Source: Alphaproteobacteria bacterium (GTDB lineage Bacteria; Pseudomonadota; Alphaproteobacteria; Micavibrionales; UBA2020). Taken from it: DNA of 64,000 bases. The position numbers and the translations under genes were made by a program. Below are positions 1 to 64,000 of the stretch, one piece after another (position 1 is the stretch's first letter; every line of letters begins with the position of its first letter). Under the pieces are notes generated by a model. That model did not search any database. It had not been told where the DNA came from and worked only from the letters and a program-made list of their open reading frames with translations. Where the stretch lies: contig WGNE01000002.1 of the NCBI GenBank assembly GCA_016124645.1, positions 23,334 to 87,333 on the forward strand, read 5' to 3'.

Positions 1-2
1 AG

Positions 3-1271
3 GAAATCGCCCGCGACAAGGCGCAGGTGAAATCCGTCCCCGTCATCGACTGGAAAACGGATGTCGCCGCCGCGAAGCCCGCGCCCGCCGCCGTTCCCGT
101 GACGCCCGTGGCGGCCAAAGTCGCCGTGGCCAAGTTCGCGCCCGTGCAGCCGGTCAAGACCGCGCCAGTGCAGCAAGCCAGCGCGTCCCTGAGGGGCTAC
201 AGCCATTCCTACCGCCAGACGCTGGCGGGCATTCCTGTCCGCAGCGCGGCGCAGCCGCAGTTTCAGGCCGTTCCCTCGCAGCAGCCCACGCTGGCCGAAG
301 CGCGCGCCGCCGCGCAGGTGCAGCCCGCCTCGGGCGGGGCCAAGCCCGACAGCGACGGTTTCGAGAGCCCGGACGGCAGCTTCAACGCCAACAGCGCCGA
401 AGCCTTCCTCGACCGCATCATGTCCTACCACCATGTGCCCGGGAAGAAGGCGGAGCCGGAGCCGATGCCGAAGCATTCCGCCCGCGTTTTCGGCGATGAG
501 GGCAAAAAGCCCGCCGCGCGGACCGTGCCGCATCAGGCCGCCGCGCCCGTCATGACGGCCCCGCCGCAGCAAGAGCAGATGTCGGCCAGCACGCCCATCC
601 CGTACAACGGCGGGGCGGAACCGGTGCGCCTTGACACCCTGCTGCATCAGGCGGGGCTTTCCACCGTGCGCTTCACCGGCGGCGGGGAGAACGGGTTGCA
701 CGTCCGCCAGTGGACGACGGGCAAGCTGAACGGCATGGTCGAGCAACTGCCCGCCGGCCATTTCGACGCCAGCGTGCAAAGCTACATCGACCGCTACCGC
801 CAGGACTGCGCGAACCAGCTGCACGTCAGCATGGGCGCGGTGCAGAACGTGGCCGCCGGCACGCTGCAGCAGGCCGTGGTTTCCTGCCCGGCGACGGACA
901 ACAGCTATGACACCTCCTTCGTCTTCCTGCAGGACGGCAAGACCTTCAGCGCCATCCTGCACACGGGCTATCCGTCGGACGCGGCGCAGATCAACAACAT
1001 CGGCGACAACATCGCCTATATGCTCGGCAGCTCGGGCGGGCTCGACCTTTCGGGCGCGGTGACGGGGCATACCGCCGCGATGATCGCGCCGATGGCGGGC
1101 GGCCCCGACGGCTTCAACGCATCTTCGCCCATGGATCGCGGCATGTCCGGCCCGCCGCCCGTGGATGCGCCGCAACAGCCGCTGCGCCTGCATGTTCCGC
1201 CGCTTCTCCAGCAGGGCGCCGCGACGCCGCAGGGCGGCGATGGCGATTTCAAGACGATTGTCGTGCAGTAA
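3..1271 (+). CDS. hypothetical Pro/Ala-rich protein; 5' end probably outside the window
   Basis: The track ORF 27..1271 starts at GTG, but the frame stays open back to base 3. The N-terminal half is low-complexity P/A/Q-rich. The C-terminal ~130 aa resemble the C-terminus of the next gene. Confidence 0.5.
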   Translation, partial: EIARDKAQVKSVPVIDWKTDVAAAKPAPAAVPVTPVAAKVAVAKFAPVQPVKTAPVQQASASLRGYSHSYRQTLAGIPVRSAAQPQFQAVPSQQPTLAEARAAAQVQPASGGAKPDSDGFESPDGSFNANSAEAFLDRIMSYHHVPGKKAEPEPMPKHSARVFGDEGKKPAARTVPHQAAAPVMTAPPQQEQMSASTPIPYNGGAEPVRLDTLLHQAGLSTVRFTGGGENGLHVRQWTTGKLNGMVEQLPAGHFDASVQSYIDRYRQDCANQLHVSMGAVQNVAAGTLQQAVVSCPATDNSYDTSFVFLQDGKTFSAILHTGYPSDAAQINNIGDNIAYMLGSSGGLDLSGAVTGHTAAMIAPMAGGPDGFNASSPMDRGMSGPPPVDAPQQPLRLHVPPLLQQGAATPQGGDGDFKTIVVQ

Positions 1272-1319
1272 TAATAAGGTGCGGTTGAGAGCGGTGTATC
1301 AGTCAAAAAGGGAAAAGAC

Positions 1320-2735
1320 ATGAAAACATCGCTTTTGCGCCCGTTCCGCTTTCTGGCCCTCGCCGCCGTTCTTGCGGTTTGCGGCGGCGTCTCCGCCCGC
1401 GCCGTGAGCATCAGCGCGCCGGTGGACGAATGGACCGTCGGGCCCATCCGCGCCAAATCCTCCAGCGGCGTCGGCTATTGCTCGATGAAGAACACCTATG
1501 ACGACGGCAAGTCGCTGGTCTTCGCGCGCGATGCGGAAGGGTCGAACTCCATCGCCATCGACTTCCGCAAGAAGACGCTGAAGGTCGGCGCGCAATATCT
1601 CGTCAGCATGAAGGTCGGGATGCTCGACCGCAGCATGGTCGCCATCGCGGCCACGCCCAAGGTTCTCATCGTGCAGATGGGGCTGGACCGCGCCTATTAC
1701 GACATGCTCCGCCGCAAGAGCGTGATGCAGATTTCCTACGACGGCAACGACATGGCCTTCGCCCTGAACGGCACCAGCGACGGTCTGGCCGCGCTGACCG
1801 ATTGCGCGAACGCCATCGGCAACGGCAGGCCTTTCGCCGAGGTGAGCATCGCGACCACGGCCATTCCCGCCGACAAGCTGGCGGACGATGTCGCCGCCGT
1901 GCTGCCGTCTGACGCCCTGGACAAGACCGGCCCGGTGGCCAAGATCACCCCCGATGACGTGAACCTCGGCAAGCAGGCCGCGGAGTCCACGCTGCAAAAA
2001 GAAATCGCCGAGCTGCGCGCCGAGAACCGCAAGCTGCTGCTGCAAAACCAGGCGATCGCCGCGCGCATGGCCGCGGAGGATCATGGCCGCCACCCGCTGG
2101 CCCAGCCGGACCCGCCGGAAGAGATCGTCGATATGCCGGAACTGGCGCAGGCGCCCGTCTCCGGCCCCGTGCCGAAGGCCGTGAGCGTCAAGACGAGCGC
2201 GAAGGAACGCGCGAACGGCAAGACGCATGTGATCTCCGCCTCCCTTTCGCCGGAGGAAACGCAGGCCGTTCCCGCCGGGCAGGCCGGTTCGATGTCGTCC
2301 GTCGAGCCCGCGGCGGGCGGGGTGAGCCCCGATATTTTCCTGAAGAGCCTGCTCAAGCGCGCGCATCTGCGCCCGATGGCGGCGGGGCAGGGGCGTTACA
2401 CATGGAAAACCGGCGATATCTACGGCGGCGCGCTGGCCGGGCCGCTGCCCGCCGATACGGATTTCTCCCATGCGGTGGACAACTATATCGAGCAGGCGCG
2501 CACCCGCTGCGGGGGCGATTTCGCCCGCAAGATGGGGCTGGTGAAGATGGAAAAAGGCCTGTCGCTGCAGACCGGTGAAATCGCCTGCATCGACGGCAAG
2601 CACGACGTGGGCGCGGCGCTGGTCTTCATCCGCGACGGCGGCAACCTCATCGTCGTCACCCACGAAGGCACGACCGACCAGATGGGCGATGCGCTGAAAA
2701 AAAGAAAAGACGTTATCTCAGCGATTTCCGGCTGA
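1320..2735 (+). CDS. secreted hypothetical protein (Sec signal peptide)
   Basis: N-terminus MKTSLLRPFRFLALAAVLAVCGGVSARA looks like a signal peptide. A coiled-coil-like stretch (LQKEIAELRAENRKLLLQNQ) lies mid-protein. The C-terminal domain is shared with ORF 3..1271. A terminator follows. Confidence 0.6.
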   Translation: MKTSLLRPFRFLALAAVLAVCGGVSARAVSISAPVDEWTVGPIRAKSSSGVGYCSMKNTYDDGKSLVFARDAEGSNSIAIDFRKKTLKVGAQYLVSMKVGMLDRSMVAIAATPKVLIVQMGLDRAYYDMLRRKSVMQISYDGNDMAFALNGTSDGLAALTDCANAIGNGRPFAEVSIATTAIPADKLADDVAAVLPSDALDKTGPVAKITPDDVNLGKQAAESTLQKEIAELRAENRKLLLQNQAIAARMAAEDHGRHPLAQPDPPEEIVDMPELAQAPVSGPVPKAVSVKTSAKERANGKTHVISASLSPEETQAVPAGQAGSMSSVEPAAGGVSPDIFLKSLLKRAHLRPMAAGQGRYTWKTGDIYGGALAGPLPADTDFSHAVDNYIEQARTRCGGDFARKMGLVKMEKGLSLQTGEIACIDGKHDVGAALVFIRDGGNLIVVTHEGTTDQMGDALKKRKDVISAISG

Positions 2736-2760
2736 ATATAAAAGCAAATTCTCAACAATG

Positions 2761-2797
2761 AAAAAGCGAAACCTCTGGACAAGGGTTTCGCTTTTTC
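2761..2797. terminator. bidirectional rho-independent terminator between convergent genes
   Basis: Stem AGCGAAACC / GGTTTCGCT (2765-2773 / 2784-2792), flanked by an A-run 5' and a T-run 3'. Confidence 0.55.
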
Positions 2798-2834
2798 GCA
2801 TTGAGAATAAAGAATTAATTCCGGCGCATGTCCG

Positions 2835-3371
2835 TCAGTGCTTCTTCGCCTTGTAATAGCGCGCGCAGGCGTCAAGCAGGGCTTCGCGCAGCTCCCGGCC
2901 GATCTTGCCGCCGTCGCCTTTTATCTGGCTGCCGAGCACGGCGTTGATGGACATTTTATGCGCGACGACGATGTCCAGCACGTCCTTGTCGGTGTTGCTG
3001 ACGGTTTCGAGGAAGTTGACCAGCGTGTTGCTGATGTCGCTGATGAGCGGGTAATGGAACATGCCGCCCTGCGCCTTGAGCTGCATGGCGGGGTAGAGCA
3101 TGGCCTCGATCGCCTGCTCGCCCTGAAGCGAGCCGGATTTCGCATCGGAAATCGCCTCGCGCAGCACGTCCACCAGCATGGCGGCGATGGGCTGGAATTC
3201 GATGGTATTGGTCTCCATCAGCTCCGTGGCCTTCATCAGCACTTTCTCGTCGATGCCGCCGCTGCCGACTTTTTGCTTCAGGCGGTTGGGGGGAGAGATA
3301 AGCTCCGCCTTGCGCAGCTTTTTCTGGTCCCGAAAGGTATCTTCCATTTCCATCGTGCGTGTCCTCCTCAA
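2835..3371 (-). CDS. hypothetical protein encoded directly downstream of a response regulator
   Basis: 178-aa ORF, 15 nt downstream of the receiver gene on the same strand. Predicted helical and acidic. Start uncertain (Met1, Met7 or Met9). Confidence 0.55.
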   Translation of the reverse strand: MRRTRTMEMEDTFRDQKKLRKAELISPPNRLKQKVGSGGIDEKVLMKATELMETNTIEFQPIAAMLVDVLREAISDAKSGSLQGEQAIEAMLYPAMQLKAQGGMFHYPLISDISNTLVNFLETVSNTDKDVLDIVVAHKMSINAVLGSQIKGDGGKIGRELREALLDACARYYKAKKH

Positions 3372-3386
3372 AGAGCCGCGGCGGCG

Positions 3387-4028
3387 TTATTCGCGTTTGC
3401 CGCTCTTCTCTTTTTCGTAGCGTTTCTTGATGTCCTTGGCCTTCTGCACTGCGGAGGAGACGTTGGATGCGCCCTTCGCGGCGGATTTGGCGGTTTTCGT
3501 GACGGGCGGCAGCACTTCCGGCTCCAGCTTGCGCACTTCGGGCTCGTCGGTGCGGCGCTCCGGCCCGCTGTAGTCGCCCTGACGCTTGCGGCGGCGGTCG
3601 GGGCCGAAGTAATTCTCGCTGCTCACGAAGTGGCGCGGGCGCTCGATCAGCTGCTCGATTTTCTGGTACAGCGCCTTGGCGGTGAAGGGCTTCACCAGAA
3701 ATTCCGTGATGCCTGAATCGCGCGCCATCAGCACGCGGCGTTTCTGGCTGTAGCCGGTCATGAGCACGATGGGGGTGAAGGGGTTGGGGCTTTTCTCGTC
3801 CACGCGGATGCTGCGGGTCAGCTCCAGCCCGTTCTTGGGTTCCTGCAGCCAGTCGATGATGACGAGGTCGGGGTTCAGGCGGCAAAAGGCCTCGAACCCT
3901 TCGTCGCAGCTATAGGCGGAATAAACCTGGTTGACGCCGAAGGCCTGCAGCACGGAGCGCGTCAGGTCGAACATCGCCCGCGTACTTTCCACGACCAGAA
4001 CCGTGATGTTTTTGAACTGATAGCTCAT
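3387..4028 (-). CDS. response regulator, single receiver domain with basic C-terminal tail
   Basis: Receiver signatures: VLVVES..., DLVIIDW (phospho-Asp), LMTGYS, EFLVKPF. This is followed by a GPDRRRKRQ / PERR-rich tail with no DNA-binding domain. Confidence 0.85.
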   Translation of the reverse strand: MSYQFKNITVLVVESTRAMFDLTRSVLQAFGVNQVYSAYSCDEGFEAFCRLNPDLVIIDWLQEPKNGLELTRSIRVDEKSPNPFTPIVLMTGYSQKRRVLMARDSGITEFLVKPFTAKALYQKIEQLIERPRHFVSSENYFGPDRRRKRQGDYSGPERRTDEPEVRKLEPEVLPPVTKTAKSAAKGASNVSSAVQKAKDIKKRYEKEKSGKRE

Positions 4029-4237
4029 GATGCCGTTTTAATTATTATTTCTATAATATTGCTTTTCAAGTCAGCGGTATCACCTATCAGCAATAGCCCC
4101 TCAACCGTTTAATATCAAGCCATTTCACGCTTTTCGCCGGGCCGCCAGTCGTGCTAGAACTAGAGAATACAAATTACAGTATAGCCCATCAGGCTTAAGA
4201 CATCCTTAAGACTTCTTTAACCTACGGATACCGGATT

Positions 4238-4990
4238 ATGGCAGGCCATTCACAGTTCAAGAACATCATGCACCGCAAGGGCGCGCAGGACAAGAAACGC
4301 GCCAAGGTTTTCAACAAGCTGGCGCGGGAAATCACGGTTTCGGCCAAGTCCGGCCAGCCGGACCCCGAGGGCAATCCCAGATTGCGCGCGGCCATTCAGG
4401 CGGCCCGCGCGGCCAATATGCCCAACGACCGCATCAAGCGCGCCATCGACCAGGCGAACCCCAACAGCGGCGATTTGTCGAACTATGAAGAGATCCGCTA
4501 CGAGGGCTACGGCCCCGGCGGCGTCGCCGTCATCGTCGAGGCGCTGACCGACAACCGCAACCGCACGGCCTCCGAAGTGCGCACCGCCTTCGCCAAGAAC
4601 GGCGGGTCACTGGGCGAGACGAACTCGGTCAGCTTCATGTTCGCCAAGCTGGGCAATATCGTCTTCCCGGCTTCCTGCGCGGGGACGGAGGCGATGTTCG
4701 AGGCGGCGGTCGAGGCCGGCGCGGAAAACGTCGAGACCGACAAGGACAACCACGAGGTCACGACCCAGCCCGAGGATTTCATGGCGGTCAAGGACGCGCT
4801 CGAGGAAAAATTCGGCGAGCCGGAAAGCGCCGCCATCGTCTGGAAACCCAACAACACCGTGAAGCTGGACCTCGACCAGGCGCAAACCCTTTTCGCCATG
4901 ATCGAGCAGCTGGAAGACAGCGACGACGTGCAGAACGTCTATTCCAACTTCGAGGTGGACGACGACGTGATGGAAAGGCTGGCTTCTTGA
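4238..4990 (+). CDS. YebC/PmpR family transcriptional regulator
   Basis: N-terminus [23 protein letters not shown] and the length (250 aa) are diagnostic of the family. It has the classic position upstream of ruvC. Confidence 0.95.
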
Positions 4991-5493
4991 GAATTATCGG
5001 CATCGATCCGGGGCTGCAAAGAACGGGCTGGGGCATCATCGATGTCAAAGGGAACAAGCTGACGCATATTTCCCACGGGGTCATCAAAACGCAGGCCAAG
5101 GCGGAAATCTCCCGCCGGCTGGAAACCATCTATGACGGGCTGACGGAAATGATCATGCTCTGGCGCCCGCTGGACGCGGCGATCGAGGAAACCTTCGTCA
5201 ACAACAACCCGGCCAGCGCGCTGAAGCTCGGGCTTGCAAGGGGCGCGGCCATGCTGGCGCCCGCGCGCGCGAAGCTGGACGTGGCGGAATACCCCGCGAC
5301 CCTCGTCAAGAAATCCGTGGTCGGCGCGGGCCATGCGGAAAAATCGCAGGTGCAGATGATGATCAAGGTCTTGCTGCCGGGCGTCGAAGCCTCGAGCGAC
5401 GCGGCCGACGCGCTGGCCGTCGCCATCTGCCACGCCCACCACGGCATCACCAAGACCAAGCTGGGCGGCATCATGTCGGGAGGGGTCAGATGA
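4987..5493 (+). CDS. ruvC: crossover junction endodeoxyribonuclease RuvC
   Basis: [20 protein letters not shown]-terminus, 168 aa, 4-nt overlap with yebC, followed by ruvA and ruvB. Confidence 0.95.
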
Positions 5494-6143
5494 TCGCGAA
5501 ACTCACGGGCGTTATCGACAGCGTGGGGCAAAATCAGGTCATCGTCGATGTGAACGGCGTGGGCTACCTCGTCTTCGCCTCCTCGCGCACGCTGGCCCGC
5601 ATCGGCTCCGCGCGCGGCACGAACGTCAGCCTGCTTATCGAGACCATCGTGCGCGAGGACCAGTTCGCGCTCTACGGCTTCGCCGACGCGGTCGAGAAGG
5701 AGTGGTTCCAGATCCTCTATACCGTGCAGGGCGTGGGCGCGAAGGTGGCGCAGGCCATTTTAAGCACCGTCGATCCCGAGCAGCTGGCCGTCGTCATCGC
5801 CGCGCAGGACAAATCGGTCTTGCAGCAGGCGGACGGCGTGGGCGGCAAGCTGGCAGCGCGCATCGTGACCGAGCTGAAGGAGAAGGCGGGCAAGATGGCG
5901 CTGGGGCAGGCCGCGCAGCAAAAGGTGCAGGACGCACGCAGCAGCACCGGCAAGGGTGGCAAAGCCGCGCCGCTGGTCGATATTCCCAAGAGCGCGGGCA
6001 ATGACGCCGTTTCCGCACTCATCAACCTCGGCTACGGCCGGGCGGAGGCCTTCGGCGCCGTCGCCAACGTGGTGCGGCTGATGGGCGAGGACCTGCCGCT
6101 GCCCGATCTTATCCGTGAAAGCCTGAAGGAGCTGAGCGCATGA
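5490..6143 (+). CDS. ruvA: Holliday junction branch migration complex subunit RuvA
   Basis: MIAKLTGVI...VDVNGVGY N-terminus, HhH region ([27 protein letters not shown]). Overlaps both ruvC and ruvB. Confidence 0.95.
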
Positions 6144-7213
6144 CGAGCGACCCGCAAGCGCAGCGCGAGGTTTCCGCGCAGTATCACCCCGAGGCGGACG
6201 CGGAGGAGCATTCCATCCGCCCGCTCTCGCTCGACGATTTCACCGGCCAGAAAAAGGCGCGCGACAACCTGCGCGTCTTCATCGAGGCCGCGCGCACCCG
6301 CAAGGAGCCGCTGGACCACGTGCTGCTCTTCGGCCCGCCGGGGCTCGGCAAGACCACGCTGGCGCAGATCATCAGCAAGGAGCTGGGCGTGGGGTTCCGC
6401 GCCACCTCCGGCCCCGTCATTTCCAAGGCGGGCGACCTTGCCGCGATTTTGACCAACCTGCAGCCGCACGACGTGCTGTTCATCGACGAAATTCACCGCC
6501 TGAACGCGGCGGTGGAGGAAATCCTCTACCCCGCGATGGAAGACCGCCAGCTCGACCTCATCATCGGGGAGGGGCCCGCCGCGCGCTCCGTGCGCATCGA
6601 TCTTCCGCCCTTCACGCTGGTCGCCGCGACCACGCGCTCCGGCCTCATCACCCGCCCGCTGCGCGAGCGTTTCGGCATTCCGCTGCGGCTGGAGTTTTAT
6701 CAGCCGAAAGAACTGGCGCGGATCGTCGCGCGCGGCGCGAGCATCATGGGCATGGACATCACGCCCGAGGGCGCGTTCGAGATCGCCCGCCGCTCGCGCG
6801 GCACGCCCCGCATTTCCGGTCGCCTGACCCGCCGCGTGCGCGACTTCGCCCTCGTCGATGGCGTGGCGACGGTGGATGCGAAAACGGCCGACGCCGCGCT
6901 GTTGAAGATGGAAGTGGATAGCGAGGGGCTGGACAGCATGGACCGCCGCTACATGGGCTGCATCGCCGACAGTTACGGCGGCGGCCCCGTGGGGGTGGAA
7001 ACCATCGCCGCCGCCCTGTCCGAGCAGCGCGACGTGCTGGAGGAAGTGGTGGAGCCCTATCTTCTGCAATGCGGCCTCATCATCCGCACCCCGCGCGGGC
7101 GCATGATTTCGGACGCGGGCTACCGCCACCTCGGCCTCAACCCGCCGCCCGACGCGAAAACCCGCCAGCTGGCGCTGATGATCGACAGCGCGTCGGAAGA
7201 GGATGTCGGATAG
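6140..7213 (+). CDS. ruvB: Holliday junction DNA helicase RuvB
   Basis: Walker [10 protein letters not shown], Walker [10 protein letters not shown], RuvB-type C-terminal winged helix, 357 aa. Confidence 0.97.
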
Positions 7214-7220
7214 GTACAAC

Positions 7221-7276
7221 CCGCCACCCCGCCGCGGGCGCGGCGGACCGGACCCCCGCCTTCGCGGGGGTGGCGG
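7221..7276. repeat. GC-rich nested inverted repeat between ruvB and ybgC
   Basis: CCGCCACCCCGC (7221-7232) pairs with GCGGGGGTGGCGG (7264-7276). An inner GGCGG/CCGCC pair is also present. No T-run follows. Confidence 0.4.
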
Positions 7277-7306
7277 TGAGTGTAGAGAGACGAAGGAATA
7301 AAGGCT

Positions 7307-7702
7307 GTGTCACCGGTTCATGAGCTGCCCGTCAGGGTCTATTACGAGGATACCGACGCGGGCGGCATCGTCTATCACGCAAGTTACATAAGATTCGCCG
7401 AGCGCGGCCGTACGGAGATGCTGCGCGATACGGGCTTCGAGCATGCGCAGCTTTTCCGCGATCAGGGCATCGCCTTCGCCGTGGTCTCCATGTCGATAAA
7501 TTTCAAGTCTCCCGCCAAGCTTGACGAGCTTCTGGTCGTCAAAACAAGCATCACCCGTCTGGGCGGGGCGAGCATGGATATGCGGCAGGATATTTACCGT
7601 AACGATACGTTGATTTGCGAGATGAAAGTTACGCTTGTTTGTGTTGATAAGACGCTTAAAGCTGTTAGATTACCAGAAGCCGTCCGGCAGCTTTACGGAT
7701 AA
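7307..7702 (+). CDS. ybgC: tol-pal-associated acyl-CoA thioesterase (YbgC, 4HBT hotdog family)
   Basis: VRVYYEDTDAGGIVYHASYIRFAERGRTE motif, 131 aa, directly upstream of tolQ. Confidence 0.85.
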   Translation: MSPVHELPVRVYYEDTDAGGIVYHASYIRFAERGRTEMLRDTGFEHAQLFRDQGIAFAVVSMSINFKSPAKLDELLVVKTSITRLGGASMDMRQDIYRNDTLICEMKVTLVCVDKTLKAVRLPEAVRQLYG

Positions 7703-7804
7703 ATCCGCGCGCAAAACCGTCACCCGGCGGGGAACAAAACAGGGTTTTCAGGCTTTTGCAATCCGTGGCCCTGTTTTCGCAGCGGAACTTTTTAAGAGGA
7801 AACG

Positions 7805-8539
7805 ATGGACCCGACCATACCCATTCACGCCACGCAGCTGGCCGGCACCGTGCACCATGACCTTTCGGTCTGGGGGCTGTTCCTGCAGGCCGACCTTATC
7901 GTCAAATCGGTGCTGATGATCCTCATCGGTTCCTCGGTCTGGAGCTGGGCGATCATCGCGGACAAGTGGATCACCTTCAAGGGGCTGGGGCTGAAGGCCA
8001 ACAAGTTCGAGAATTCCTTCTGGTCGGGCGAGGCGCTCGAGAAAATCTTCAAGCGCATCCAGGCCAAGCCGGGCGACCCCATGGCGCGCACCTTCTGCGC
8101 GGGGATGCACGAATGGAAGCTGACCACCGAAAGCAACGCGCATTTCGACGGCGATTTGCGCGCGGGCCTCGCCCAGCGCATCGACCGCGCCATGGCGACC
8201 TCCATCAACCGCGAGATCAACGTGCTGGAACGCTACATGACTTTCCTCGCCACCGTCGGTTCCACCGCGCCCTTCATTGGGCTGTTCGGCACGGTCTGGG
8301 GCATCATGAACAGCTTCTCCGCCATCGCGGGGGCGCAGAACACCAGCCTCGCCGTCGTGGCGCCGGGCATCGCGGAGGCGCGTTTCGCCACCGCCATCGG
8401 CCTCGTCGCCGCCATTCCGGCCGTCGTGGCCTATAACAAGTTCTCGACTGACCTTGCCCGCTATCAGGACAGGCTGGACGCCTTCGCCGCCGAATTCAGC
8501 GCGATCTTGGGCCGCCATCTCGAGCGGAGCACGCCCTGA
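7805..8539 (+). CDS. tolQ: Tol-Pal system protein TolQ (MotA/TolQ/ExbB channel)
   Basis: Three TM segments and the conserved TVGSTAPFIGLFGTVWGIM motif. Followed by tolR. Confidence 0.9.
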   Translation: MDPTIPIHATQLAGTVHHDLSVWGLFLQADLIVKSVLMILIGSSVWSWAIIADKWITFKGLGLKANKFENSFWSGEALEKIFKRIQAKPGDPMARTFCAGMHEWKLTTESNAHFDGDLRAGLAQRIDRAMATSINREINVLERYMTFLATVGSTAPFIGLFGTVWGIMNSFSAIAGAQNTSLAVVAPGIAEARFATAIGLVAAIPAVVAYNKFSTDLARYQDRLDAFAAEFSAILGRHLERSTP

Positions 8540-8973
8540 TGGGCGCGCAGCTGAAAGGCCGCACCCGCCGCGCGCACGGCGTGATGTCCGACATCAACGT
8601 CACGCCGCTGGTGGACGTGATGCTGGTGCTGCTGGTCATCTTCATGATCACCGCGCCGCTGCTGACCACGGGCGTGCAGGTCAACCTGCCCAAGGCGCAG
8701 GCCAACGCCATCAGCCAGCAGGACAACAAGCCCATCGAGATATCGCTGGACGCCAAGGGGCGCATCTACATCGGCGAAAAGAAGGTGACGGTCGATCAGC
8801 TGGGCGGCGTCCTGCAGGCCATCGCGCAGGAAACGACCGACCGCCGCGTCTATATCCGCGCGGACAACGACATCGACTACGGCAAGGTCGTCTCCGTCAT
8901 GGCGACGGTCAACTCGGCGGGGTTCAGCAAAATCGCGCTGGTGACGGATTCGACGAAGAACAAGAAGGACTGA
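8539..8973 (+). CDS. tolR: Tol-Pal system protein TolR (ExbD/TolR family)
   Basis: SDINVTPLVDVMLVLLVIFMITAP motif, 144 aa. Its start abuts the tolQ stop. Confidence 0.9.
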   Translation: MGAQLKGRTRRAHGVMSDINVTPLVDVMLVLLVIFMITAPLLTTGVQVNLPKAQANAISQQDNKPIEISLDAKGRIYIGEKKVTVDQLGGVLQAIAQETTDRRVYIRADNDIDYGKVVSVMATVNSAGFSKIALVTDSTKNKKD

Positions 8974-8977
8974 CAGC

Positions 8978-9838
8978 TTGGCGGCAATACGCGAGACGGG
9001 GATGCACAAGGAATCCCTCGCCATATCGGTGGGGCTGCATCTTGCCGTGCTCCTGCTGGCCGTCGTCAGCTTCCCCTGGCTGCACAAGGATTTCGAGGTG
9101 CCGCAGCCCATCTCGGTCGATCTCGTGGACGTCTCGAAGCTGACGCAGACGACCAAGCCCTCGGACCATGCCGCGCCCAAGCCCAAGAAAGAGGAAAAGA
9201 AAAAGGACGACCACCCGCCGCCCGCCGCGCATAACAACGCGAAACAGGCCGTGGCTCCCGTGCCGAAAAAGGTGGAGGAGGAAAAGAAAAAGCCCGCCAA
9301 GGCCGAAAAGCCCGTCGTCATCACCGACAACAAGGCGGACAAGAAAATGTCCAAAAAGGACGAGAAGAAGCCCAAGGCCAAGCCGCAGCCGAAGGAGGAT
9401 TTCAGCTCCGTCCTGAAAAACCTCGTCGATAGCAAGGACACCCATGCGTCCGCCAAGACGCCGGACATGAACCTGAACGAAAAAGCCTTTCAGGAAGCCG
9501 CGCAGCAGGCGCCGCTGGGCGCGCGCATGACGATGAGCGAGGAAGACGCGCTGCGCCGCCAGCTGGCCAGATGCTGGAACGTGCCCTATGGCGCGAAGGA
9601 CGCGGACAAGACGCCGGTGGACATCCAGATGGTCGTCAACCGCGACCGCACGCTGGCCTTCGCCCGCGTGGTGGACAGTAGCCGCTATAATTCCGACAGC
9701 TTTTTCAGGGCGATGGCGGACAGCGCGATGCGCGCCGTGAAGAATCCTTCGTGCTCGCCTTTTGAGCTGCCGCCTGATAAATATGATACGTGGAAAAACA
9801 TCACCGTGACTTTCGATGCCAGCCAGATGTTCCAGTAA
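8978..9838 (+). CDS. tolA: TolA-like cell envelope integrity protein
   Basis: N-terminal TM anchor, a long K/E/P-rich linker, and a TolA/TonB-like C-terminal domain. Located between tolR and tolB. The TTG start at 8978 is uncertain; an alternative ATG lies at 9002. Confidence 0.7.
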   Translation: MAAIRETGMHKESLAISVGLHLAVLLLAVVSFPWLHKDFEVPQPISVDLVDVSKLTQTTKPSDHAAPKPKKEEKKKDDHPPPAAHNNAKQAVAPVPKKVEEEKKKPAKAEKPVVITDNKADKKMSKKDEKKPKAKPQPKEDFSSVLKNLVDSKDTHASAKTPDMNLNEKAFQEAAQQAPLGARMTMSEEDALRRQLARCWNVPYGAKDADKTPVDIQMVVNRDRTLAFARVVDSSRYNSDSFFRAMADSAMRAVKNPSCSPFELPPDKYDTWKNITVTFDASQMFQ

Positions 9839-9862
9839 CCGGAAACCAACAGGAAGAAGACC

Positions 9863-11194
9863 ATGAAACGCTATGTCATCGCTTTTGCCGCCATCCTCCT
9901 CTGGGGCCTGACGGGGCTGAGCGCGCCCGCCCGCGCCGATTTGCACATCACCGTCGGATCGGGCCGCGTGGAGCCGATGCCCATCGCCATTCCGGCCTTT
10001 GCCGCGCAAACCAGCGCGGACAGGCAGACCGGGGACAACATGGTCAAGGTCATCACCGACGATTTGCAGAACTCGGGCCTGTTCCGCGTCCTCAGCCCGC
10101 GCTCCTACATTCAGGATTCAGCGGCGGCGGCGGTGCATCCCAATTTCTCGTCATGGCGCGCCATCAACGCGCAGGCGCTGGTGACCGGCGTGCTGACCGG
10201 CACGAGCGACGGGCGCACCCGCGTCGAGTTCCGCCTGTGGGACGTTTTCGGCCAGCAGCAGATGGTCGGCACCGCCTATATGACGACGGCCTCCAACTGG
10301 CGGCGCATCGCCCATATCATCGCGGATGCGATTTACAGCCGCATCACGGGGGAGAAAGGCTATTTCGACACGCGCATCGTCTATATCTCCGAAACCGGCC
10401 CGGCGAACGCGCGCATCAAGCGCCTCGCCATCATGGACCAGGACGGGGCGAACCACCGTTACCTCACCGACGGCAGCGCGCTGGTGCTGACCCCGCGCTT
10501 CTCGCCGACGCAGCAACAAATCACCTATATGGCCTATTACAACAACAAGCCGCGCGTCTATCTCTACGACATCGACAGCGGTCGCCAGACCCTGCTGGGC
10601 GATTTTCCGGGCATGACGTTTTCGCCGCGCTTCTCGCCCGACGGCCGCAAGGTCATCATGAGCCTGTCCAAGAACGGCAACGCGGACATCTACACGATGG
10701 ACCTGCACAGCCACAGCGTGACGCGGCTGACGAACGACAGCTCCATCAATACCTCGCCGTCGTACTCGCCGGACGGCAAGCAGATTTCCTTTGAATCCGA
10801 CCGCGGCGGCGCCCAGCAGATTTACGTCATGAACGCCGACGGTTCCAACCCGCACCGCATCACCTTCGGCAAGGGCCGCTACGGCGGTCCCGTCTGGTCG
10901 CCGCGCGGCGATCTCATCGCCTTCACCAAGATGCAGGGCGGGCAGTTCTACATCGGCGTCATCCACCCCGACGGCAGCGGCGAGCGCGAGATCACCAGCG
11001 GCTACGACGTCGAATCGCCCACCTGGGCGCCCAACGGCCGCGTGCTGGCCTATTTCAAGGAAGTGCCCGTCGGCATCCGCCATACCGAGCGCGTGGCGCA
11101 TCTCTACAGCATCGACCTGACCGGCTTCAACGAACGCCAGATCCCGACGCCGCTCAACGGCTCCGACCCCGCGTGGTCGCCGCTGAACCAGTAA
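9863..11194 (+). CDS. tolB: Tol-Pal system beta-propeller protein TolB
   Basis: Signal peptide, N-terminal TolB domain, and repeated PxFSPDG / PxWSP propeller motifs. 443 aa. Confidence 0.95.
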
Positions 11195-11800
11195 TTACGG
11201 CTTCAGCCACCCGCGGTCGATGGCGGGTTTGAGGAGGCGGCGGTAGATTTTCTCCGCCAGCGCGGTCAGCTTGTCGCCGAATTTCTTCCACAGCGGGCTG
11301 ACGGCCATTTGCCCCAGCACGGCGACGAGCACCGCGCCCGCCATGTCCATGGGGTAATGCACGCCCAGATAAATCCGCGCCCATGACACCACGACGCCGA
11401 CGGCGAAAACCGCGCCGCCGATAATCCAGCAGCGCCCCGCCAGCAGCGCGAAGGCGGCGGCGGCGAAAAACGTCGCGTGGTCGCTGGGGAAGGAGGCGTT
11501 GGGCGCGTGCGGCAGGTACTGGTGGCCGAGGCCGACGGCGAAGGGCCGCGGGTGCGGATAGGCGGCGGCAATAACGCCGCCGATGGCGAGCGAGACGCAA
11601 GTGACGAGGAAGGCCTCTATCGCCACGCCGCGCTTCTTGCTATCGCCCGTCAGCCACATGAAGGCGAGGACCAGCGGCACGAGGATGACGAGATACTTGG
11701 CGGCGACGGTGGCGAAGCCGATCATCCAGTGCGGCGCGTCCGCCCCGGCGTTGATCTGCATGAAAAGTTTTTCGTTGAAGCCCGACGGCGCCTTGGTCAT
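11195..11800 (-). CDS. PAP2-family phosphatase (undecaprenyl-diphosphatase-like membrane protein)
   Basis: PAP2 motifs PSDHATFF and YLGVHYPMDM. Polytopic, 201 aa. Its stop abuts the tolB stop with no intergenic base. Confidence 0.8.
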   Translation of the reverse strand: MTKAPSGFNEKLFMQINAGADAPHWMIGFATVAAKYLVILVPLVLAFMWLTGDSKKRGVAIEAFLVTCVSLAIGGVIAAAYPHPRPFAVGLGHQYLPHAPNASFPSDHATFFAAAAFALLAGRCWIIGGAVFAVGVVVSWARIYLGVHYPMDMAGAVLVAVLGQMAVSPLWKKFGDKLTALAEKIYRRLLKPAIDRGWLKP

Positions 11801-12309
11801 GCCTGCTCTTTTTCGCTTTCTTTCAGCATCTGCGGCACATCGGTGAAGGCCTCGATGACGCGGCTATAGACGTCGCGCTTGAAGGGCACGACGTAGTCGA
11901 GCAGGTCTTCCAGCGGCACCCATTTCCACCGGCCGAATTCGGGGTGGCTGTGGGCTTCGAGGTTGATGTCGTCATCCGTGCCGGTGAAGGCAAGGGCGAT
12001 CCACTTCTGCCGCTGGCCCTTGTACTTGCCGCCCCAGAGCCGCTTGGCCGTGCGCGGGGGGATGTCGTAGTAGATCCAGTCCTCGATGACGGTGACGATG
12101 CGCGCCGCGCGCGTGCCGATTTCCTCTTCCATCTCGCGGAAGACGGCGGTTTCGGGGTCTTCGCCCTCGTCGATGCCGCCCTGCGGCATCTGCCATGCGC
12201 CGGGGTTGTCGAGGCGCTCGCCCACCAGCACGAAGCCCTCGGCGTTGAAAATCGTCATGCCGACGCAGGGGCGGTAGCGGGCGTTTTTCTCCTCGTCGTC
12301 TTTACTCAT
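11797..12309 (-). CDS. rppH: RNA pyrophosphohydrolase RppH (Nudix)
   Basis: YRPCVG...WQMPQGGIDEGEDPETAVFREMEEEIG Nudix box. I place the start at MSKDD (12309), which overlaps the stop of the upstream gene. The longer track ORF has an Arg/Ser/Pro-rich artefactual N-terminus. Confidence 0.9.
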   Translation of the reverse strand: MSKDDEEKNARYRPCVGMTIFNAEGFVLVGERLDNPGAWQMPQGGIDEGEDPETAVFREMEEEIGTRAARIVTVIEDWIYYDIPPRTAKRLWGGKYKGQRQKWIALAFTGTDDDINLEAHSHPEFGRWKWVPLEDLLDYVVPFKRDVYSRVIEAFTDVPQMLKESEKEQA

Positions 12310-13417
12310 CTGTCTTGTCCTGCTCCTGCGCGGGGGCCGCGTCCTCGTCGGGGCCGACCACGCCGCCGGTGACGGGCGCGTCCGGCGTGTTGTCTTCGGC
12401 CTTGTCGCCGTCGTCTTCCTTGTTGTTTCCTTCATCGACCGGCTGCAGCGCCTGTCCCTGCTGTTCCTGTTCCTGCGCTTCCTTCTTCTTCTCCGCCGCG
12501 ATCTGGAAGAGCTGGGCGGGGGTGACGAGGGTGATCTTGCGGCTGCCGAGGCTGGCCGCCCAGTCGTGCAGGATGCTGAAGGTGAGCGGATAGGGTCGCG
12601 CCACGGCCAGCGCATAGCCGCGCTTGCGCGCGAGCTTTTCAAGGTCCAGAAGCTGCTGGTGGATGTCGAGCGGGCTGACGCTCTTGTCGATGGTCATGTC
12701 GGCGGCCAGATAGGGCACGCCGCTTTCCTTCGCCTGCACCGCCGCCTGCGGCAGGTTGCCGGCGGCATCCTCGATGAAGTATTCGTTGTGCTTCTTCAGC
12801 GCCTCGAAGAAGGCCTGCATGTCCTTGCTGTCGCCCAGAAAGGCCGAGCCCATCTGGTTCATCACCCCGGTGACCCCGGGCGCGTTGTCGAGAATGAAGG
12901 ACAGGTGGCGCGCGTTCACGTCGCCGCTCTGGCGGGTCAGCAGGGCGAGGGGGCCGGGATCGTCGCGCGGATAGGTCAGCGGCTCCATCGGCACCAGCAC
13001 CAGCCGGTCGCGCCCGGCCTTGCCCGCCTTTTTCAGCCAGTCTTGAAGGCCGGGGCTGTAGGGGGAAAAGGCGAGGGGCATCTTCGCGGGCAGTTCGTCC
13101 AGCGCGCGCTGGGTGACGTCCTCGGCAAGGCCCAGCCCGCTCATGACGATGGTGACCGCGCCCCCGTCGCCCTCGGGCGGGGCGATCGCGTCATGGGCGA
13201 AGGGGTTGGAGGCGGTTCCGCCGGAAGCGATCGTGCCACCGGGATAGGCCTTGCTGACCGTCGCCTGCGCGTGGGGCGTGCGCTCCTGCCAGTCGTGGCG
13301 CGTCGCCGCGGCGTGCAGCCAGACCCAGCCGCCGATCAGGCAGACCGACAAGCCATACAGGGAAAGCCCGATGAAAAAGCTTTTCTTGTGCGCAGGCGGA
13401 AAAGAAGACCATCCCAT
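12302..13417 (-). CDS. divergent polysaccharide deacetylase family protein (YibQ-like)
   Basis: N-terminal TM, then VTIVMSGLGL...LAFSPY...LVPMEP...LSFILD motifs typical of the YibQ/DUF610 family. Conserved position next to ctpA. Confidence 0.8.
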   Translation of the reverse strand: MGWSSFPPAHKKSFFIGLSLYGLSVCLIGGWVWLHAAATRHDWQERTPHAQATVSKAYPGGTIASGGTASNPFAHDAIAPPEGDGGAVTIVMSGLGLAEDVTQRALDELPAKMPLAFSPYSPGLQDWLKKAGKAGRDRLVLVPMEPLTYPRDDPGPLALLTRQSGDVNARHLSFILDNAPGVTGVMNQMGSAFLGDSKDMQAFFEALKKHNEYFIEDAAGNLPQAAVQAKESGVPYLAADMTIDKSVSPLDIHQQLLDLEKLARKRGYALAVARPYPLTFSILHDWAASLGSRKITLVTPAQLFQIAAEKKKEAQEQEQQGQALQPVDEGNNKEDDGDKAEDNTPDAPVTGGVVGPDEDAAPAQEQDKTDE

Positions 13418-13435
13418 ATTGGCTACAGCTTCCGG

Positions 13436-14857
13436 TTATTTCTTGCCGGCGTCGTCGCCCTTGTCGGCGGCCATTTCCGCCGGGCCGCCCGTGCGGTAGA
13501 TGGAAATGCCTTCCAGAAGGTCCACGGCGCGCAGCAGCTGGTAATCGTTGGACAGGTCGTTTTCGTCCGCGTCCTTGCCGTCCTTGTCTTTGCCCTTGTC
13601 CTTCTTGTCGCCGATCTTGCTGTCGGGCATCAGGGTGGGGTTGCCGACTTCCTTGTTGTTGGTGGCGTCGGGGTTGGCCAGCGCGCCCTTCAGGTCGGCT
13701 TCGTGGATTTCAAGGTAGTTGTCCTTCTCGGCCACGACCTTGGCGGGCTCGATGACGATGTCCGGCGTGATGCCCTTGGCCTGGATGGAACGGCCCGAGG
13801 GCGTGTAGTAGCGCGCGGTGGTCAGCTTGATGGAGCCGCCGCCCGGCGCGTCGAACAGCGTCTGGACGGAGCCCTTGCCGAAGCTGCGCGTGCCCAGCAG
13901 CACGGCGCGCTTGTGGTCCTGCAGCGCGCCCGCCACGATCTCGGAAGCCGAGGCGGAGCCGCTGTTGATGAGCACCACGACCGGCAGGCCGTCCGCCATG
14001 TCACCCGGCGTCGCGTTGTCGCGGCGCATGTCGTCGGGGTTGCGCCCGCGGGTGGAGACGATCTCGCCCTTGTCGATGAAGGCGTCGGAAACGTCGATGG
14101 CCTGGTCAAGCAGCCCGCCCGGGTTGTTGCGCAGGTCGAGCACGTAGCCGATGAGCTTGTTGCCGGTTTCCTTCTTGATGTCGTGGAAGGCCTTTTTCAG
14201 GCCGGGGAAGGTCTGGGCGTTGAACTGGGTGATGCGGATGTAGCCGACGTTGCCCTTTTCGACGCGGTACTTCACGGACTTGATCTGGATGATGTCGCGG
14301 GTCAGCTTGAATTTCAGCGGTTCCTTCGCGCCCTTGCGCACGACGACGAGGTGGATGTCCGTGCCGACCTTGCCGCGCATCTTCTCGATCGCGTCGTTGA
14401 GCGTCATGCCCATGACCTGCTTGCCGTCGATCTCGACGATGAGGTCGCCGGCCTTGATGCCGGCGCGCGCCGCGGGCGTGTCGTCGATGGGCGAGACGAC
14501 CTTGACGACGCCGTTCTCCATCGTGACCTCGATGCCGAGGCCGCCGAACTCGCCGGTGTTCATGACGTTCATCGCCTTCGTCTCTTCCTCGTTCATGTAG
14601 TTCGAGTGCGGGTCGAGGCTGGTGAGCATGCCGTTAAGCGCGTATTCGATGAGCTTCTTGTCGGACACCTTATCGACGTAGTTGGCGCGCACCTGCTCGA
14701 AGACGTCGCCGAAGAGGTTCAGCGCCTTGTAGGTGTCCGAGGCGGTGCTGCGGCCCGCCGTGCGCTGGTCCGAACTCGCGGCGATGGCGCTGAAGGAGGT
14801 GAAGGCGATGACGAGGGCGATTGCCGTGCCGGTCTTGATCTTGTGCGTGAGGGACAT
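13436..14857 (-). CDS. ctpA: carboxy-terminal processing protease (S41 family)
   Basis: Signal peptide, PDZ region (GIKAGDLIVEIDGK), and S41 catalytic region (LINSGSASASEIVAGALQD...GTRSFGKGSVQ). Confidence 0.9.
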   Translation of the reverse strand: MSLTHKIKTGTAIALVIAFTSFSAIAASSDQRTAGRSTASDTYKALNLFGDVFEQVRANYVDKVSDKKLIEYALNGMLTSLDPHSNYMNEEETKAMNVMNTGEFGGLGIEVTMENGVVKVVSPIDDTPAARAGIKAGDLIVEIDGKQVMGMTLNDAIEKMRGKVGTDIHLVVVRKGAKEPLKFKLTRDIIQIKSVKYRVEKGNVGYIRITQFNAQTFPGLKKAFHDIKKETGNKLIGYVLDLRNNPGGLLDQAIDVSDAFIDKGEIVSTRGRNPDDMRRDNATPGDMADGLPVVVLINSGSASASEIVAGALQDHKRAVLLGTRSFGKGSVQTLFDAPGGGSIKLTTARYYTPSGRSIQAKGITPDIVIEPAKVVAEKDNYLEIHEADLKGALANPDATNNKEVGNPTLMPDSKIGDKKDKGKDKDGKDADENDLSNDYQLLRAVDLLEGISIYRTGGPAEMAADKGDDAGKK

Positions 14858-14859
14858 TG

Positions 14860-16020
14860 CTAGCTTTTATCCTGTTTTCGTTGGGCGACTAATAATTTCC
14901 GCGGGTTCACGGGGTCCCCGTTCTCGCGAAGTTCGTAGTAAATGCGGGCATCGTGTGTTGAAGAAGCGGCGACCCCGACGGGCTCGCCTGCGGCCAAGGT
15001 CGCGCCGACGACGGTGTCGATGCGGCTGAGGCCTGCAATCAGGCTATGATAGCCGCCTTGGTGTTCCACAATCAAGATTTGCTTGTATTTCTGGAAGGGA
15101 CCGGCGAAGCGCACCACGCCGCCCAGCGGGGTGACGACGGTGGCGCCGGGGCGCGTATTAAACGTAATGCCGCGGCTCTTGCTGCCCATGTCGTCGGTCT
15201 GGCCGAAGGCGGTGCGCACGGTGCCCGAAACGGGCAGGATGGTGGAGGAGGGCAGGTGCAGGGCGGTCAGCGCCGTGCCGTCCGCCGCGCGCGAGGCGGT
15301 GCGCAGGTGTTCCGGCCGGATGCGCGAGACGAGGTCTTCGAGGCTCTTCGCTTCCTTGGCCAGCTGCGCGACCTCGGCCTCCTGCGCCTTGCGGTCGCTT
15401 TCCGTGCGGCGGTAGAGCCCGCGCCGCTTTTGAAGCAATCCGTCAAGACTTGCCTGTTGTTTCTTGAGTTTGCTCAGTTCCGCTGATTGTTTTTTGCGCT
15501 GGGCGTTGATGTCGTCTTCCACCGCGGCCAGCTTGTCCAGCTCTTCCTTCACGCGGGTTTCATGGCTGTTGAGCGTGGGGATCATCGCTTTCATCACCAG
15601 CGAGGCGCGCGCCGCGTCCAGCGGCTTTTCCTTCACCAGAATGTCGGGGGTGGAGCTGCGGCTGTATTTCTGCGCGGCGGAAACGAAGCCGCCCAGCGCC
15701 TGTTGGTCGGCGTAAAGCCGCGCCACGCATTGCCCCTTGCGGCGCTGCAGGTCCTTCAGCTTTTCATCGGTGGCGGAAAGGGCGTCTTCCGTCCCGCGCA
15801 GGCTGCGGGTGGTGGTGACGAGGCGCGAGCGCAGGCTGCGGACCTCGGCGTTGATTTTTTTTGCCTTGCCGGCGAGTTCCGCCTGCGCGGCTTTTTTCTG
15901 TTCCAGGCGGGCCTTGATGTCCTCGGCGGAGGCGGCATGGGCGGTCGCGGCGTGCGCGAAGACGGAGAATGAGAGCATTCCCGACGCGCAAAGCAGCAAA
16001 AACCGATGTTTTCCGGCCAT
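14860..16020 (-). CDS. murein hydrolase activator EnvC-like protein (coiled coil + M23 peptidase domain)
   Basis: I place the start at MAGKHRFLLLCASG (signal peptide). A long coiled coil is followed by a C-terminal M23/LytM domain (GITFNTRPGATVVTPLGGVVRFAG...YELRENGDPVNP). Confidence 0.8.
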   Translation of the reverse strand: MAGKHRFLLLCASGMLSFSVFAHAATAHAASAEDIKARLEQKKAAQAELAGKAKKINAEVRSLRSRLVTTTRSLRGTEDALSATDEKLKDLQRRKGQCVARLYADQQALGGFVSAAQKYSRSSTPDILVKEKPLDAARASLVMKAMIPTLNSHETRVKEELDKLAAVEDDINAQRKKQSAELSKLKKQQASLDGLLQKRRGLYRRTESDRKAQEAEVAQLAKEAKSLEDLVSRIRPEHLRTASRAADGTALTALHLPSSTILPVSGTVRTAFGQTDDMGSKSRGITFNTRPGATVVTPLGGVVRFAGPFQKYKQILIVEHQGGYHSLIAGLSRIDTVVGATLAAGEPVGVAASSTHDARIYYELRENGDPVNPRKLLVAQRKQDKS

Positions 16021-16054
16021 CTCCTGAAATTCCCAATCGCGCGGTGCGCGCCTG

Positions 16055-16504
16055 TTAAGCCCGGTGATAAGGGTGCCCGGCAAGGATCTGCTGGGCGCGA
16101 TACACCTGTTCCAACAGCATAACCCGAACGAGCATATGAGGCCAAGTTTGTTTACCAAAAGAAAGCAGGAATTTTGCCTTCTCGCGCACCGTATTATCGA
16201 AACCATCGGCCCCGCCGATGAGGAAGACGATCTCGTTGCCGGAGGCGGCGCGGTTCCATTTCGATATTCTTTTGGCGAAGTCGGGGCTGGAGAAGGTCTC
16301 GCCCCGCTCGTCGAGGGCGACGACGAGGGTGTTTTGCGGCAGTTGCTTGAGGATGAGGGGGGCTTCCTGTTTCGAGGTCGAGCCCTTGGGCGCGTCGATT
16401 TCGGTCAGGCTGACCTGCCATTTCAGGCGTTTTATGTATTCATTGCACAAGTCGAGCAATGGCGAGGGCTTCAGCCGGCCCACGGCGATGATGCGTATCT
16501 TCAT
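16055..16504 (-). CDS. rlmH: 23S rRNA (pseudouridine1915-N3)-methyltransferase RlmH
   Basis: SPOUT RlmH signature MKIRIIAVGRLK...IVFLIGGADG...SFGKQTWPH. 149 aa. Confidence 0.9.
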   Translation of the reverse strand: MKIRIIAVGRLKPSPLLDLCNEYIKRLKWQVSLTEIDAPKGSTSKQEAPLILKQLPQNTLVVALDERGETFSSPDFAKRISKWNRAASGNEIVFLIGGADGFDNTVREKAKFLLSFGKQTWPHMLVRVMLLEQVYRAQQILAGHPYHRA

Positions 16505-16534
16505 GAAAACCGGTCCGGCCCGTTCCCGGCGGCC

Positions 16535-16867
16535 TTACGGCGCGGCGGTCTGGTAGCGCGTGTAGTCGGCGGTCGAGAAATCCGTCGCCCAGAGCTTTTC
16601 GAGGTTGTAGAACTCGCGCACTTCGGCGCGGAAGATGTGGACGATGACGTCGCCCGCGTCAACCACGACCCAGTCGCCGCCCTGCTGCCCTTCGAGGCGC
16701 GCCTTGACGCCCTCGGCGGAAAGCTTGTCGCGCAGGTTGGACGCCATGGCGCTGACCTGCCGCGAGGACGTCCCCGTGACGATGACCATGTAATCCGCGA
16801 TGGAGGTTTTGCCGGCGAGATCGATGGAAACGATGTTTTCCCCCTTGTCCTGGTCCAGCAGCTTCAT
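16535..16867 (-). CDS. rsfS: ribosome silencing factor RsfS
   Basis: DKGENIVSIDLAGKTSIADYMVIVTGTSSRQV...WVVVDAGDVIVHIF...EKLW signature. The ATG at 16867 is the conservative start. The true start may be upstream (TTG at 16882, or ATC at 16929 behind a strong GGGAGGA). Confidence 0.8.
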   Translation of the reverse strand: MKLLDQDKGENIVSIDLAGKTSIADYMVIVTGTSSRQVSAMASNLRDKLSAEGVKARLEGQQGGDWVVVDAGDVIVHIFRAEVREFYNLEKLWATDFSTADYTRYQTAAP

Positions 16868-17178
16868 GACGAGGTCGTGCAATTTATGTTTCGGCTTTGC
16901 AGCGCCAGCCTTTTTCGTTTTGGTTGCGATGGTATCCTCCCTTTTTAAAAAAACAAAACGCAAGCGGCAGCACCTGCTTGCGTTGAAAAATCGAGCGTCG
17001 GAATGTCCCTGCTTTTCAGGCTGATCAGATAGACCGTCAAACGACCTTGAAACCTCCCTCGGTTCATGGCAGCCCGGACTCTTTCCGGCGCTCTTCATAA
17101 TTATATTATACCGCTAATTGAAACGGGGTGCAACAGGGGCGGGAAAGCCCTGAAAACAAGGAAGAATCGGTATCGCCC

Positions 17179-18453
17179 TTATCCGGCGGCGAGACCGTTC
17201 CGCACGCGGTTCTGCGCGGCGGCGGCGGGGGCTTTCATCGTGGCTGTCACGCCTTGAGTCGCGGATTTCATCGCGGCGGCGGAAAATTTTTGCATGTCGG
17301 CGGGCGTCTCGACCCCGGCGGCGGCGAGAACCTCGCTCATGTTCTGCGGCCCGTCCCTGCCCAGCAGGGCTTCGCTGACGCGGCGGCGGGTCTGCGGGTC
17401 CGCGCCCTGAAGCTGCGTCACCATGCCGCGCGCGAGCAAGAGCCCCACCGGCCGCGAATGCAGGCGCGCCGCCGTGTCGTCCAGCTTTTTCTCGGCGACG
17501 GCGGAGAGATGCTTGCTGCCCTGCGCGTTCCGGGCGCCGTCGATGGCGTCCGCCACGTCCTGCGCGGGCTTGTATTGCCGCCACTGCGGGCCCAGCCATT
17601 CTTCGAGCGTCTTGTTGTTTTCCGTACCAGTTTCCGTTTTCGTTTTCTGCGCTTCCTGCGCGGCGAGGGAGACGGGCATCTGCCAGAGGTTGCGCGTCAT
17701 CGTGGCGTCGAACTGTTCTTTCGCGGCTTTCGCGACGGCGGGGTCGTCGCTCTTCATCAGGTGGTCATAGACGATGTTCTGCACGACATAGGCCTGAAAC
17801 TCGTCCATGTGTTTCGGGTTGTCGCCGAATTTCTGTCCGTCCGGCGCGCGGATGTAATCGTCGGCGATGGCGTGGCCCAGCTCATGCGCGAGGTAGATCG
17901 TGCTGTTGATGGAATCGTCGTATTCGAACTGGATGACCGCCTTGGCGTTGGGGTTGGCGGGGTCCCACTCCGTGGCTTCGCTGCCGGCTTCGAGGCAGCG
18001 CATGATGTGCATCTTGCCGCTTTCGACGTGGCGGATGCGCCAGCGCGACTCGTCTTCCGTCAGCATCGTCGCCGACAAGTCTTCGATGAAGTTTTTCTGT
18101 ATCGCGGCATCGAAACCCGCCTCGAAAATCTCCCGCGCTTTTTGTCCGAGGGCGGGGTCGAAATTCTCCAGCGCCTCGATGATGAGCGCCCGGCTTTTGT
18201 CGAAGGAAAAACGCGGCCCGTCCGTGACGGCGGTGGCGTCGGTCAGCACCGCGCCCGGCGGCTGTTGAGAGGTTTCCTGCGCGAAGCTTTGCCGCGCCGC
18301 CACCCGCGCGGCGTCCAGCAGGGGCTCCACCACGGAATCGGGATAATAGCTGCCCGTGGCGTCCTTGTCCGCCGGCAGCCCCGCATTGGCGTAAGCCCCT
18401 GTTTTATAACCCAGCATTACATAATTATACGCCGGAGCCCGAAATCTGTCCAA
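17179..18453 (-). CDS. hypothetical HExxH zinc-metallopeptidase-like protein
   Basis: IYLAHELGHAIADDY motif in a 424-aa protein with no signal peptide. The N-terminal part is loosely reminiscent of M3 oligoendopeptidases. The C-terminal ~130 aa are unassignable. Confidence 0.55.
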   Translation of the reverse strand: MDRFRAPAYNYVMLGYKTGAYANAGLPADKDATGSYYPDSVVEPLLDAARVAARQSFAQETSQQPPGAVLTDATAVTDGPRFSFDKSRALIIEALENFDPALGQKAREIFEAGFDAAIQKNFIEDLSATMLTEDESRWRIRHVESGKMHIMRCLEAGSEATEWDPANPNAKAVIQFEYDDSINSTIYLAHELGHAIADDYIRAPDGQKFGDNPKHMDEFQAYVVQNIVYDHLMKSDDPAVAKAAKEQFDATMTRNLWQMPVSLAAQEAQKTKTETGTENNKTLEEWLGPQWRQYKPAQDVADAIDGARNAQGSKHLSAVAEKKLDDTAARLHSRPVGLLLARGMVTQLQGADPQTRRRVSEALLGRDGPQNMSEVLAAAGVETPADMQKFSAAAMKSATQGVTATMKAPAAAAQNRVRNGLAAG

Positions 18454-18497
18454 CTTCCCGGCCCATGCCCAATGAAAACAGGGGGCTAGGGGGCTTC

Positions 18498-21400
18498 TCA
18501 GTCCTCCGTCAGCGAGACCAGCGTGGTGTTGCCGCCGGAGGCCGTGGTGTTGACGGTCAGGGTTTTTTCGTTGGCGAAGCGCAGCAGGTAGTGGGGGCCG
18601 CCCGCCTTGGGGCCGGTGCCCGAAAGCCCGTTGCCGCCGAAGGGCTGTACACCCACGACCGCGCCGATCATCGAGCGGTTGACGTAGCAGTTGCCCGCGT
18701 TGACGCGGCCGACGATGTCGCGCATCACGTGGTCGATGCGCGTGTGCAGCCCGAAGGTGAGGCCGAAGCCGGTGGCGTTGATCTGGTCGATGACGGCGTC
18801 GAGGTTTTCCGGCTTGTAGCGCACGATGTGCAGGATAGGGCCGAAGACCTCTTTCGTCAGCATGTCCATGGATTTGATCTCATAGGCGCAAGGGGCGAAG
18901 AAGCTGCCTTTTTTCGCGGCCTCGCTCATCGGCACCGCGGCGACTTTCTTGCCTTCGCCGTCCATGCGTTTCGCGTGTTCCTCCAGTATTTCCAGCGCGC
19001 CCTTGTCGATGACGGGGCCGATGTCGGTCGAAAGCTTCAACGGGTCGTCCAGCGTCAGCTCCTTGCAGGCGCCGGCCAGCATCTCGATGAGCTTGTCGGC
19101 GATGCTGTCGGCCACGAAAAGCACGCGCAGGGCGGAGCAGCGCTGCCCCGCGGAACGGAAGGCGCTGATGATGACGTCGTCCACGATTTGCTCGGGCAGG
19201 GCGCTTGAATCGACGATCATCGCGTTCTGCCCGCCGGTTTCGGCGATGAGCGGCACGATGGCGCCCGCGCGTTCCGCCAGTGTGCGGTTGATGGTCTGCG
19301 CGGTCTCGGTCGAACCGGTCAGGCAGATGCCCGCGATGCGCGCGTCCGGCACCAGCAATTGCCCGGCAAGGCGGCCGGAGACGGGCAGCAGGGCGATGAC
19401 GTCCTTCGGCACGCCCGCCTCGATCAGCAGCTCCACCGCGCGCATGGCGATGAGGCTGGTCTGGCCCGCTGGCTTGGCGATGACGGCGTTTCCCGCCATC
19501 AGCGCGGCGGTGACCTGCCCGATGAAGATGGCCAGCGGGAAGTTCCACGGGCTGATGCACAGGAACACGCCGCGCCCCTGCAGGGAAAGCTGGTTCAATT
19601 CGCCCGTCGGCCCCGGCATGGTCATGGGCTGGCCGAAATGCTTGCGCCCCTCGGCGGCGTAGTAGCGGCAGAAGTCGATGGCCTCGCGCACCTCGGCCAC
19701 GCCGTCGCCCAGCGTCTTGCCCGCTTCGCGCGTGCAAAGGGCGATGAGCTCGGCCATGTTTTCCTGCATCAGGTCGGCCATGCGGCGCAGGCATTGCGCG
19801 CGCTCGTGCGCGGGGGTTTCGTTCCACGCGGGGAAGGCGGCATAGGTCGTTTCGACGGCGCGCTTGATGTCTTCCTCCGTCCCCTGCGCGACGGTGCCGA
19901 TCTGGCGGCTGTTGTCCGCGGGGTCGAAGACCGGCTCGGGCTTGCCGCCGAGCTTCTCGCCGCCGATGAGCGGGGCCGCGTGCCAGCGCGTCTGCGCCAG
20001 CGCCTCGATATTGCGGATGAGCACGTCGCTGACCGCGCTGTTGGCGAATTCGACGCCTTCGGAGTTCTTGCGCATCGCGCCGTAGATTTTTTCCGGCAGC
20101 GGAATTTTCGGGTGCGCCTTGCTGTTGAGCGTGGACATGTACTGCATGGGGTCGGTCAGCATTTCCTCGATCGGCACGCTGTCGTTCTGCAGGCGGTTGA
20201 CGAAGCTGGTGTTCGCCCCGTTTTCCAGCAGGCGGCGCACGAGATAGGGCAGCAGGTCCTGATGGCTTCCCACCGGCGCGTAGAGGCGGCAGGGATATTT
20301 ACCTTCGCCCTTGCCGACGATCTGGTGATAGAGCGGCTCGCCCATGCCGTGCAGACGCTGGAACTCGAAGCCGGTCTGGTCCTGTCCCGCGATCTCCATC
20401 ACCGCCGCCACGGTATAGGCGTTGTGGGAGGCGAGCATGGGATAGAAGATGTCGCGGCGCGAGAGAAGCTTGGTCGCGTTGGCGAGGTAGGAAACGTCGG
20501 TCGCGTATTTGCGGGTATAGACGGGATAGCCCGGCAGGCCGGCCACCTGTGCGTATTTGACTTCGCTGTCCCAATACGCGCCCTTGACGAGGCGCACCAT
20601 CATGCGGCGGCTGTTTTCCTCCGCCACCGCGGCCAGCCAGTCGATGAGTCCGGCGCAGCGTTTCTGGTAGGCCTGAATGGCGAGGCCGAAGCCTTCCCAG
20701 TCCTTCAGCGAGGGGTCGGAAAAGACGTTCTCGATGATCTCCATCGAGATTTCGAGGCGGTGCGCTTCCTCCGCGTCCACCGTCAGGCCGACGCCGTATT
20801 TCGCGCATTTTTGCGAAAGCGCGAGTAGCTTGTCCGACAGCATCGGCACGCAGACGTCGCGCTTGGCGTATTCGTAGCGCGGGTGCAAGGCGGAAAGCTT
20901 GACCGAAAGGCCGGGGCTGTCCGCGATGCTGCGTCCGTTCGCGGCCTTGCCGATGGCGTCGATGGCGGTTTCATAGCTCTTGAAATAACGCTCCGCGTCC
21001 TCGGCCGTGCGGGCGCCTTCACCCAGCATGTCGTAGGAATGGCGGTAGCCGATCTTCTCGTCGCCCTCGGCGCGCTTCAGCGCTTCCTCGATCGTGCGGC
21101 CCATGACGAACTGCTGGCCCATGATCTTCATGGAATGCAGCATGGCCTGCCGCACCACCGGCTCGCCCAGCTTGGAGACCATCTTGCCCGCGATGCCGGC
21201 GACGGAAAGCCCCTTGTCCTCCGCATCCACGTCGGAGATGACCTTGCCCGTCAGCATCAGCGCCCATGTGGAAGCGTTGACGAAAAGGTCGTCCGCCTTG
21301 CCGATGTGCTTGTCCCAGTCGGCGCCGCCGATCTTGTCGCGGATGAGCTTGTCCGCGGTCATGCTGTCGGGGATGCGCAGCAGCGCCTCGGCAAGGCACA

Positions 21401-21656
21401 TCAGGGCGATGCCCTCGTTGGTGGTCAGGCCGAATTCCTGCAGGAACTTGTCGAGCCCGCCGAAGCGCTTGCGGTTGTCGCGCACGGCCTGAATGAGCCC
21501 GCGCGCCCGGTCGCGGATGCGCAGCTTGGCCTCGCCCTCCAGCTTGATGAGGGCCAGCATCTCGTCCACCGCCTTGTCCTCGTCGAGGTGGTAGGCGGCG
21601 TTGAGCTTGTCTTTCAGGGACTGGCTGGGGCGGGACATCTGGAGAGCCTGTTTCAT
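18498..21656 (-). CDS. putA: bifunctional proline dehydrogenase / L-glutamate gamma-semialdehyde dehydrogenase PutA
   Basis: 1052 aa. The N-terminal arm, PRODH barrel and aldehyde dehydrogenase half (FLCISPWNFPLAI, ETGGQNAMIVD, GQRCSALR) are all recognisable. No N-terminal RHH domain. Confidence 0.95.
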   Translation of the reverse strand: MKQALQMSRPSQSLKDKLNAAYHLDEDKAVDEMLALIKLEGEAKLRIRDRARGLIQAVRDNRKRFGGLDKFLQEFGLTTNEGIALMCLAEALLRIPDSMTADKLIRDKIGGADWDKHIGKADDLFVNASTWALMLTGKVISDVDAEDKGLSVAGIAGKMVSKLGEPVVRQAMLHSMKIMGQQFVMGRTIEEALKRAEGDEKIGYRHSYDMLGEGARTAEDAERYFKSYETAIDAIGKAANGRSIADSPGLSVKLSALHPRYEYAKRDVCVPMLSDKLLALSQKCAKYGVGLTVDAEEAHRLEISMEIIENVFSDPSLKDWEGFGLAIQAYQKRCAGLIDWLAAVAEENSRRMMVRLVKGAYWDSEVKYAQVAGLPGYPVYTRKYATDVSYLANATKLLSRRDIFYPMLASHNAYTVAAVMEIAGQDQTGFEFQRLHGMGEPLYHQIVGKGEGKYPCRLYAPVGSHQDLLPYLVRRLLENGANTSFVNRLQNDSVPIEEMLTDPMQYMSTLNSKAHPKIPLPEKIYGAMRKNSEGVEFANSAVSDVLIRNIEALAQTRWHAAPLIGGEKLGGKPEPVFDPADNSRQIGTVAQGTEEDIKRAVETTYAAFPAWNETPAHERAQCLRRMADLMQENMAELIALCTREAGKTLGDGVAEVREAIDFCRYYAAEGRKHFGQPMTMPGPTGELNQLSLQGRGVFLCISPWNFPLAIFIGQVTAALMAGNAVIAKPAGQTSLIAMRAVELLIEAGVPKDVIALLPVSGRLAGQLLVPDARIAGICLTGSTETAQTINRTLAERAGAIVPLIAETGGQNAMIVDSSALPEQIVDDVIISAFRSAGQRCSALRVLFVADSIADKLIEMLAGACKELTLDDPLKLSTDIGPVIDKGALEILEEHAKRMDGEGKKVAAVPMSEAAKKGSFFAPCAYEIKSMDMLTKEVFGPILHIVRYKPENLDAVIDQINATGFGLTFGLHTRIDHVMRDIVGRVNAGNCYVNRSMIGAVVGVQPFGGNGLSGTGPKAGGPHYLLRFANEKTLTVNTTASGGNTTLVSLTED

Positions 21657-21854
21657 GTGGGAATAAACCGTTTCTCGTCGGGGTTTTGCTGGAAATCTGG
21701 GCCCAATTTACCCCCTCCGGCCGTGATTTGCATGGAGAAAAAGCGCATTTTTCCGGCGCGGGTTTAATTAATTTTTCATATTGCGAAAATATAATAGGGG
21801 CGAGACTTCTGGGGCGGCTCTTTTGCTGCGCCGCAGCGGGAAGCGGAGGTTTTT

Positions 21855-23489
21855 TTGCCGATTGCCAATAAATTCAACGACTACGCGCGCTGGGAAAGGC
21901 TGAAAACGCCGTTCGCCACGGGGCTGTCGCTGCGTTTCCCGGAGGCGACGGTGCTGGAAGTCATCAAAAAGCTGGAAGACCTGCAGATCCCGCTGCCGGA
22001 AAACAACAGGCAGTATCTTTCCGCCACCGACGGCGCGCTGATGTTTTCGAACTCGCACGGCGTGGTCATCCGCATCGAGCAGTCGAACGGCAAGGGCTAC
22101 AACAGTGCCAGCCGCTCGGACGACAGCGCCTGGATGCTGCAGCCGCTGGGCAGCCTCGAGGCGGGCAACGCCGTGATCGAGATTTGCCCCGGCGTCGAGT
22201 TCGAGGAAAGGGACGTCGAAAGCCGCAAGCTCTACTGGAAAATGTGGGGCGACGGATTCCAGTACTGGGACGACCGTATCGACAACGCGGGCCGGCTGCC
22301 CTTCAAGTCGCCGGAATTTCCCGAGGGGGTGCCCGTCGTCATCGACCGCCTCGCCGTCAACCGACTGACCGATTCCATCGCGCCGGTGAAGCGCGCGCTG
22401 AAGGTGATGCTGGGGCCCATGAGCGACAATTTCCGCAGTCCGCTTCGCGACCCGAAGGTGAAGCTGCGCGACGTCCTTTCCGAGTTCAGGCAGATGGCGC
22501 GCGAGATCACGGCGAAGATCGTCCGCCACGGCATGTCCTCGGGCATGGCGATGGGCGCGGACAACCCGCAGGAAATTCTCTACGGCGACTTGCGCCGCTC
22601 ATTCACGCAGGCCTTCCCGGAGGGCAGGAACGCCCCGCCGGACGCGAAGAAGATGACCGCGTTCTGGCAGGCGGTGCTGCTGGCCAAGGAAGCGGGAAAG
22701 CTGGTGACGGGCTGGAAGGATACGGCGGACAAGCATGCCGCGAAGTCCAGACGGGCCCGCGACATGGCCGAGGGCTATGATGCGCATCCCCACCGCATCG
22801 GCGAGATCGGCGAAGACGTCGCGCTGAAGAACAAGGTTCTGCAGCAATTGCAGGACTTCAGGGCCGGCAACGGCCAGCGCGGCGGCGAGACGCAGGACAG
22901 CCGGGGCACGTGGCGCCGCTTCAGGGAAATCACGACGACGCCGCAGGACGGCGGCGAAACCCTGACGATGAAAATGCCGGACCCCGATTTCCGGCAGCCG
23001 CCGGTCGAGCTGGAAAGCGTGTGCGGGATCACCGGCATTTCCGGCGGCTACACCTATCCCTACGGGCTCAAGCCCGCGGAGATCGAAAGCTACGCCGATG
23101 TGCTGCAGCACAGCTTCCTGCGCGGCGACATCGACGCCGGCGAGCGCGGGAATATGGTGCAGGAAGTTTTCGCGCTGCTGGAAAAGAAAAACCCCGCCCT
23201 TTCCGCGATCGACTTCGACCGGCAGGACGCGGACCGGATGCAGGCCGTGCTGAAAGGCATCGCCCGCGGGTGGAACGCGCGCGACATCGGCTTCAGCCTT
23301 TCCGCGGAAGGGCAGGGCGTCATGCAAAGCCCCGGCTATCAGGAACTCGCGCGGAAAACGATGCTGCCGGGGGAAGAGGGAACGTGGCGGCCCGCGCCCG
23401 AAACCATGACCCTGATCGCGCGCAAAATGCAGGACAAGGCGGAGGCTTCCGTCGCCATCACGGCCAAAGCGGGCGCCGCGCCCGCGTGA
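21855..23489 (+). CDS. hypothetical protein (possible atypical kinase-like N-terminal region)
   Basis: 544-aa ORF with a TTG start 5 nt after GGAGG. No signal peptide or TM. Contains WDDRIDNAG...VVIDRL, which resembles a kinase-like catalytic loop plus metal-binding Asp. Confidence 0.55.
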   Translation: MPIANKFNDYARWERLKTPFATGLSLRFPEATVLEVIKKLEDLQIPLPENNRQYLSATDGALMFSNSHGVVIRIEQSNGKGYNSASRSDDSAWMLQPLGSLEAGNAVIEICPGVEFEERDVESRKLYWKMWGDGFQYWDDRIDNAGRLPFKSPEFPEGVPVVIDRLAVNRLTDSIAPVKRALKVMLGPMSDNFRSPLRDPKVKLRDVLSEFRQMAREITAKIVRHGMSSGMAMGADNPQEILYGDLRRSFTQAFPEGRNAPPDAKKMTAFWQAVLLAKEAGKLVTGWKDTADKHAAKSRRARDMAEGYDAHPHRIGEIGEDVALKNKVLQQLQDFRAGNGQRGGETQDSRGTWRRFREITTTPQDGGETLTMKMPDPDFRQPPVELESVCGITGISGGYTYPYGLKPAEIESYADVLQHSFLRGDIDAGERGNMVQEVFALLEKKNPALSAIDFDRQDADRMQAVLKGIARGWNARDIGFSLSAEGQGVMQSPGYQELARKTMLPGEEGTWRPAPETMTLIARKMQDKAEASVAITAKAGAAPA

Positions 23490-23526
23490 AGCGGCCGGGC
23501 CGGGCATAAGGAAGAACGGCGAGAAC

Positions 23527-24717
23527 ATGCAGGAAGACCTGATCGATAAGCAGCTGGCCGAATTCAAGGCTTTCGAAGCCGGGCAGGCGGTCGCCGACAA
23601 GGTGAAGCCGTCGCCGCTGTACAAGGCGCTGGCGGGTTTGAAGCGCGTCTCGATGCTGCCCGATACGATACTGAGCCGGATAGAGGTCAGAATGAACAAC
23701 CTCATGAAGACCTTGCCGCAGCGCCTGTTCGAATCCCTGCCGGGGCCGGTCAAAAAGACGCTGTCTGAACAATTCAACGCGCATCTCGAAAAGGTCATGG
23801 GCAGGCGCGTCGGCCACGCGGTGGACGAGCTTTGCACCATTCCCGAGGGCCGCGCGCTGGTCGAGCAATCGGTGGCGGCGGGCATGACGCTCGACAAGTT
23901 CAACGGCGGCAACGGCGCCTACGGCCGGATGCAGGGATGGTACGAGGGCGACGAAGAGGGTAACCCGAAGCTGAGGACCAACATGGTGCTGGACGTCAGC
24001 CAGTCCCACGGCGGGCTGATCAACGCCATGTCGCACGAGCTGCGGCACTTCCAGCAAGCGAAAGAAAAGCTTACCGGGCATCCCTTCGGCGAGGTCATTT
24101 CGCCGCTGGACAACGTCTGGCGCAATCGCATGAGCGAGGCGGACGCGGAGGCGACGGCGGTCGATATCGCCTACAAGCTGATGCAGGCGGGAAAGCCCGC
24201 GGCCTGGTGGTCGGCGACGAACGAAAACCTTGAATACAGGGACATGGCCCTCGCCTACGAGAAGGCGGCGAAGAAAGACCCGTCGAGCGTCAAGGACGGC
24301 AGGGCGAAGCGCGCGGCCTTCGACGGCTGGTTTACGGGCCGCAGCCATGTGACCAACGAGAAAATTTCCGAATTCTACAACGGGCAGGGCGTGCTGAACT
24401 ATCCGCCCGGCGACAAGATACTGATGCGCTACGAAGAGCAGGGCGGGCGCATCTCGCCGCTCGACCCCGCGACTCTCAAAAAACTGGGCACGCTCTTGCC
24501 GGAGGAACCCAATTACCTCGACCTGCCGGGCGGCAAGCCCGTGGACAGCAAGTTCTACCGCGAGCCGAACCTGAACGATGGCGAGATGAACATCCTGCGG
24601 CAGAACTATGAAGCCTATGCGAAGCTGAAGGAAAAGCCGGAAAGCCCGGTCAAGAAGATCGCGCCGTCACCCGAACCGTCGCCCAAACCAAAAGCCGGGA
24701 CGCGCGGCCCCGGCTAA
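23527..24717 (+). CDS. hypothetical HExxH-motif protein
   Basis: 396-aa ORF, 37 nt after the previous gene, with an AAGGAAG Shine-Dalgarno sequence. Contains MSHELRHFQQ. Pro/Lys-rich C-terminal tail. Confidence 0.55.
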   Translation: MQEDLIDKQLAEFKAFEAGQAVADKVKPSPLYKALAGLKRVSMLPDTILSRIEVRMNNLMKTLPQRLFESLPGPVKKTLSEQFNAHLEKVMGRRVGHAVDELCTIPEGRALVEQSVAAGMTLDKFNGGNGAYGRMQGWYEGDEEGNPKLRTNMVLDVSQSHGGLINAMSHELRHFQQAKEKLTGHPFGEVISPLDNVWRNRMSEADAEATAVDIAYKLMQAGKPAAWWSATNENLEYRDMALAYEKAAKKDPSSVKDGRAKRAAFDGWFTGRSHVTNEKISEFYNGQGVLNYPPGDKILMRYEEQGGRISPLDPATLKKLGTLLPEEPNYLDLPGGKPVDSKFYREPNLNDGEMNILRQNYEAYAKLKEKPESPVKKIAPSPEPSPKPKAGTRGPG

Positions 24718-24745
24718 GGAATTTCATCTGAAAAGATAAGGTCTG

Positions 24746-25225
24746 TTACGCGCTCAGGCAGGCGGGGATTTCCTCGATCGCCTCATCGACCAGCTTGGGG
24801 CCGCGTTTCGCCATGGCGTCTTCCAGCAGCGCGCCTGCGGCTTGCGTGGCAAGATCGACCGCCTTGTTGCGGATCTGGGCGACGGCGGCGCTTTCGGCGC
24901 GGGAAATGCGGTCCAGCAGCTGCGCCTCGCGGCGTTTCAGGCTTTGCTCGAGGTTTTCTTCGGCCTCTTCCTGAATGCGGACGGCGGTTTCCTTGGCGTG
25001 GTCGATGATTTTCTGCGCGGTCTGCAGGGCGTCGCGCTGTTTCTTCTGGCTTTCGGCCAGCAGGGTCTCGGCCTCGGCCTTCAGCTGCTCGGCTTCTTCC
25101 AGCGTGCGGCGGATTTTCTCCGAGCGCGCGTCCAGCATCGCGAGAACGGGCTGCTTGCCCTTCACCACGACGAGGGTGACGGTGATGATGGTCGAGAGGA
25201 CGATCCAGCCTTCGGTGGACATCAT
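24746..25225 (-). CDS. atpF: F0F1 ATP synthase subunit b
   Basis: Single N-terminal TM followed by a long charged helix. It is the last gene of the atpI-B-E-b'-b operon. Confidence 0.85.
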   Translation of the reverse strand: MMSTEGWIVLSTIITVTLVVVKGKQPVLAMLDARSEKIRRTLEEAEQLKAEAETLLAESQKKQRDALQTAQKIIDHAKETAVRIQEEAEENLEQSLKRREAQLLDRISRAESAAVAQIRNKAVDLATQAAGALLEDAMAKRGPKLVDEAIEEIPACLSA

Positions 25226-25227
25226 GC

Positions 25228-26073
25228 TCAGGCCTCCTTCTTCATGGCGGCGGCGACGGCTTTCTTGGCCTCGGCCTTGCCGATCTGCACGTTCGCCACC
25301 CGCTCGGAAATCTCGGCGGCGAGGTCGGCGGAAACATCGGCCAGCCAGCCCATCGCTTCCTCCGTCGCCTTGGCGATGTTTTTCTCGGCGGTGTCGGCGC
25401 GTTTTTTCGCGTGGTCGGCGAAGCTCGCGTTTTTCTCCGCCTGCTTTTCGGCGATTTCGGTCTGCGCGGCTTTCAGGGCTTCCTTGGCGCTTTCCTGCGC
25501 CTTGGCGATTTCGGCCTCGTAGGCGGCGGTGATCTTGGCCGACTCTTCCTGCATGGAAGCGGCGGCGGAAAGGTCGCCGTCGATGGTGTTCTTGCGCGCC
25601 TCGATGACGGCCTCCACCTTGGGCAGGGCCGCGCCCTTCATCAGCGTGTAGATGATGGCGAGGGACAAGAGGATCCAGAAAATCTGGCTGGGGAAGGTGG
25701 CGTAGTTGAGCTGCGGGAAGCCGATGTCTTCTTCCTCGCCGGCTTTGCCGCCTTCTTCCGCCTTGCCGCCTTCTTCCGCCTTGCCGTCATGCAGGGCGGG
25801 CATGACCCCTTCCGCTTCCTTCGCCGCCTTCGGGGCTTTTTTCCCGGCGGGGGCGAGGGCTTGCGGCTTCATGCCGTCCTGCGCGTCCTGTTCCTTGACG
25901 GCATCCTTGGCCGCCGCATCCGTCGCGACGGCGTTGGCCGCCATGACGGAGGCATGCAATGCGCCGACCGACGCCATGTCCGCCCGCACGGGCAGCGCGG
26001 GTGCGGCGACGAGCGCTGCGCCCAGCACGAGGCCGAGAAGGGAGGGGATATAACGGGTCAATCGACGTTGCAT
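25228..26073 (-). CDS. atpF2: F0F1 ATP synthase subunit b' with long N-terminal extension
   Basis: The core FPQLNYATFPSQIFWILLSLAIIYTLM... is typical of b'. It is preceded by ~120 extra residues that include a signal-peptide-like start and a KAEEGG repeat. The start is uncertain (internal Met candidates exist). Confidence 0.7.
   Translation of the reverse strand: MQRRLTRYIPSLLGLVLGAALVAAPALPVRADMASVGALHASVMAANAVATDAAAKDAVKEQDAQDGMKPQALAPAGKKAPKAAKEAEGVMPALHDGKAEEGGKAEEGGKAGEEEDIGFPQLNYATFPSQIFWILLSLAIIYTLMKGAALPKVEAVIEARKNTIDGDLSAAASMQEESAKITAAYEAEIAKAQESAKEALKAAQTEIAEKQAEKNASFADHAKKRADTAEKNIAKATEEAMGWLADVSADLAAEISERVANVQIGKAEAKKAVAAAMKKEA
25745..25786. repeat. 18-bp tandem repeat (2.3 copies) inside the b' gene
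   Basis: TTGCCGCCTTCTTCCGCC occurs twice perfectly, followed by a partial third copy. On the minus strand it encodes GKAEEG GKAEEG GKA. Confidence 0.8.
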
Positions 26074-26109
26074 GTTGCGGTCCTCTTTGCGGTCAAGACG
26101 TTGAAGCGC

Positions 26110-26346
26110 TTAGCCCCAGTGCTTGAACAGGATCAGGAAGGCGATGGCCAGCGCGTAGAGGGCCACGGCCTCGATCAGCGCGAAGTACAGAAGGCCGGTG
26201 CCTTTGACGGTGTCGGCGGCGGAAGGGTTGCGGCCGATGGCGGAAATGATGCTGCCGAAGAGGGTGCCGAGACCGGCGCCCACGCCGCCCAGACCGATGC
26301 ACGCAAGGCCAGCGCCAAGAAGTTGTGCTACGACGATGTTATCCAT
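26110..26346 (-). CDS. atpE: F0F1 ATP synthase subunit c
   Basis: 78-aa two-helix proteolipid with a GRNP loop and the conserved carboxylate helix (ALIEAVALYAL). Confidence 0.95.
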   Translation of the reverse strand: MDNIVVAQLLGAGLACIGLGGVGAGLGTLFGSIISAIGRNPSAADTVKGTGLLYFALIEAVALYALAIAFLILFKHWG

Positions 26347-26413
26347 TTGTAGTGTTCCTTTCTTTTTCTCTTCTGCGAGAGGGTTGGTTGGTATTCGGTT
26401 GGTAAATTCCCGG

Positions 26414-27139
26414 TTAGTGCAATTCGATGGAAAACTTGATGTACAGGCAGGTCAGCACCGCGAAGACATAGGCCTGGATGAAGGCGACCAGCAGCTCGAG
26501 CCCGAGCAGGGCGACGTTGACCAGCATCGGGAAGACCCCGAGGATGATGCCGAGGCTGATGCAGAAGCCGCCGAAAATCTTGAGCATGGTGTGGCCCGCC
26601 GTCATGTTGGCGGCCAGACGAACGGCGAGGCTGAAGGGGCGGCTGAGGAACGAGACGACCTCGATCGGCACGATGACGATCTTCATCAGGAAGGGCAGGC
26701 CCGGCGGCACGAAGGTCGAGAAGAAGTGCAGCCCGTGATAGGCGAAGCCGACCGCGATGGAAACGAAGAACACGAAGAGCGCGAGGGCCGCCGTGACGGA
26801 GATATGGCTGGTATAGGCGAAGGAATAGGGGACGAGGCCCAAAAGGTTGCCCATCAGCACCAGCACGAAGATGGAGAAGACGAAGGGGAAGAACTTGCGC
26901 GTCTCTTCGCCCAGGTTCTCGGAAACCATGCCGAAGATGAAGTCGTGCAGCGTCTCGGTCAGGCTCTGCCAGCGGCCCGGCACCAGCGCCTTGGGGCGCA
27001 TGCTCAGGACCATCATCGCCGTGATGAGCGCGATGCCGATCATCATGATAAGGGAAGACTGGGTGAAAGAAAGGTCGTAGCCGCCCGCGTTCAGGTGAAT
27101 CAGGGGCCTGACGACAAACTGCTCAAGTGGGTTTTCCAT
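26414..27139 (-). CDS. atpB: F0F1 ATP synthase subunit a
   Basis: 241-aa polytopic protein with the LSLAVRLAANMTAGH motif that contains the essential Arg. Confidence 0.95.
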   Translation of the reverse strand: MENPLEQFVVRPLIHLNAGGYDLSFTQSSLIMMIGIALITAMMVLSMRPKALVPGRWQSLTETLHDFIFGMVSENLGEETRKFFPFVFSIFVLVLMGNLLGLVPYSFAYTSHISVTAALALFVFFVSIAVGFAYHGLHFFSTFVPPGLPFLMKIVIVPIEVVSFLSRPFSLAVRLAANMTAGHTMLKIFGGFCISLGIILGVFPMLVNVALLGLELLVAFIQAYVFAVLTCLYIKFSIELH

Positions 27140-27203
27140 TCACTTTTATTCCTCTAACTTGCCCGTATCTTTTAGTCTGCCGGTACGGGCCGGTTGCTGC
27201 CGG

Positions 27204-27572
27204 TCAGTCCTGTTTGTCTTCTTCGCCCTTCGCGGCGCCGTCTTCACTGCCCTGCGCCTTGTCCTTCTTCTTCAGCCATGGCGCGAAGGGGCGGCCCGTC
27301 TGAAGGCGGTATATCGCGAAAAAGCCGGACGCAAACCCGAAGAACAGGAAAACGATCATGAACAGGGGCGAAGTGTCCAGCCATTTGTCGAGCCAGTACC
27401 CGAGGAACGCCCCGACGATGATCGATGCGACCATATCCGTCGCCGCGCGCGCCGCCATGGCGAGCCCCGAATCCATTCCTTCCTTTTCGAGGTCGGAAGA
27501 ACCGGGTTTCTGGCTCTGCCGTTGCTGCGCATCCTTGATTTTTTGAGCGAGTTCTTCGGGGGTTAAACCCAT
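27204..27572 (-). CDS. atpI: ATP synthase protein I (AtpI/AtpZ family)
   Basis: Small two-TM protein (IIVGAFLGYWLD...LFMIVFLFFGFASGF) at the head of the F0 operon. I place the start at MGLTPEEL (27572). Confidence 0.7.
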   Translation of the reverse strand: MGLTPEELAQKIKDAQQRQSQKPGSSDLEKEGMDSGLAMAARAATDMVASIIVGAFLGYWLDKWLDTSPLFMIVFLFFGFASGFFAIYRLQTGRPFAPWLKKKDKAQGSEDGAAKGEEDKQD

Positions 27573-27729
27573 GTTAAACCGTTCTCTTCTCCAGTTGCGC
27601 AGGTCAGGCGTGCGGAGATTACGCAGGAGGGGGTATAATGTCAACAAAATCTATGGCATTTGCGTGCAAAACGGCGTCGTGAATTTATGACAAAAGTACG
27701 TTCTGAAATATGGGAAAAAGAGGGGCGCG

Positions 27730-28305
27730 TCAGAACGGCAGGCCGATGCCGCGGCGGATGAGCGTATCCCACAGATACTGGCTTTCTTCCTGCTTCACGT
27801 TTTCGGTGCCCTCGACGCTGGACTGCAGCAGCTTGCCGTGCTCGAAGATGAGGACGAGCTTGAGGCTATAGCCGGTCTTCTCGATCTTCATCGTGCCGAA
27901 GCCCAGCGAGCTGTCGCTCTTGATCTTGCTGTAGGGCAGGGAATAGCCCTTGCATTGCAAGAGGTGCTTGCGGAATTTTTCCAGCTGGGCGGGCGTGCCC
28001 TGCACCTGCGAATTGCCGTAGATGGACATCTGCACTTCTTCCATGCTCATGCGGGCGAAGCGCTCGCGCTCGATGCCAAGGGTCTTGAAGACGTTTTTCT
28101 CGCTCATGCCGCGGTGCAGGTCGCCCGCGCGCTTTTGCATGTCGTCCTTGTTCTTGAACAGCTCCGTATTCACGTTCTGGTCGCCGGTCGGCACGCAGGC
28201 GCAAAGGGGCAGCAATGCGATGAGGCACATCAGCGCAAAGCAAGTGCCGATGAAACTGTCACTGAAATTTTGCCGTAATGTCGTGTTTATTGTTTGTTCC
28301 CGCAT
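27730..28305 (-). CDS. lipoprotein with SmpA/OmlA (BamE-like) motif
   Basis: Lipobox LLPLCAC. The segment LHRGMSEKNVFKTLGIERERF resembles the BamE-type GMTxxxVxxLLG motif. GC content looks lower than in neighbouring genes. Confidence 0.55.
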   Translation of the reverse strand: MREQTINTTLRQNFSDSFIGTCFALMCLIALLPLCACVPTGDQNVNTELFKNKDDMQKRAGDLHRGMSEKNVFKTLGIERERFARMSMEEVQMSIYGNSQVQGTPAQLEKFRKHLLQCKGYSLPYSKIKSDSSLGFGTMKIEKTGYSLKLVLIFEHGKLLQSSVEGTENVKQEESQYLWDTLIRRGIGLPF

Positions 28306-28569
28306 TAACAGGCCCCGCGTCCCACAGAGCGATTACCCCAATTACAATATATTATGAGAAGCATTAACGTTTAATTAACGTAACTTAATAGTGCGTTGCA
28401 GCAATGCGCAGGGATTTCATATACCCTCTGGCAAAGTGCTTTTGAACATCGTATAAAAGTTGCCAGACCAACTTCAAATTTGAACGAAAACTGCATTATG
28501 CAGGGCGAATACCGAATAAACGGCAAGGTGTGGCGTATCAACAGATGTGTATAGCAAAGGTATAAAAAC

Positions 28570-29325
28570 GTGTCTGAGCAGCCAAAAAAATATTACGTGC
28601 GCTTTTCCAAGAAAGAAGACGAAGACAGGATTCTCGATTTTTACAGCCTCAACGCCCACCACAACGTGCGCAAGCGCGAAAGCGAGCTGGTGAAGAAAAT
28701 GGCGGATGACGGGGCCGTCGTCCTTATCGAGGACGATGAAGGCACCATCGTCGCCGCCAGCATCACCTACGGCCACAAGGTGAAGGACAAGGACGGCGTC
28801 GAGCATGTGAAATGGCAGGAGATCGGCTCCACCCGCATCGTGCTGAACGGCTATCCCGGCCTGTTCGACGCGATGGTGACGATGCAGACCCTGCGCGCCT
28901 TCCTCGTCGAACCGCCGGAAGACCGCTTCGTCGCGCAGATGCACACCGCGCCCGTGCAGGGCATGGCGGGCAAACTGGGCTGGCGCCCGTTCGAGGCGCC
29001 CGACGAGCTGATCGAGGCGAAGCTGGGCACCGTCGATCCCAACGATTTGAAGGAAGCCTCGCGCGAGCATTTCTACCACTGCGGCGTCGAGGCGCTGCCG
29101 ATGATGGCCGCGCGCATGATGAAGGCGCTGAACGATCCCGTGCTGGAAAACAAGAAGACCGGCGAGAAGATCGAGCTGGACTTCAGCAAGTCGAATTTCT
29201 TCACCTTGTTCAAGGACGAGATCCGCAAGCTCGCCGCCAAGGATTACGGCGACGTCGAGAATCCCGACATGAAAGCAAGCGTCAAGGAACGCCGCAATCA
29301 GTGGATGAAGAATTTTTTCCGCTAA
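28570..29325 (+). CDS. GNAT-like acyltransferase-fold protein with C-terminal extension (paralog 1)
   Basis: GTG start. YVRFS...GAVVLIEDDEGTIVAASITY...EIGSTRIVLNGYPGLFDAM...GKLGWRPF fits the GNAT beta-strand/motif A layout. About 40% identical by eye to ORF 35784..36515. Confidence 0.55.
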   Translation: MSEQPKKYYVRFSKKEDEDRILDFYSLNAHHNVRKRESELVKKMADDGAVVLIEDDEGTIVAASITYGHKVKDKDGVEHVKWQEIGSTRIVLNGYPGLFDAMVTMQTLRAFLVEPPEDRFVAQMHTAPVQGMAGKLGWRPFEAPDELIEAKLGTVDPNDLKEASREHFYHCGVEALPMMAARMMKALNDPVLENKKTGEKIELDFSKSNFFTLFKDEIRKLAAKDYGDVENPDMKASVKERRNQWMKNFFR

Positions 29326-29360
29326 GGTTTTAACAACGGCAATACGAAGGGGAATATCAT

Positions 29361-30539
29361 ATGTCCGTACTCGAAACGCTCAAAGGCCAGAACAAGGAAT
29401 TTTCCACGTGGCGCCGCCACATCCACCAGCACCCGGAAACGGCCTTCGAGGAGGTGCAGACCTCCGACTACGTCGCCGGGCTGCTGGAAAGCTGGGGCGT
29501 GGAGATTCACCGCGGCATGGCCAAGACCGCCGTGGTCGGCGTCATCAAGGGCAAGGCGGGTAACTCGAACCGCGCCGTCGGCCTGCGCGCCGACCTCGAC
29601 GCGCTGAACATCCTCGAGGAAACCAACGTCGCCCATTGCTCCAAGCATGAAGGCAAGATGCACGCCTGCGGGCATGACGGCCACACGGCCATGCTGCTCG
29701 CCGCCGTCCGCCACCTGGCGGAGACGCGCGACTTCGACGGCACCGTCTATGCCATCTTCCAGCCGGCCGAGGAAGGCGGCGGGGGCGGCGACGTGATGGT
29801 CAAGGAAGGCTTCTTCGACCAGTTCCCCTGCGAAGCCGTTTTCGGCATGCACAACTGGCCCTACCTGCCGGAAGGCACCATGTCCATCTGCGCGGGGCCG
29901 ATGACGGCCTCCACCGATACCTTCGAGGTGAAGGTGCTGGGCAAGGGTGGTCACGCGGCCTTCCCGCATACGACCATTGACGCCATCCTCTGCGCCTCGC
30001 AGATCGTCAGCGCGCTGCAGCACATCGTCAGCCGCACGGTCGATCCGGCGGATGCGGCGGTCATCAGCGTGTGCAAGTTCCAGGCAGGCACCAAGAGCCT
30101 GAACGTCGTGCCCGAGGCGGTGGAGCTGGGCGGCACGGTGCGCACCTTCAAGCCCGAGCTGCGCGCCAAGCTGGAAGCGCAGCTGCGCCACGTCGTCAAA
30201 TCGGTCGCCGACGCCTTCGGCGCGACGGTCGAGGTCACGTGGCACGCGGGCTATCCCTCCGTCGTCAATACGGAGAAGGAAACGGAATTCGCCCGCACGG
30301 TGGCGCAAGAGATCGTCGGCGCGGACAAGGTCGTTCCCTTCACCCCCACGATGGGCGGGGAGGATTTCGCCTATTTCCTGCAGGCCCGCCCCGGCGCCTA
30401 TATCGCCCTCGGGCAGGGCAAGACCGACAAGGCGCCCGGCCTGCACAGTCCCCATTACGATTTCAATGATGATGTCCTGCCGATCGGCGCGGCCTATTGG
30501 GTGCGCCTGGCGGAAACATGGCTGAAAAAGGCAGGCTGA
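29361..30539 (+). CDS. M20 family amidohydrolase (N-acyl-L-amino acid amidohydrolase / hippurate hydrolase type)
   Basis: WRRHIHQHPETAFEE, RADLDAL, HACGHDGH, FQPAEEGGGG and GGEDFAYF motifs. 392 aa. Confidence 0.9.
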   Translation: MSVLETLKGQNKEFSTWRRHIHQHPETAFEEVQTSDYVAGLLESWGVEIHRGMAKTAVVGVIKGKAGNSNRAVGLRADLDALNILEETNVAHCSKHEGKMHACGHDGHTAMLLAAVRHLAETRDFDGTVYAIFQPAEEGGGGGDVMVKEGFFDQFPCEAVFGMHNWPYLPEGTMSICAGPMTASTDTFEVKVLGKGGHAAFPHTTIDAILCASQIVSALQHIVSRTVDPADAAVISVCKFQAGTKSLNVVPEAVELGGTVRTFKPELRAKLEAQLRHVVKSVADAFGATVEVTWHAGYPSVVNTEKETEFARTVAQEIVGADKVVPFTPTMGGEDFAYFLQARPGAYIALGQGKTDKAPGLHSPHYDFNDDVLPIGAAYWVRLAETWLKKAG

Positions 30540-30581
30540 GTTACGGCAGCCGGTTTTCGCTTATAAATCATCAATGAAATC

Positions 30582-30618
30582 AAAGCGCTGGAGCCTTCAA
30601 CCGCTCCGGCGCTTTTTC
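30582..30618 (+). terminator. rho-independent terminator after the amidohydrolase gene
   Basis: Stem GCGCTGGAGC / GCTCCGGCGC (30585-30594 / 30603-30612, one G-U pair), followed by TTTTT. Confidence 0.6.
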
Positions 30619-30700
30619 TTTATAGAAATACTTGATATGTAAATCCTATCCCGCTAAAAAGATGCAGGCATTCAACGCATCGAAAGCAGGAGCAGCATGC

Positions 30701-31204
30701 ATGGCCCGCAAAAAGGACAATGACGCAAACCTCGACCCCATCGCCAAGCTTGAAAGGCGCCGCGCGGCGCTGGAAGAGAAACTCGCGAAAGCCCGCAAGA
30801 AATCCAAGTACGAAATGGGCGAGCTGGGCTTCTGGGGCGTGGTCGGCGGCGTGGCGATCGCGGCGGACTGGGTTTTGCTGGGCGGCATCGGCACCGCCTT
30901 CGCCGTGCTGAGCGGGGCGGAGATTTTCAGCCAGAGCCGCGAGGGCAAGCGCCTGCAAAAGCAGATCACGAAAATCGACGAGCAGCTGGCCGCGATGGAA
31001 CTTGAAAAGATGCGCCTCGAAGCCGCCAAGCCCAAGCCGCCCGCGCCCAAGGCGCCGGAGCCCGGCCTGAAGGACGATTTCTCGCCCGCCGCGCAAAAGG
31101 AAATCGAAGACCTGCGCAAGCGCCTCGCCGAGATGGAAAAGAAGGTCGGGGAGCAGCAGGACCCCACGCTCGACAAACCCAAATTCGGCCCGCCGAAAAA
31201 ATAA
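30701..31204 (+). CDS. hypothetical membrane protein: coiled coil - hydrophobic hairpin - coiled coil
   Basis: I place the start at MARKKD (AGGAG lies 9 nt upstream). One ~40-aa hydrophobic block (LGFWGVVGGVAIAADWVLLGGIGTAFAVLSGAEIF) is flanked by charged helical regions. The protein ends in TLDKPKFGPPKK. Confidence 0.5.
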   Translation: MARKKDNDANLDPIAKLERRRAALEEKLAKARKKSKYEMGELGFWGVVGGVAIAADWVLLGGIGTAFAVLSGAEIFSQSREGKRLQKQITKIDEQLAAMELEKMRLEAAKPKPPAPKAPEPGLKDDFSPAAQKEIEDLRKRLAEMEKKVGEQQDPTLDKPKFGPPKK

Positions 31205-31243
31205 CCGCGCAAAAGCGCATAACAGCAAAGAGGATGTGAAAAA

Positions 31244-31696
31244 ATGGCAAAGCTGACGAAATCATTCAACGAGGCCTACCAGCAGGGAGCGCGCGGCGGC
31301 GGCAAGTTCACCAAGACGCATGAACAGCTTATCGACGCGCTGCAATCCTTCGTGGACGAGCTGAACGCGGACGGCCAGTTCACCGCGAAGCTGGGCGGTT
31401 TCACCGATGAAACGCCGACGCTCAAGATCAAGGAAACGGCCTCGGGCCTCGGCCAGACGTTCTTCATCGGCTACGGCTGGGATGTCTTCGGCGGCAGCCC
31501 CACGCTGCAGCTTTCGACCGGCCTGCAAAGAACCCCCGTCGGCGACAAGAAAGACGGCTATTCCATTCAGGTCGAGAGGGAGCGCGACCAGCTGTTCACC
31601 GAAGTCGGCAAGTCCCTTGCCGCGAAAATCGCGACGCTGAAAACCGGCGCGAAAACCGTGCAGCACATCCGCAACCGCCAGACGCCCGGCGCGTAA
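31244..31696 (+). CDS. hypothetical protein
   Basis: 150-aa ORF, 40 nt downstream of the previous gene and followed by a terminator. No recognisable motif. Confidence 0.5.
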   Translation: MAKLTKSFNEAYQQGARGGGKFTKTHEQLIDALQSFVDELNADGQFTAKLGGFTDETPTLKIKETASGLGQTFFIGYGWDVFGGSPTLQLSTGLQRTPVGDKKDGYSIQVERERDQLFTEVGKSLAAKIATLKTGAKTVQHIRNRQTPGA

Positions 31697-31718
31697 GCGG
31701 AGATTCAAAAGATATCAG

Positions 31719-31750
31719 GCGGAGGGTTTTCACGAACCCTCCGCTTTTTA
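31719..31750 (+). terminator. rho-independent terminator
   Basis: Stem GCGGAGGGTT / AACCCTCCGC (31719-31728 / 31735-31744), followed by TTTTT. The T-run overlaps the stop codon of the convergent ANK gene. Confidence 0.65.
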
Positions 31751-32362
31751 TTTCACGGGTTTCCTGATGCTGATCTTCTTCATCACCGCCACGGGCTTGA
31801 CGGTGGGCAGGCCGGCCTGCAGTTTTCGTTCCAGCGCCTGACGTTTCGCTTCCTTCGCTTCGGCGGCTTCGCGGTCGATGCGGGCGCGTTCTTCGGCCTC
31901 GCGCTTCATCTTGCAGGCGGCGGCGTAGATGTTCAGCTTGTCCGCCAGCCATGAGCGGTTGTTTTCGGTCGCGTAGTCGGCGGCGGTCTTGTTGTCCGGC
32001 GATTTGCGGTCGATGTCCGCGCCGTGGTCGAGCAGCAGGTAGCCCATGTCCTTGTCGCCGAGGTTGGCGGCCCACATCAGCGGGGTCATGCCGTTGCGCG
32101 CGGGGTCGTCGGGCAGGGCGCCCGCCTTCAAAAGGGCTTCGGCCACGCCCTGGTTCTTGCGCAGGACGGCGTGCATCAGCGCGGACGCGCCGTTGCCGTC
32201 CGTCACGCCAAGGTCCGCGCCGCGCGCACAGAGGTCTTTGATCTTCTGCACGTCGGGGGCGGCGCCGGAATTGATGGTTGCGATGACTTCCGCGCCCAGC
32301 TGCTTTGCCAGCGCGGGGTCGATGGCGGCCTTGTTGAAACTGGCGGGCGGTTGTTGCGTCAT
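31748..32362 (-). CDS. ankyrin repeat protein with coiled-coil basic tail
   Basis: Repeats such as GASALMHAVLRKNQGVAEALLKAGALPD and GMTPLMWAANLGDKDMGYLLLDHGADID. The C-terminus is a charged REAEERARIDREAAEAKEAKR helix. Confidence 0.85.
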   Translation of the reverse strand: MTQQPPASFNKAAIDPALAKQLGAEVIATINSGAAPDVQKIKDLCARGADLGVTDGNGASALMHAVLRKNQGVAEALLKAGALPDDPARNGMTPLMWAANLGDKDMGYLLLDHGADIDRKSPDNKTAADYATENNRSWLADKLNIYAAACKMKREAEERARIDREAAEAKEAKRQALERKLQAGLPTVKPVAVMKKISIRKPVK

Positions 32363-32475
32363 CTGTCGTCCGTCGTTCTTGCGTCATCCATGGGTTATCA
32401 CGCCGAAAGGCATGATATTTCAGCTACATCAGCATATCAAAATAACATGATTATGTCAATTATAGCGACGGAACG

Positions 32476-33819
32476 TCAGTTCTTGCGGGCTTTTTTGCGC
32501 GCGGGCCACGGGGCGGGGGCGACGGCGTTTGGCGCGGGGGCGTATTTCAGCCCGTTGCGCTTGCCGATGTGGCGGATGAAGCCCGTCACGCGCGGCGAAA
32601 TCTCGCCCTGCCAGAGCCGCCCGTTGAAGATGCCGTAGTTCCCGGCGCCTTCCTGCAGCAGGTGGTAGTGCATGTTCTTTTTCAGCCCGCCGCACATGAC
32701 GTGGCCCGCCACCGTCTGGCCGGGGGCGGAGATGTCGTCCTTCTCGCCCTCGATGGTGAACATCGCGGTCTTGGTGACGGCCTGCAGATTGACGCGCTGC
32801 CCGCGCCATTCCAGCACGCCGCGCGCCAGCTCGTTGCGGATGAAGATGCGGTCCACGGTGTCGAGGTAGAATTCCGCCGGAATGTCGCAGACGGCAAGGT
32901 ATTCGTCGTAGAACTTCTTCAGCTTGCCCGCCTTTTCGTGCTCGCCGTTGATCATGGTGCGGAACATGTCGAAGTGGGAGGAAACGTGCTTGCGCCGGTT
33001 CATCTCGATGAAGCTGAGCAGCTGCATGAAGCCGGGATAGACGAGGCGGCCGGCGCCCCTGTATTTCAGCGGCACGCTGGCGATGAGGTTTTCGCGGAAC
33101 CAGCCGAGGTGCTTCTGGTCGGCGAAGCTGGTGACCTTGGTTTCCGCCGCCTGCGGGTTGAGCGGCCCGCCCATCAGCGTCATGGAAAGCGGCTGCGCGG
33201 GCGATTTTTCCGCCGCCAGCAGCGCGGTCGCGATCATGACCGGCACGGTCGGCTGGCACACGGCCATGACGTGCAATTTGGGCCCCAGCGCCTCGATGAA
33301 TTCCTTGACGTAGGCGACGTAGTCGTCCAGCCCGAAGGGGCCGGCGGACATGGGCACGTCGCGCGCGTCCAGCCAGTCGGTGATATAGACGTCGTGCGCG
33401 GGCAGCATCTGCGCCACCGTGTCGCGCAGCAGCGTCGCGTGGTGGCCGGACATGGGAGCCACGATGAGCAGCTTCGGGTCGTTGCGCCGCGTTTCGCGCT
33501 TGAAGTGCAGCAGGTGGCAGAAGGGTTTTTCGAGGATCGTTTCCTCCTGCACGGAAACCTTCTTGCCCGCGATCTCCACCTGGTGCAGGCCGAAGGCGGG
33601 CTTGACGTAGGCCTTGGCGAAGCGGTGGGTCATTTCGTGCGTGGCGAAGAGGTAGTCCTTCACCATCGAGGCATAGGGCAGGTTGAAGGTGCAAAGCTCG
33701 GCCATGCTGGCGAGGGTCGAATGCAGGTGAAGCCCGGCCCTTAAGGTCTTGAAGAAGGTATTGAGGCCGTAGCGTTGGGCCTCATGGGCGGGGTAGAGCA
33801 GCGCGTTATGTCTTTTCAT
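32476..33819 (-). CDS. phaZ: intracellular polyhydroxyalkanoate (PHB) depolymerase PhaZ, copy 1
   Basis: 447 aa. LYPAHEAQR..., KPAFGL..., PFCHLLHFKRE, LIVAPMSGHHATLLR, AVCQPTVP and FTIEGEKDDISAPGQT match my memory of the intracellular PhaZ family. Confidence 0.88.
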   Translation of the reverse strand: MKRHNALLYPAHEAQRYGLNTFFKTLRAGLHLHSTLASMAELCTFNLPYASMVKDYLFATHEMTHRFAKAYVKPAFGLHQVEIAGKKVSVQEETILEKPFCHLLHFKRETRRNDPKLLIVAPMSGHHATLLRDTVAQMLPAHDVYITDWLDARDVPMSAGPFGLDDYVAYVKEFIEALGPKLHVMAVCQPTVPVMIATALLAAEKSPAQPLSMTLMGGPLNPQAAETKVTSFADQKHLGWFRENLIASVPLKYRGAGRLVYPGFMQLLSFIEMNRRKHVSSHFDMFRTMINGEHEKAGKLKKFYDEYLAVCDIPAEFYLDTVDRIFIRNELARGVLEWRGQRVNLQAVTKTAMFTIEGEKDDISAPGQTVAGHVMCGGLKKNMHYHLLQEGAGNYGIFNGRLWQGEISPRVTGFIRHIGKRNGLKYAPAPNAVAPAPWPARKKARKN

Positions 33820-33961
33820 GACACTCTTTTTTTTGTCTTGGGCTTCTTTTTGTTTTTCTTATCAGCCTGATAGCGTTACCGGATACAGCCGTGCAGCTAA
33901 TATGCACCCATATGCATATAATTCAAATAGTTATATTTTTTCCGAAATCCAGAGAGGGAGG

Positions 33962-35332
33962 TCAGGCGGCGGGCTTGCGGCGGCGGGGTTTCTTGTCCGG
34001 CGCGGCGGGCGGCGCATAGGCCTCGGGCGCGATCGCGTTGTTGGGGGCGGTATAGGCGAGGCCGCGGCGCTTGCCGGTCTCGCGGATGAAGCCGGTGATG
34101 CGCGGCGCGATTTCCTCGCGCCAGTGATGGCCGTTGAAGATGCCGTAATGCCCGGCATCCGGCTGCAGGTAGTGGAAGCGGCTGCCCGCCGCGATGTTCT
34201 TGCACATGCCCCGCACGGCCAGCGTCTGGCCGGGGGCGGAGATATCGTCCTTCTCGCCCTCGACGGTGAAAAGCGCGGTCTGGCGTATGGCGGCGGGATC
34301 GACCTTGTCGCCGTGGTGCGTCAGCAGCCCGCGCGGCAATTCGTGGTCGATGAAGACCTTCTTGACGGTCTCGAGGTAGAACTTGGCGGGCAGGTCGCAG
34401 ACGGCGAGGTATTCGTCGTAGAAATCCTTAATTTTCTCAGCCTTTTCGCGGTTGCCCTTCATCAGGGAATTGAACATGTCGATATGCGATTGCGCGTGCT
34501 TTTCGGGGTTCATCGACATGAAGCTGAAAAGCTGCACAAAGCCGGGATAGACGAGGCGGCCGCGCCCTTCGTATTTCTCCGGCACCTTGCCGATGAGGTT
34601 TTCCTCGAACCAGTCAATATCCTTGCTTTCCGCGAGCTTGGTGACTTCCGTTGAAGCGGCGCGCGTATCCAGCGGCCCGCCCATCAGCGTCATGGAAAGG
34701 GGCTGGCAGTCGGATTTCTCTTCCGCGAGGCGGGAGACGGCGGCCAGCACCGGCACGGTCGGCTGGCACACGGCCATGACATGGGTTTCGGGCCCGACGG
34801 CCTTGATGAATTCCTTCACATAGTCGATGTAATCGTCTAATCCGAAATCACCTTTTTCCATCGAGACGTCGCGCGCGTCCTTCCAGTCTGTGATATAGAC
34901 GTCGTGATCGGGCAGCAGGGCGGCGACGGTGTCGCGCAGCAGCGTCGCGTGGTGGCCCGACATGGGCGCGACCAGCAGCACCTTGGGATCGTTGCGATCC
35001 GTCTCGCGTTTGAAATGAACAAGCTTGCCGAAATCTTTGTCTTTAATCGTTTCTTCGGTCACGCGGACGGTCTTTCCGCCGGTCTCCGTCGTGTCCAGCC
35101 CGAAGGCGGGCTTGGTGTATTCCTTGGCGAAGCGCTCGGTCATTTCCTCGGCGGCGGTCAGGAAGTTCTTGGTCAGCTCGGCATAGGGCTTGGGCGCAAA
35201 ACCGTACATCTCCGCCATGCTCACCACGGCGGTCTGGAAATTCAGCCCGGCGGCGAGGGCGTTGAAATAGGTCTTGATGCCTGAACGCTGCGCCTCGTGC
35301 GCGGGGTAGAGAATGGGGTTATGTTTTGTCAT
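33962..35332 (-). CDS. phaZ: intracellular polyhydroxyalkanoate (PHB) depolymerase PhaZ, copy 2
   Basis: 456 aa, collinear with copy 1 over its whole length (LYPAHEAQR, LLVAPMSGHHATLLR, AVCQPTVP, FTVEGEKDDISAPGQT). Confidence 0.88.
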   Translation of the reverse strand: MTKHNPILYPAHEAQRSGIKTYFNALAAGLNFQTAVVSMAEMYGFAPKPYAELTKNFLTAAEEMTERFAKEYTKPAFGLDTTETGGKTVRVTEETIKDKDFGKLVHFKRETDRNDPKVLLVAPMSGHHATLLRDTVAALLPDHDVYITDWKDARDVSMEKGDFGLDDYIDYVKEFIKAVGPETHVMAVCQPTVPVLAAVSRLAEEKSDCQPLSMTLMGGPLDTRAASTEVTKLAESKDIDWFEENLIGKVPEKYEGRGRLVYPGFVQLFSFMSMNPEKHAQSHIDMFNSLMKGNREKAEKIKDFYDEYLAVCDLPAKFYLETVKKVFIDHELPRGLLTHHGDKVDPAAIRQTALFTVEGEKDDISAPGQTLAVRGMCKNIAAGSRFHYLQPDAGHYGIFNGHHWREEIAPRITGFIRETGKRRGLAYTAPNNAIAPEAYAPPAAPDKKPRRRKPAA

Positions 35333-35397
35333 GCAAGAATTAACATATCATGACGAATGGAGCCTGTCCATCGCGAACGGCTTGCAGGGGCGGGCGG

Positions 35398-35673
35398 TCA
35401 GATCTTGCCCAGCAGCCAGCCCAGAATCTTGGGCCGCACGCCCGGCTGGGGCAGGTTCTTGCGCTGGGTCCAGCGTTCCACGGCCCCGGCGGTCAGGCCG
35501 AACATGTCCCTGAACGCCTGTTCTTCGATGCCGAAAGCGCTTTGCGCGGTATAGACGGCGTCGGCGAAATCGGCCTCGTCCACCGATTGCTGCGCCGCAA
35601 GATGCTCCAGCCGTTTGCGATAAGCCGCGCGGACGAGGGATTTTACATTATTTTCAGGGGTTTCTTGCGACAT
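35398..35673 (-). CDS. small putative helix-turn-helix protein
   Basis: I place the start at MSQETPE (91 aa). FRDMFGLTAGAVERWTQRKNLP resembles an XRE-type HTH. Divergent from GNAT-like paralog 2. Confidence 0.45.
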   Translation of the reverse strand: MSQETPENNVKSLVRAAYRKRLEHLAAQQSVDEADFADAVYTAQSAFGIEEQAFRDMFGLTAGAVERWTQRKNLPQPGVRPKILGWLLGKI

Positions 35674-35783
35674 GGCACTGGATTTGACTGTTGCGTCTGT
35701 TACACTTTCTAAAAAGCAGAATTCAAAAAAACAGTAGCGGTACTGAGGTGTGAGAGCAAGGTTCATATCACCGGGGTTTTTGA

Positions 35784-36515
35784 ATGGCCAAGAAATTATA
35801 CGTCCGCTTCTCCACCGCGCAGGACGAGCAGAAAATCTTCGATTATTACACGGAGAACGAGCACGAGTTCGTCGCCAAGCGCGACCCCGAGATCTGGAAG
35901 GAGCGCATCTCCTCCGGCGCGGTCACGCTCATCGAGGACGAGCAGGGCAAGATCGTCGCCTCCAGCATTTCCTATCCGCTGATGACCAAGGACGCGGACG
36001 GCAACGACGCGCATACATGGTCCGAGATCGGCTCCGTGCGCGTGACGCTGGACGGCATCGGGCTGTTCAAGACGCTGATGGCCGCGCATGTCATGCGCTC
36101 CTACATGCTGGAACCGCCCGACGACCGCTTCGCCATCGAAATCGTCATCGGCAACGAGCATTCCAAGCACGTCTTCCTGAAGGAAGGCGCGACCCCGTGG
36201 CAGATTCCCGACGAGCTGCGCAAGCTGGTCGAGGACACCATGTCGCCCGATGACGACACGGGCGCGGTCGAATGGTTCCAGCTCGGCGTGGAGGCCATGC
36301 CGCATTTCGCCCAGCAGCTTTTGAAGCAGGAGGCCAACCCCAAGCTCGTCAACAAGAAGACCGGCGAGGAATACGAGCTGGACTTCAGCAAATGCGTGCT
36401 CACCACCACGCTGCGCGACCAGCTTGAAAAACTGTCCGGCCTCGACTTCGGCGACAAGGCCAAGCCGCAGATGAAGCACGGGCTGAAGAAATTCCGGGAC
36501 AAGTTCAACCCGTAA
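35784..36515 (+). CDS. GNAT-like acyltransferase-fold protein with C-terminal extension (paralog 2)
   Basis: YVRFS...GAVTLIEDEQGKIVASSISY...EIGSVRVTLDGIGLFKTLM...NEHSKHVFLKEGATPW. Collinear with ORF 28570..29325, including the C-terminal NKKTGEE-x-ELDFSK block. Confidence 0.55.
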   Translation: MAKKLYVRFSTAQDEQKIFDYYTENEHEFVAKRDPEIWKERISSGAVTLIEDEQGKIVASSISYPLMTKDADGNDAHTWSEIGSVRVTLDGIGLFKTLMAAHVMRSYMLEPPDDRFAIEIVIGNEHSKHVFLKEGATPWQIPDELRKLVEDTMSPDDDTGAVEWFQLGVEAMPHFAQQLLKQEANPKLVNKKTGEEYELDFSKCVLTTTLRDQLEKLSGLDFGDKAKPQMKHGLKKFRDKFNP

Positions 36516-36525
36516 CAAGGAAGAG

Positions 36526-44122: not shown

Positions 44123-45402
44123 TTTTTGAACATTTTCGGCATGTCCTGCCAGCAGGCGTGATAGTCGCCCTGCAACCCGTTGTTCAGCGCGAATTTCGTG
44201 GGGCGCATGACGAAGCGGCTTTCGAACATGAAGGCGAGCGTGTTTTTCAGGTACTCGGGCTTCAGGTCGGCGTTCATGGCCTTGTCGAGCACGGCGCTGT
44301 CCGGCCCGTGGGCGCTCATGCAGTTGTGCAGGGAATAGCCGCCGGGGGTGAAGCCGCCTTTTTCCTTCGCGTCATAAACGCCGTGGATGAGCCCCATGAA
44401 CTCGCTCATGATGTTGCGGTGGAAATAGGGCGGGCGGAAGGTATGCTCGGCCACCATCCAGCGCGGCGGGAAGATGACGAAATCCACGTTCGCCACGCCC
44501 GGCGTGCCCGAGGGCGAGGTCAGCACGGTGAAGATGGAGGGGTCCGCATGGTCGAAGCTGACGGTGTTGATGGTCATGAATTCGGCAAGGTCGTATTTGT
44601 AAGGCGCGCAATTGCCGTGCCAGCCCACGACGTCGAGCGGCGAATGGTCGATCTTCGCCTGCCATAGCGCGCCGTCGAACTTGGCGATGAGGGTGAAGTC
44701 GCCCGCCTTGTCCTCGTATGCCGCGACCGGATAGAGGAAGTGGCGCGGATAGGCCAATCCGTTGGAACCGATGGGGCCGAGGTCGGGCAGGGTGAAGGGC
44801 GCGCCGTGGTTTTCGCAGACGTAGCCACGCGCCTGACCGTCATCCAGATCGACGGCGAAGCGCACGCCGCGCGGGATGACGGCGATCTCGCCGGGTTTGG
44901 CCTGCAGCACGCCCATTTCCGTGCGGAAGGTCAGCGCGCCCTGCTGGGGCACGAAAAGCATTTCGCCGTCCGCGCTGTAGAAATAGCGTCCGTCCATGTT
45001 CGCGTTGGCGGCATAGATATGCACCGAAAGACCTGCCCAGCTGTGCGCGTCGCCGCCGCAGGCGATCGTGCGCATCCCGTCGATGATGTCGGCCTTGCCG
45101 TCGGGCGCGGGCATGGGGTCCCAGCGCATCTGGTCGGGGGAAGCGTTCGCGCCGTTCTCGCTCAAAAAGCTGTCGTGCTTGTAGCGCGTGAAGGCCTGCT
45201 GCCTGACCGAGGGCAGGATGCGGTACAGCCACGTGCGCAGCTGGTTTTTCTGCGGCACGGTGAAGGCGCTGCCGCTCAGCTGTTCGGCGTAAAGGCCGAG
45301 GGCGGGTTTCTGCGGCGAGTTCTGCCCCTTGGGCAGCGCGCCCTTTTCGGCTTCGGTTTCAAAGGTGTTGCCGAAGCCGGACTGGTACTGCACGGCGGTC
45401 AT
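44119..45402 (-). CDS. hmgA: homogentisate 1,2-dioxygenase
   Basis: [27 protein letters not shown]...[13 protein letters not shown]-terminus and a 427-aa cupin body typical of HmgA. Confidence 0.95.
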
Positions 45403-45406
45403 GGTT

Positions 45407-46495
45407 TTACGATGCCGCCTTTTTGGATTTCGCGTCCTCGGGCTTCAGCACGCCGCGGCGGATCTGGTCTTCCTCAAGGGATTCGAACAGCGCCTGGAAA
45501 TTGCCTTCGCCGAAGCCTTCGTTGCCCTTGCGTTGGATGATTTCGTAGAAGATGGGGCCGATGGCGTCCTTGGTGAAGATCTGCAAAAGCAGGCCTTGCC
45601 CCTCGGTCGGCGCGCCGTCCACGAGGATGTTGAGCGCCTGCATTTCCTTCAGGTCCTCGCCGTGGCCGGGCACGCGGGTATCGACTTTTTCGTAGTAGGT
45701 GCCGGGCGTTTCCTGGAAGTCGATGCCGGTTTTTTCCAGCGCGCGCACGGTGTCGTAAATGCCCGCGGTGCCCAGCGCGATGTGCTGGATGCCTTCGCCC
45801 GCGTAGCGTTTCAGGAATTCCTCGATCTGCGACTTGTCGTCGGAGGATTCGTTGATGGGAATGCGGATCTTGCCGCAGGGGCTGGTCATGGCCTTGGACT
45901 TCAGGCCGGTCAGCTTGCCTTCGATGTCGAAGTAGCGGATCTCGCGGAAGTTGAACAGGTCGGTGTAGAAATCCGCCCATTTCGCCATGTTGCCGCGGTT
46001 CACGTTGTGGGTGAGGTGGTCGATGTAGGTGAGGCCCGCGCCGGGGTTGGGCGCCTTGTCGATGATGTCGAAATCGACCTCATAGATGGAGCCCTTGTCG
46101 CCGTAGCGATCGACGAGGTAGAGGACGGAGCCGCCGATGCCCTCGATGGCGGGGATGGTCAGCTCGCCGGGGCCGACCTTGCCGGTCACTTCCTTCACGC
46201 CTTTTTCCTTCGCATGGGCCAGCGCCTTGGCCGCGTCCTTCACGCGGAAGGCCATCGCCATCGCGCCGCCGGCGTTGTTGCGCGCCTTGGCGAATTCCAG
46301 CGCCTCGGGCTCGGCGTTGAGGATGAAGTTGATGTCGCCCTGCTGCCAGAGCGTGACCTTCTTGGACTTGTGAACGCCGGTTTTCTTGAAGCCGAGGCTG
46401 GTGAACAGGGTTTCAAGCTCTTGCGGGTTGGTGTGGCAATACTCGACGAACTCGAAGCCGTCGGTGCCCATCGGGTTTTCAAACAGGTCGGCCAT
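45407..46495 (-). CDS. hppD: 4-hydroxyphenylpyruvate dioxygenase
   Basis: [19 protein letters not shown]..., GIQHIAL and QIFT...[10 protein letters not shown]...[14 protein letters not shown] motifs. 362 aa. Confidence 0.95.
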
Positions 46496-46715
46496 GATGT
46501 CTCACTCCTTGGAATTTTCTGCTTCTATGCAATGATATATAACGATTTCTGCGTTGGAGTATTCCCTTTTTCACGCGGGAATTCAAGACCGGTGCGGGGC
46601 GCAGGACGCGCGGGCGGGCGCCAAAAACCCTGTCTTTACAAGCAACAGGCAATTATTTATTCTTTTTTCGGAATACTACGGTAAACGAAGCGCCAGAAAA
46701 AGCTGACAGGTACGA

Positions 46716-47648
46716 ATGGAACAGGAAGAACGGGGCCGCATGTCCCTCCCGCTTATTGCGCCGCAGCAATGCGACCTCAACGTCAGCTTCGAATTTTTTC
46801 CGCCCAAGACGGAAAAGATGGAAGAGACGCTCTGGCAGTCGCTGGACGTGCTGGCGCCCCTGAAGCCGCGCTTCGTTTCCGTCACCTACGGCGCGGGCGG
46901 CACCACGCGCCAGCGCACGCATGACATCGTCCGCCGCATTCAGGGCAAGACGGGGCTGAACACCGCAGCCCATCTCACCTGCGTCGCCGCCACGCGCGAG
47001 CAGATCGACGAGATAGCGCGCGTCTATTGGGAAGCGGGCATCCGCCACATCGTCGCGCTGCGCGGCGACCCGCCGGGCGGGATGGACGGAAAATACACGC
47101 CCGTGCCGGACGGCTACGCCTATGCCGGCGACCTCGTCGAGGGGCTGAAGAAGATCGCGGATTTCGAGATCAGCGTCGCGGGCTATCCCGAGACGCACCC
47201 GGAGGCGGTGAACGCGCAGATGGACCTTTTGAACCTCAAGCGCAAGGTGGACGCGGGCGCGGACCGCGTCGTCACCCAGTTCTTCATGGAGCCGGAGGCT
47301 TTCCTGAGCTTCCGCGACCGCGCGGCGGCGGCGGGGATTGCCGTGCCCATCGTGCCCGGCATCCTGCCCATCACCAATTTCAACCGCACGGTGGAATTCG
47401 CCAAGAGCTGCGGCGCGGCCGTGCCGGAATGGATGTACACGCTGTTCGAGGGGCTGGACGACCAGCCCGCCACCCGCCGCCTCGTCGCCGCGACCGTGGC
47501 GGCGGAGCAATGCCGCGTGCTCTACGAAAACGGCGTGCGCGATTTCCACTTCTACACCCTCAACCGCGCCGAGCTGACGCAGGCCATCTGCCACATGCTG
47601 GGGATGCGCCCGCAGCGCAAGGCGGCGGCGAAGAAAGCGGCTTCCTGA
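46716..47648 (+). CDS. metF: methylenetetrahydrofolate reductase
   Basis: VSFEFFPPKT...FVSVTYGAGGTTRQRTH...HLTC...ALRGD motifs. 310 aa. Confidence 0.9.
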   Translation: MEQEERGRMSLPLIAPQQCDLNVSFEFFPPKTEKMEETLWQSLDVLAPLKPRFVSVTYGAGGTTRQRTHDIVRRIQGKTGLNTAAHLTCVAATREQIDEIARVYWEAGIRHIVALRGDPPGGMDGKYTPVPDGYAYAGDLVEGLKKIADFEISVAGYPETHPEAVNAQMDLLNLKRKVDAGADRVVTQFFMEPEAFLSFRDRAAAAGIAVPIVPGILPITNFNRTVEFAKSCGAAVPEWMYTLFEGLDDQPATRRLVAATVAAEQCRVLYENGVRDFHFYTLNRAELTQAICHMLGMRPQRKAAAKKAAS

Positions 47649-47669
47649 AAAATTTTTGCGGCTTGCGCC

Positions 47670-48824
47670 TCAGCGTCCCGGCGGTTTCGGTCCGGCGGGC
47701 TTGTTCTTGGGCGCGTCCTCCGGCGCGGCGGGGGCGGGGGTGAAGCCCTGCCGTTGCTTGCGGTAGGTGTCGATGAAATGGCCGATGGCGTAGGGCACTT
47801 CGGGTTTCGGCGTCTGGACGATCATGTTCTTCAGCGTCTTCATGCCGTCTTCCGAGCCGTCGATGCGGCGGAAGGCTTCCAGCGCCTGATCGACGCGGGC
47901 CTTGAACTGCAGCTCGTTCTGCGTGAAATCGCCGAGGCCGCGGTTCATCAGGTCGTAAAGCCCCTCGGCGTGGAGCACGGCGCAGGTGATCTCGCACTGG
48001 GTGAGGAAGCCGTCGAAATCCTTCGTGTCCATGCCATAGGCCTTGAGCTGGCGCAGGATGACTTCGGCCTGCTGCAACGACCGCTCCGCGTCCTGCATCA
48101 GCGCGCCCTGACCGAGGTCGTGGTAGTTTTTGCAATAGTCCTGCATGTTCTTGTGCGCGGCCTCGATATGATCGACGAAACCGTCGAGCAGGTTCATCAT
48201 CCGCACGCCGGCAAGGGCGGCGTCGAAATCCGTCTTCTGCGCGGCGCGGGTGAACTGGTCGAGCAGGAAATGGGTCTGCGGCACTTTCTCCGCCGGGCCG
48301 GTGCCGTCGAATTCATTGTCCGGGCGCTGCAGGTTGTCGTTGGCGCTTTCCACGTCCTTTTCAAGGAAGGTGCAGCCAAGGGGCAGGGCGCGCGGGCCGG
48401 GGCGCGGGTGGGGCAGGCCGGTTTCATCGAAGACGTAGCCCTCGCGCTCGGCGAAGGCCTTGTAGTGGATGAAGCCCATCATCGGCGCGTCGGGGATGGA
48501 GGTCGCGTAAAGCGCGGCCTGCTTTTTCAGCTCGGCCTCTTTTTCGGCCAGAATCTTCACCGCCTCGGCGAAACTGATCTTCCGCTTCACGGCGCTGACC
48601 GTGGTCTTGTTCTTGTCCTTCACGGGGTGGAAGGAGGCGTCGTGCACGTTCACGACCTTGGCCACGCTCCAGGTCTTCTTGACGGGGTCGTCCATGACGG
48701 CCTCGTAATGGATGTGGCAGCTGCCCGAGGCGCGGTTCTTCAGCGCCATGGTTTCCGTGCGGCAATAGATGCCGAAAATCGGGTTCAGGTTGCGTTCAGG
48801 CGGTAGGTTATGGCTGGCGCTCAT
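47670..48824 (-). CDS. hypothetical protein
   Basis: 384-aa ORF with ordinary (not Arg/Gly-skewed) composition and no signal peptide or TM. Pro/Lys-rich C-terminal tail. No motif I recognise. Confidence 0.55.
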   Translation of the reverse strand: MSASHNLPPERNLNPIFGIYCRTETMALKNRASGSCHIHYEAVMDDPVKKTWSVAKVVNVHDASFHPVKDKNKTTVSAVKRKISFAEAVKILAEKEAELKKQAALYATSIPDAPMMGFIHYKAFAEREGYVFDETGLPHPRPGPRALPLGCTFLEKDVESANDNLQRPDNEFDGTGPAEKVPQTHFLLDQFTRAAQKTDFDAALAGVRMMNLLDGFVDHIEAAHKNMQDYCKNYHDLGQGALMQDAERSLQQAEVILRQLKAYGMDTKDFDGFLTQCEITCAVLHAEGLYDLMNRGLGDFTQNELQFKARVDQALEAFRRIDGSEDGMKTLKNMIVQTPKPEVPYAIGHFIDTYRKQRQGFTPAPAAPEDAPKNKPAGPKPPGR

Positions 48825-48952
48825 GCGGGCGGGTCATCCTGCGTGTTGTCGAAATCTCTGTATTTAGGAAGATATATGTATATCAGAGGCTTGATACGGG
48901 GTCAATTTGGAATCCGGCGGCTTTTTCATGTGAAAAAGCGTTCAAAAACAAA

Positions 48953-48999
48953 CCGCTGCCGCCCGTCCGCGGATGCCGGGCGGGAGCGGCTGGATTTTT
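48953..48999. terminator. orphan terminator-like hairpin with U-runs on both strands
   Basis: CCGCTGCCGCCCG / CGGGCGGGAGCGG (13 bp, one mismatch). On the plus strand it is followed by GGATTTTT; on the minus strand by TTTGTTTTT. No annotated gene ends here. Confidence 0.35.
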
Positions 49000-49206
49000 G
49001 CCCGCCGCCACCTATCTTGAGCTGTGCAGGCGGTGTACGCCTGCGGCAATAAAGTGAATGATTTCAAGTGCTTTTTTGCGTACAAGGGCAATCTTGCCAC
49101 CATTAAGACTTTGTCAGCCTTTGGTGTTTAGAATGAAAAATGAGACAGGTATGCCCTGATTTAAGCGTCTGTTGCGTTATTTGTGGATAAGCAGGAAAGT
49201 TTTTGA

Positions 49207-49344
49207 ATGGTGGAAGTATTGCTGGCGTTACTCATGAGCGGAGGGCTGATCGCCGCCGCGGAGCGCAGACGCAGGAAACTGGCCGAAGCGAAAGCGAAGG
49301 CCGAAGGGGCGAAGACGGGCCGCAGCCACAGGGCGCGCCGCTGA
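49207..49344 (+). CDS. possible small membrane protein (45 aa)
   Basis: Not in the ORF track (below its size range). ATG preceded by AGGAAAG. MVEVLLALLMSGGLIAAA hydrophobic helix followed by an Arg/Lys-rich tail. Weak support. Confidence 0.2.
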   Translation: MVEVLLALLMSGGLIAAAERRRRKLAEAKAKAEGAKTGRSHRARR

Positions 49345-49595
49345 CCTGTCCCCTTTAAGGAATGCCGGGGCGCGCGGAGCCATCAGGGCGGCGCACCCGA
49401 TACGCCCGGCAGGGCGTCGGCAGCGAGGGCGCGTGAAGAGCGCGCACAGGGCACGCGGCTTTTTGTAAGCGCGCAGTGCGGAACTGAACCATACATGAAT
49501 GACGGCAAGGCGTGCGCGTGCCTGAAGTGCAATGCGCGGGTCACGAAACGCGGATGCTGCGCGTGCTTGCCCGACCGAGAAGAGAGGAAAACGAC

Positions 49596-49928
49596 ATGAC
49601 CGATATGACCTATATATCCCCCCCGGCGCTGCCGGATGAGGATGACGACAACAAGGTGTCCGTCATCACCGTCAACTTCAAGGAAGGCGCGATCGTCGGC
49701 AAGGTCCAGTTCGACGGCGAAGGCGGCATTCCCAAGTTCCTGCGCGACATGGCGAAATTCGCCAAGCAGGACAAGGTGAAATCCGTGGTCGTCCTGACCA
49801 TCAACGAGGACCAGCACGTCGATTGGGTGCATGTGGCCGATTCCGAGCATCACCTCGCGCTGGCCGCGCTGTGCCTCGACGACATCAAGGAAGAGCTGAA
49901 GGGCGCCATCTTCAGGGATGACGAATAA
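49596..49928 (+). CDS. hypothetical small acidic protein
   Basis: I place the start at MTDMTYIS (GAGAGG lies ~9 nt upstream). 110 aa, followed by a terminator. No recognisable motif. Confidence 0.5.
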   Translation: MTDMTYISPPALPDEDDDNKVSVITVNFKEGAIVGKVQFDGEGGIPKFLRDMAKFAKQDKVKSVVVLTINEDQHVDWVHVADSEHHLALAALCLDDIKEELKGAIFRDDE

Positions 49929-49964
49929 TCCCGCTTTCAAGGAACTCCCGTAAAAAACATTCGT

Positions 49965-49992
49965 CCCGCAATATCGCTTGCGGGGCTTTTTT
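49965..49992 (+). terminator. rho-independent terminator
   Basis: Stem CCCGCAA / TTGCGGG (49965-49971 / 49978-49984), followed by GCTTTTTT. Confidence 0.55.
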
Positions 49993-50018
49993 ACGGCTTG
50001 GCAGTTCGCTGTAAAAAG

Positions 50019-50151
50019 CCCCTCTCCCGCGTGCGGGAGAGGGCGGGGGGAGAGGGTGGCTTTCAGGGGGCTTTATATCTGCAAGTCTTCCGCAATTTTT
50101 CCATTTCTCCAATTCCCTCTCCCTAACCCTCTCCCGCAAGCGGGAGAGGGG
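50019..50151. repeat. composite palindromic repeat element, locus 4 (2 cores in inverted arrangement around an AT-rich spacer)
   Basis: A core at 50020-50043 is followed by GGGGGGAGAGGG. After a ~58-nt AT-rich spacer comes CCCTCTCCCTAA plus a core at 50127-50150. Confidence 0.85.
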
Positions 50152-50175
50152 ACAAAGGGGGCTTTTTTACGCGCG

Positions 50176-50205
50176 AAGAAAAAGGCCGCTTGCGCGGCCT
50201 TTTTC
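50176..50205. terminator. bidirectional rho-independent terminator
   Basis: GGCCGC-TTGC-GCGGCC hairpin (50184-50199), flanked by GAAGAAAAA and TTTTT. It lies 25 nt beyond the stop of the minus-strand gene 50230..50757. Confidence 0.55.
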
Positions 50206-50229
50206 CTGTATGCGTGAAGGACGGGCGGC

Positions 50230-50757
50230 TTATTCGCCGGAATCGTCCGACCCGGTGTTGGTGTTGCCGCCGTCGCGGTGGCGGTTCAGCCATTCATGGC
50301 GCCGCTGGTTGCGGTCCTGATGGCGGTCCATGCGGTCGGTGTGGCGCTCGCGCCAGTCCTGGCGGCGGTCGCGGCGGTCGTGGTGCATGTCCTTCTGGTC
50401 ATGCCCCCAGTCGCGGCGGTCCTGATGCATGTCCTTTTTGTCGCCGTGCATGTCTTTCTTGTCGCCGCGCCACTCTTTGCGGTCGTCGTGCATGGCGTCC
50501 TTGTCGCCGTCCTTGCGGTCATCGCGCCAGTCCTTGCGGTCGTCGTGCAGGTCCTTCTTGTCGCCGCGCACGTCGCGCTTGTCGCTGCGCCAGTCCTGGC
50601 GGTCGTCGCGCATGTCGCGGTGGTCGCTGCGCATGTCGCGGTTGTCGCGGTGGATCTCGCGGCTGTCGTGTCGCATATGATGGTTTTCCTGCGCGAGGGC
50701 GAGGCCGGGAAGCATGACGGCCGCCGTCAGCATGGAAAGGAAGGTTGCTTTTTTCAT
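50230..50757 (-). CDS. secreted heptad-repeat protein rich in Asp/Arg/Lys/His with one Met/Trp per repeat
   Basis: I place the start at MKKATFLSMLTAAVMLPGLALA (signal peptide). The mature region is ~14 tandem heptads such as KKDMHGD, RKDWRDD, RRDWGHD, QKDMHHD. AGGAGA Shine-Dalgarno sequence upstream. Confidence 0.65.
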   Translation of the reverse strand: MKKATFLSMLTAAVMLPGLALAQENHHMRHDSREIHRDNRDMRSDHRDMRDDRQDWRSDKRDVRGDKKDLHDDRKDWRDDRKDGDKDAMHDDRKEWRGDKKDMHGDKKDMHQDRRDWGHDQKDMHHDRRDRRQDWRERHTDRMDRHQDRNQRRHEWLNRHRDGGNTNTGSDDSGE

Positions 50758-51192
50758 GTCGGTATCTCCTGTAAAATTTTCAAAACCAAATCCGTTTGAT
50801 GCGGCGGAGGACGCCCGGGGAAGACGCGGGGTTTTTCCGCACATACTTAAATTATACAGGGATGATGAAAGCCCGGCCATGCGGTAAATTTTTTTTATTT
50901 TCTTCGCGCAGGGTATTTCGTTTCATCCGTATCAGAGACAGCGGCATCTTTCGACCGGACGCAGCCCAGCCATGGGCCGCGCCGTTTTTCGTGCGCGCGT
51001 TTCGGGAAAATTCAGGGAGGAAATCCGGGAGAAAATTAAGGTTGTCTTAACCTCAGGCGGCCCGCTCCCGGCGACAAGATCGTGGGCATGATCTTGCCGG
51101 CTTGCCGGTTGGCGCGGCGACGCCTCGGGGGAGAACGTCGGCGGTGCGCCAGCGGCACAACAGTCCGGGAGCAGGCACCCTGGTGCAGACGG

Positions 51193-51630
51193 TCACTGCA
51201 GGCTGTTGAGTACCGATAGTATGTCGTTCGGCCGGAAAGGCTTGTTGATGGTTTCCGTGGCGCCGAGCTGCCGCGCCAGATCCAGATAGTTCGCGTTCCG
51301 GCGCGTCCCCCCGCCGGACATGGCGATGATCTTGACATTGGGATTGGCGGCGCGCATTTCCGCGATGGTTTCCAGCCCTTCCTGCTCGGGCATGATGATG
51401 TCGGTGATGATGATGTCGGGGACTTCGCGCCGGAACGCCATGAGCCCCGTGTAGCCGTTGCAGGCCTCGACCGTGCTGTAGTCCATCTTCCTCAGCAGGT
51501 TGCACAGGGTGAGGCGTGTCAGCGTGTCGTCCTCGATGACCAAGACCTTGACGCGGCTCTTGCCGTCCGTTTCGTCAGTGGCGTTCATGTGCCCCTCCAT
51601 TCTGTCTTCGGCCCGTTGCCTGTTATTCAT
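51193..51630 (-). CDS. CheY-like single-domain response regulator
   Basis: KVLVIEDD, PDIIITDIIMP, KIIAMSGGG and INKPF receiver motifs. Start uncertain among Met1, Met11 and Met15. Confidence 0.85.
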   Translation of the reverse strand: MNNRQRAEDRMEGHMNATDETDGKSRVKVLVIEDDTLTRLTLCNLLRKMDYSTVEACNGYTGLMAFRREVPDIIITDIIMPEQEGLETIAEMRAANPNVKIIAMSGGGTRRNANYLDLARQLGATETINKPFRPNDILSVLNSLQ

Positions 51631-51781
51631 GATTCCAGTCTAGCAAGCGGCTGTTGCATGCAGACGGCAGCCGTATTGCAGGCATGTAGCGAATTGTTTC
51701 AGCAATGTTTCAGCGGGTGCAGGCAGGCAGGCGGGCGGGGCGGGGCGCGCGGCGTTCAGGCGTTAAAATCGCCCTTCTTAA

Positions 51782-53077
51782 ATGAACCGCCTGCGCTATA
51801 ATGACGGTTTGGGCCTTCAACAGGTATTTTCCATGGTTCAACTGGCACCGGACAGCTTTTCGACCGTCAAGACCATCGTCGCCTACGGGATCTTCGCGGC
51901 GAGCTACGTCGTCTTCGCCATCGGGCGCTTTCCGGGCATGAAGATCGACCGGCCGGGCGCGGCCATCATCGGCGCGGTGCTGATGTTCGCCTTCGGCATC
52001 ATGCCGCCGCACGGCGCGCTCAACGTCATCGACTTTTCCACGCTCGTGCTGTTGTTCTCCATGATGCTCATCGTTTCCTGCCTGCACCAGGCGGGGTTCT
52101 TCGACTGGGTCACGCATCTCATCGCCACGCATTTGAAGCCGCAGCAGCTTTTGCCGACGGTGATCTTCACCTCCGGCATTCTCTCCGCCTTCCTCGTCAA
52201 CGACATCATCTGCCTTGCGATGGTGCCGCTGGTGCTTTCCGCCACGCGGCGGTTGCGGGTGAAGCCGCTGCCCTATTTGCTGGCGGTGGCGACGGCCTCG
52301 AACATCGGCAGCGTGGCGACGATCACCGGCAACCCGCAGAACATCCTCGTCGGCGCCTATTCGGGCATCCATTATGCCGCCTTCATGGCGAAGCTGGGGC
52401 CCGTCGCTGTCATCGGGCTGTTCATCGACTGGGCGGTCATCCACTTCATCTTCCGCAAGACCAACGGCGCGACGGCGGCGGCGGAGGCGCTCGAACCCTC
52501 GAAGCCGGTCGATATATCCGGCCTCGCCAAGCCGCTCATCGTGACCGTCATCGTGCTGGCGGGCTTCCTGCTGGGCGTGCAGCCGGCGATGATGGCGGCG
52601 CTGGGCGCGGCGGTCATGCTCATCAGCCGCACGCGCGAGCCGCGCAAGGTCTATGAGGGCGTGGACTGGGGGCTGCTGATTTTCTTCACCGGGCTTTTCG
52701 TCATCATCGGCGGGGTGGAGAAGGCGGGCATCGGCGCCTATATGCACCATCTCGACGCAAGCTGGAACCTGCACATCCCCGTCGTCTTCGCCGGGGTGAT
52801 GACGGTTGTCTCAAGCCTCGTCGGCAACGTGCCGGCGGTGATGCTGGTGCGCAAGACGATGGAATCCTTCCCCGACCCGCAGGCGGGCTGGCTTTTGCTG
52901 GCCATGGCCACGACGCTGTCGGGCAACCTCGTCATCACGGCCTCGGTCGCGAACATCATCGTGGTCGAGCAGGCGCGCAAGGAAACGCCGATCACTTTCC
53001 TCGACTACCTCAAGGTCGGCCTGCCGGTCACGATTTTGACCCTCGCCGTGGGGCTGCTCTGGCTGCGCTACGTGTAA
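51782..53077 (+). CDS. anion permease of the ArsB/NhaD superfamily (YbiR-like)
   Basis: About 12-TM, 431-aa protein. The motifs LSAFLVNDIICLAMVP and ATASNIGSVATITGNPQN are typical of this family. The start may be the Met at 51833. Confidence 0.75.
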   Translation: MNRLRYNDGLGLQQVFSMVQLAPDSFSTVKTIVAYGIFAASYVVFAIGRFPGMKIDRPGAAIIGAVLMFAFGIMPPHGALNVIDFSTLVLLFSMMLIVSCLHQAGFFDWVTHLIATHLKPQQLLPTVIFTSGILSAFLVNDIICLAMVPLVLSATRRLRVKPLPYLLAVATASNIGSVATITGNPQNILVGAYSGIHYAAFMAKLGPVAVIGLFIDWAVIHFIFRKTNGATAAAEALEPSKPVDISGLAKPLIVTVIVLAGFLLGVQPAMMAALGAAVMLISRTREPRKVYEGVDWGLLIFFTGLFVIIGGVEKAGIGAYMHHLDASWNLHIPVVFAGVMTVVSSLVGNVPAVMLVRKTMESFPDPQAGWLLLAMATTLSGNLVITASVANIIVVEQARKETPITFLDYLKVGLPVTILTLAVGLLWLRYV

Positions 53078-53481
53078 GCGGGGTTTTCGCGGGAACGCGC
53101 GTCGCCAAAATTTTTTTTCGGGTTTTCTTCTTTTTCCGCCGGATGCCGCGCGCAATCCCCGCGCGAAAAAGGTTAAGTTTTCGTTAACCGCAGGTCGCGT
53201 CAAATCTATCATGCGTTTAGCGCGCCGCGCTGATGCGAAACAGGAAAGAAACAGGATGCAGAAAGGGTTAGCGCACCGCGCGCGATAGATTGCTTTTACC
53301 TACAATTTAATCTTTCCTTAACCCTTTCTAAACATTTTATTCTTTACATAGAACGGGGTTGGTGTACAATTAAAGAATAGCCGAAATCTGTCTCGTCGGG
53401 AGTATGTCGGGATGTGTGTGACGGCTTGTATGAGATTGCATTATTATCTCCGATTTTGTGTGGTGTGGGGGGTACGAAAAT

Positions 53482-56436
53482 ATGTCGAACGATCATTCTT
53501 CCAAAAAAGTGACGGTCACGTCCGGTTTGGCTTTTGCCTTGCTGCCGCAGTTCAAGTACAGCTTGGCGGGGCTGAAGGAACTTGTCCCCCTCTTCAGAAT
53601 TACGCTGGCCATCGTGCTGAGCCATGCGAAGCTTATTCGCAAGGATCACCCCGTCCTGACGGACAGGCATAGCGCCACCATCGCCGACCTTATGGGCGAA
53701 GCCTGGTACACGCTGCGCACCACACGCGCGACGACCACGCAATGGGGCGTCTTTTCATCCATCGTCGTTTTCTCCAGCCTCATGATCTCCGCCGTCGGCA
53801 TGCTCGTTTTGCGGGTCGGTCTCGGCGTGGGCGAAGTCGCGCACGCGCAACTGTTTTCCGCGGCGAACGACCCCTACGGCAACGGCGGGGATACATCCAT
53901 TACCGGCGGCGTGCAAAACCTTGCGTCCCCGGGCACGACCGTCCTGTTCGATTCACGCGTGCAGAACGGCGCGACCTCGGATTCCGCCAAGGATTACGCA
54001 ATGATGCTGCTTGACAAGGTTCTCCGCCAGGCGGCGGGCAACCAGAACGGCGGCACCATGCAAAACGCGCTGGCGAGCCTGATGGAGGTTTACAACAGCG
54101 CCGTGCTGATCATCGCCAGCGTGATCATCTTCTGGATGATCATGTCCGTGGTCGTGGACACCGCCAAGACCGGCACCATCGGCGGCGGCCGCCACAACAT
54201 GGTCTGGGCGCCGATCCGCGTGGTCTTCGCGCTGGGCATCATGATTCCGCTGGGCTCGCAGGGCTTCAGCTCCGGCCAGTACATGGTCATGAAGCTTGCC
54301 GAATGGGGTTCCAACCTCGGCTCGCGCGCATGGTTCACCTATATCCAGAAGGTCGTGACCGGGCCGAGCGGCGACAGCATGCTCGCGGGCTACAGCGCGC
54401 AGAACGTGACCAACATCGTCGATGGCATTTCGCACACGCTGGCCTGCCAGGTGACGTACAACGCCTTCACCAAGCAGTCGCTTTCGCCGGATACGCCGGC
54501 GCCGAAAGACCTCGTGATGCCTTCCGCCCTGTCGTATGACAGCATGACGGGCCGGCATATGTACACCTATACGACGGCGTCCGAGAACAACATGTGCGGC
54601 CAGATTTCCTACAGGGACACGGCGCCCTCGGCTCCCAGTGCCGACTATACGTACCCGGCATACGTGACGGGTCTCGGCGGCACGACGACGCCCGTCGCTG
54701 CGGCCGCGCCTGATTTCGCGACCTATAACAGGAACGTGGTCGCGGCCATCACGGGCGACCCGTGGTTCATCCAGAACATCAACAACTTCAACAATTCCAT
54801 GTCCGCGGCCCTTGCCGCGCAGGTGGCGCCGGGCGGTCCTGCGCTCATGAAGGCGTATGAATTCGCCTGCACCTTCGTCGCAAGACGCTTCAACGACGGG
54901 AATAAAGGCGTGACGGAAGCGGACAACCCGGTTTCGAAACTGACCAACCCCGCGGCCGACGGCGCCAACTGCAACGGCAAGCTCGACCTGTGCGGCGGTA
55001 CTTACGACGCCGCGACGGGTAAAGACCCGAACGACAGCTGCCAGCAGGCCATGGTGGGGATGCTGCAAGACGCCATGAGGGGTGCGTATGACACGAACGC
55101 GACCCAGCTTGACGCGGCCATCATGACCGGCGTGCTGAACGAGAACAAGGCACGCGGCTGGGCCAACATGGGCTTGTTCTTCGCTGAAATCTCGGCGATC
55201 AACGTCCAGCTCCAAAGCGCCATCCACCCGGATGTCAAAATCACCCCGGGTGCGGCATGGGAGCAGGCGACCTGCGGCTTCTTCAAAGGCATCGGCAACT
55301 GGTTTGCCAACCTGGTCCGCGCGAAAGACCAGGATTGCGTGACCGACCTTCAAAAGCAGATGAACACGGTCATGGCCGACTACAGCCGGTGGTGGGATTA
55401 TACCTCCGCGCACCCGGGCTCCACGCCGACGGACCCGATGAAGACGGTGACGGAAGGCAAGAACATCACCCCGTCCACCAGCGCGAAAGACAGCGGCGGC
55501 GGCAGCTCGACCGACGGCAAGGTCATGGACATCATCACGTCCATCATTCCGAAGACGCCGTCGCCCTTCATCGGTCTGGCGCAGCCTGTTGACGGTACCA
55601 AAACGGGTTCTTTCCCGATGGCGGAACTGTCCAACGTCGGCACGAGCCTGATCTGGTCGGGCATCGGCATCGAAGTCGCCTCCACGGTGGCCCAGATGCT
55701 TGCGGGTGCGACGGTTGAAGTGCTCGGTATCGGCGGCAGCCTCGGCGGCGGCGGTGCCTTCATCTTCCAGACCTTCGACTCGGTCGCAAACGCCATGATC
55801 ATGGCCGGTATGGTGCTGCTCTTCTGGCTGCCTGCCATGCCTGCCATCCGCGTGGCCTTCGCGACGCTGACCTGGATCACGGCCGTATTCCTCGCCGTCT
55901 CCATGGTGCCGATCGCGGCGCTGGCTCACCTGACCTCCGAAGGCGAAGGCCTGTCGGGCGGTGCGCGCGTCGCCTGGGTGCTGTGGCTCAACATCCTGCT
56001 GCGGCCGGTGCTTGTGGTCCTCGGGTTCGTGGGCGCGGTGCTGGTCTATAACTCCTTCGCCGTTTACTTCAACTCCATGTTCGGTGGCGTTGCGGGTATG
56101 GTGATGGACCAGGGCAATGGTATCTTCTCCTTCATCGGCATGTTCGCCTATACCGCGATCTATGTCATGGTCCTCTACACGGCCGCCAACTCCAGCTTCA
56201 AGATGATGGACTTGATGGCCGACGGCATGATGACCTGGATGGGCGCCGGCGCAGCTGCTCACAGCTTCGACGACAACCATGGCGCCGCACACGGCGTGAT
56301 GAGCCAGGCGGGCGGCATGATGGCGGGTATGGCCATCGGCAGCCAGGGCAGACGGCAGGCTACCGGTATGGCCGGTATCGGAGCCGCCAAAGCGCTCAGG
56401 AACAAAAATGCTACACCTGCCGATCCTCCGAAGTGA
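53482..56436 (+). CDS. DotA/TraY-like polytopic inner-membrane protein (type IVB secretion component homolog)
   Basis: I place the start at MSNDH (GGGGGG lies 8-13 nt upstream). YNSAVL...TAKTGTIGGGRHNMVWAPIRVVFALGIMIPLGSQGFSSGQYMVM and AALAHLTSEGEGLSGGARVAWVLWLNILLRPVLVVLGF resemble the two conserved DotA/TraY blocks as I remember them. A Cys-containing ~430-aa central loop is followed by a C-terminal TM bundle. That it is a real CDS is near certain; the family call is moderate. Confidence 0.6.
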   Translation: MSNDHSSKKVTVTSGLAFALLPQFKYSLAGLKELVPLFRITLAIVLSHAKLIRKDHPVLTDRHSATIADLMGEAWYTLRTTRATTTQWGVFSSIVVFSSLMISAVGMLVLRVGLGVGEVAHAQLFSAANDPYGNGGDTSITGGVQNLASPGTTVLFDSRVQNGATSDSAKDYAMMLLDKVLRQAAGNQNGGTMQNALASLMEVYNSAVLIIASVIIFWMIMSVVVDTAKTGTIGGGRHNMVWAPIRVVFALGIMIPLGSQGFSSGQYMVMKLAEWGSNLGSRAWFTYIQKVVTGPSGDSMLAGYSAQNVTNIVDGISHTLACQVTYNAFTKQSLSPDTPAPKDLVMPSALSYDSMTGRHMYTYTTASENNMCGQISYRDTAPSAPSADYTYPAYVTGLGGTTTPVAAAAPDFATYNRNVVAAITGDPWFIQNINNFNNSMSAALAAQVAPGGPALMKAYEFACTFVARRFNDGNKGVTEADNPVSKLTNPAADGANCNGKLDLCGGTYDAATGKDPNDSCQQAMVGMLQDAMRGAYDTNATQLDAAIMTGVLNENKARGWANMGLFFAEISAINVQLQSAIHPDVKITPGAAWEQATCGFFKGIGNWFANLVRAKDQDCVTDLQKQMNTVMADYSRWWDYTSAHPGSTPTDPMKTVTEGKNITPSTSAKDSGGGSSTDGKVMDIITSIIPKTPSPFIGLAQPVDGTKTGSFPMAELSNVGTSLIWSGIGIEVASTVAQMLAGATVEVLGIGGSLGGGGAFIFQTFDSVANAMIMAGMVLLFWLPAMPAIRVAFATLTWITAVFLAVSMVPIAALAHLTSEGEGLSGGARVAWVLWLNILLRPVLVVLGFVGAVLVYNSFAVYFNSMFGGVAGMVMDQGNGIFSFIGMFAYTAIYVMVLYTAANSSFKMMDLMADGMMTWMGAGAAAHSFDDNHGAAHGVMSQAGGMMAGMAIGSQGRRQATGMAGIGAAKALRNKNATPADPPK

Positions 56437-56456
56437 TGATCGCCAACCAAACAAAA

Positions 56457-56487
56457 GGGGCGGGAATTCATTTCCCGCCCTTTTTTG
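56457..56487 (+). terminator. rho-independent terminator after the DotA-like gene
   Basis: Stem GGGCGGGAA / TTCCCGCCC (56458-56466 / 56472-56480), followed by TTTTTT. Confidence 0.7.
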
Positions 56488-56579
56488 TTGCCCGTATCCA
56501 GCCCTGATGCTTACGGAAGGGCTTGGTGCCGAAGCCGCTTTCCATTAAAAAGAAACCAGAGGAAGGCGGATAAAGGTTT

Positions 56580-58361
56580 ATGTCAATCAAGACAAAAGCG
56601 CCCGTATTATATGCCGTGTTGCTGCTGGCGGTTTTTCTGTCGCTGGCGCCGCTGGCCTATGCCTTCGACATTCCGGGATTTTCCCCCGGCGATGCCGTGA
56701 AGCTCGTGACCGTGCCGCCGTCGCCCAAGCTGGAAAAGCAGCTGAAGGACATGCTGGCCGAAAACCGCGCGCAGAATGAGGAGGCGGGGTTCCGCCAACC
56801 GCCGCCGCGCCGCGCCCGCGCGGAGGAGGAGCTGATCGGCCGCCTGATGCGGGCCGAGGGCTATTACGACGCGACCGCGCAATTCGCCATCGACCACCGC
56901 GTCGTCTCCTATACCGTCACGACGGGTGCGCCCTTCATCGTCACCGTGCTGAAAATAGACACGCCGAAAGGCGTGAAGCTGCCGCGCCGCCTGCACCTCG
57001 CCCAGCGCAAGAACAAGCCGCTGCGGGCCGAGGACGTGCAGAAAAGCCTCGACCGGCTGACGGAGGCGGTGCAGAAGAACAATTGCCTCTACGACGTGTC
57101 GGTCAGCTACGACGCGCGCATCAACCGCGACAACCACACGGCGCGCCTGACCCTGACGGTGAAAAAAAGCGCGAAGGCGAAGGTGGGGCGCGTCCGCTTC
57201 AAGGGGCTCGGCAGGGTGAAGGAAGACTACGCGCTGCAAAAGACGGAGCTGCAGCCGGGCGCCTGCTTCAACCGCGCCGCCGTCGATCAGGCGCGGCTCA
57301 ATCTCCTGCAGTCCAACCTTTTCGCCAGCGTGACGGACGAGGTGGCGCCGCTGAAACGCGGCAAGGCCGACGTGACCTTCAGCCTGCGCCCCCGGCCGCC
57401 GCATACCATCACGGCCGGGGCGGGCTACAGCTCGGACGAGGGGCCGAACGTCTCCGCGGGCTGGGAGCATCGCAACCTTTTCGGCCGCGGCGAAAAGCTG
57501 GACCTCGGCGCGCAGTGGTCGGCGATTTTGCAGGGGGTGAATTCTAGCCTGACGTTTCCCGACTTCCACCGCAAGGACCAGAGCCTGACCCTGACCGGCG
57601 ATGTTTCCAAGACCAATTCCGACGCCTACGACACCCGGGCCCTGACGCTGGGGGCGACGGTCACGCGCAAGCTTTCGGACCACCTCAGCGCCTCGCTCGG
57701 CACGGGGCTCAAGGTCTCGCGCGAGACGGGGGGCACGGCGAGCAACGACACGGTGGGGCTCGTCTTCTTCCCCGCCAGCCTTACCTATGACAGCCGCAAC
57801 GATTTGCTGGACCCCAAAAGCGGCTGGACGGGCACGGCGGGGCTGAAGCCCTTCATCGACAGTTTCGACACCGGCACGGCCTTCCTGAAAAGCACGCTGA
57901 CGGCCAGCGGTTATTACTCGCCGCGTTTCGTGCGCCACAAGCGCCTGACCTTCGCCGCGCGCGCGGGACTGGGCAGCATCAGCGGCATCAGCCTGAACGC
58001 CGTGCCGCTGGACGAGCGCTTTTATGCGGGCGGCGGCGGCTCGGTGCGCGGCTATCCCTACCAGCAGCTCAGCCCGCTGAAGGGAAGTACGCCGGACGGC
58101 GGCCGCTCCTATATCGAAACCTCTTTCGAGACGCGCTACCGCTTCACGCATGACTGGGGCGCCGTGCTGTTCACGGACGGCGGGGCGGCGGCGGTCAGCA
58201 GCATTCCGCGCACCGGCGAGATGCGCTGGGCCGTGGGGGCGGGGGCGCGTTATTATACGGACTTCGCGCCCATCCGCTTCGACGTCGCCGTGCCGCTGGC
58301 GCGCCGCACGGGCATCGACCACAACTATGAATTCTACATCAGCATCGGCCAGGCCTTCTGA
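56580..58361 (+). CDS. tamA: translocation and assembly module outer-membrane protein TamA (Omp85 family)
   Basis: Signal peptide, POTRA-like N-terminal region, and a C-terminal beta-barrel ending in YISIGQAF (terminal Phe). Its stop overlaps the tamB start. Confidence 0.8.
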   Translation: MSIKTKAPVLYAVLLLAVFLSLAPLAYAFDIPGFSPGDAVKLVTVPPSPKLEKQLKDMLAENRAQNEEAGFRQPPPRRARAEEELIGRLMRAEGYYDATAQFAIDHRVVSYTVTTGAPFIVTVLKIDTPKGVKLPRRLHLAQRKNKPLRAEDVQKSLDRLTEAVQKNNCLYDVSVSYDARINRDNHTARLTLTVKKSAKAKVGRVRFKGLGRVKEDYALQKTELQPGACFNRAAVDQARLNLLQSNLFASVTDEVAPLKRGKADVTFSLRPRPPHTITAGAGYSSDEGPNVSAGWEHRNLFGRGEKLDLGAQWSAILQGVNSSLTFPDFHRKDQSLTLTGDVSKTNSDAYDTRALTLGATVTRKLSDHLSASLGTGLKVSRETGGTASNDTVGLVFFPASLTYDSRNDLLDPKSGWTGTAGLKPFIDSFDTGTAFLKSTLTASGYYSPRFVRHKRLTFAARAGLGSISGISLNAVPLDERFYAGGGGSVRGYPYQQLSPLKGSTPDGGRSYIETSFETRYRFTHDWGAVLFTDGGAAAVSSIPRTGEMRWAVGAGARYYTDFAPIRFDVAVPLARRTGIDHNYEFYISIGQAF

Positions 58362-60712
58362 TGGCGAAGGAAAAGAAAACAAAGGAAAGGCCCGAAAAGA
58401 AACCCGCGAAGAAGGCGGGCGGGAGGCGGCCGCGCCGCTGGGGCGGCCGGTTGCTGCGCTGGCTGGCGCATCTTTCCGCCAGCGGGGCGGGTTTCGCCAT
58501 TCTGGGCGCGCTGGCCGTGGTCGTCATGGCGGGCACGCCCGCCGGGCGGATGACTTTGCTGCGCGGCTTCATCGTGCCGGTGCTCTCGGCCGGGGGTGTG
58601 CATGTCTCGTGGCAGAAGATCGAGACGCCGGATGCGCGGCACTGGCATTTGACCGAACTGAAAATCGCCATTCCCGAAGCCCATGTGAAGCTTTCCGTGA
58701 AGGACGCGGCGGCGGAATTCGACTATCACGCCCTGCTTCTGGGGCGGCTGGGCGTGCCGGGCGTGACGCTCAAGGGCATATCCTCCGGCGACGCGCCGCC
58801 CGAAGCGCTGGCGGCGAAGACGGTATTCACCGCGCTGGGCGTGCTGGACATGGCGGGGCAGGGGACGGACCTCAAGATATCGACGAAAGACGTGCCTTTG
58901 CAGCTGCTGGCCGCGCTCGGCGGGTTTCCCGTGCCGGAGAACCTCGGCGGCACGCTGAACGGCGACGTTTCCCTCGTCGGCGACGGGGTGAACGTCAACG
59001 GGCTGACGCTCGCGCTGAAGGACAAGCGGGTGCAGCCGGTCATCCGGGGCAAGGCGAGAAGCGCGGAGATCGGCACCGTCACCCTTGCCGGGCTTTACGG
59101 GCCGCAGGGCTTCGATATGAACCTGAAGACGGAAAAGCTTTCCGCCGCGCTTTTGCAGCTGATGGATATCGGCATCTCTTCCGGCACGATGGGGGCGGAT
59201 ATCGCCCTGAAAGGCACGGCGGAACACCCGCTGCTCTCGGGCGGCTTTTCCTATGACGAGCGCCCGCACCGCCGCCGCGCCGCCATCCGCCTCGCCGGGA
59301 AGATCGCCACCGAAAACGATATCGTAACCGTCGATACCGCACTCAGCCAGTCGGGCGGGAAGGCCGGCGGCGCCCTGCGCCTCGCCGTTCCCCTGACGGG
59401 CAAGCTTTCCGCGAAGCTGTCGGGCAGGCTCGACCTCTCCTTCCTGCGCTTCGTCCTTGATCCCTTCGAGCACAAGCTGAGCGGCGCGCTGACCCTCGAC
59501 CTCGCGGTCTCGGGCGACAGGGCGCATCCCGCCCTGAACGGCACATTGGCCATCGCGAAAGGTTTCTACGACAATGTCGTCAGCGGCACGACGCTCAGCG
59601 ACATCAACATCCTCCTGCGCGCGAGCGGGCAGAAAATCGCCATCGAGAAGGCACAGGCGGGCGACGGGGCGAAAGGGCGGATGAGTCTTTCCGGCGCCTT
59701 CGACTGGGCGGACAAGCCGCTGACGCGCACGCCCGTCAGCCTGACCTTCACCGCCGAGCATGCCCAACTCCTGCGCCGGCGCGACATGTCGGGCAGCGCG
59801 ACGGGGGCGTTGCGGCTGGCGGGCACGCTGAAGGGCATGACGCTTTCCGGCACGCTGGAGGTTTCGCCCTTCACCATGTCGCTCGACGCGTTGAAAGCCT
59901 CCTCCATCCCCGAGATCGAGGTGACCGACGCGACCCCCGGCGCGCGGGCGGAAGCGGGAACCGACGGGCGGGACATGATGGCCTTGCTGCCGCCGGTCAT
60001 GACGGACGTGACCATCAATGTTTCCAAGCAGGCCTACCTGCGCGGCATGGGGGTCGATGCGGAGGTCAGCGGCCACGTGCATGTGGGCGGCCCGCTGGCG
60101 CAATCGGACTACAGCGGCAGCTTCAAGACCGTGCGCGGCAGCTGCGAGGTCTTCGGCAAGAAATTCGTCTTGCAGCAAGGACAGGTGGATTTCGAGGGTG
60201 AGGCGATGTCGCTGAACATTTCCGCCCTGCACCACGGGCAAGGCGTGGACACCACGGCCACGATCTCGGGCTCCATGAAAAAGCCCGCGCTCGCGCTCAC
60301 CTCCGTGCCCGCCATGCCGCAGGACGAGATATTGTCGAACCTGCTGTTCGGCAAGTCGGCCAGCACGCTGACGCCGTTTCAGGCCGTGCGGCTGGCGGCG
60401 GCGGTGCAGCAGATGCGCGGCGGCGGCGCGGGCATTTTCGACCCCGTGGGCAGCGTGCGCGACAAGCTGGGGCTCGACAGCCTCTCGGTCGGCAGCGACA
60501 GCACGCCCGACGGCCAGCAGGGTTTTTCCGCCGGCGCGGGCAAATACATCGGCGACAAGGTTTATCTGGAAGTGCAGAAAACGCCCGACCCCACGCATCC
60601 CTTCGAGGCCGACGTGCAGGTGGAGCTGACCCCGCACCTGAACCTGAAGAGCGGTTCCGGCGGACCCACGGGCGCGGGCAACATCGGCCTGCAATGGAAG
60701 AAGGATTACTAA
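58361..60712 (+). CDS. tamB: translocation and assembly module protein TamB (short form, DUF490 C-terminus)
   Basis: N-terminal basic segment plus TM anchor, a repetitive beta-rich body, and a DUF490-like C-terminus (LFGKSASTLTPFQAVRLA...GKYIGDKVYLEV...LQWKKDY). Only 783 aa. Confidence 0.75.
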   Translation: MAKEKKTKERPEKKPAKKAGGRRPRRWGGRLLRWLAHLSASGAGFAILGALAVVVMAGTPAGRMTLLRGFIVPVLSAGGVHVSWQKIETPDARHWHLTELKIAIPEAHVKLSVKDAAAEFDYHALLLGRLGVPGVTLKGISSGDAPPEALAAKTVFTALGVLDMAGQGTDLKISTKDVPLQLLAALGGFPVPENLGGTLNGDVSLVGDGVNVNGLTLALKDKRVQPVIRGKARSAEIGTVTLAGLYGPQGFDMNLKTEKLSAALLQLMDIGISSGTMGADIALKGTAEHPLLSGGFSYDERPHRRRAAIRLAGKIATENDIVTVDTALSQSGGKAGGALRLAVPLTGKLSAKLSGRLDLSFLRFVLDPFEHKLSGALTLDLAVSGDRAHPALNGTLAIAKGFYDNVVSGTTLSDINILLRASGQKIAIEKAQAGDGAKGRMSLSGAFDWADKPLTRTPVSLTFTAEHAQLLRRRDMSGSATGALRLAGTLKGMTLSGTLEVSPFTMSLDALKASSIPEIEVTDATPGARAEAGTDGRDMMALLPPVMTDVTINVSKQAYLRGMGVDAEVSGHVHVGGPLAQSDYSGSFKTVRGSCEVFGKKFVLQQGQVDFEGEAMSLNISALHHGQGVDTTATISGSMKKPALALTSVPAMPQDEILSNLLFGKSASTLTPFQAVRLAAAVQQMRGGGAGIFDPVGSVRDKLGLDSLSVGSDSTPDGQQGFSAGAGKYIGDKVYLEVQKTPDPTHPFEADVQVELTPHLNLKSGSGGPTGAGNIGLQWKKDY

Positions 60713-60716
60713 GGCC

Positions 60717-61649
60717 ATGCCGCACACGCGCCACCACAAGCCGGCCGTCGGCATTTCCTACACGCTGGCGGGCTATTTCGTGCTCACGCTGTTTTCCGCG
60801 CTCAACAAGTCGGTGCAGGAACGGCTGCACTTCCCCGCGGGCGAGGTGATGTTCTTCGACGGCATGGTCGGCATGTGGTGCATGGTCGCGGCCTCGCTCT
60901 GGCAGGGCAACGTGAAGGGGCTGAAGATGGGCCACTGGCTGCAGGCGCCGCTGATGCTCATCAACACGGTGGCGGCATTCCTGCTGTTCAGCGCCTATCC
61001 CTACCTGCCGCTGGTCAACGCCTACCTCATCGGCTATACCGGCCCGCTGATGATCACTGCCATGGGCGCGCTGTTTTTGAAGGAGCGCATCACGTGGCGG
61101 CAGGGGGCGGCCATCCTCGCCGGTTTCGCGGGAGTGGCCTTCGCGCTGGGCCCGAAGGAGCTGGCGCTCAATACGGCGGTGCTGGAGATGTTCGGCGGCA
61201 CGGTGCTGTTCTCCGTCGCGCAGGTCATGGTGCGAAAACTGAGCAACACGGAAAGCATCTGGTCCTTTCCGTTCTATTTCTATATCGGCATGTTCTGTCT
61301 TTCGGGCCTGCTGTTCCACGAAAGCTTCGTCATGCCGCAAGGGGCGGGGCAGTGGGGCATGGCGCTTTCGCTGGGCGTGTTCGACGCGCTGTCGCTGGGC
61401 ATGATGTACCTCGGCCTGAAATACGCGGAGACCTCGACGGTGGCGCCGTTCCAGTATTCCTCGCTGCTCTGGGTCACGCTGCTCGACATTTTCCTCTGGA
61501 GCAAATACCCCGCGGCGCGCACATGGCTGGGCGCGGGCGTCGTCGTTCGGGCCGGCATCTACCTCGTCATGCATACCCGCCGCCTGCAGCGCGAGACGCT
61601 GGCCCCCGCGCTGCCCATGCCGCCGCCGGAAGACGAAACGGAAGGCTGA
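60717..61649 (+). CDS. DMT superfamily (EamA-like) transporter
   Basis: 10-TM, 310-aa protein with two EamA-like halves. Confidence 0.8.
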   Translation: MPHTRHHKPAVGISYTLAGYFVLTLFSALNKSVQERLHFPAGEVMFFDGMVGMWCMVAASLWQGNVKGLKMGHWLQAPLMLINTVAAFLLFSAYPYLPLVNAYLIGYTGPLMITAMGALFLKERITWRQGAAILAGFAGVAFALGPKELALNTAVLEMFGGTVLFSVAQVMVRKLSNTESIWSFPFYFYIGMFCLSGLLFHESFVMPQGAGQWGMALSLGVFDALSLGMMYLGLKYAETSTVAPFQYSSLLWVTLLDIFLWSKYPAARTWLGAGVVVRAGIYLVMHTRRLQRETLAPALPMPPPEDETEG

Positions 61650-61757
61650 TTTTTACATATCGCTTCATTATGCCGGAGGGGGCTTGAACATCCGCCCGCA
61701 AGGGGGTAGCAATGAATACAGACCCTTTTCATTCATCCGTTTTCAGGCGAGGCCGAT

Positions 61758-62267
61758 ATGAGCGACCGCATCAAGTCATACAAGGAATTCTGGCCCTATT
61801 ACCTTTCCGAGCACCGCAAGCCCGCGACGCGCAACATGCACATCGCCGGCACGCTGGGCGGGGTGGCCGTGGGAGTCGCGGCGGTGGCCTCGGGCTTCGG
61901 CCTGCTGGCGCTGGGCGGCGTGGCGGTGGCCTATGGCGCGGCATGGACGGCCCATGCCTTCATCGAGAAGAACACGCCCGCCACCTTCAAATACCCGCTC
62001 TGGTCGCTGGTCAGCGATTTCAAGATGGTCGGTCACTGGGCCACTGGCACCCTGCAAAAGGAAGTCGATAAGCATCTGGGCGCCCAGCCCGAAGCGAGGA
62101 CGGCCAGTCGGCCCGCCGCAAAACCCCAAGGCCCCAAAAGATCCCTCGGCAAGAAAATGAAGGGGCTTTCCAGCCGCTTCACGCAAGCGGTCAAAAGGGC
62201 GATGCCGGGCGGGAAAGAGCAAAAACCCGCGAATGCGCAAAAGCCGCAGCCGAAACCGGGGGTTTGA
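61758..62267 (+). CDS. DUF962 (Mpo1-like) membrane protein
   Basis: FWPYYLSEHRKPATRNMHIAGT...AHAFIEKNTPATFKYPLWSLVSDFKM matches the DUF962 signature. Lys/Pro-rich tail. Confidence 0.75.
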   Translation: MSDRIKSYKEFWPYYLSEHRKPATRNMHIAGTLGGVAVGVAAVASGFGLLALGGVAVAYGAAWTAHAFIEKNTPATFKYPLWSLVSDFKMVGHWATGTLQKEVDKHLGAQPEARTASRPAAKPQGPKRSLGKKMKGLSSRFTQAVKRAMPGGKEQKPANAQKPQPKPGV

Positions 62268-62329
62268 CCTGTCGCCATGCCCGCGCAGGGGTGGCGGTAT
62301 GGAGGGGTTTTTCTGGTAAAACAACCCTG

Positions 62330-62357
62330 TTGACAAAGCCCCGTAAATCCTTATATT
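62330..62357 (+). promoter_or_regulatory. candidate sigma70-type promoter of rpsD
   Basis: TTGACA (62330-62335), a 16-nt spacer, then TATATT (62352-62357). This leaves a ~100-nt leader before the ATG at 62462. Confidence 0.45.
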
Positions 62358-62461
62358 CGCAGCATTCCGGTGAAAGTGGGGATGGCAATAGTTGCTATCC
62401 GCCGGTCGCCTCGCAAGAGGGTCGAACTACCCGGACAATGTAAAAATATTGAGGAAAAACA

Positions 62462-63076
62462 ATGGCTAAACGTCCACAAGCAAAACATAAAATCGACCGC
62501 CGCCTTGGTGTAAACCTGTGGGGTCGTGCGAAATCTCCCTTCAACAAGCGCGAATACGGCCCCGGCCAGCACGGCCAGGCCCGCAAAAAGCCGACCGACT
62601 ACGCGATCCAGCTGCACGCCAAGCAAAAGCTGCGCGGCTACTACGCGAACATCGGCGAAAACCAGTTCTATCGCCTTTACGTTGAAGCCCGCCGCCGCAA
62701 GGGCGACACCAGCATGAACCTCATCGAGCTGCTGGAGCGCCGTCTGGACGCCGCGGTTTACCGCATGAAATTCGTGCCGACCATCTTCGCGGCACGCCAG
62801 TTCGTCAACCACGGCCACGTGAAGGTGAACGGCAAGCGCGTCAACATCCCGTCCTACTCCCTGAAAGACGGCGACATCATCGAAGTGCGCGAAAAATCCC
62901 GCAACATGGCCCTCTACATCATGGCCAGCGAAGCGGTTGACCGCGAAGTTCCCGGCTATATGGAAGTCGATCACAAGGCCGGCACCGGCAAATTCATCCG
63001 CGGCCCGAAACTGGAAGAAGTTCCGTACCCGGTCCGCATGGAACCGAACCTGATCGTCGAATTCTATTCGCGTTAA
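62462..63076 (+). CDS. rpsD: 30S ribosomal protein S4
   Basis: [22 protein letters not shown]...YGPGQHGQ...LERRLD...[19 protein letters not shown]. 204 aa. Confidence 0.97.
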
Positions 63077-63114
63077 TGAACTATTCTACTCGCGTTCATT
63101 CGCGAGGACACGAA

Positions 63115-63151
63115 ACAAAAAAGCCGCTCTGGTCACAGGGCGGCTTTTTTG
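63115..63151 (+). terminator. rho-independent terminator after rpsD
   Basis: AAAAAAGCCGC...GCGGCTTTTTT hairpin (stem 63122-63127 / 63140-63145), followed by a T-run. Confidence 0.65.
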
Positions 63152-63176
63152 CTTTTATAGACCATCGGGGGGCGAC

Positions 63177-63881
63177 ATGAAAAAATTCCTTTTTCTTGAT
63201 TTCGACAATACCATGATGGAGACGGAGCCTTTCGCCGTGCCTTCCCTCATCGCGCGGTTCAACGAATTGTACGGCACGCAGATACCGGCCCCCCTGACGG
63301 CGGCGGAGTTTCAGGAGCATTTCCACGGGCAAGCGCGCGAGGGATTGTGCGAAAACCTCTCCGCCCATTTCGGCATCCATATCGACTACGCGACGCTCTA
63401 CAAGGACCGCGAATGGTTCATGATGCAGCACCTGCAAAACGCGGCGGGCGGCGTGCCCATGGCCAAGGGCCTGCTGGAAGCGCTGACCGAGCTGCACGGG
63501 CGGGGCGTCACGCTTTCCTTCGTTTCCAACAACCCCGTGCAGCGCGCGCTGGCCGCCATGCGCTACGCCGACAACGGGCAGGGGGACGCGCTGGCCGCGC
63601 TTTTCGGCACAAGGTTCTTCGAGGCGGGGGACGTGCAAAAGCCGAAACCCGACGTCTATCTGCGCGCCATGGCGCAGGTGGGCGCGCCGCCCGCGGGCTG
63701 CGTCGCCGTGGAAGACAGCGTGACGGGCGCGACGGCGGCCGCGGCCGCGGGGCTGACCGTCTTTGGCTATACCGGCTTCGCGCCCGACGCGCAGGCCGCC
63801 GGCAAGAAGCTGACCGGCGCCGGCTGCATCGGCGTGTTCAGCGACTGGGCCTATTTCCCGCGCGTTTTTTCGGAGCTTTGA
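63177..63881 (+). CDS. HAD-superfamily hydrolase (beta-phosphoglucomutase-like subfamily IA)
   Basis: Motif I FLDFDNTMME, motif II VSNN, motif III KPKPDVY, motif IV VEDSVTG. Confidence 0.85.
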   Translation: MKKFLFLDFDNTMMETEPFAVPSLIARFNELYGTQIPAPLTAAEFQEHFHGQAREGLCENLSAHFGIHIDYATLYKDREWFMMQHLQNAAGGVPMAKGLLEALTELHGRGVTLSFVSNNPVQRALAAMRYADNGQGDALAALFGTRFFEAGDVQKPKPDVYLRAMAQVGAPPAGCVAVEDSVTGATAAAAAGLTVFGYTGFAPDAQAAGKKLTGAGCIGVFSDWAYFPRVFSEL

Positions 63882-64000
63882 TCTTCCCTTGTCATGCCCG
63901 CTTCACGCGGGCATCCGGTGCACCCGCAAGGGCGCAGATTTAAAAACGTGGATTTTTACTTCCAGCTTTTCTTCCCCGTCAGGCAGGCGAAGATGCCGTG

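Follow-up and report, generated by a model that had tools for sequence, protein, structure and literature searches.

A divergent, chromosomal DotA/TraY subfamily found away from other type IV secretion genes in uncultured Alphaproteobacteria

Proteins of the DotA/TraY family are VirB6-like inner-membrane channel subunits in the machines of type IVB secretion and of IncI-type conjugation, and in canonical systems their genes lie beside icmVWX/traWX or other MPF_I genes. Legionella pneumophila dotA, whose product (PDB 9ngy/9nh0) belongs to the Dot/Icm type IVB secretion system (T4BSS), is linked to icmVWX. A parallel from the Alphaproteobacteria is RvhB6 of the rvh type IVA system, a lineage-specific expansion of an inner-membrane channel subunit whose gene arrays adjoin other rvh genes. 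In the Rickettsiales, four to five divergent paralogues of this VirB6 protein, with large terminal extensions, occur in a working type IV secretion system (T4SS) (PMC8035066). According to a preprint, Legionella DotA forms a chamber of five subunits that is anchored in the inner membrane and has an extended domain rich in disulfides; together with IcmX it makes up a pentameric 'protochannel' gating effector translocation, and its assembly needs DotG and IcmX (bioRxiv 10.1101/2025.06.23.660953).

The window analysed here, a 64-kb stretch of a 106.7-kb contig taken as a whole, contains on its + strand a coding sequence (53482..56436) for a 984-aa DotA/TraY-family inner-membrane protein, recognised by TIGR04346 and Foldseek. 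Its NCBI entry, MBI1214284.1, is already named DotA/TraY family protein. The enclosing open reading frame spans 53458-56436 (+); translation from the ATG at 53482 gives the 984 residues, and this start is backed by the family consensus N-terminus, MSxxKxxK, in the subfamily alignment. Hydrophobic segments fall at aa 28-52 (weak), 87-120, 196-230 and 239-259, followed by a hydrophilic stretch up to about aa 710 and then by hydrophobic helices from about aa 712 to 919. The preliminary description of this locus, a giant membrane protein of about 985 aa with N-terminal transmembrane segments, a long hydrophilic loop and C-terminal hydrophobic helices, is in agreement with both the reading frame and the predicted segments. 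The GC3 of the gene (0.83) is similar to that of neighbouring genes.

The assignment to the DotA/TraY family, also proposed in that description, is borne out by profile and by fold. The NCBIfam DotA/TraY model TIGR04346 gives 216.9 bits, where 100 are required, and aligns aa 175-921 with profile positions 4-656 of 656; eight further members of the subfamily, among them two long-tailed forms and three paralogues from one tandem array of a MAG, also exceed this cutoff with 194-252 bits. The equivalog model for Legionella-type DotA, NF033886, gives 127.4 bits and fails its 500-bit cutoff, with other subfamily members at 136-164 bits; on these scores the protein is not a Legionella-type DotA equivalog. 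Two conserved motif blocks that had been proposed as the cores of DotA and TraY are real, both aligning by phmmer with Legionella DotA in 9ngy (E 1.8e-12; query 161-286 with DotA 20-145, query 768-868 with DotA 738-838). An AF2 model of the 984-aa protein (pLDDT 77.8, pTM 0.71) matches 9ngy_FP1 DotA in Foldseek with E 4.1e-14, probability 1.00 and TM 0.41/0.46 over 976 aligned columns, and 9ngy is the sole significant PDB match, no other having an E below 0.4. No other family provides a better match, and the proposal survives the refuting outcome that the preliminary description had named (a missing DotA/TraY hit, or a better one elsewhere); as judged from profile and predicted fold, this is an intact, native and divergent DotA/TraY-family member.

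The window protein and Legionella DotA share the same succession of parts: after TM1, a short loop and TM2 comes a large periplasmic domain rich in Cys, and then a set of five long hydrophobic helices. They also share the blocks NSAVL...W.P.R...IP and P..AL...EG...LRP, although their identity in structural alignment is 15%. Core block 1 (aa 175-293; 54004..54360, +), with TM1, a GGGRHNMVW loop, TM2 and an AEWGSN helix, aligns with Legionella DotA 20-145 and is the region of highest conservation (0.77). The predicted periplasmic extended domain that follows (aa 294-710; 54361..55611, +) matches in position the disulfide-rich extended domain of Legionella DotA and is mostly confident in the AF2 model, but is about 415 aa long compared with about 530 aa in Legionella. 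It had been described as holding at least 8 Cys and holds exactly 8, all within aa 322-619, in contrast to 10 (5 disulfides) in Legionella DotA. Four of these residues show little or no variation in the subfamily (among 85 members, C322 is found in 85, C372 in 85, C463 in 84 and C497 in 82; C504 is found in 60 and C520 in 59), and the domain is likely to be disulfide-stabilised. The C-terminal bundle of five long hydrophobic helices (aa 711-921; 55612..56244, +), modelled as H712-747, H755-815, H827-877, H880-905 and H908-919, carries the EGEGL...LRPVL block and aligns with Legionella DotA 738-838. The chain ends in a variable tail (aa 922-984; 56245..56433, +) of low pLDDT and low conservation, rich in Gly, Met and Ala as previously noted (51%, against 29% in the whole protein); the long tandem paralogues found in relatives carry charged tails of 390-570 aa in its place. 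The 85-member alignment contains 46 invariant columns and, at this level, the subfamily displays strong purifying conservation.

The N-terminus differs from that of Legionella DotA: the Legionella protein has a short signal peptide, whereas the window protein begins with a conserved 122-aa domain ending AxA|Q (aa 1-122; 53482..53847, +), made up of conserved helices and the hydrophobic segment aa 87-120. This domain lies outside the TIGR04346 match, which begins at aa 175, and is conserved in 85 members with a mean majority-residue fraction of about 0.6. A phmmer search with aa 1-160 against 1.84 billion representative proteins gave 81 matches in total, most of them proteins of 837-1404 aa aligned at or near the N-terminus; the eleven shorter ones (103-579 aa) may be contig-edge fragments. 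On the strength of these matches the N-terminal domain of about 120 aa is private to the subfamily. Directly after the hydrophobic segment, A120-x-A122|Q123 (53839..53850, +) has the form of a signal peptidase I site, A120 being found in 81 of 85 members and both A122 and Q123 in all 85, and cleavage by signal peptidase I after A122 is probable.

The relatives recovered by a scan of genome collections are MAGs only, several of which carry the submitter label Micavibrio sp., and in a neighbour-joining tree with plasmid TraY as the outgroup the subfamily forms a single clade. Samples containing these organisms include SRR10063242 and JGI 3300056388. About 40 of 50 loci, with GC contents of 35-62%, exhibit one synteny in which ThrC-DHODH-EAL-HAD precede and an Opp-type ABC transporter follows one to five DotA-like copies in tandem; the window has a single copy, and the complete 3.3-Mb chromosome OZ257145.1 has four in tandem. 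This stable housekeeping synteny implies long vertical inheritance as a single-gene unit. The subfamily is chromosomal, vertically inherited and known only from uncultured Alphaproteobacteria. Micavibrio aeruginosavorus ARL-13 has been published as having no T4SS (PMC3189940); that statement was not carried over to this clade because the relatives are MAGs only, and a search from the protein of a Micavibrio-labelled MAG returned no protein from a cultured Micavibrio. In the literature on Micavibrionales secretion and on alphaproteobacterial T4BSS/DotA, no published description of the subfamily was found.

The DotA-like gene had been described as lacking flanking dot/icm, tra or relaxase genes, and this isolation extends to its relatives. 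Among about 60 window ORFs annotated with Pfam there was no dot/icm, tra or relaxase gene, and 15 unannotated window proteins gave no match among solved structures that include Dot/Icm and VirB components, in a single concatenated query that may lower sensitivity. No other T4SS gene, be it IcmX/TraW, IcmV/TraX, DotB/C/D, DotO, DotL or another, was found within about 10 kb of the relatives at more than 50 loci of uncultured alphaproteobacterial MAGs. As a positive control, the TraY of Pseudomonas putida plasmid pND6-2 belongs to an MPF_I cluster that also encodes a lytic transglycosylase, PilM, a primase and, about 18 kb away, an IcmO-like coupling protein; none of these was matched near any subfamily member, and among 25 proteins of the cluster TraY alone matched in 940 kb (the window plus 53 loci). 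The TraY of a Lichenicola plasmid was set aside as a control for its degraded context among IS elements. Three divergent loci (L051-L053) were rejected as T4BSS clusters, their neighbours reading, from N-termini and not by HMM, as the housekeeping genes hisA, rbfA/truB, dnaG/rpoD/greA and ftsH/glmM. The small ORFs around another copy (L047) include a prepilin-type domain, RepA and SSB and no Dot/Icm family.

Because dotA and traY are canonically linked to partner genes and Legionella DotA depends on DotG and IcmX, such complete unlinking across an order-level clade is unusual. Legionella dotA has T4BSS neighbours, the window gene has none; likewise, rvhB6 arrays lie beside rvh genes, whereas the DotA-like arrays lie among housekeeping genes. 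The relatives do resemble RvhB6 arrays in their three to five tandem copies and long C-terminal tails, but RvhB6 belongs to the VirB6/T4ASS family and the present subfamily to the DotA/T4BSS family.

The intergenic region upstream of the gene (53078..53481, +) is 404 nt long and AT-rich, with a GC content of 0.47 compared with 0.63 for the window; an RNA element in this leader was rejected, an Rfam search of the whole window having matched no family. A sigma-70-like promoter candidate, TTTACA-16-TACAAT (53343..53370, +), is a consensus match only, at 10 of 12 positions, and three such sites occur in 53000-56700 against 1.1 expected from shuffles. Between the DotA-like gene and tamA, RNAfold and a pattern scan place an intrinsic-terminator-like hairpin and T-run (56458..56489, +). 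The hairpin (56458-56480) consists of GGGCGGGAA...TTCCCGCCC, followed by TTTTTTGTT, with a folding energy of -25.2 kcal/mol by RNAfold; the pattern scan gives the same hairpin on the - strand, and the terminator may be bidirectional. Judged by these signals the gene is monocistronic, with a promoter-like site of its own and with the AT-rich leader and the terminator that the preliminary description had already noted. Its stop codon is followed after 143 nt (about 140 nt in that description) by the start of tamA, and tamB comes next.

Several alternative identities of the gene find some footing in these data. A functional partnership with the TamA/TamB module encoded immediately downstream would accord with the gene order DotA-like, tamA, tamB, EamA, Mpo1, rpsD, which is kept in the closest relative (56% identity, P0002 contig). 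However, a strong hairpin terminator and the 143-nt gap precede tamA, the DotA-like gene of a 51%-identical relative adjoins tig-clpP instead, and about 40 other relatives lie between the HAD hydrolase and the Opp-type transporter with no tamAB nearby. The adjacency, to which significance had been attached and whose conservation had been raised as a question, is shared by the window and the P0002 contig only; it is incidental, and a partnership is very improbable. The DotA label could also be a misnomer for a type IVA subunit of the VirB6/TrbL type, since Foldseek returns weak matches to R388 TrwI/VirB6 chains (E 0.5-1.1) and the preprint discusses DotA as the positional counterpart of VirB6 (bioRxiv 10.1101/2025.06.23.660953). 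No Pfam family is significant for the protein, TrbL/VirB6 included (a spurious VWA_CoxE match has E 0.16), and the DotA/TraY HMM and the DotA structure fit far better and over the full length, so that this identity is refuted at the level of family assignment and scarcely credible. Alternatively, a conjugative (MPF_I) plasmid or ICE may have inserted in the chromosome and left the gene behind as a displaced or decaying remnant. This would be in keeping with the Lichenicola plasmid TraY, which has IS elements around it and no annotated T4SS gene within about 20 kb, and with the L047 member, whose plasmid-like contig also encodes RepA, SSB and a prepilin-type protein. Plasmid TraY proteins of the IncI type (MPF_I), such as those of pND6-2 and of Xanthomonas plasmids, share the TIGR04346 model and the two conserved hydrophobic blocks with the window protein, but are about 750-780 aa long, lack the N-terminal domain of the subfamily and show at most about 30% identity over at most 36% of the query. 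In a tblastn search of 72,556 plasmids the best TraY reached about 28% identity over 36% of the query (E 1e-8), and on this result a displaced plasmid gene, the possibility that the preliminary description had named as one that would refute its proposal, was rejected. Moreover, the reading frame is unbroken and resembles its host in GC and GC3, neither an integrase nor an IS element or tRNA lies beside it, the orthologues hold a fixed chromosomal synteny across dozens of MAGs, and no relatives were found in viral contigs. An origin as a plasmid remnant is thus largely refuted and most unlikely.

What remains to be weighed is whether the DotA-like protein acts within a larger machine. The protein would be inserted via the hydrophobic segment aa 87-120, with a probable cut after A122, and TM1, TM2 and the five C-terminal hydrophobic helices would anchor it in the inner membrane, where the disulfide-stabilised periplasmic domain would cap the membrane helices. 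By analogy with Legionella DotA, five subunits may assemble into a chamber, and this could act as inner conduit or gate in a contact-dependent device that exports macromolecules. Partner proteins may be encoded at unlinked loci, forming a dispersed T4BSS-like apparatus, a proposal that is preferred here, though evenly poised, and for which the tandem rvhB6 arrays with terminal extensions, in a working T4SS of the Rickettsiales, offer a precedent (PMC8035066). Alternatively, an exapted DotA-like channel may work without a type IVB machine, alone or with non-T4SS partners, as a pentameric pore or scaffold of the inner membrane and periplasm; the three to five tandem paralogues of some lineages may then build hetero-oligomeric assemblies, and these may act where prey or host cells are touched, as channels for contact-dependent exchange. 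The absence of linked T4SS genes in the window and at more than 50 relatives of 35-62% GC points in this direction, as do the stable housekeeping synteny, the monocistronic gene, the remoteness of the subfamily from both plasmid TraY and the Legionella DotA equivalog, and the conserved N-terminal domain that is found nowhere else among the 1.84 billion representative proteins. Yet all characterised DotA/TraY proteins function as parts of a T4BSS, Legionella DotA requires DotG and IcmX for assembly according to the preprint cited above, and the core motifs in common with Legionella DotA are very well conserved, which suggests that the ancestral molecular role has been kept. Autonomous function can therefore be entertained only tentatively, and a stand-alone chromosomal DotA-type pentameric chamber, domesticated without the type IVB machine in a clade that includes Micavibrio-labelled MAGs and bearing a private, probably cleaved N-terminal domain, is a possible but somewhat doubtful outcome.

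The subfamily bears on the evolution of the DotA channel and on its capacity to stand alone, being chromosomal and vertically inherited, never linked to another T4SS gene in the loci examined, equipped with a private N-terminal domain and expanded into tandem paralogue arrays in some lineages. If its partners are scattered, it would represent an effector-type or otherwise chromosomal T4BSS in Alphaproteobacteria; a review places host-targeting T4BSSs in Legionellales, Piscirickettsia and some Francisellaceae. If DotA has been exapted without the machine, these bacteria would offer a minimal natural system for the study of the DotA channel. The automatic label 'DotA/TraY family protein' is not evidence for conjugation or a T4BSS in these genomes.

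The four ANK genes noticed in the window are real according to Pfam annotation. Their use as a pointer to effectors is not supported, since ANK proteins are also known to give predatory bacteria self-immunity (PMC4686830). The ANK proteins of the window are without signal peptides, such proteins also occur near relatives, and this would fit with the genome encoding a translocation system somewhere.

The DotA-like gene can be placed in its family by both sequence and predicted fold. The open reading frame covers 53458-56436 (+), and the ATG at 53482, which agrees with the consensus N-terminus of the family alignment (MSxxKxxK), gives a protein of 984 aa. The DotA/TraY subfamily model TIGR04346 scores this protein at 216.9 bits (cutoff 100) and the alignment runs the full length of the model (positions 4-656 of 656, protein residues 175-921). 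Legionella DotA is the only match among PDB sequences (9ngy, E 1.8e-12), and this match spans exactly the two motif blocks that the preliminary description had named as conserved cores. An AlphaFold2 model built from an 85-member alignment (pLDDT 77.8, pTM 0.71) has one significant Foldseek match in the PDB, the in-situ DotA structure (E 4.1e-14, 976 aligned columns, TM 0.41/0.46), with R388 TrwI/VirB6 present as weak sub-threshold echoes. Because of these three matches, the proposed DotA/TraY membership is established; a VirB6/TrbL identity is rejected as a family assignment, and a Pfam search returned nothing significant, TrbL/VirB6 included. Membership in the Legionella-type DotA equivalog NF033886 is not established, the score of 127 bits lying below the cutoff of 500. 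Eight subfamily representatives, of which three are tandem paralogues from a single MAG array and two have long tails, all pass TIGR04346 and all fail NF033886. Assignment to this family had been made before: the NCBI record for the identical protein (MBI1214284.1) carries the name 'DotA/TraY family protein'. A literature search found no published account of these proteins as a subfamily, of their orphan setting, their N-terminal domain or their tandem arrays.

The architecture first described is also present. Hydrophobic segments at aa 28-52 (weak), 87-120, 196-230 and 239-259 precede a long hydrophilic stretch, which is followed by hydrophobic helices at approximately aa 712-919; all eight cysteines fall between aa 322 and 619, and Gly, Ala and Met together make up 51% of the 63 C-terminal residues. 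Conservation in the alignment extends to the first 122 aa, a stretch that the DotA/TraY profile does not cover. This stretch ends directly after a hydrophobic segment at A120-x-A122|Q123 (81, 85 and 85 of 85 members, respectively), a motif that is probably a signal peptidase I site. An exhaustive phmmer search of 1.84 billion representative proteins with aa 1-160 gave 81 matches in total, most of them proteins of 837-1404 aa aligned at or near their N-terminus; eleven are shorter (103-579 aa) and may be contig-edge fragments. Judging from these matches, the N-terminal domain appears private to the DotA-like subfamily. Four cysteines (C322, C372, C463 and C497) are present in all or almost all of the 85 members, a parallel to the extended domain of Legionella DotA, which is rich in disulfides (bioRxiv 10.1101/2025.06.23.660953). 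The polypeptide would insert through aa 87-120, probably be cleaved after A122, and be anchored in the inner membrane by TM1, TM2 and five C-terminal hydrophobic helices beneath a disulfide-stabilised periplasmic cap; five such subunits could, as in Legionella DotA, form a chamber that serves contact-dependent export as its inner conduit or gate.

Gene content in the window is that of an ordinary chromosome, and the composition of the DotA-like gene is native (GC 0.62 versus 0.63 for the window; GC3 0.83, similar to its neighbours). The approximately 60 genes called by GC3 and annotated with Pfam include ruvCAB, tolQR and tolB, putA, the ATP synthase F0 operon, MTHFR, two PHB depolymerases, a tyrosine catabolism cluster and four ANK-repeat genes, with no T4SS gene, relaxase or integrase among them. 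CitMHS and a response regulator lie upstream of the DotA-like gene, and tamA, a short tamB, EamA, Mpo1, rpsD and a HAD hydrolase lie downstream; the three genes directly upstream have no meaningful NCBIfam match. The AT-rich leader and separate terminator noted earlier are evident as a 404-nt upstream region of 47% GC with a promoter-like sequence (TTTACA-16-TACAAT), and as a hairpin (-25 kcal/mol) and T-run 3' of the stop codon. The tamA gene starts 143 nt past that stop, followed by tamB. A partnership with the TAM module is nevertheless rejected, because the terminator separates the genes and their adjacency is not conserved, so that the significance attached to this adjacency was not upheld. 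The tamB start codon overlaps the tamA stop, and TamB (58361-60712, +) is just 783 aa, as compared with 790 aa on the closest relative's contig and approximately 1,260 aa in E. coli.

A homology search with the window protein recovered 171 proteins, nearly all from uncultured Alphaproteobacteria, and several contigs hold two or three copies. The closest relative (56% identity) has the tamA-tamB-EamA-Mpo1-rpsD order of the window and the next (51%) adjoins tig-clpP, so these two are unlike each other in gene context. Scanning species-representative genomes gave 50 loci; every one is in a MAG, none exceeds 41% identity to the window protein, and submitters had labelled them Alphaproteobacteria, Micavibrio sp., 'Bdellovibrionales', Rhodospirillaceae or Rhodospirillales. 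When neighbouring ORFs were clustered and labels confirmed by precomputed Pfam matches, approximately 40 of the 50 (35-62% GC) had one common synteny: ThrC, DHODH, EAL and HAD hydrolase, one to five tandem DotA-like genes, then an oligopeptide ABC transporter and a POR-type oxidoreductase. In a rough neighbour-joining tree with plasmid TraY as outgroup the subfamily is one clade, the window protein being a single-copy branch sister to the tandem-array lineage. Arrays of three to five paralogues (L001-L008, L011-L013; for example L005 6676-20825 and L002 6605-21026) always lie between the HAD hydrolase and an SBP_bac_5 gene, in distinct orthologous size classes (~1020, 975, 1390 and 1105 aa). 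What chiefly distinguishes the longest copies is a charged C-terminal tail, 390-570 aa long, in which no domain was recognised.

Plasmid pND6-2 (typed MPF_I), where TraY clusters with a lytic transglycosylase, PilM and a primase, with an IcmO-like coupling protein ~18 kb off, served as positive control. When 25 proteins of this cluster were compared by tblastn with 940 kb comprising the window and 53 related loci, 24 had no match. Since TraY alone matched, the local isolation from T4SS genes reported for this locus is, on sequence comparison, a property of the whole subfamily. Nor is this merely a displaced plasmid gene, the reading that the preliminary description had set against its own: the best TraY match among 72,556 plasmids (E 1e-8) covers 36% of the query at ~28% identity, and viral contigs hold no relatives. 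One exception is an 877-aa member at L047 (7933-13260), on a contig that resembles a plasmid and carries RepA, SSB, EptA and a DSP phosphatase. The member belongs to a tight operon of six genes, in which it follows a protein of 444 aa with a prepilin-type GFxxxE domain, with four small ORFs flanking. The subfamily is therefore not wholly without ties to IncI-like mobile elements, and this locus may connect it to IncI-like thin-pilus or conjugation modules.

The chances are about even that the protein serves a T4BSS-like machine whose other parts are dispersed across the genome. To our knowledge every characterised DotA/TraY works within a T4BSS machine, and the core motifs here are very well conserved. 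In Legionella, DotG and IcmX are reported to be needed for DotA to assemble (bioRxiv 10.1101/2025.06.23.660953), and in Rickettsiales the analogous channel subunit VirB6/RvhB6 has expanded to 4-5 terminally extended paralogues within a functional T4SS (PMC8035066). The four ANK genes offered as a hint of export exist, and none of their products has a signal peptide; the argument they make for a T4BSS is weak, because a Bdellovibrio ANK protein is reported to act as a self-immunity factor (PMC4686830). An autonomous role apart from any T4BSS is a tentative but serious possibility, favoured by the lack of any linkage to T4SS genes in >50 genomes, by the vertically inherited, single-gene syntenic unit and by the private N-terminal domain. 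Other explanations, taken together, are very improbable. M. aeruginosavorus ARL-13 was published as lacking a T4SS (PMC3189940); this statement is not transferable to genomes bearing the DotA-like gene, because no protein from cultured Micavibrio is among the homologues.

Three of the ANK genes are in tandem, overlapping stop to start (39147-41523, +), with a biopterin-dependent aromatic amino acid hydroxylase (37279-38496) on one side and tyrosine catabolism genes (41497-46495) on the other; the fourth lies apart (31748-32362, -). Related ANK genes occur near the DotA-like gene in L036, L043, L044 and L049. One ANK gene adjoins a tandem pair of paralogous genes for intracellular PHB depolymerases (32476-35332, -; 447 and 456 aa). 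Fifteen unannotated window proteins, searched as one joined query, which may reduce sensitivity, matched no PDB sequence at E <= 1. A 216-aa protein (50230-50880, -) with a signal-peptide-like N-terminus and an extreme His/Arg/Asp/Lys repeat (HRDNRDMRSDHRDMRDDRQDWR...) has no family match. Two paralogues of 251 and 243 aa (28570-29325 and 35784-36515, both +), neither matching Pfam, have in common an N-terminal KK-x-YVRFS and a C-terminal KKTGE.(I/Y)ELDFSK. Finally, a DUF559 (endonuclease-like) ORF (43604-44122, -) is wedged within the homogentisate/fumarylacetoacetate catabolic genes and may be a small mobile insertion, because its GC3 (0.68) is below that of its neighbours.
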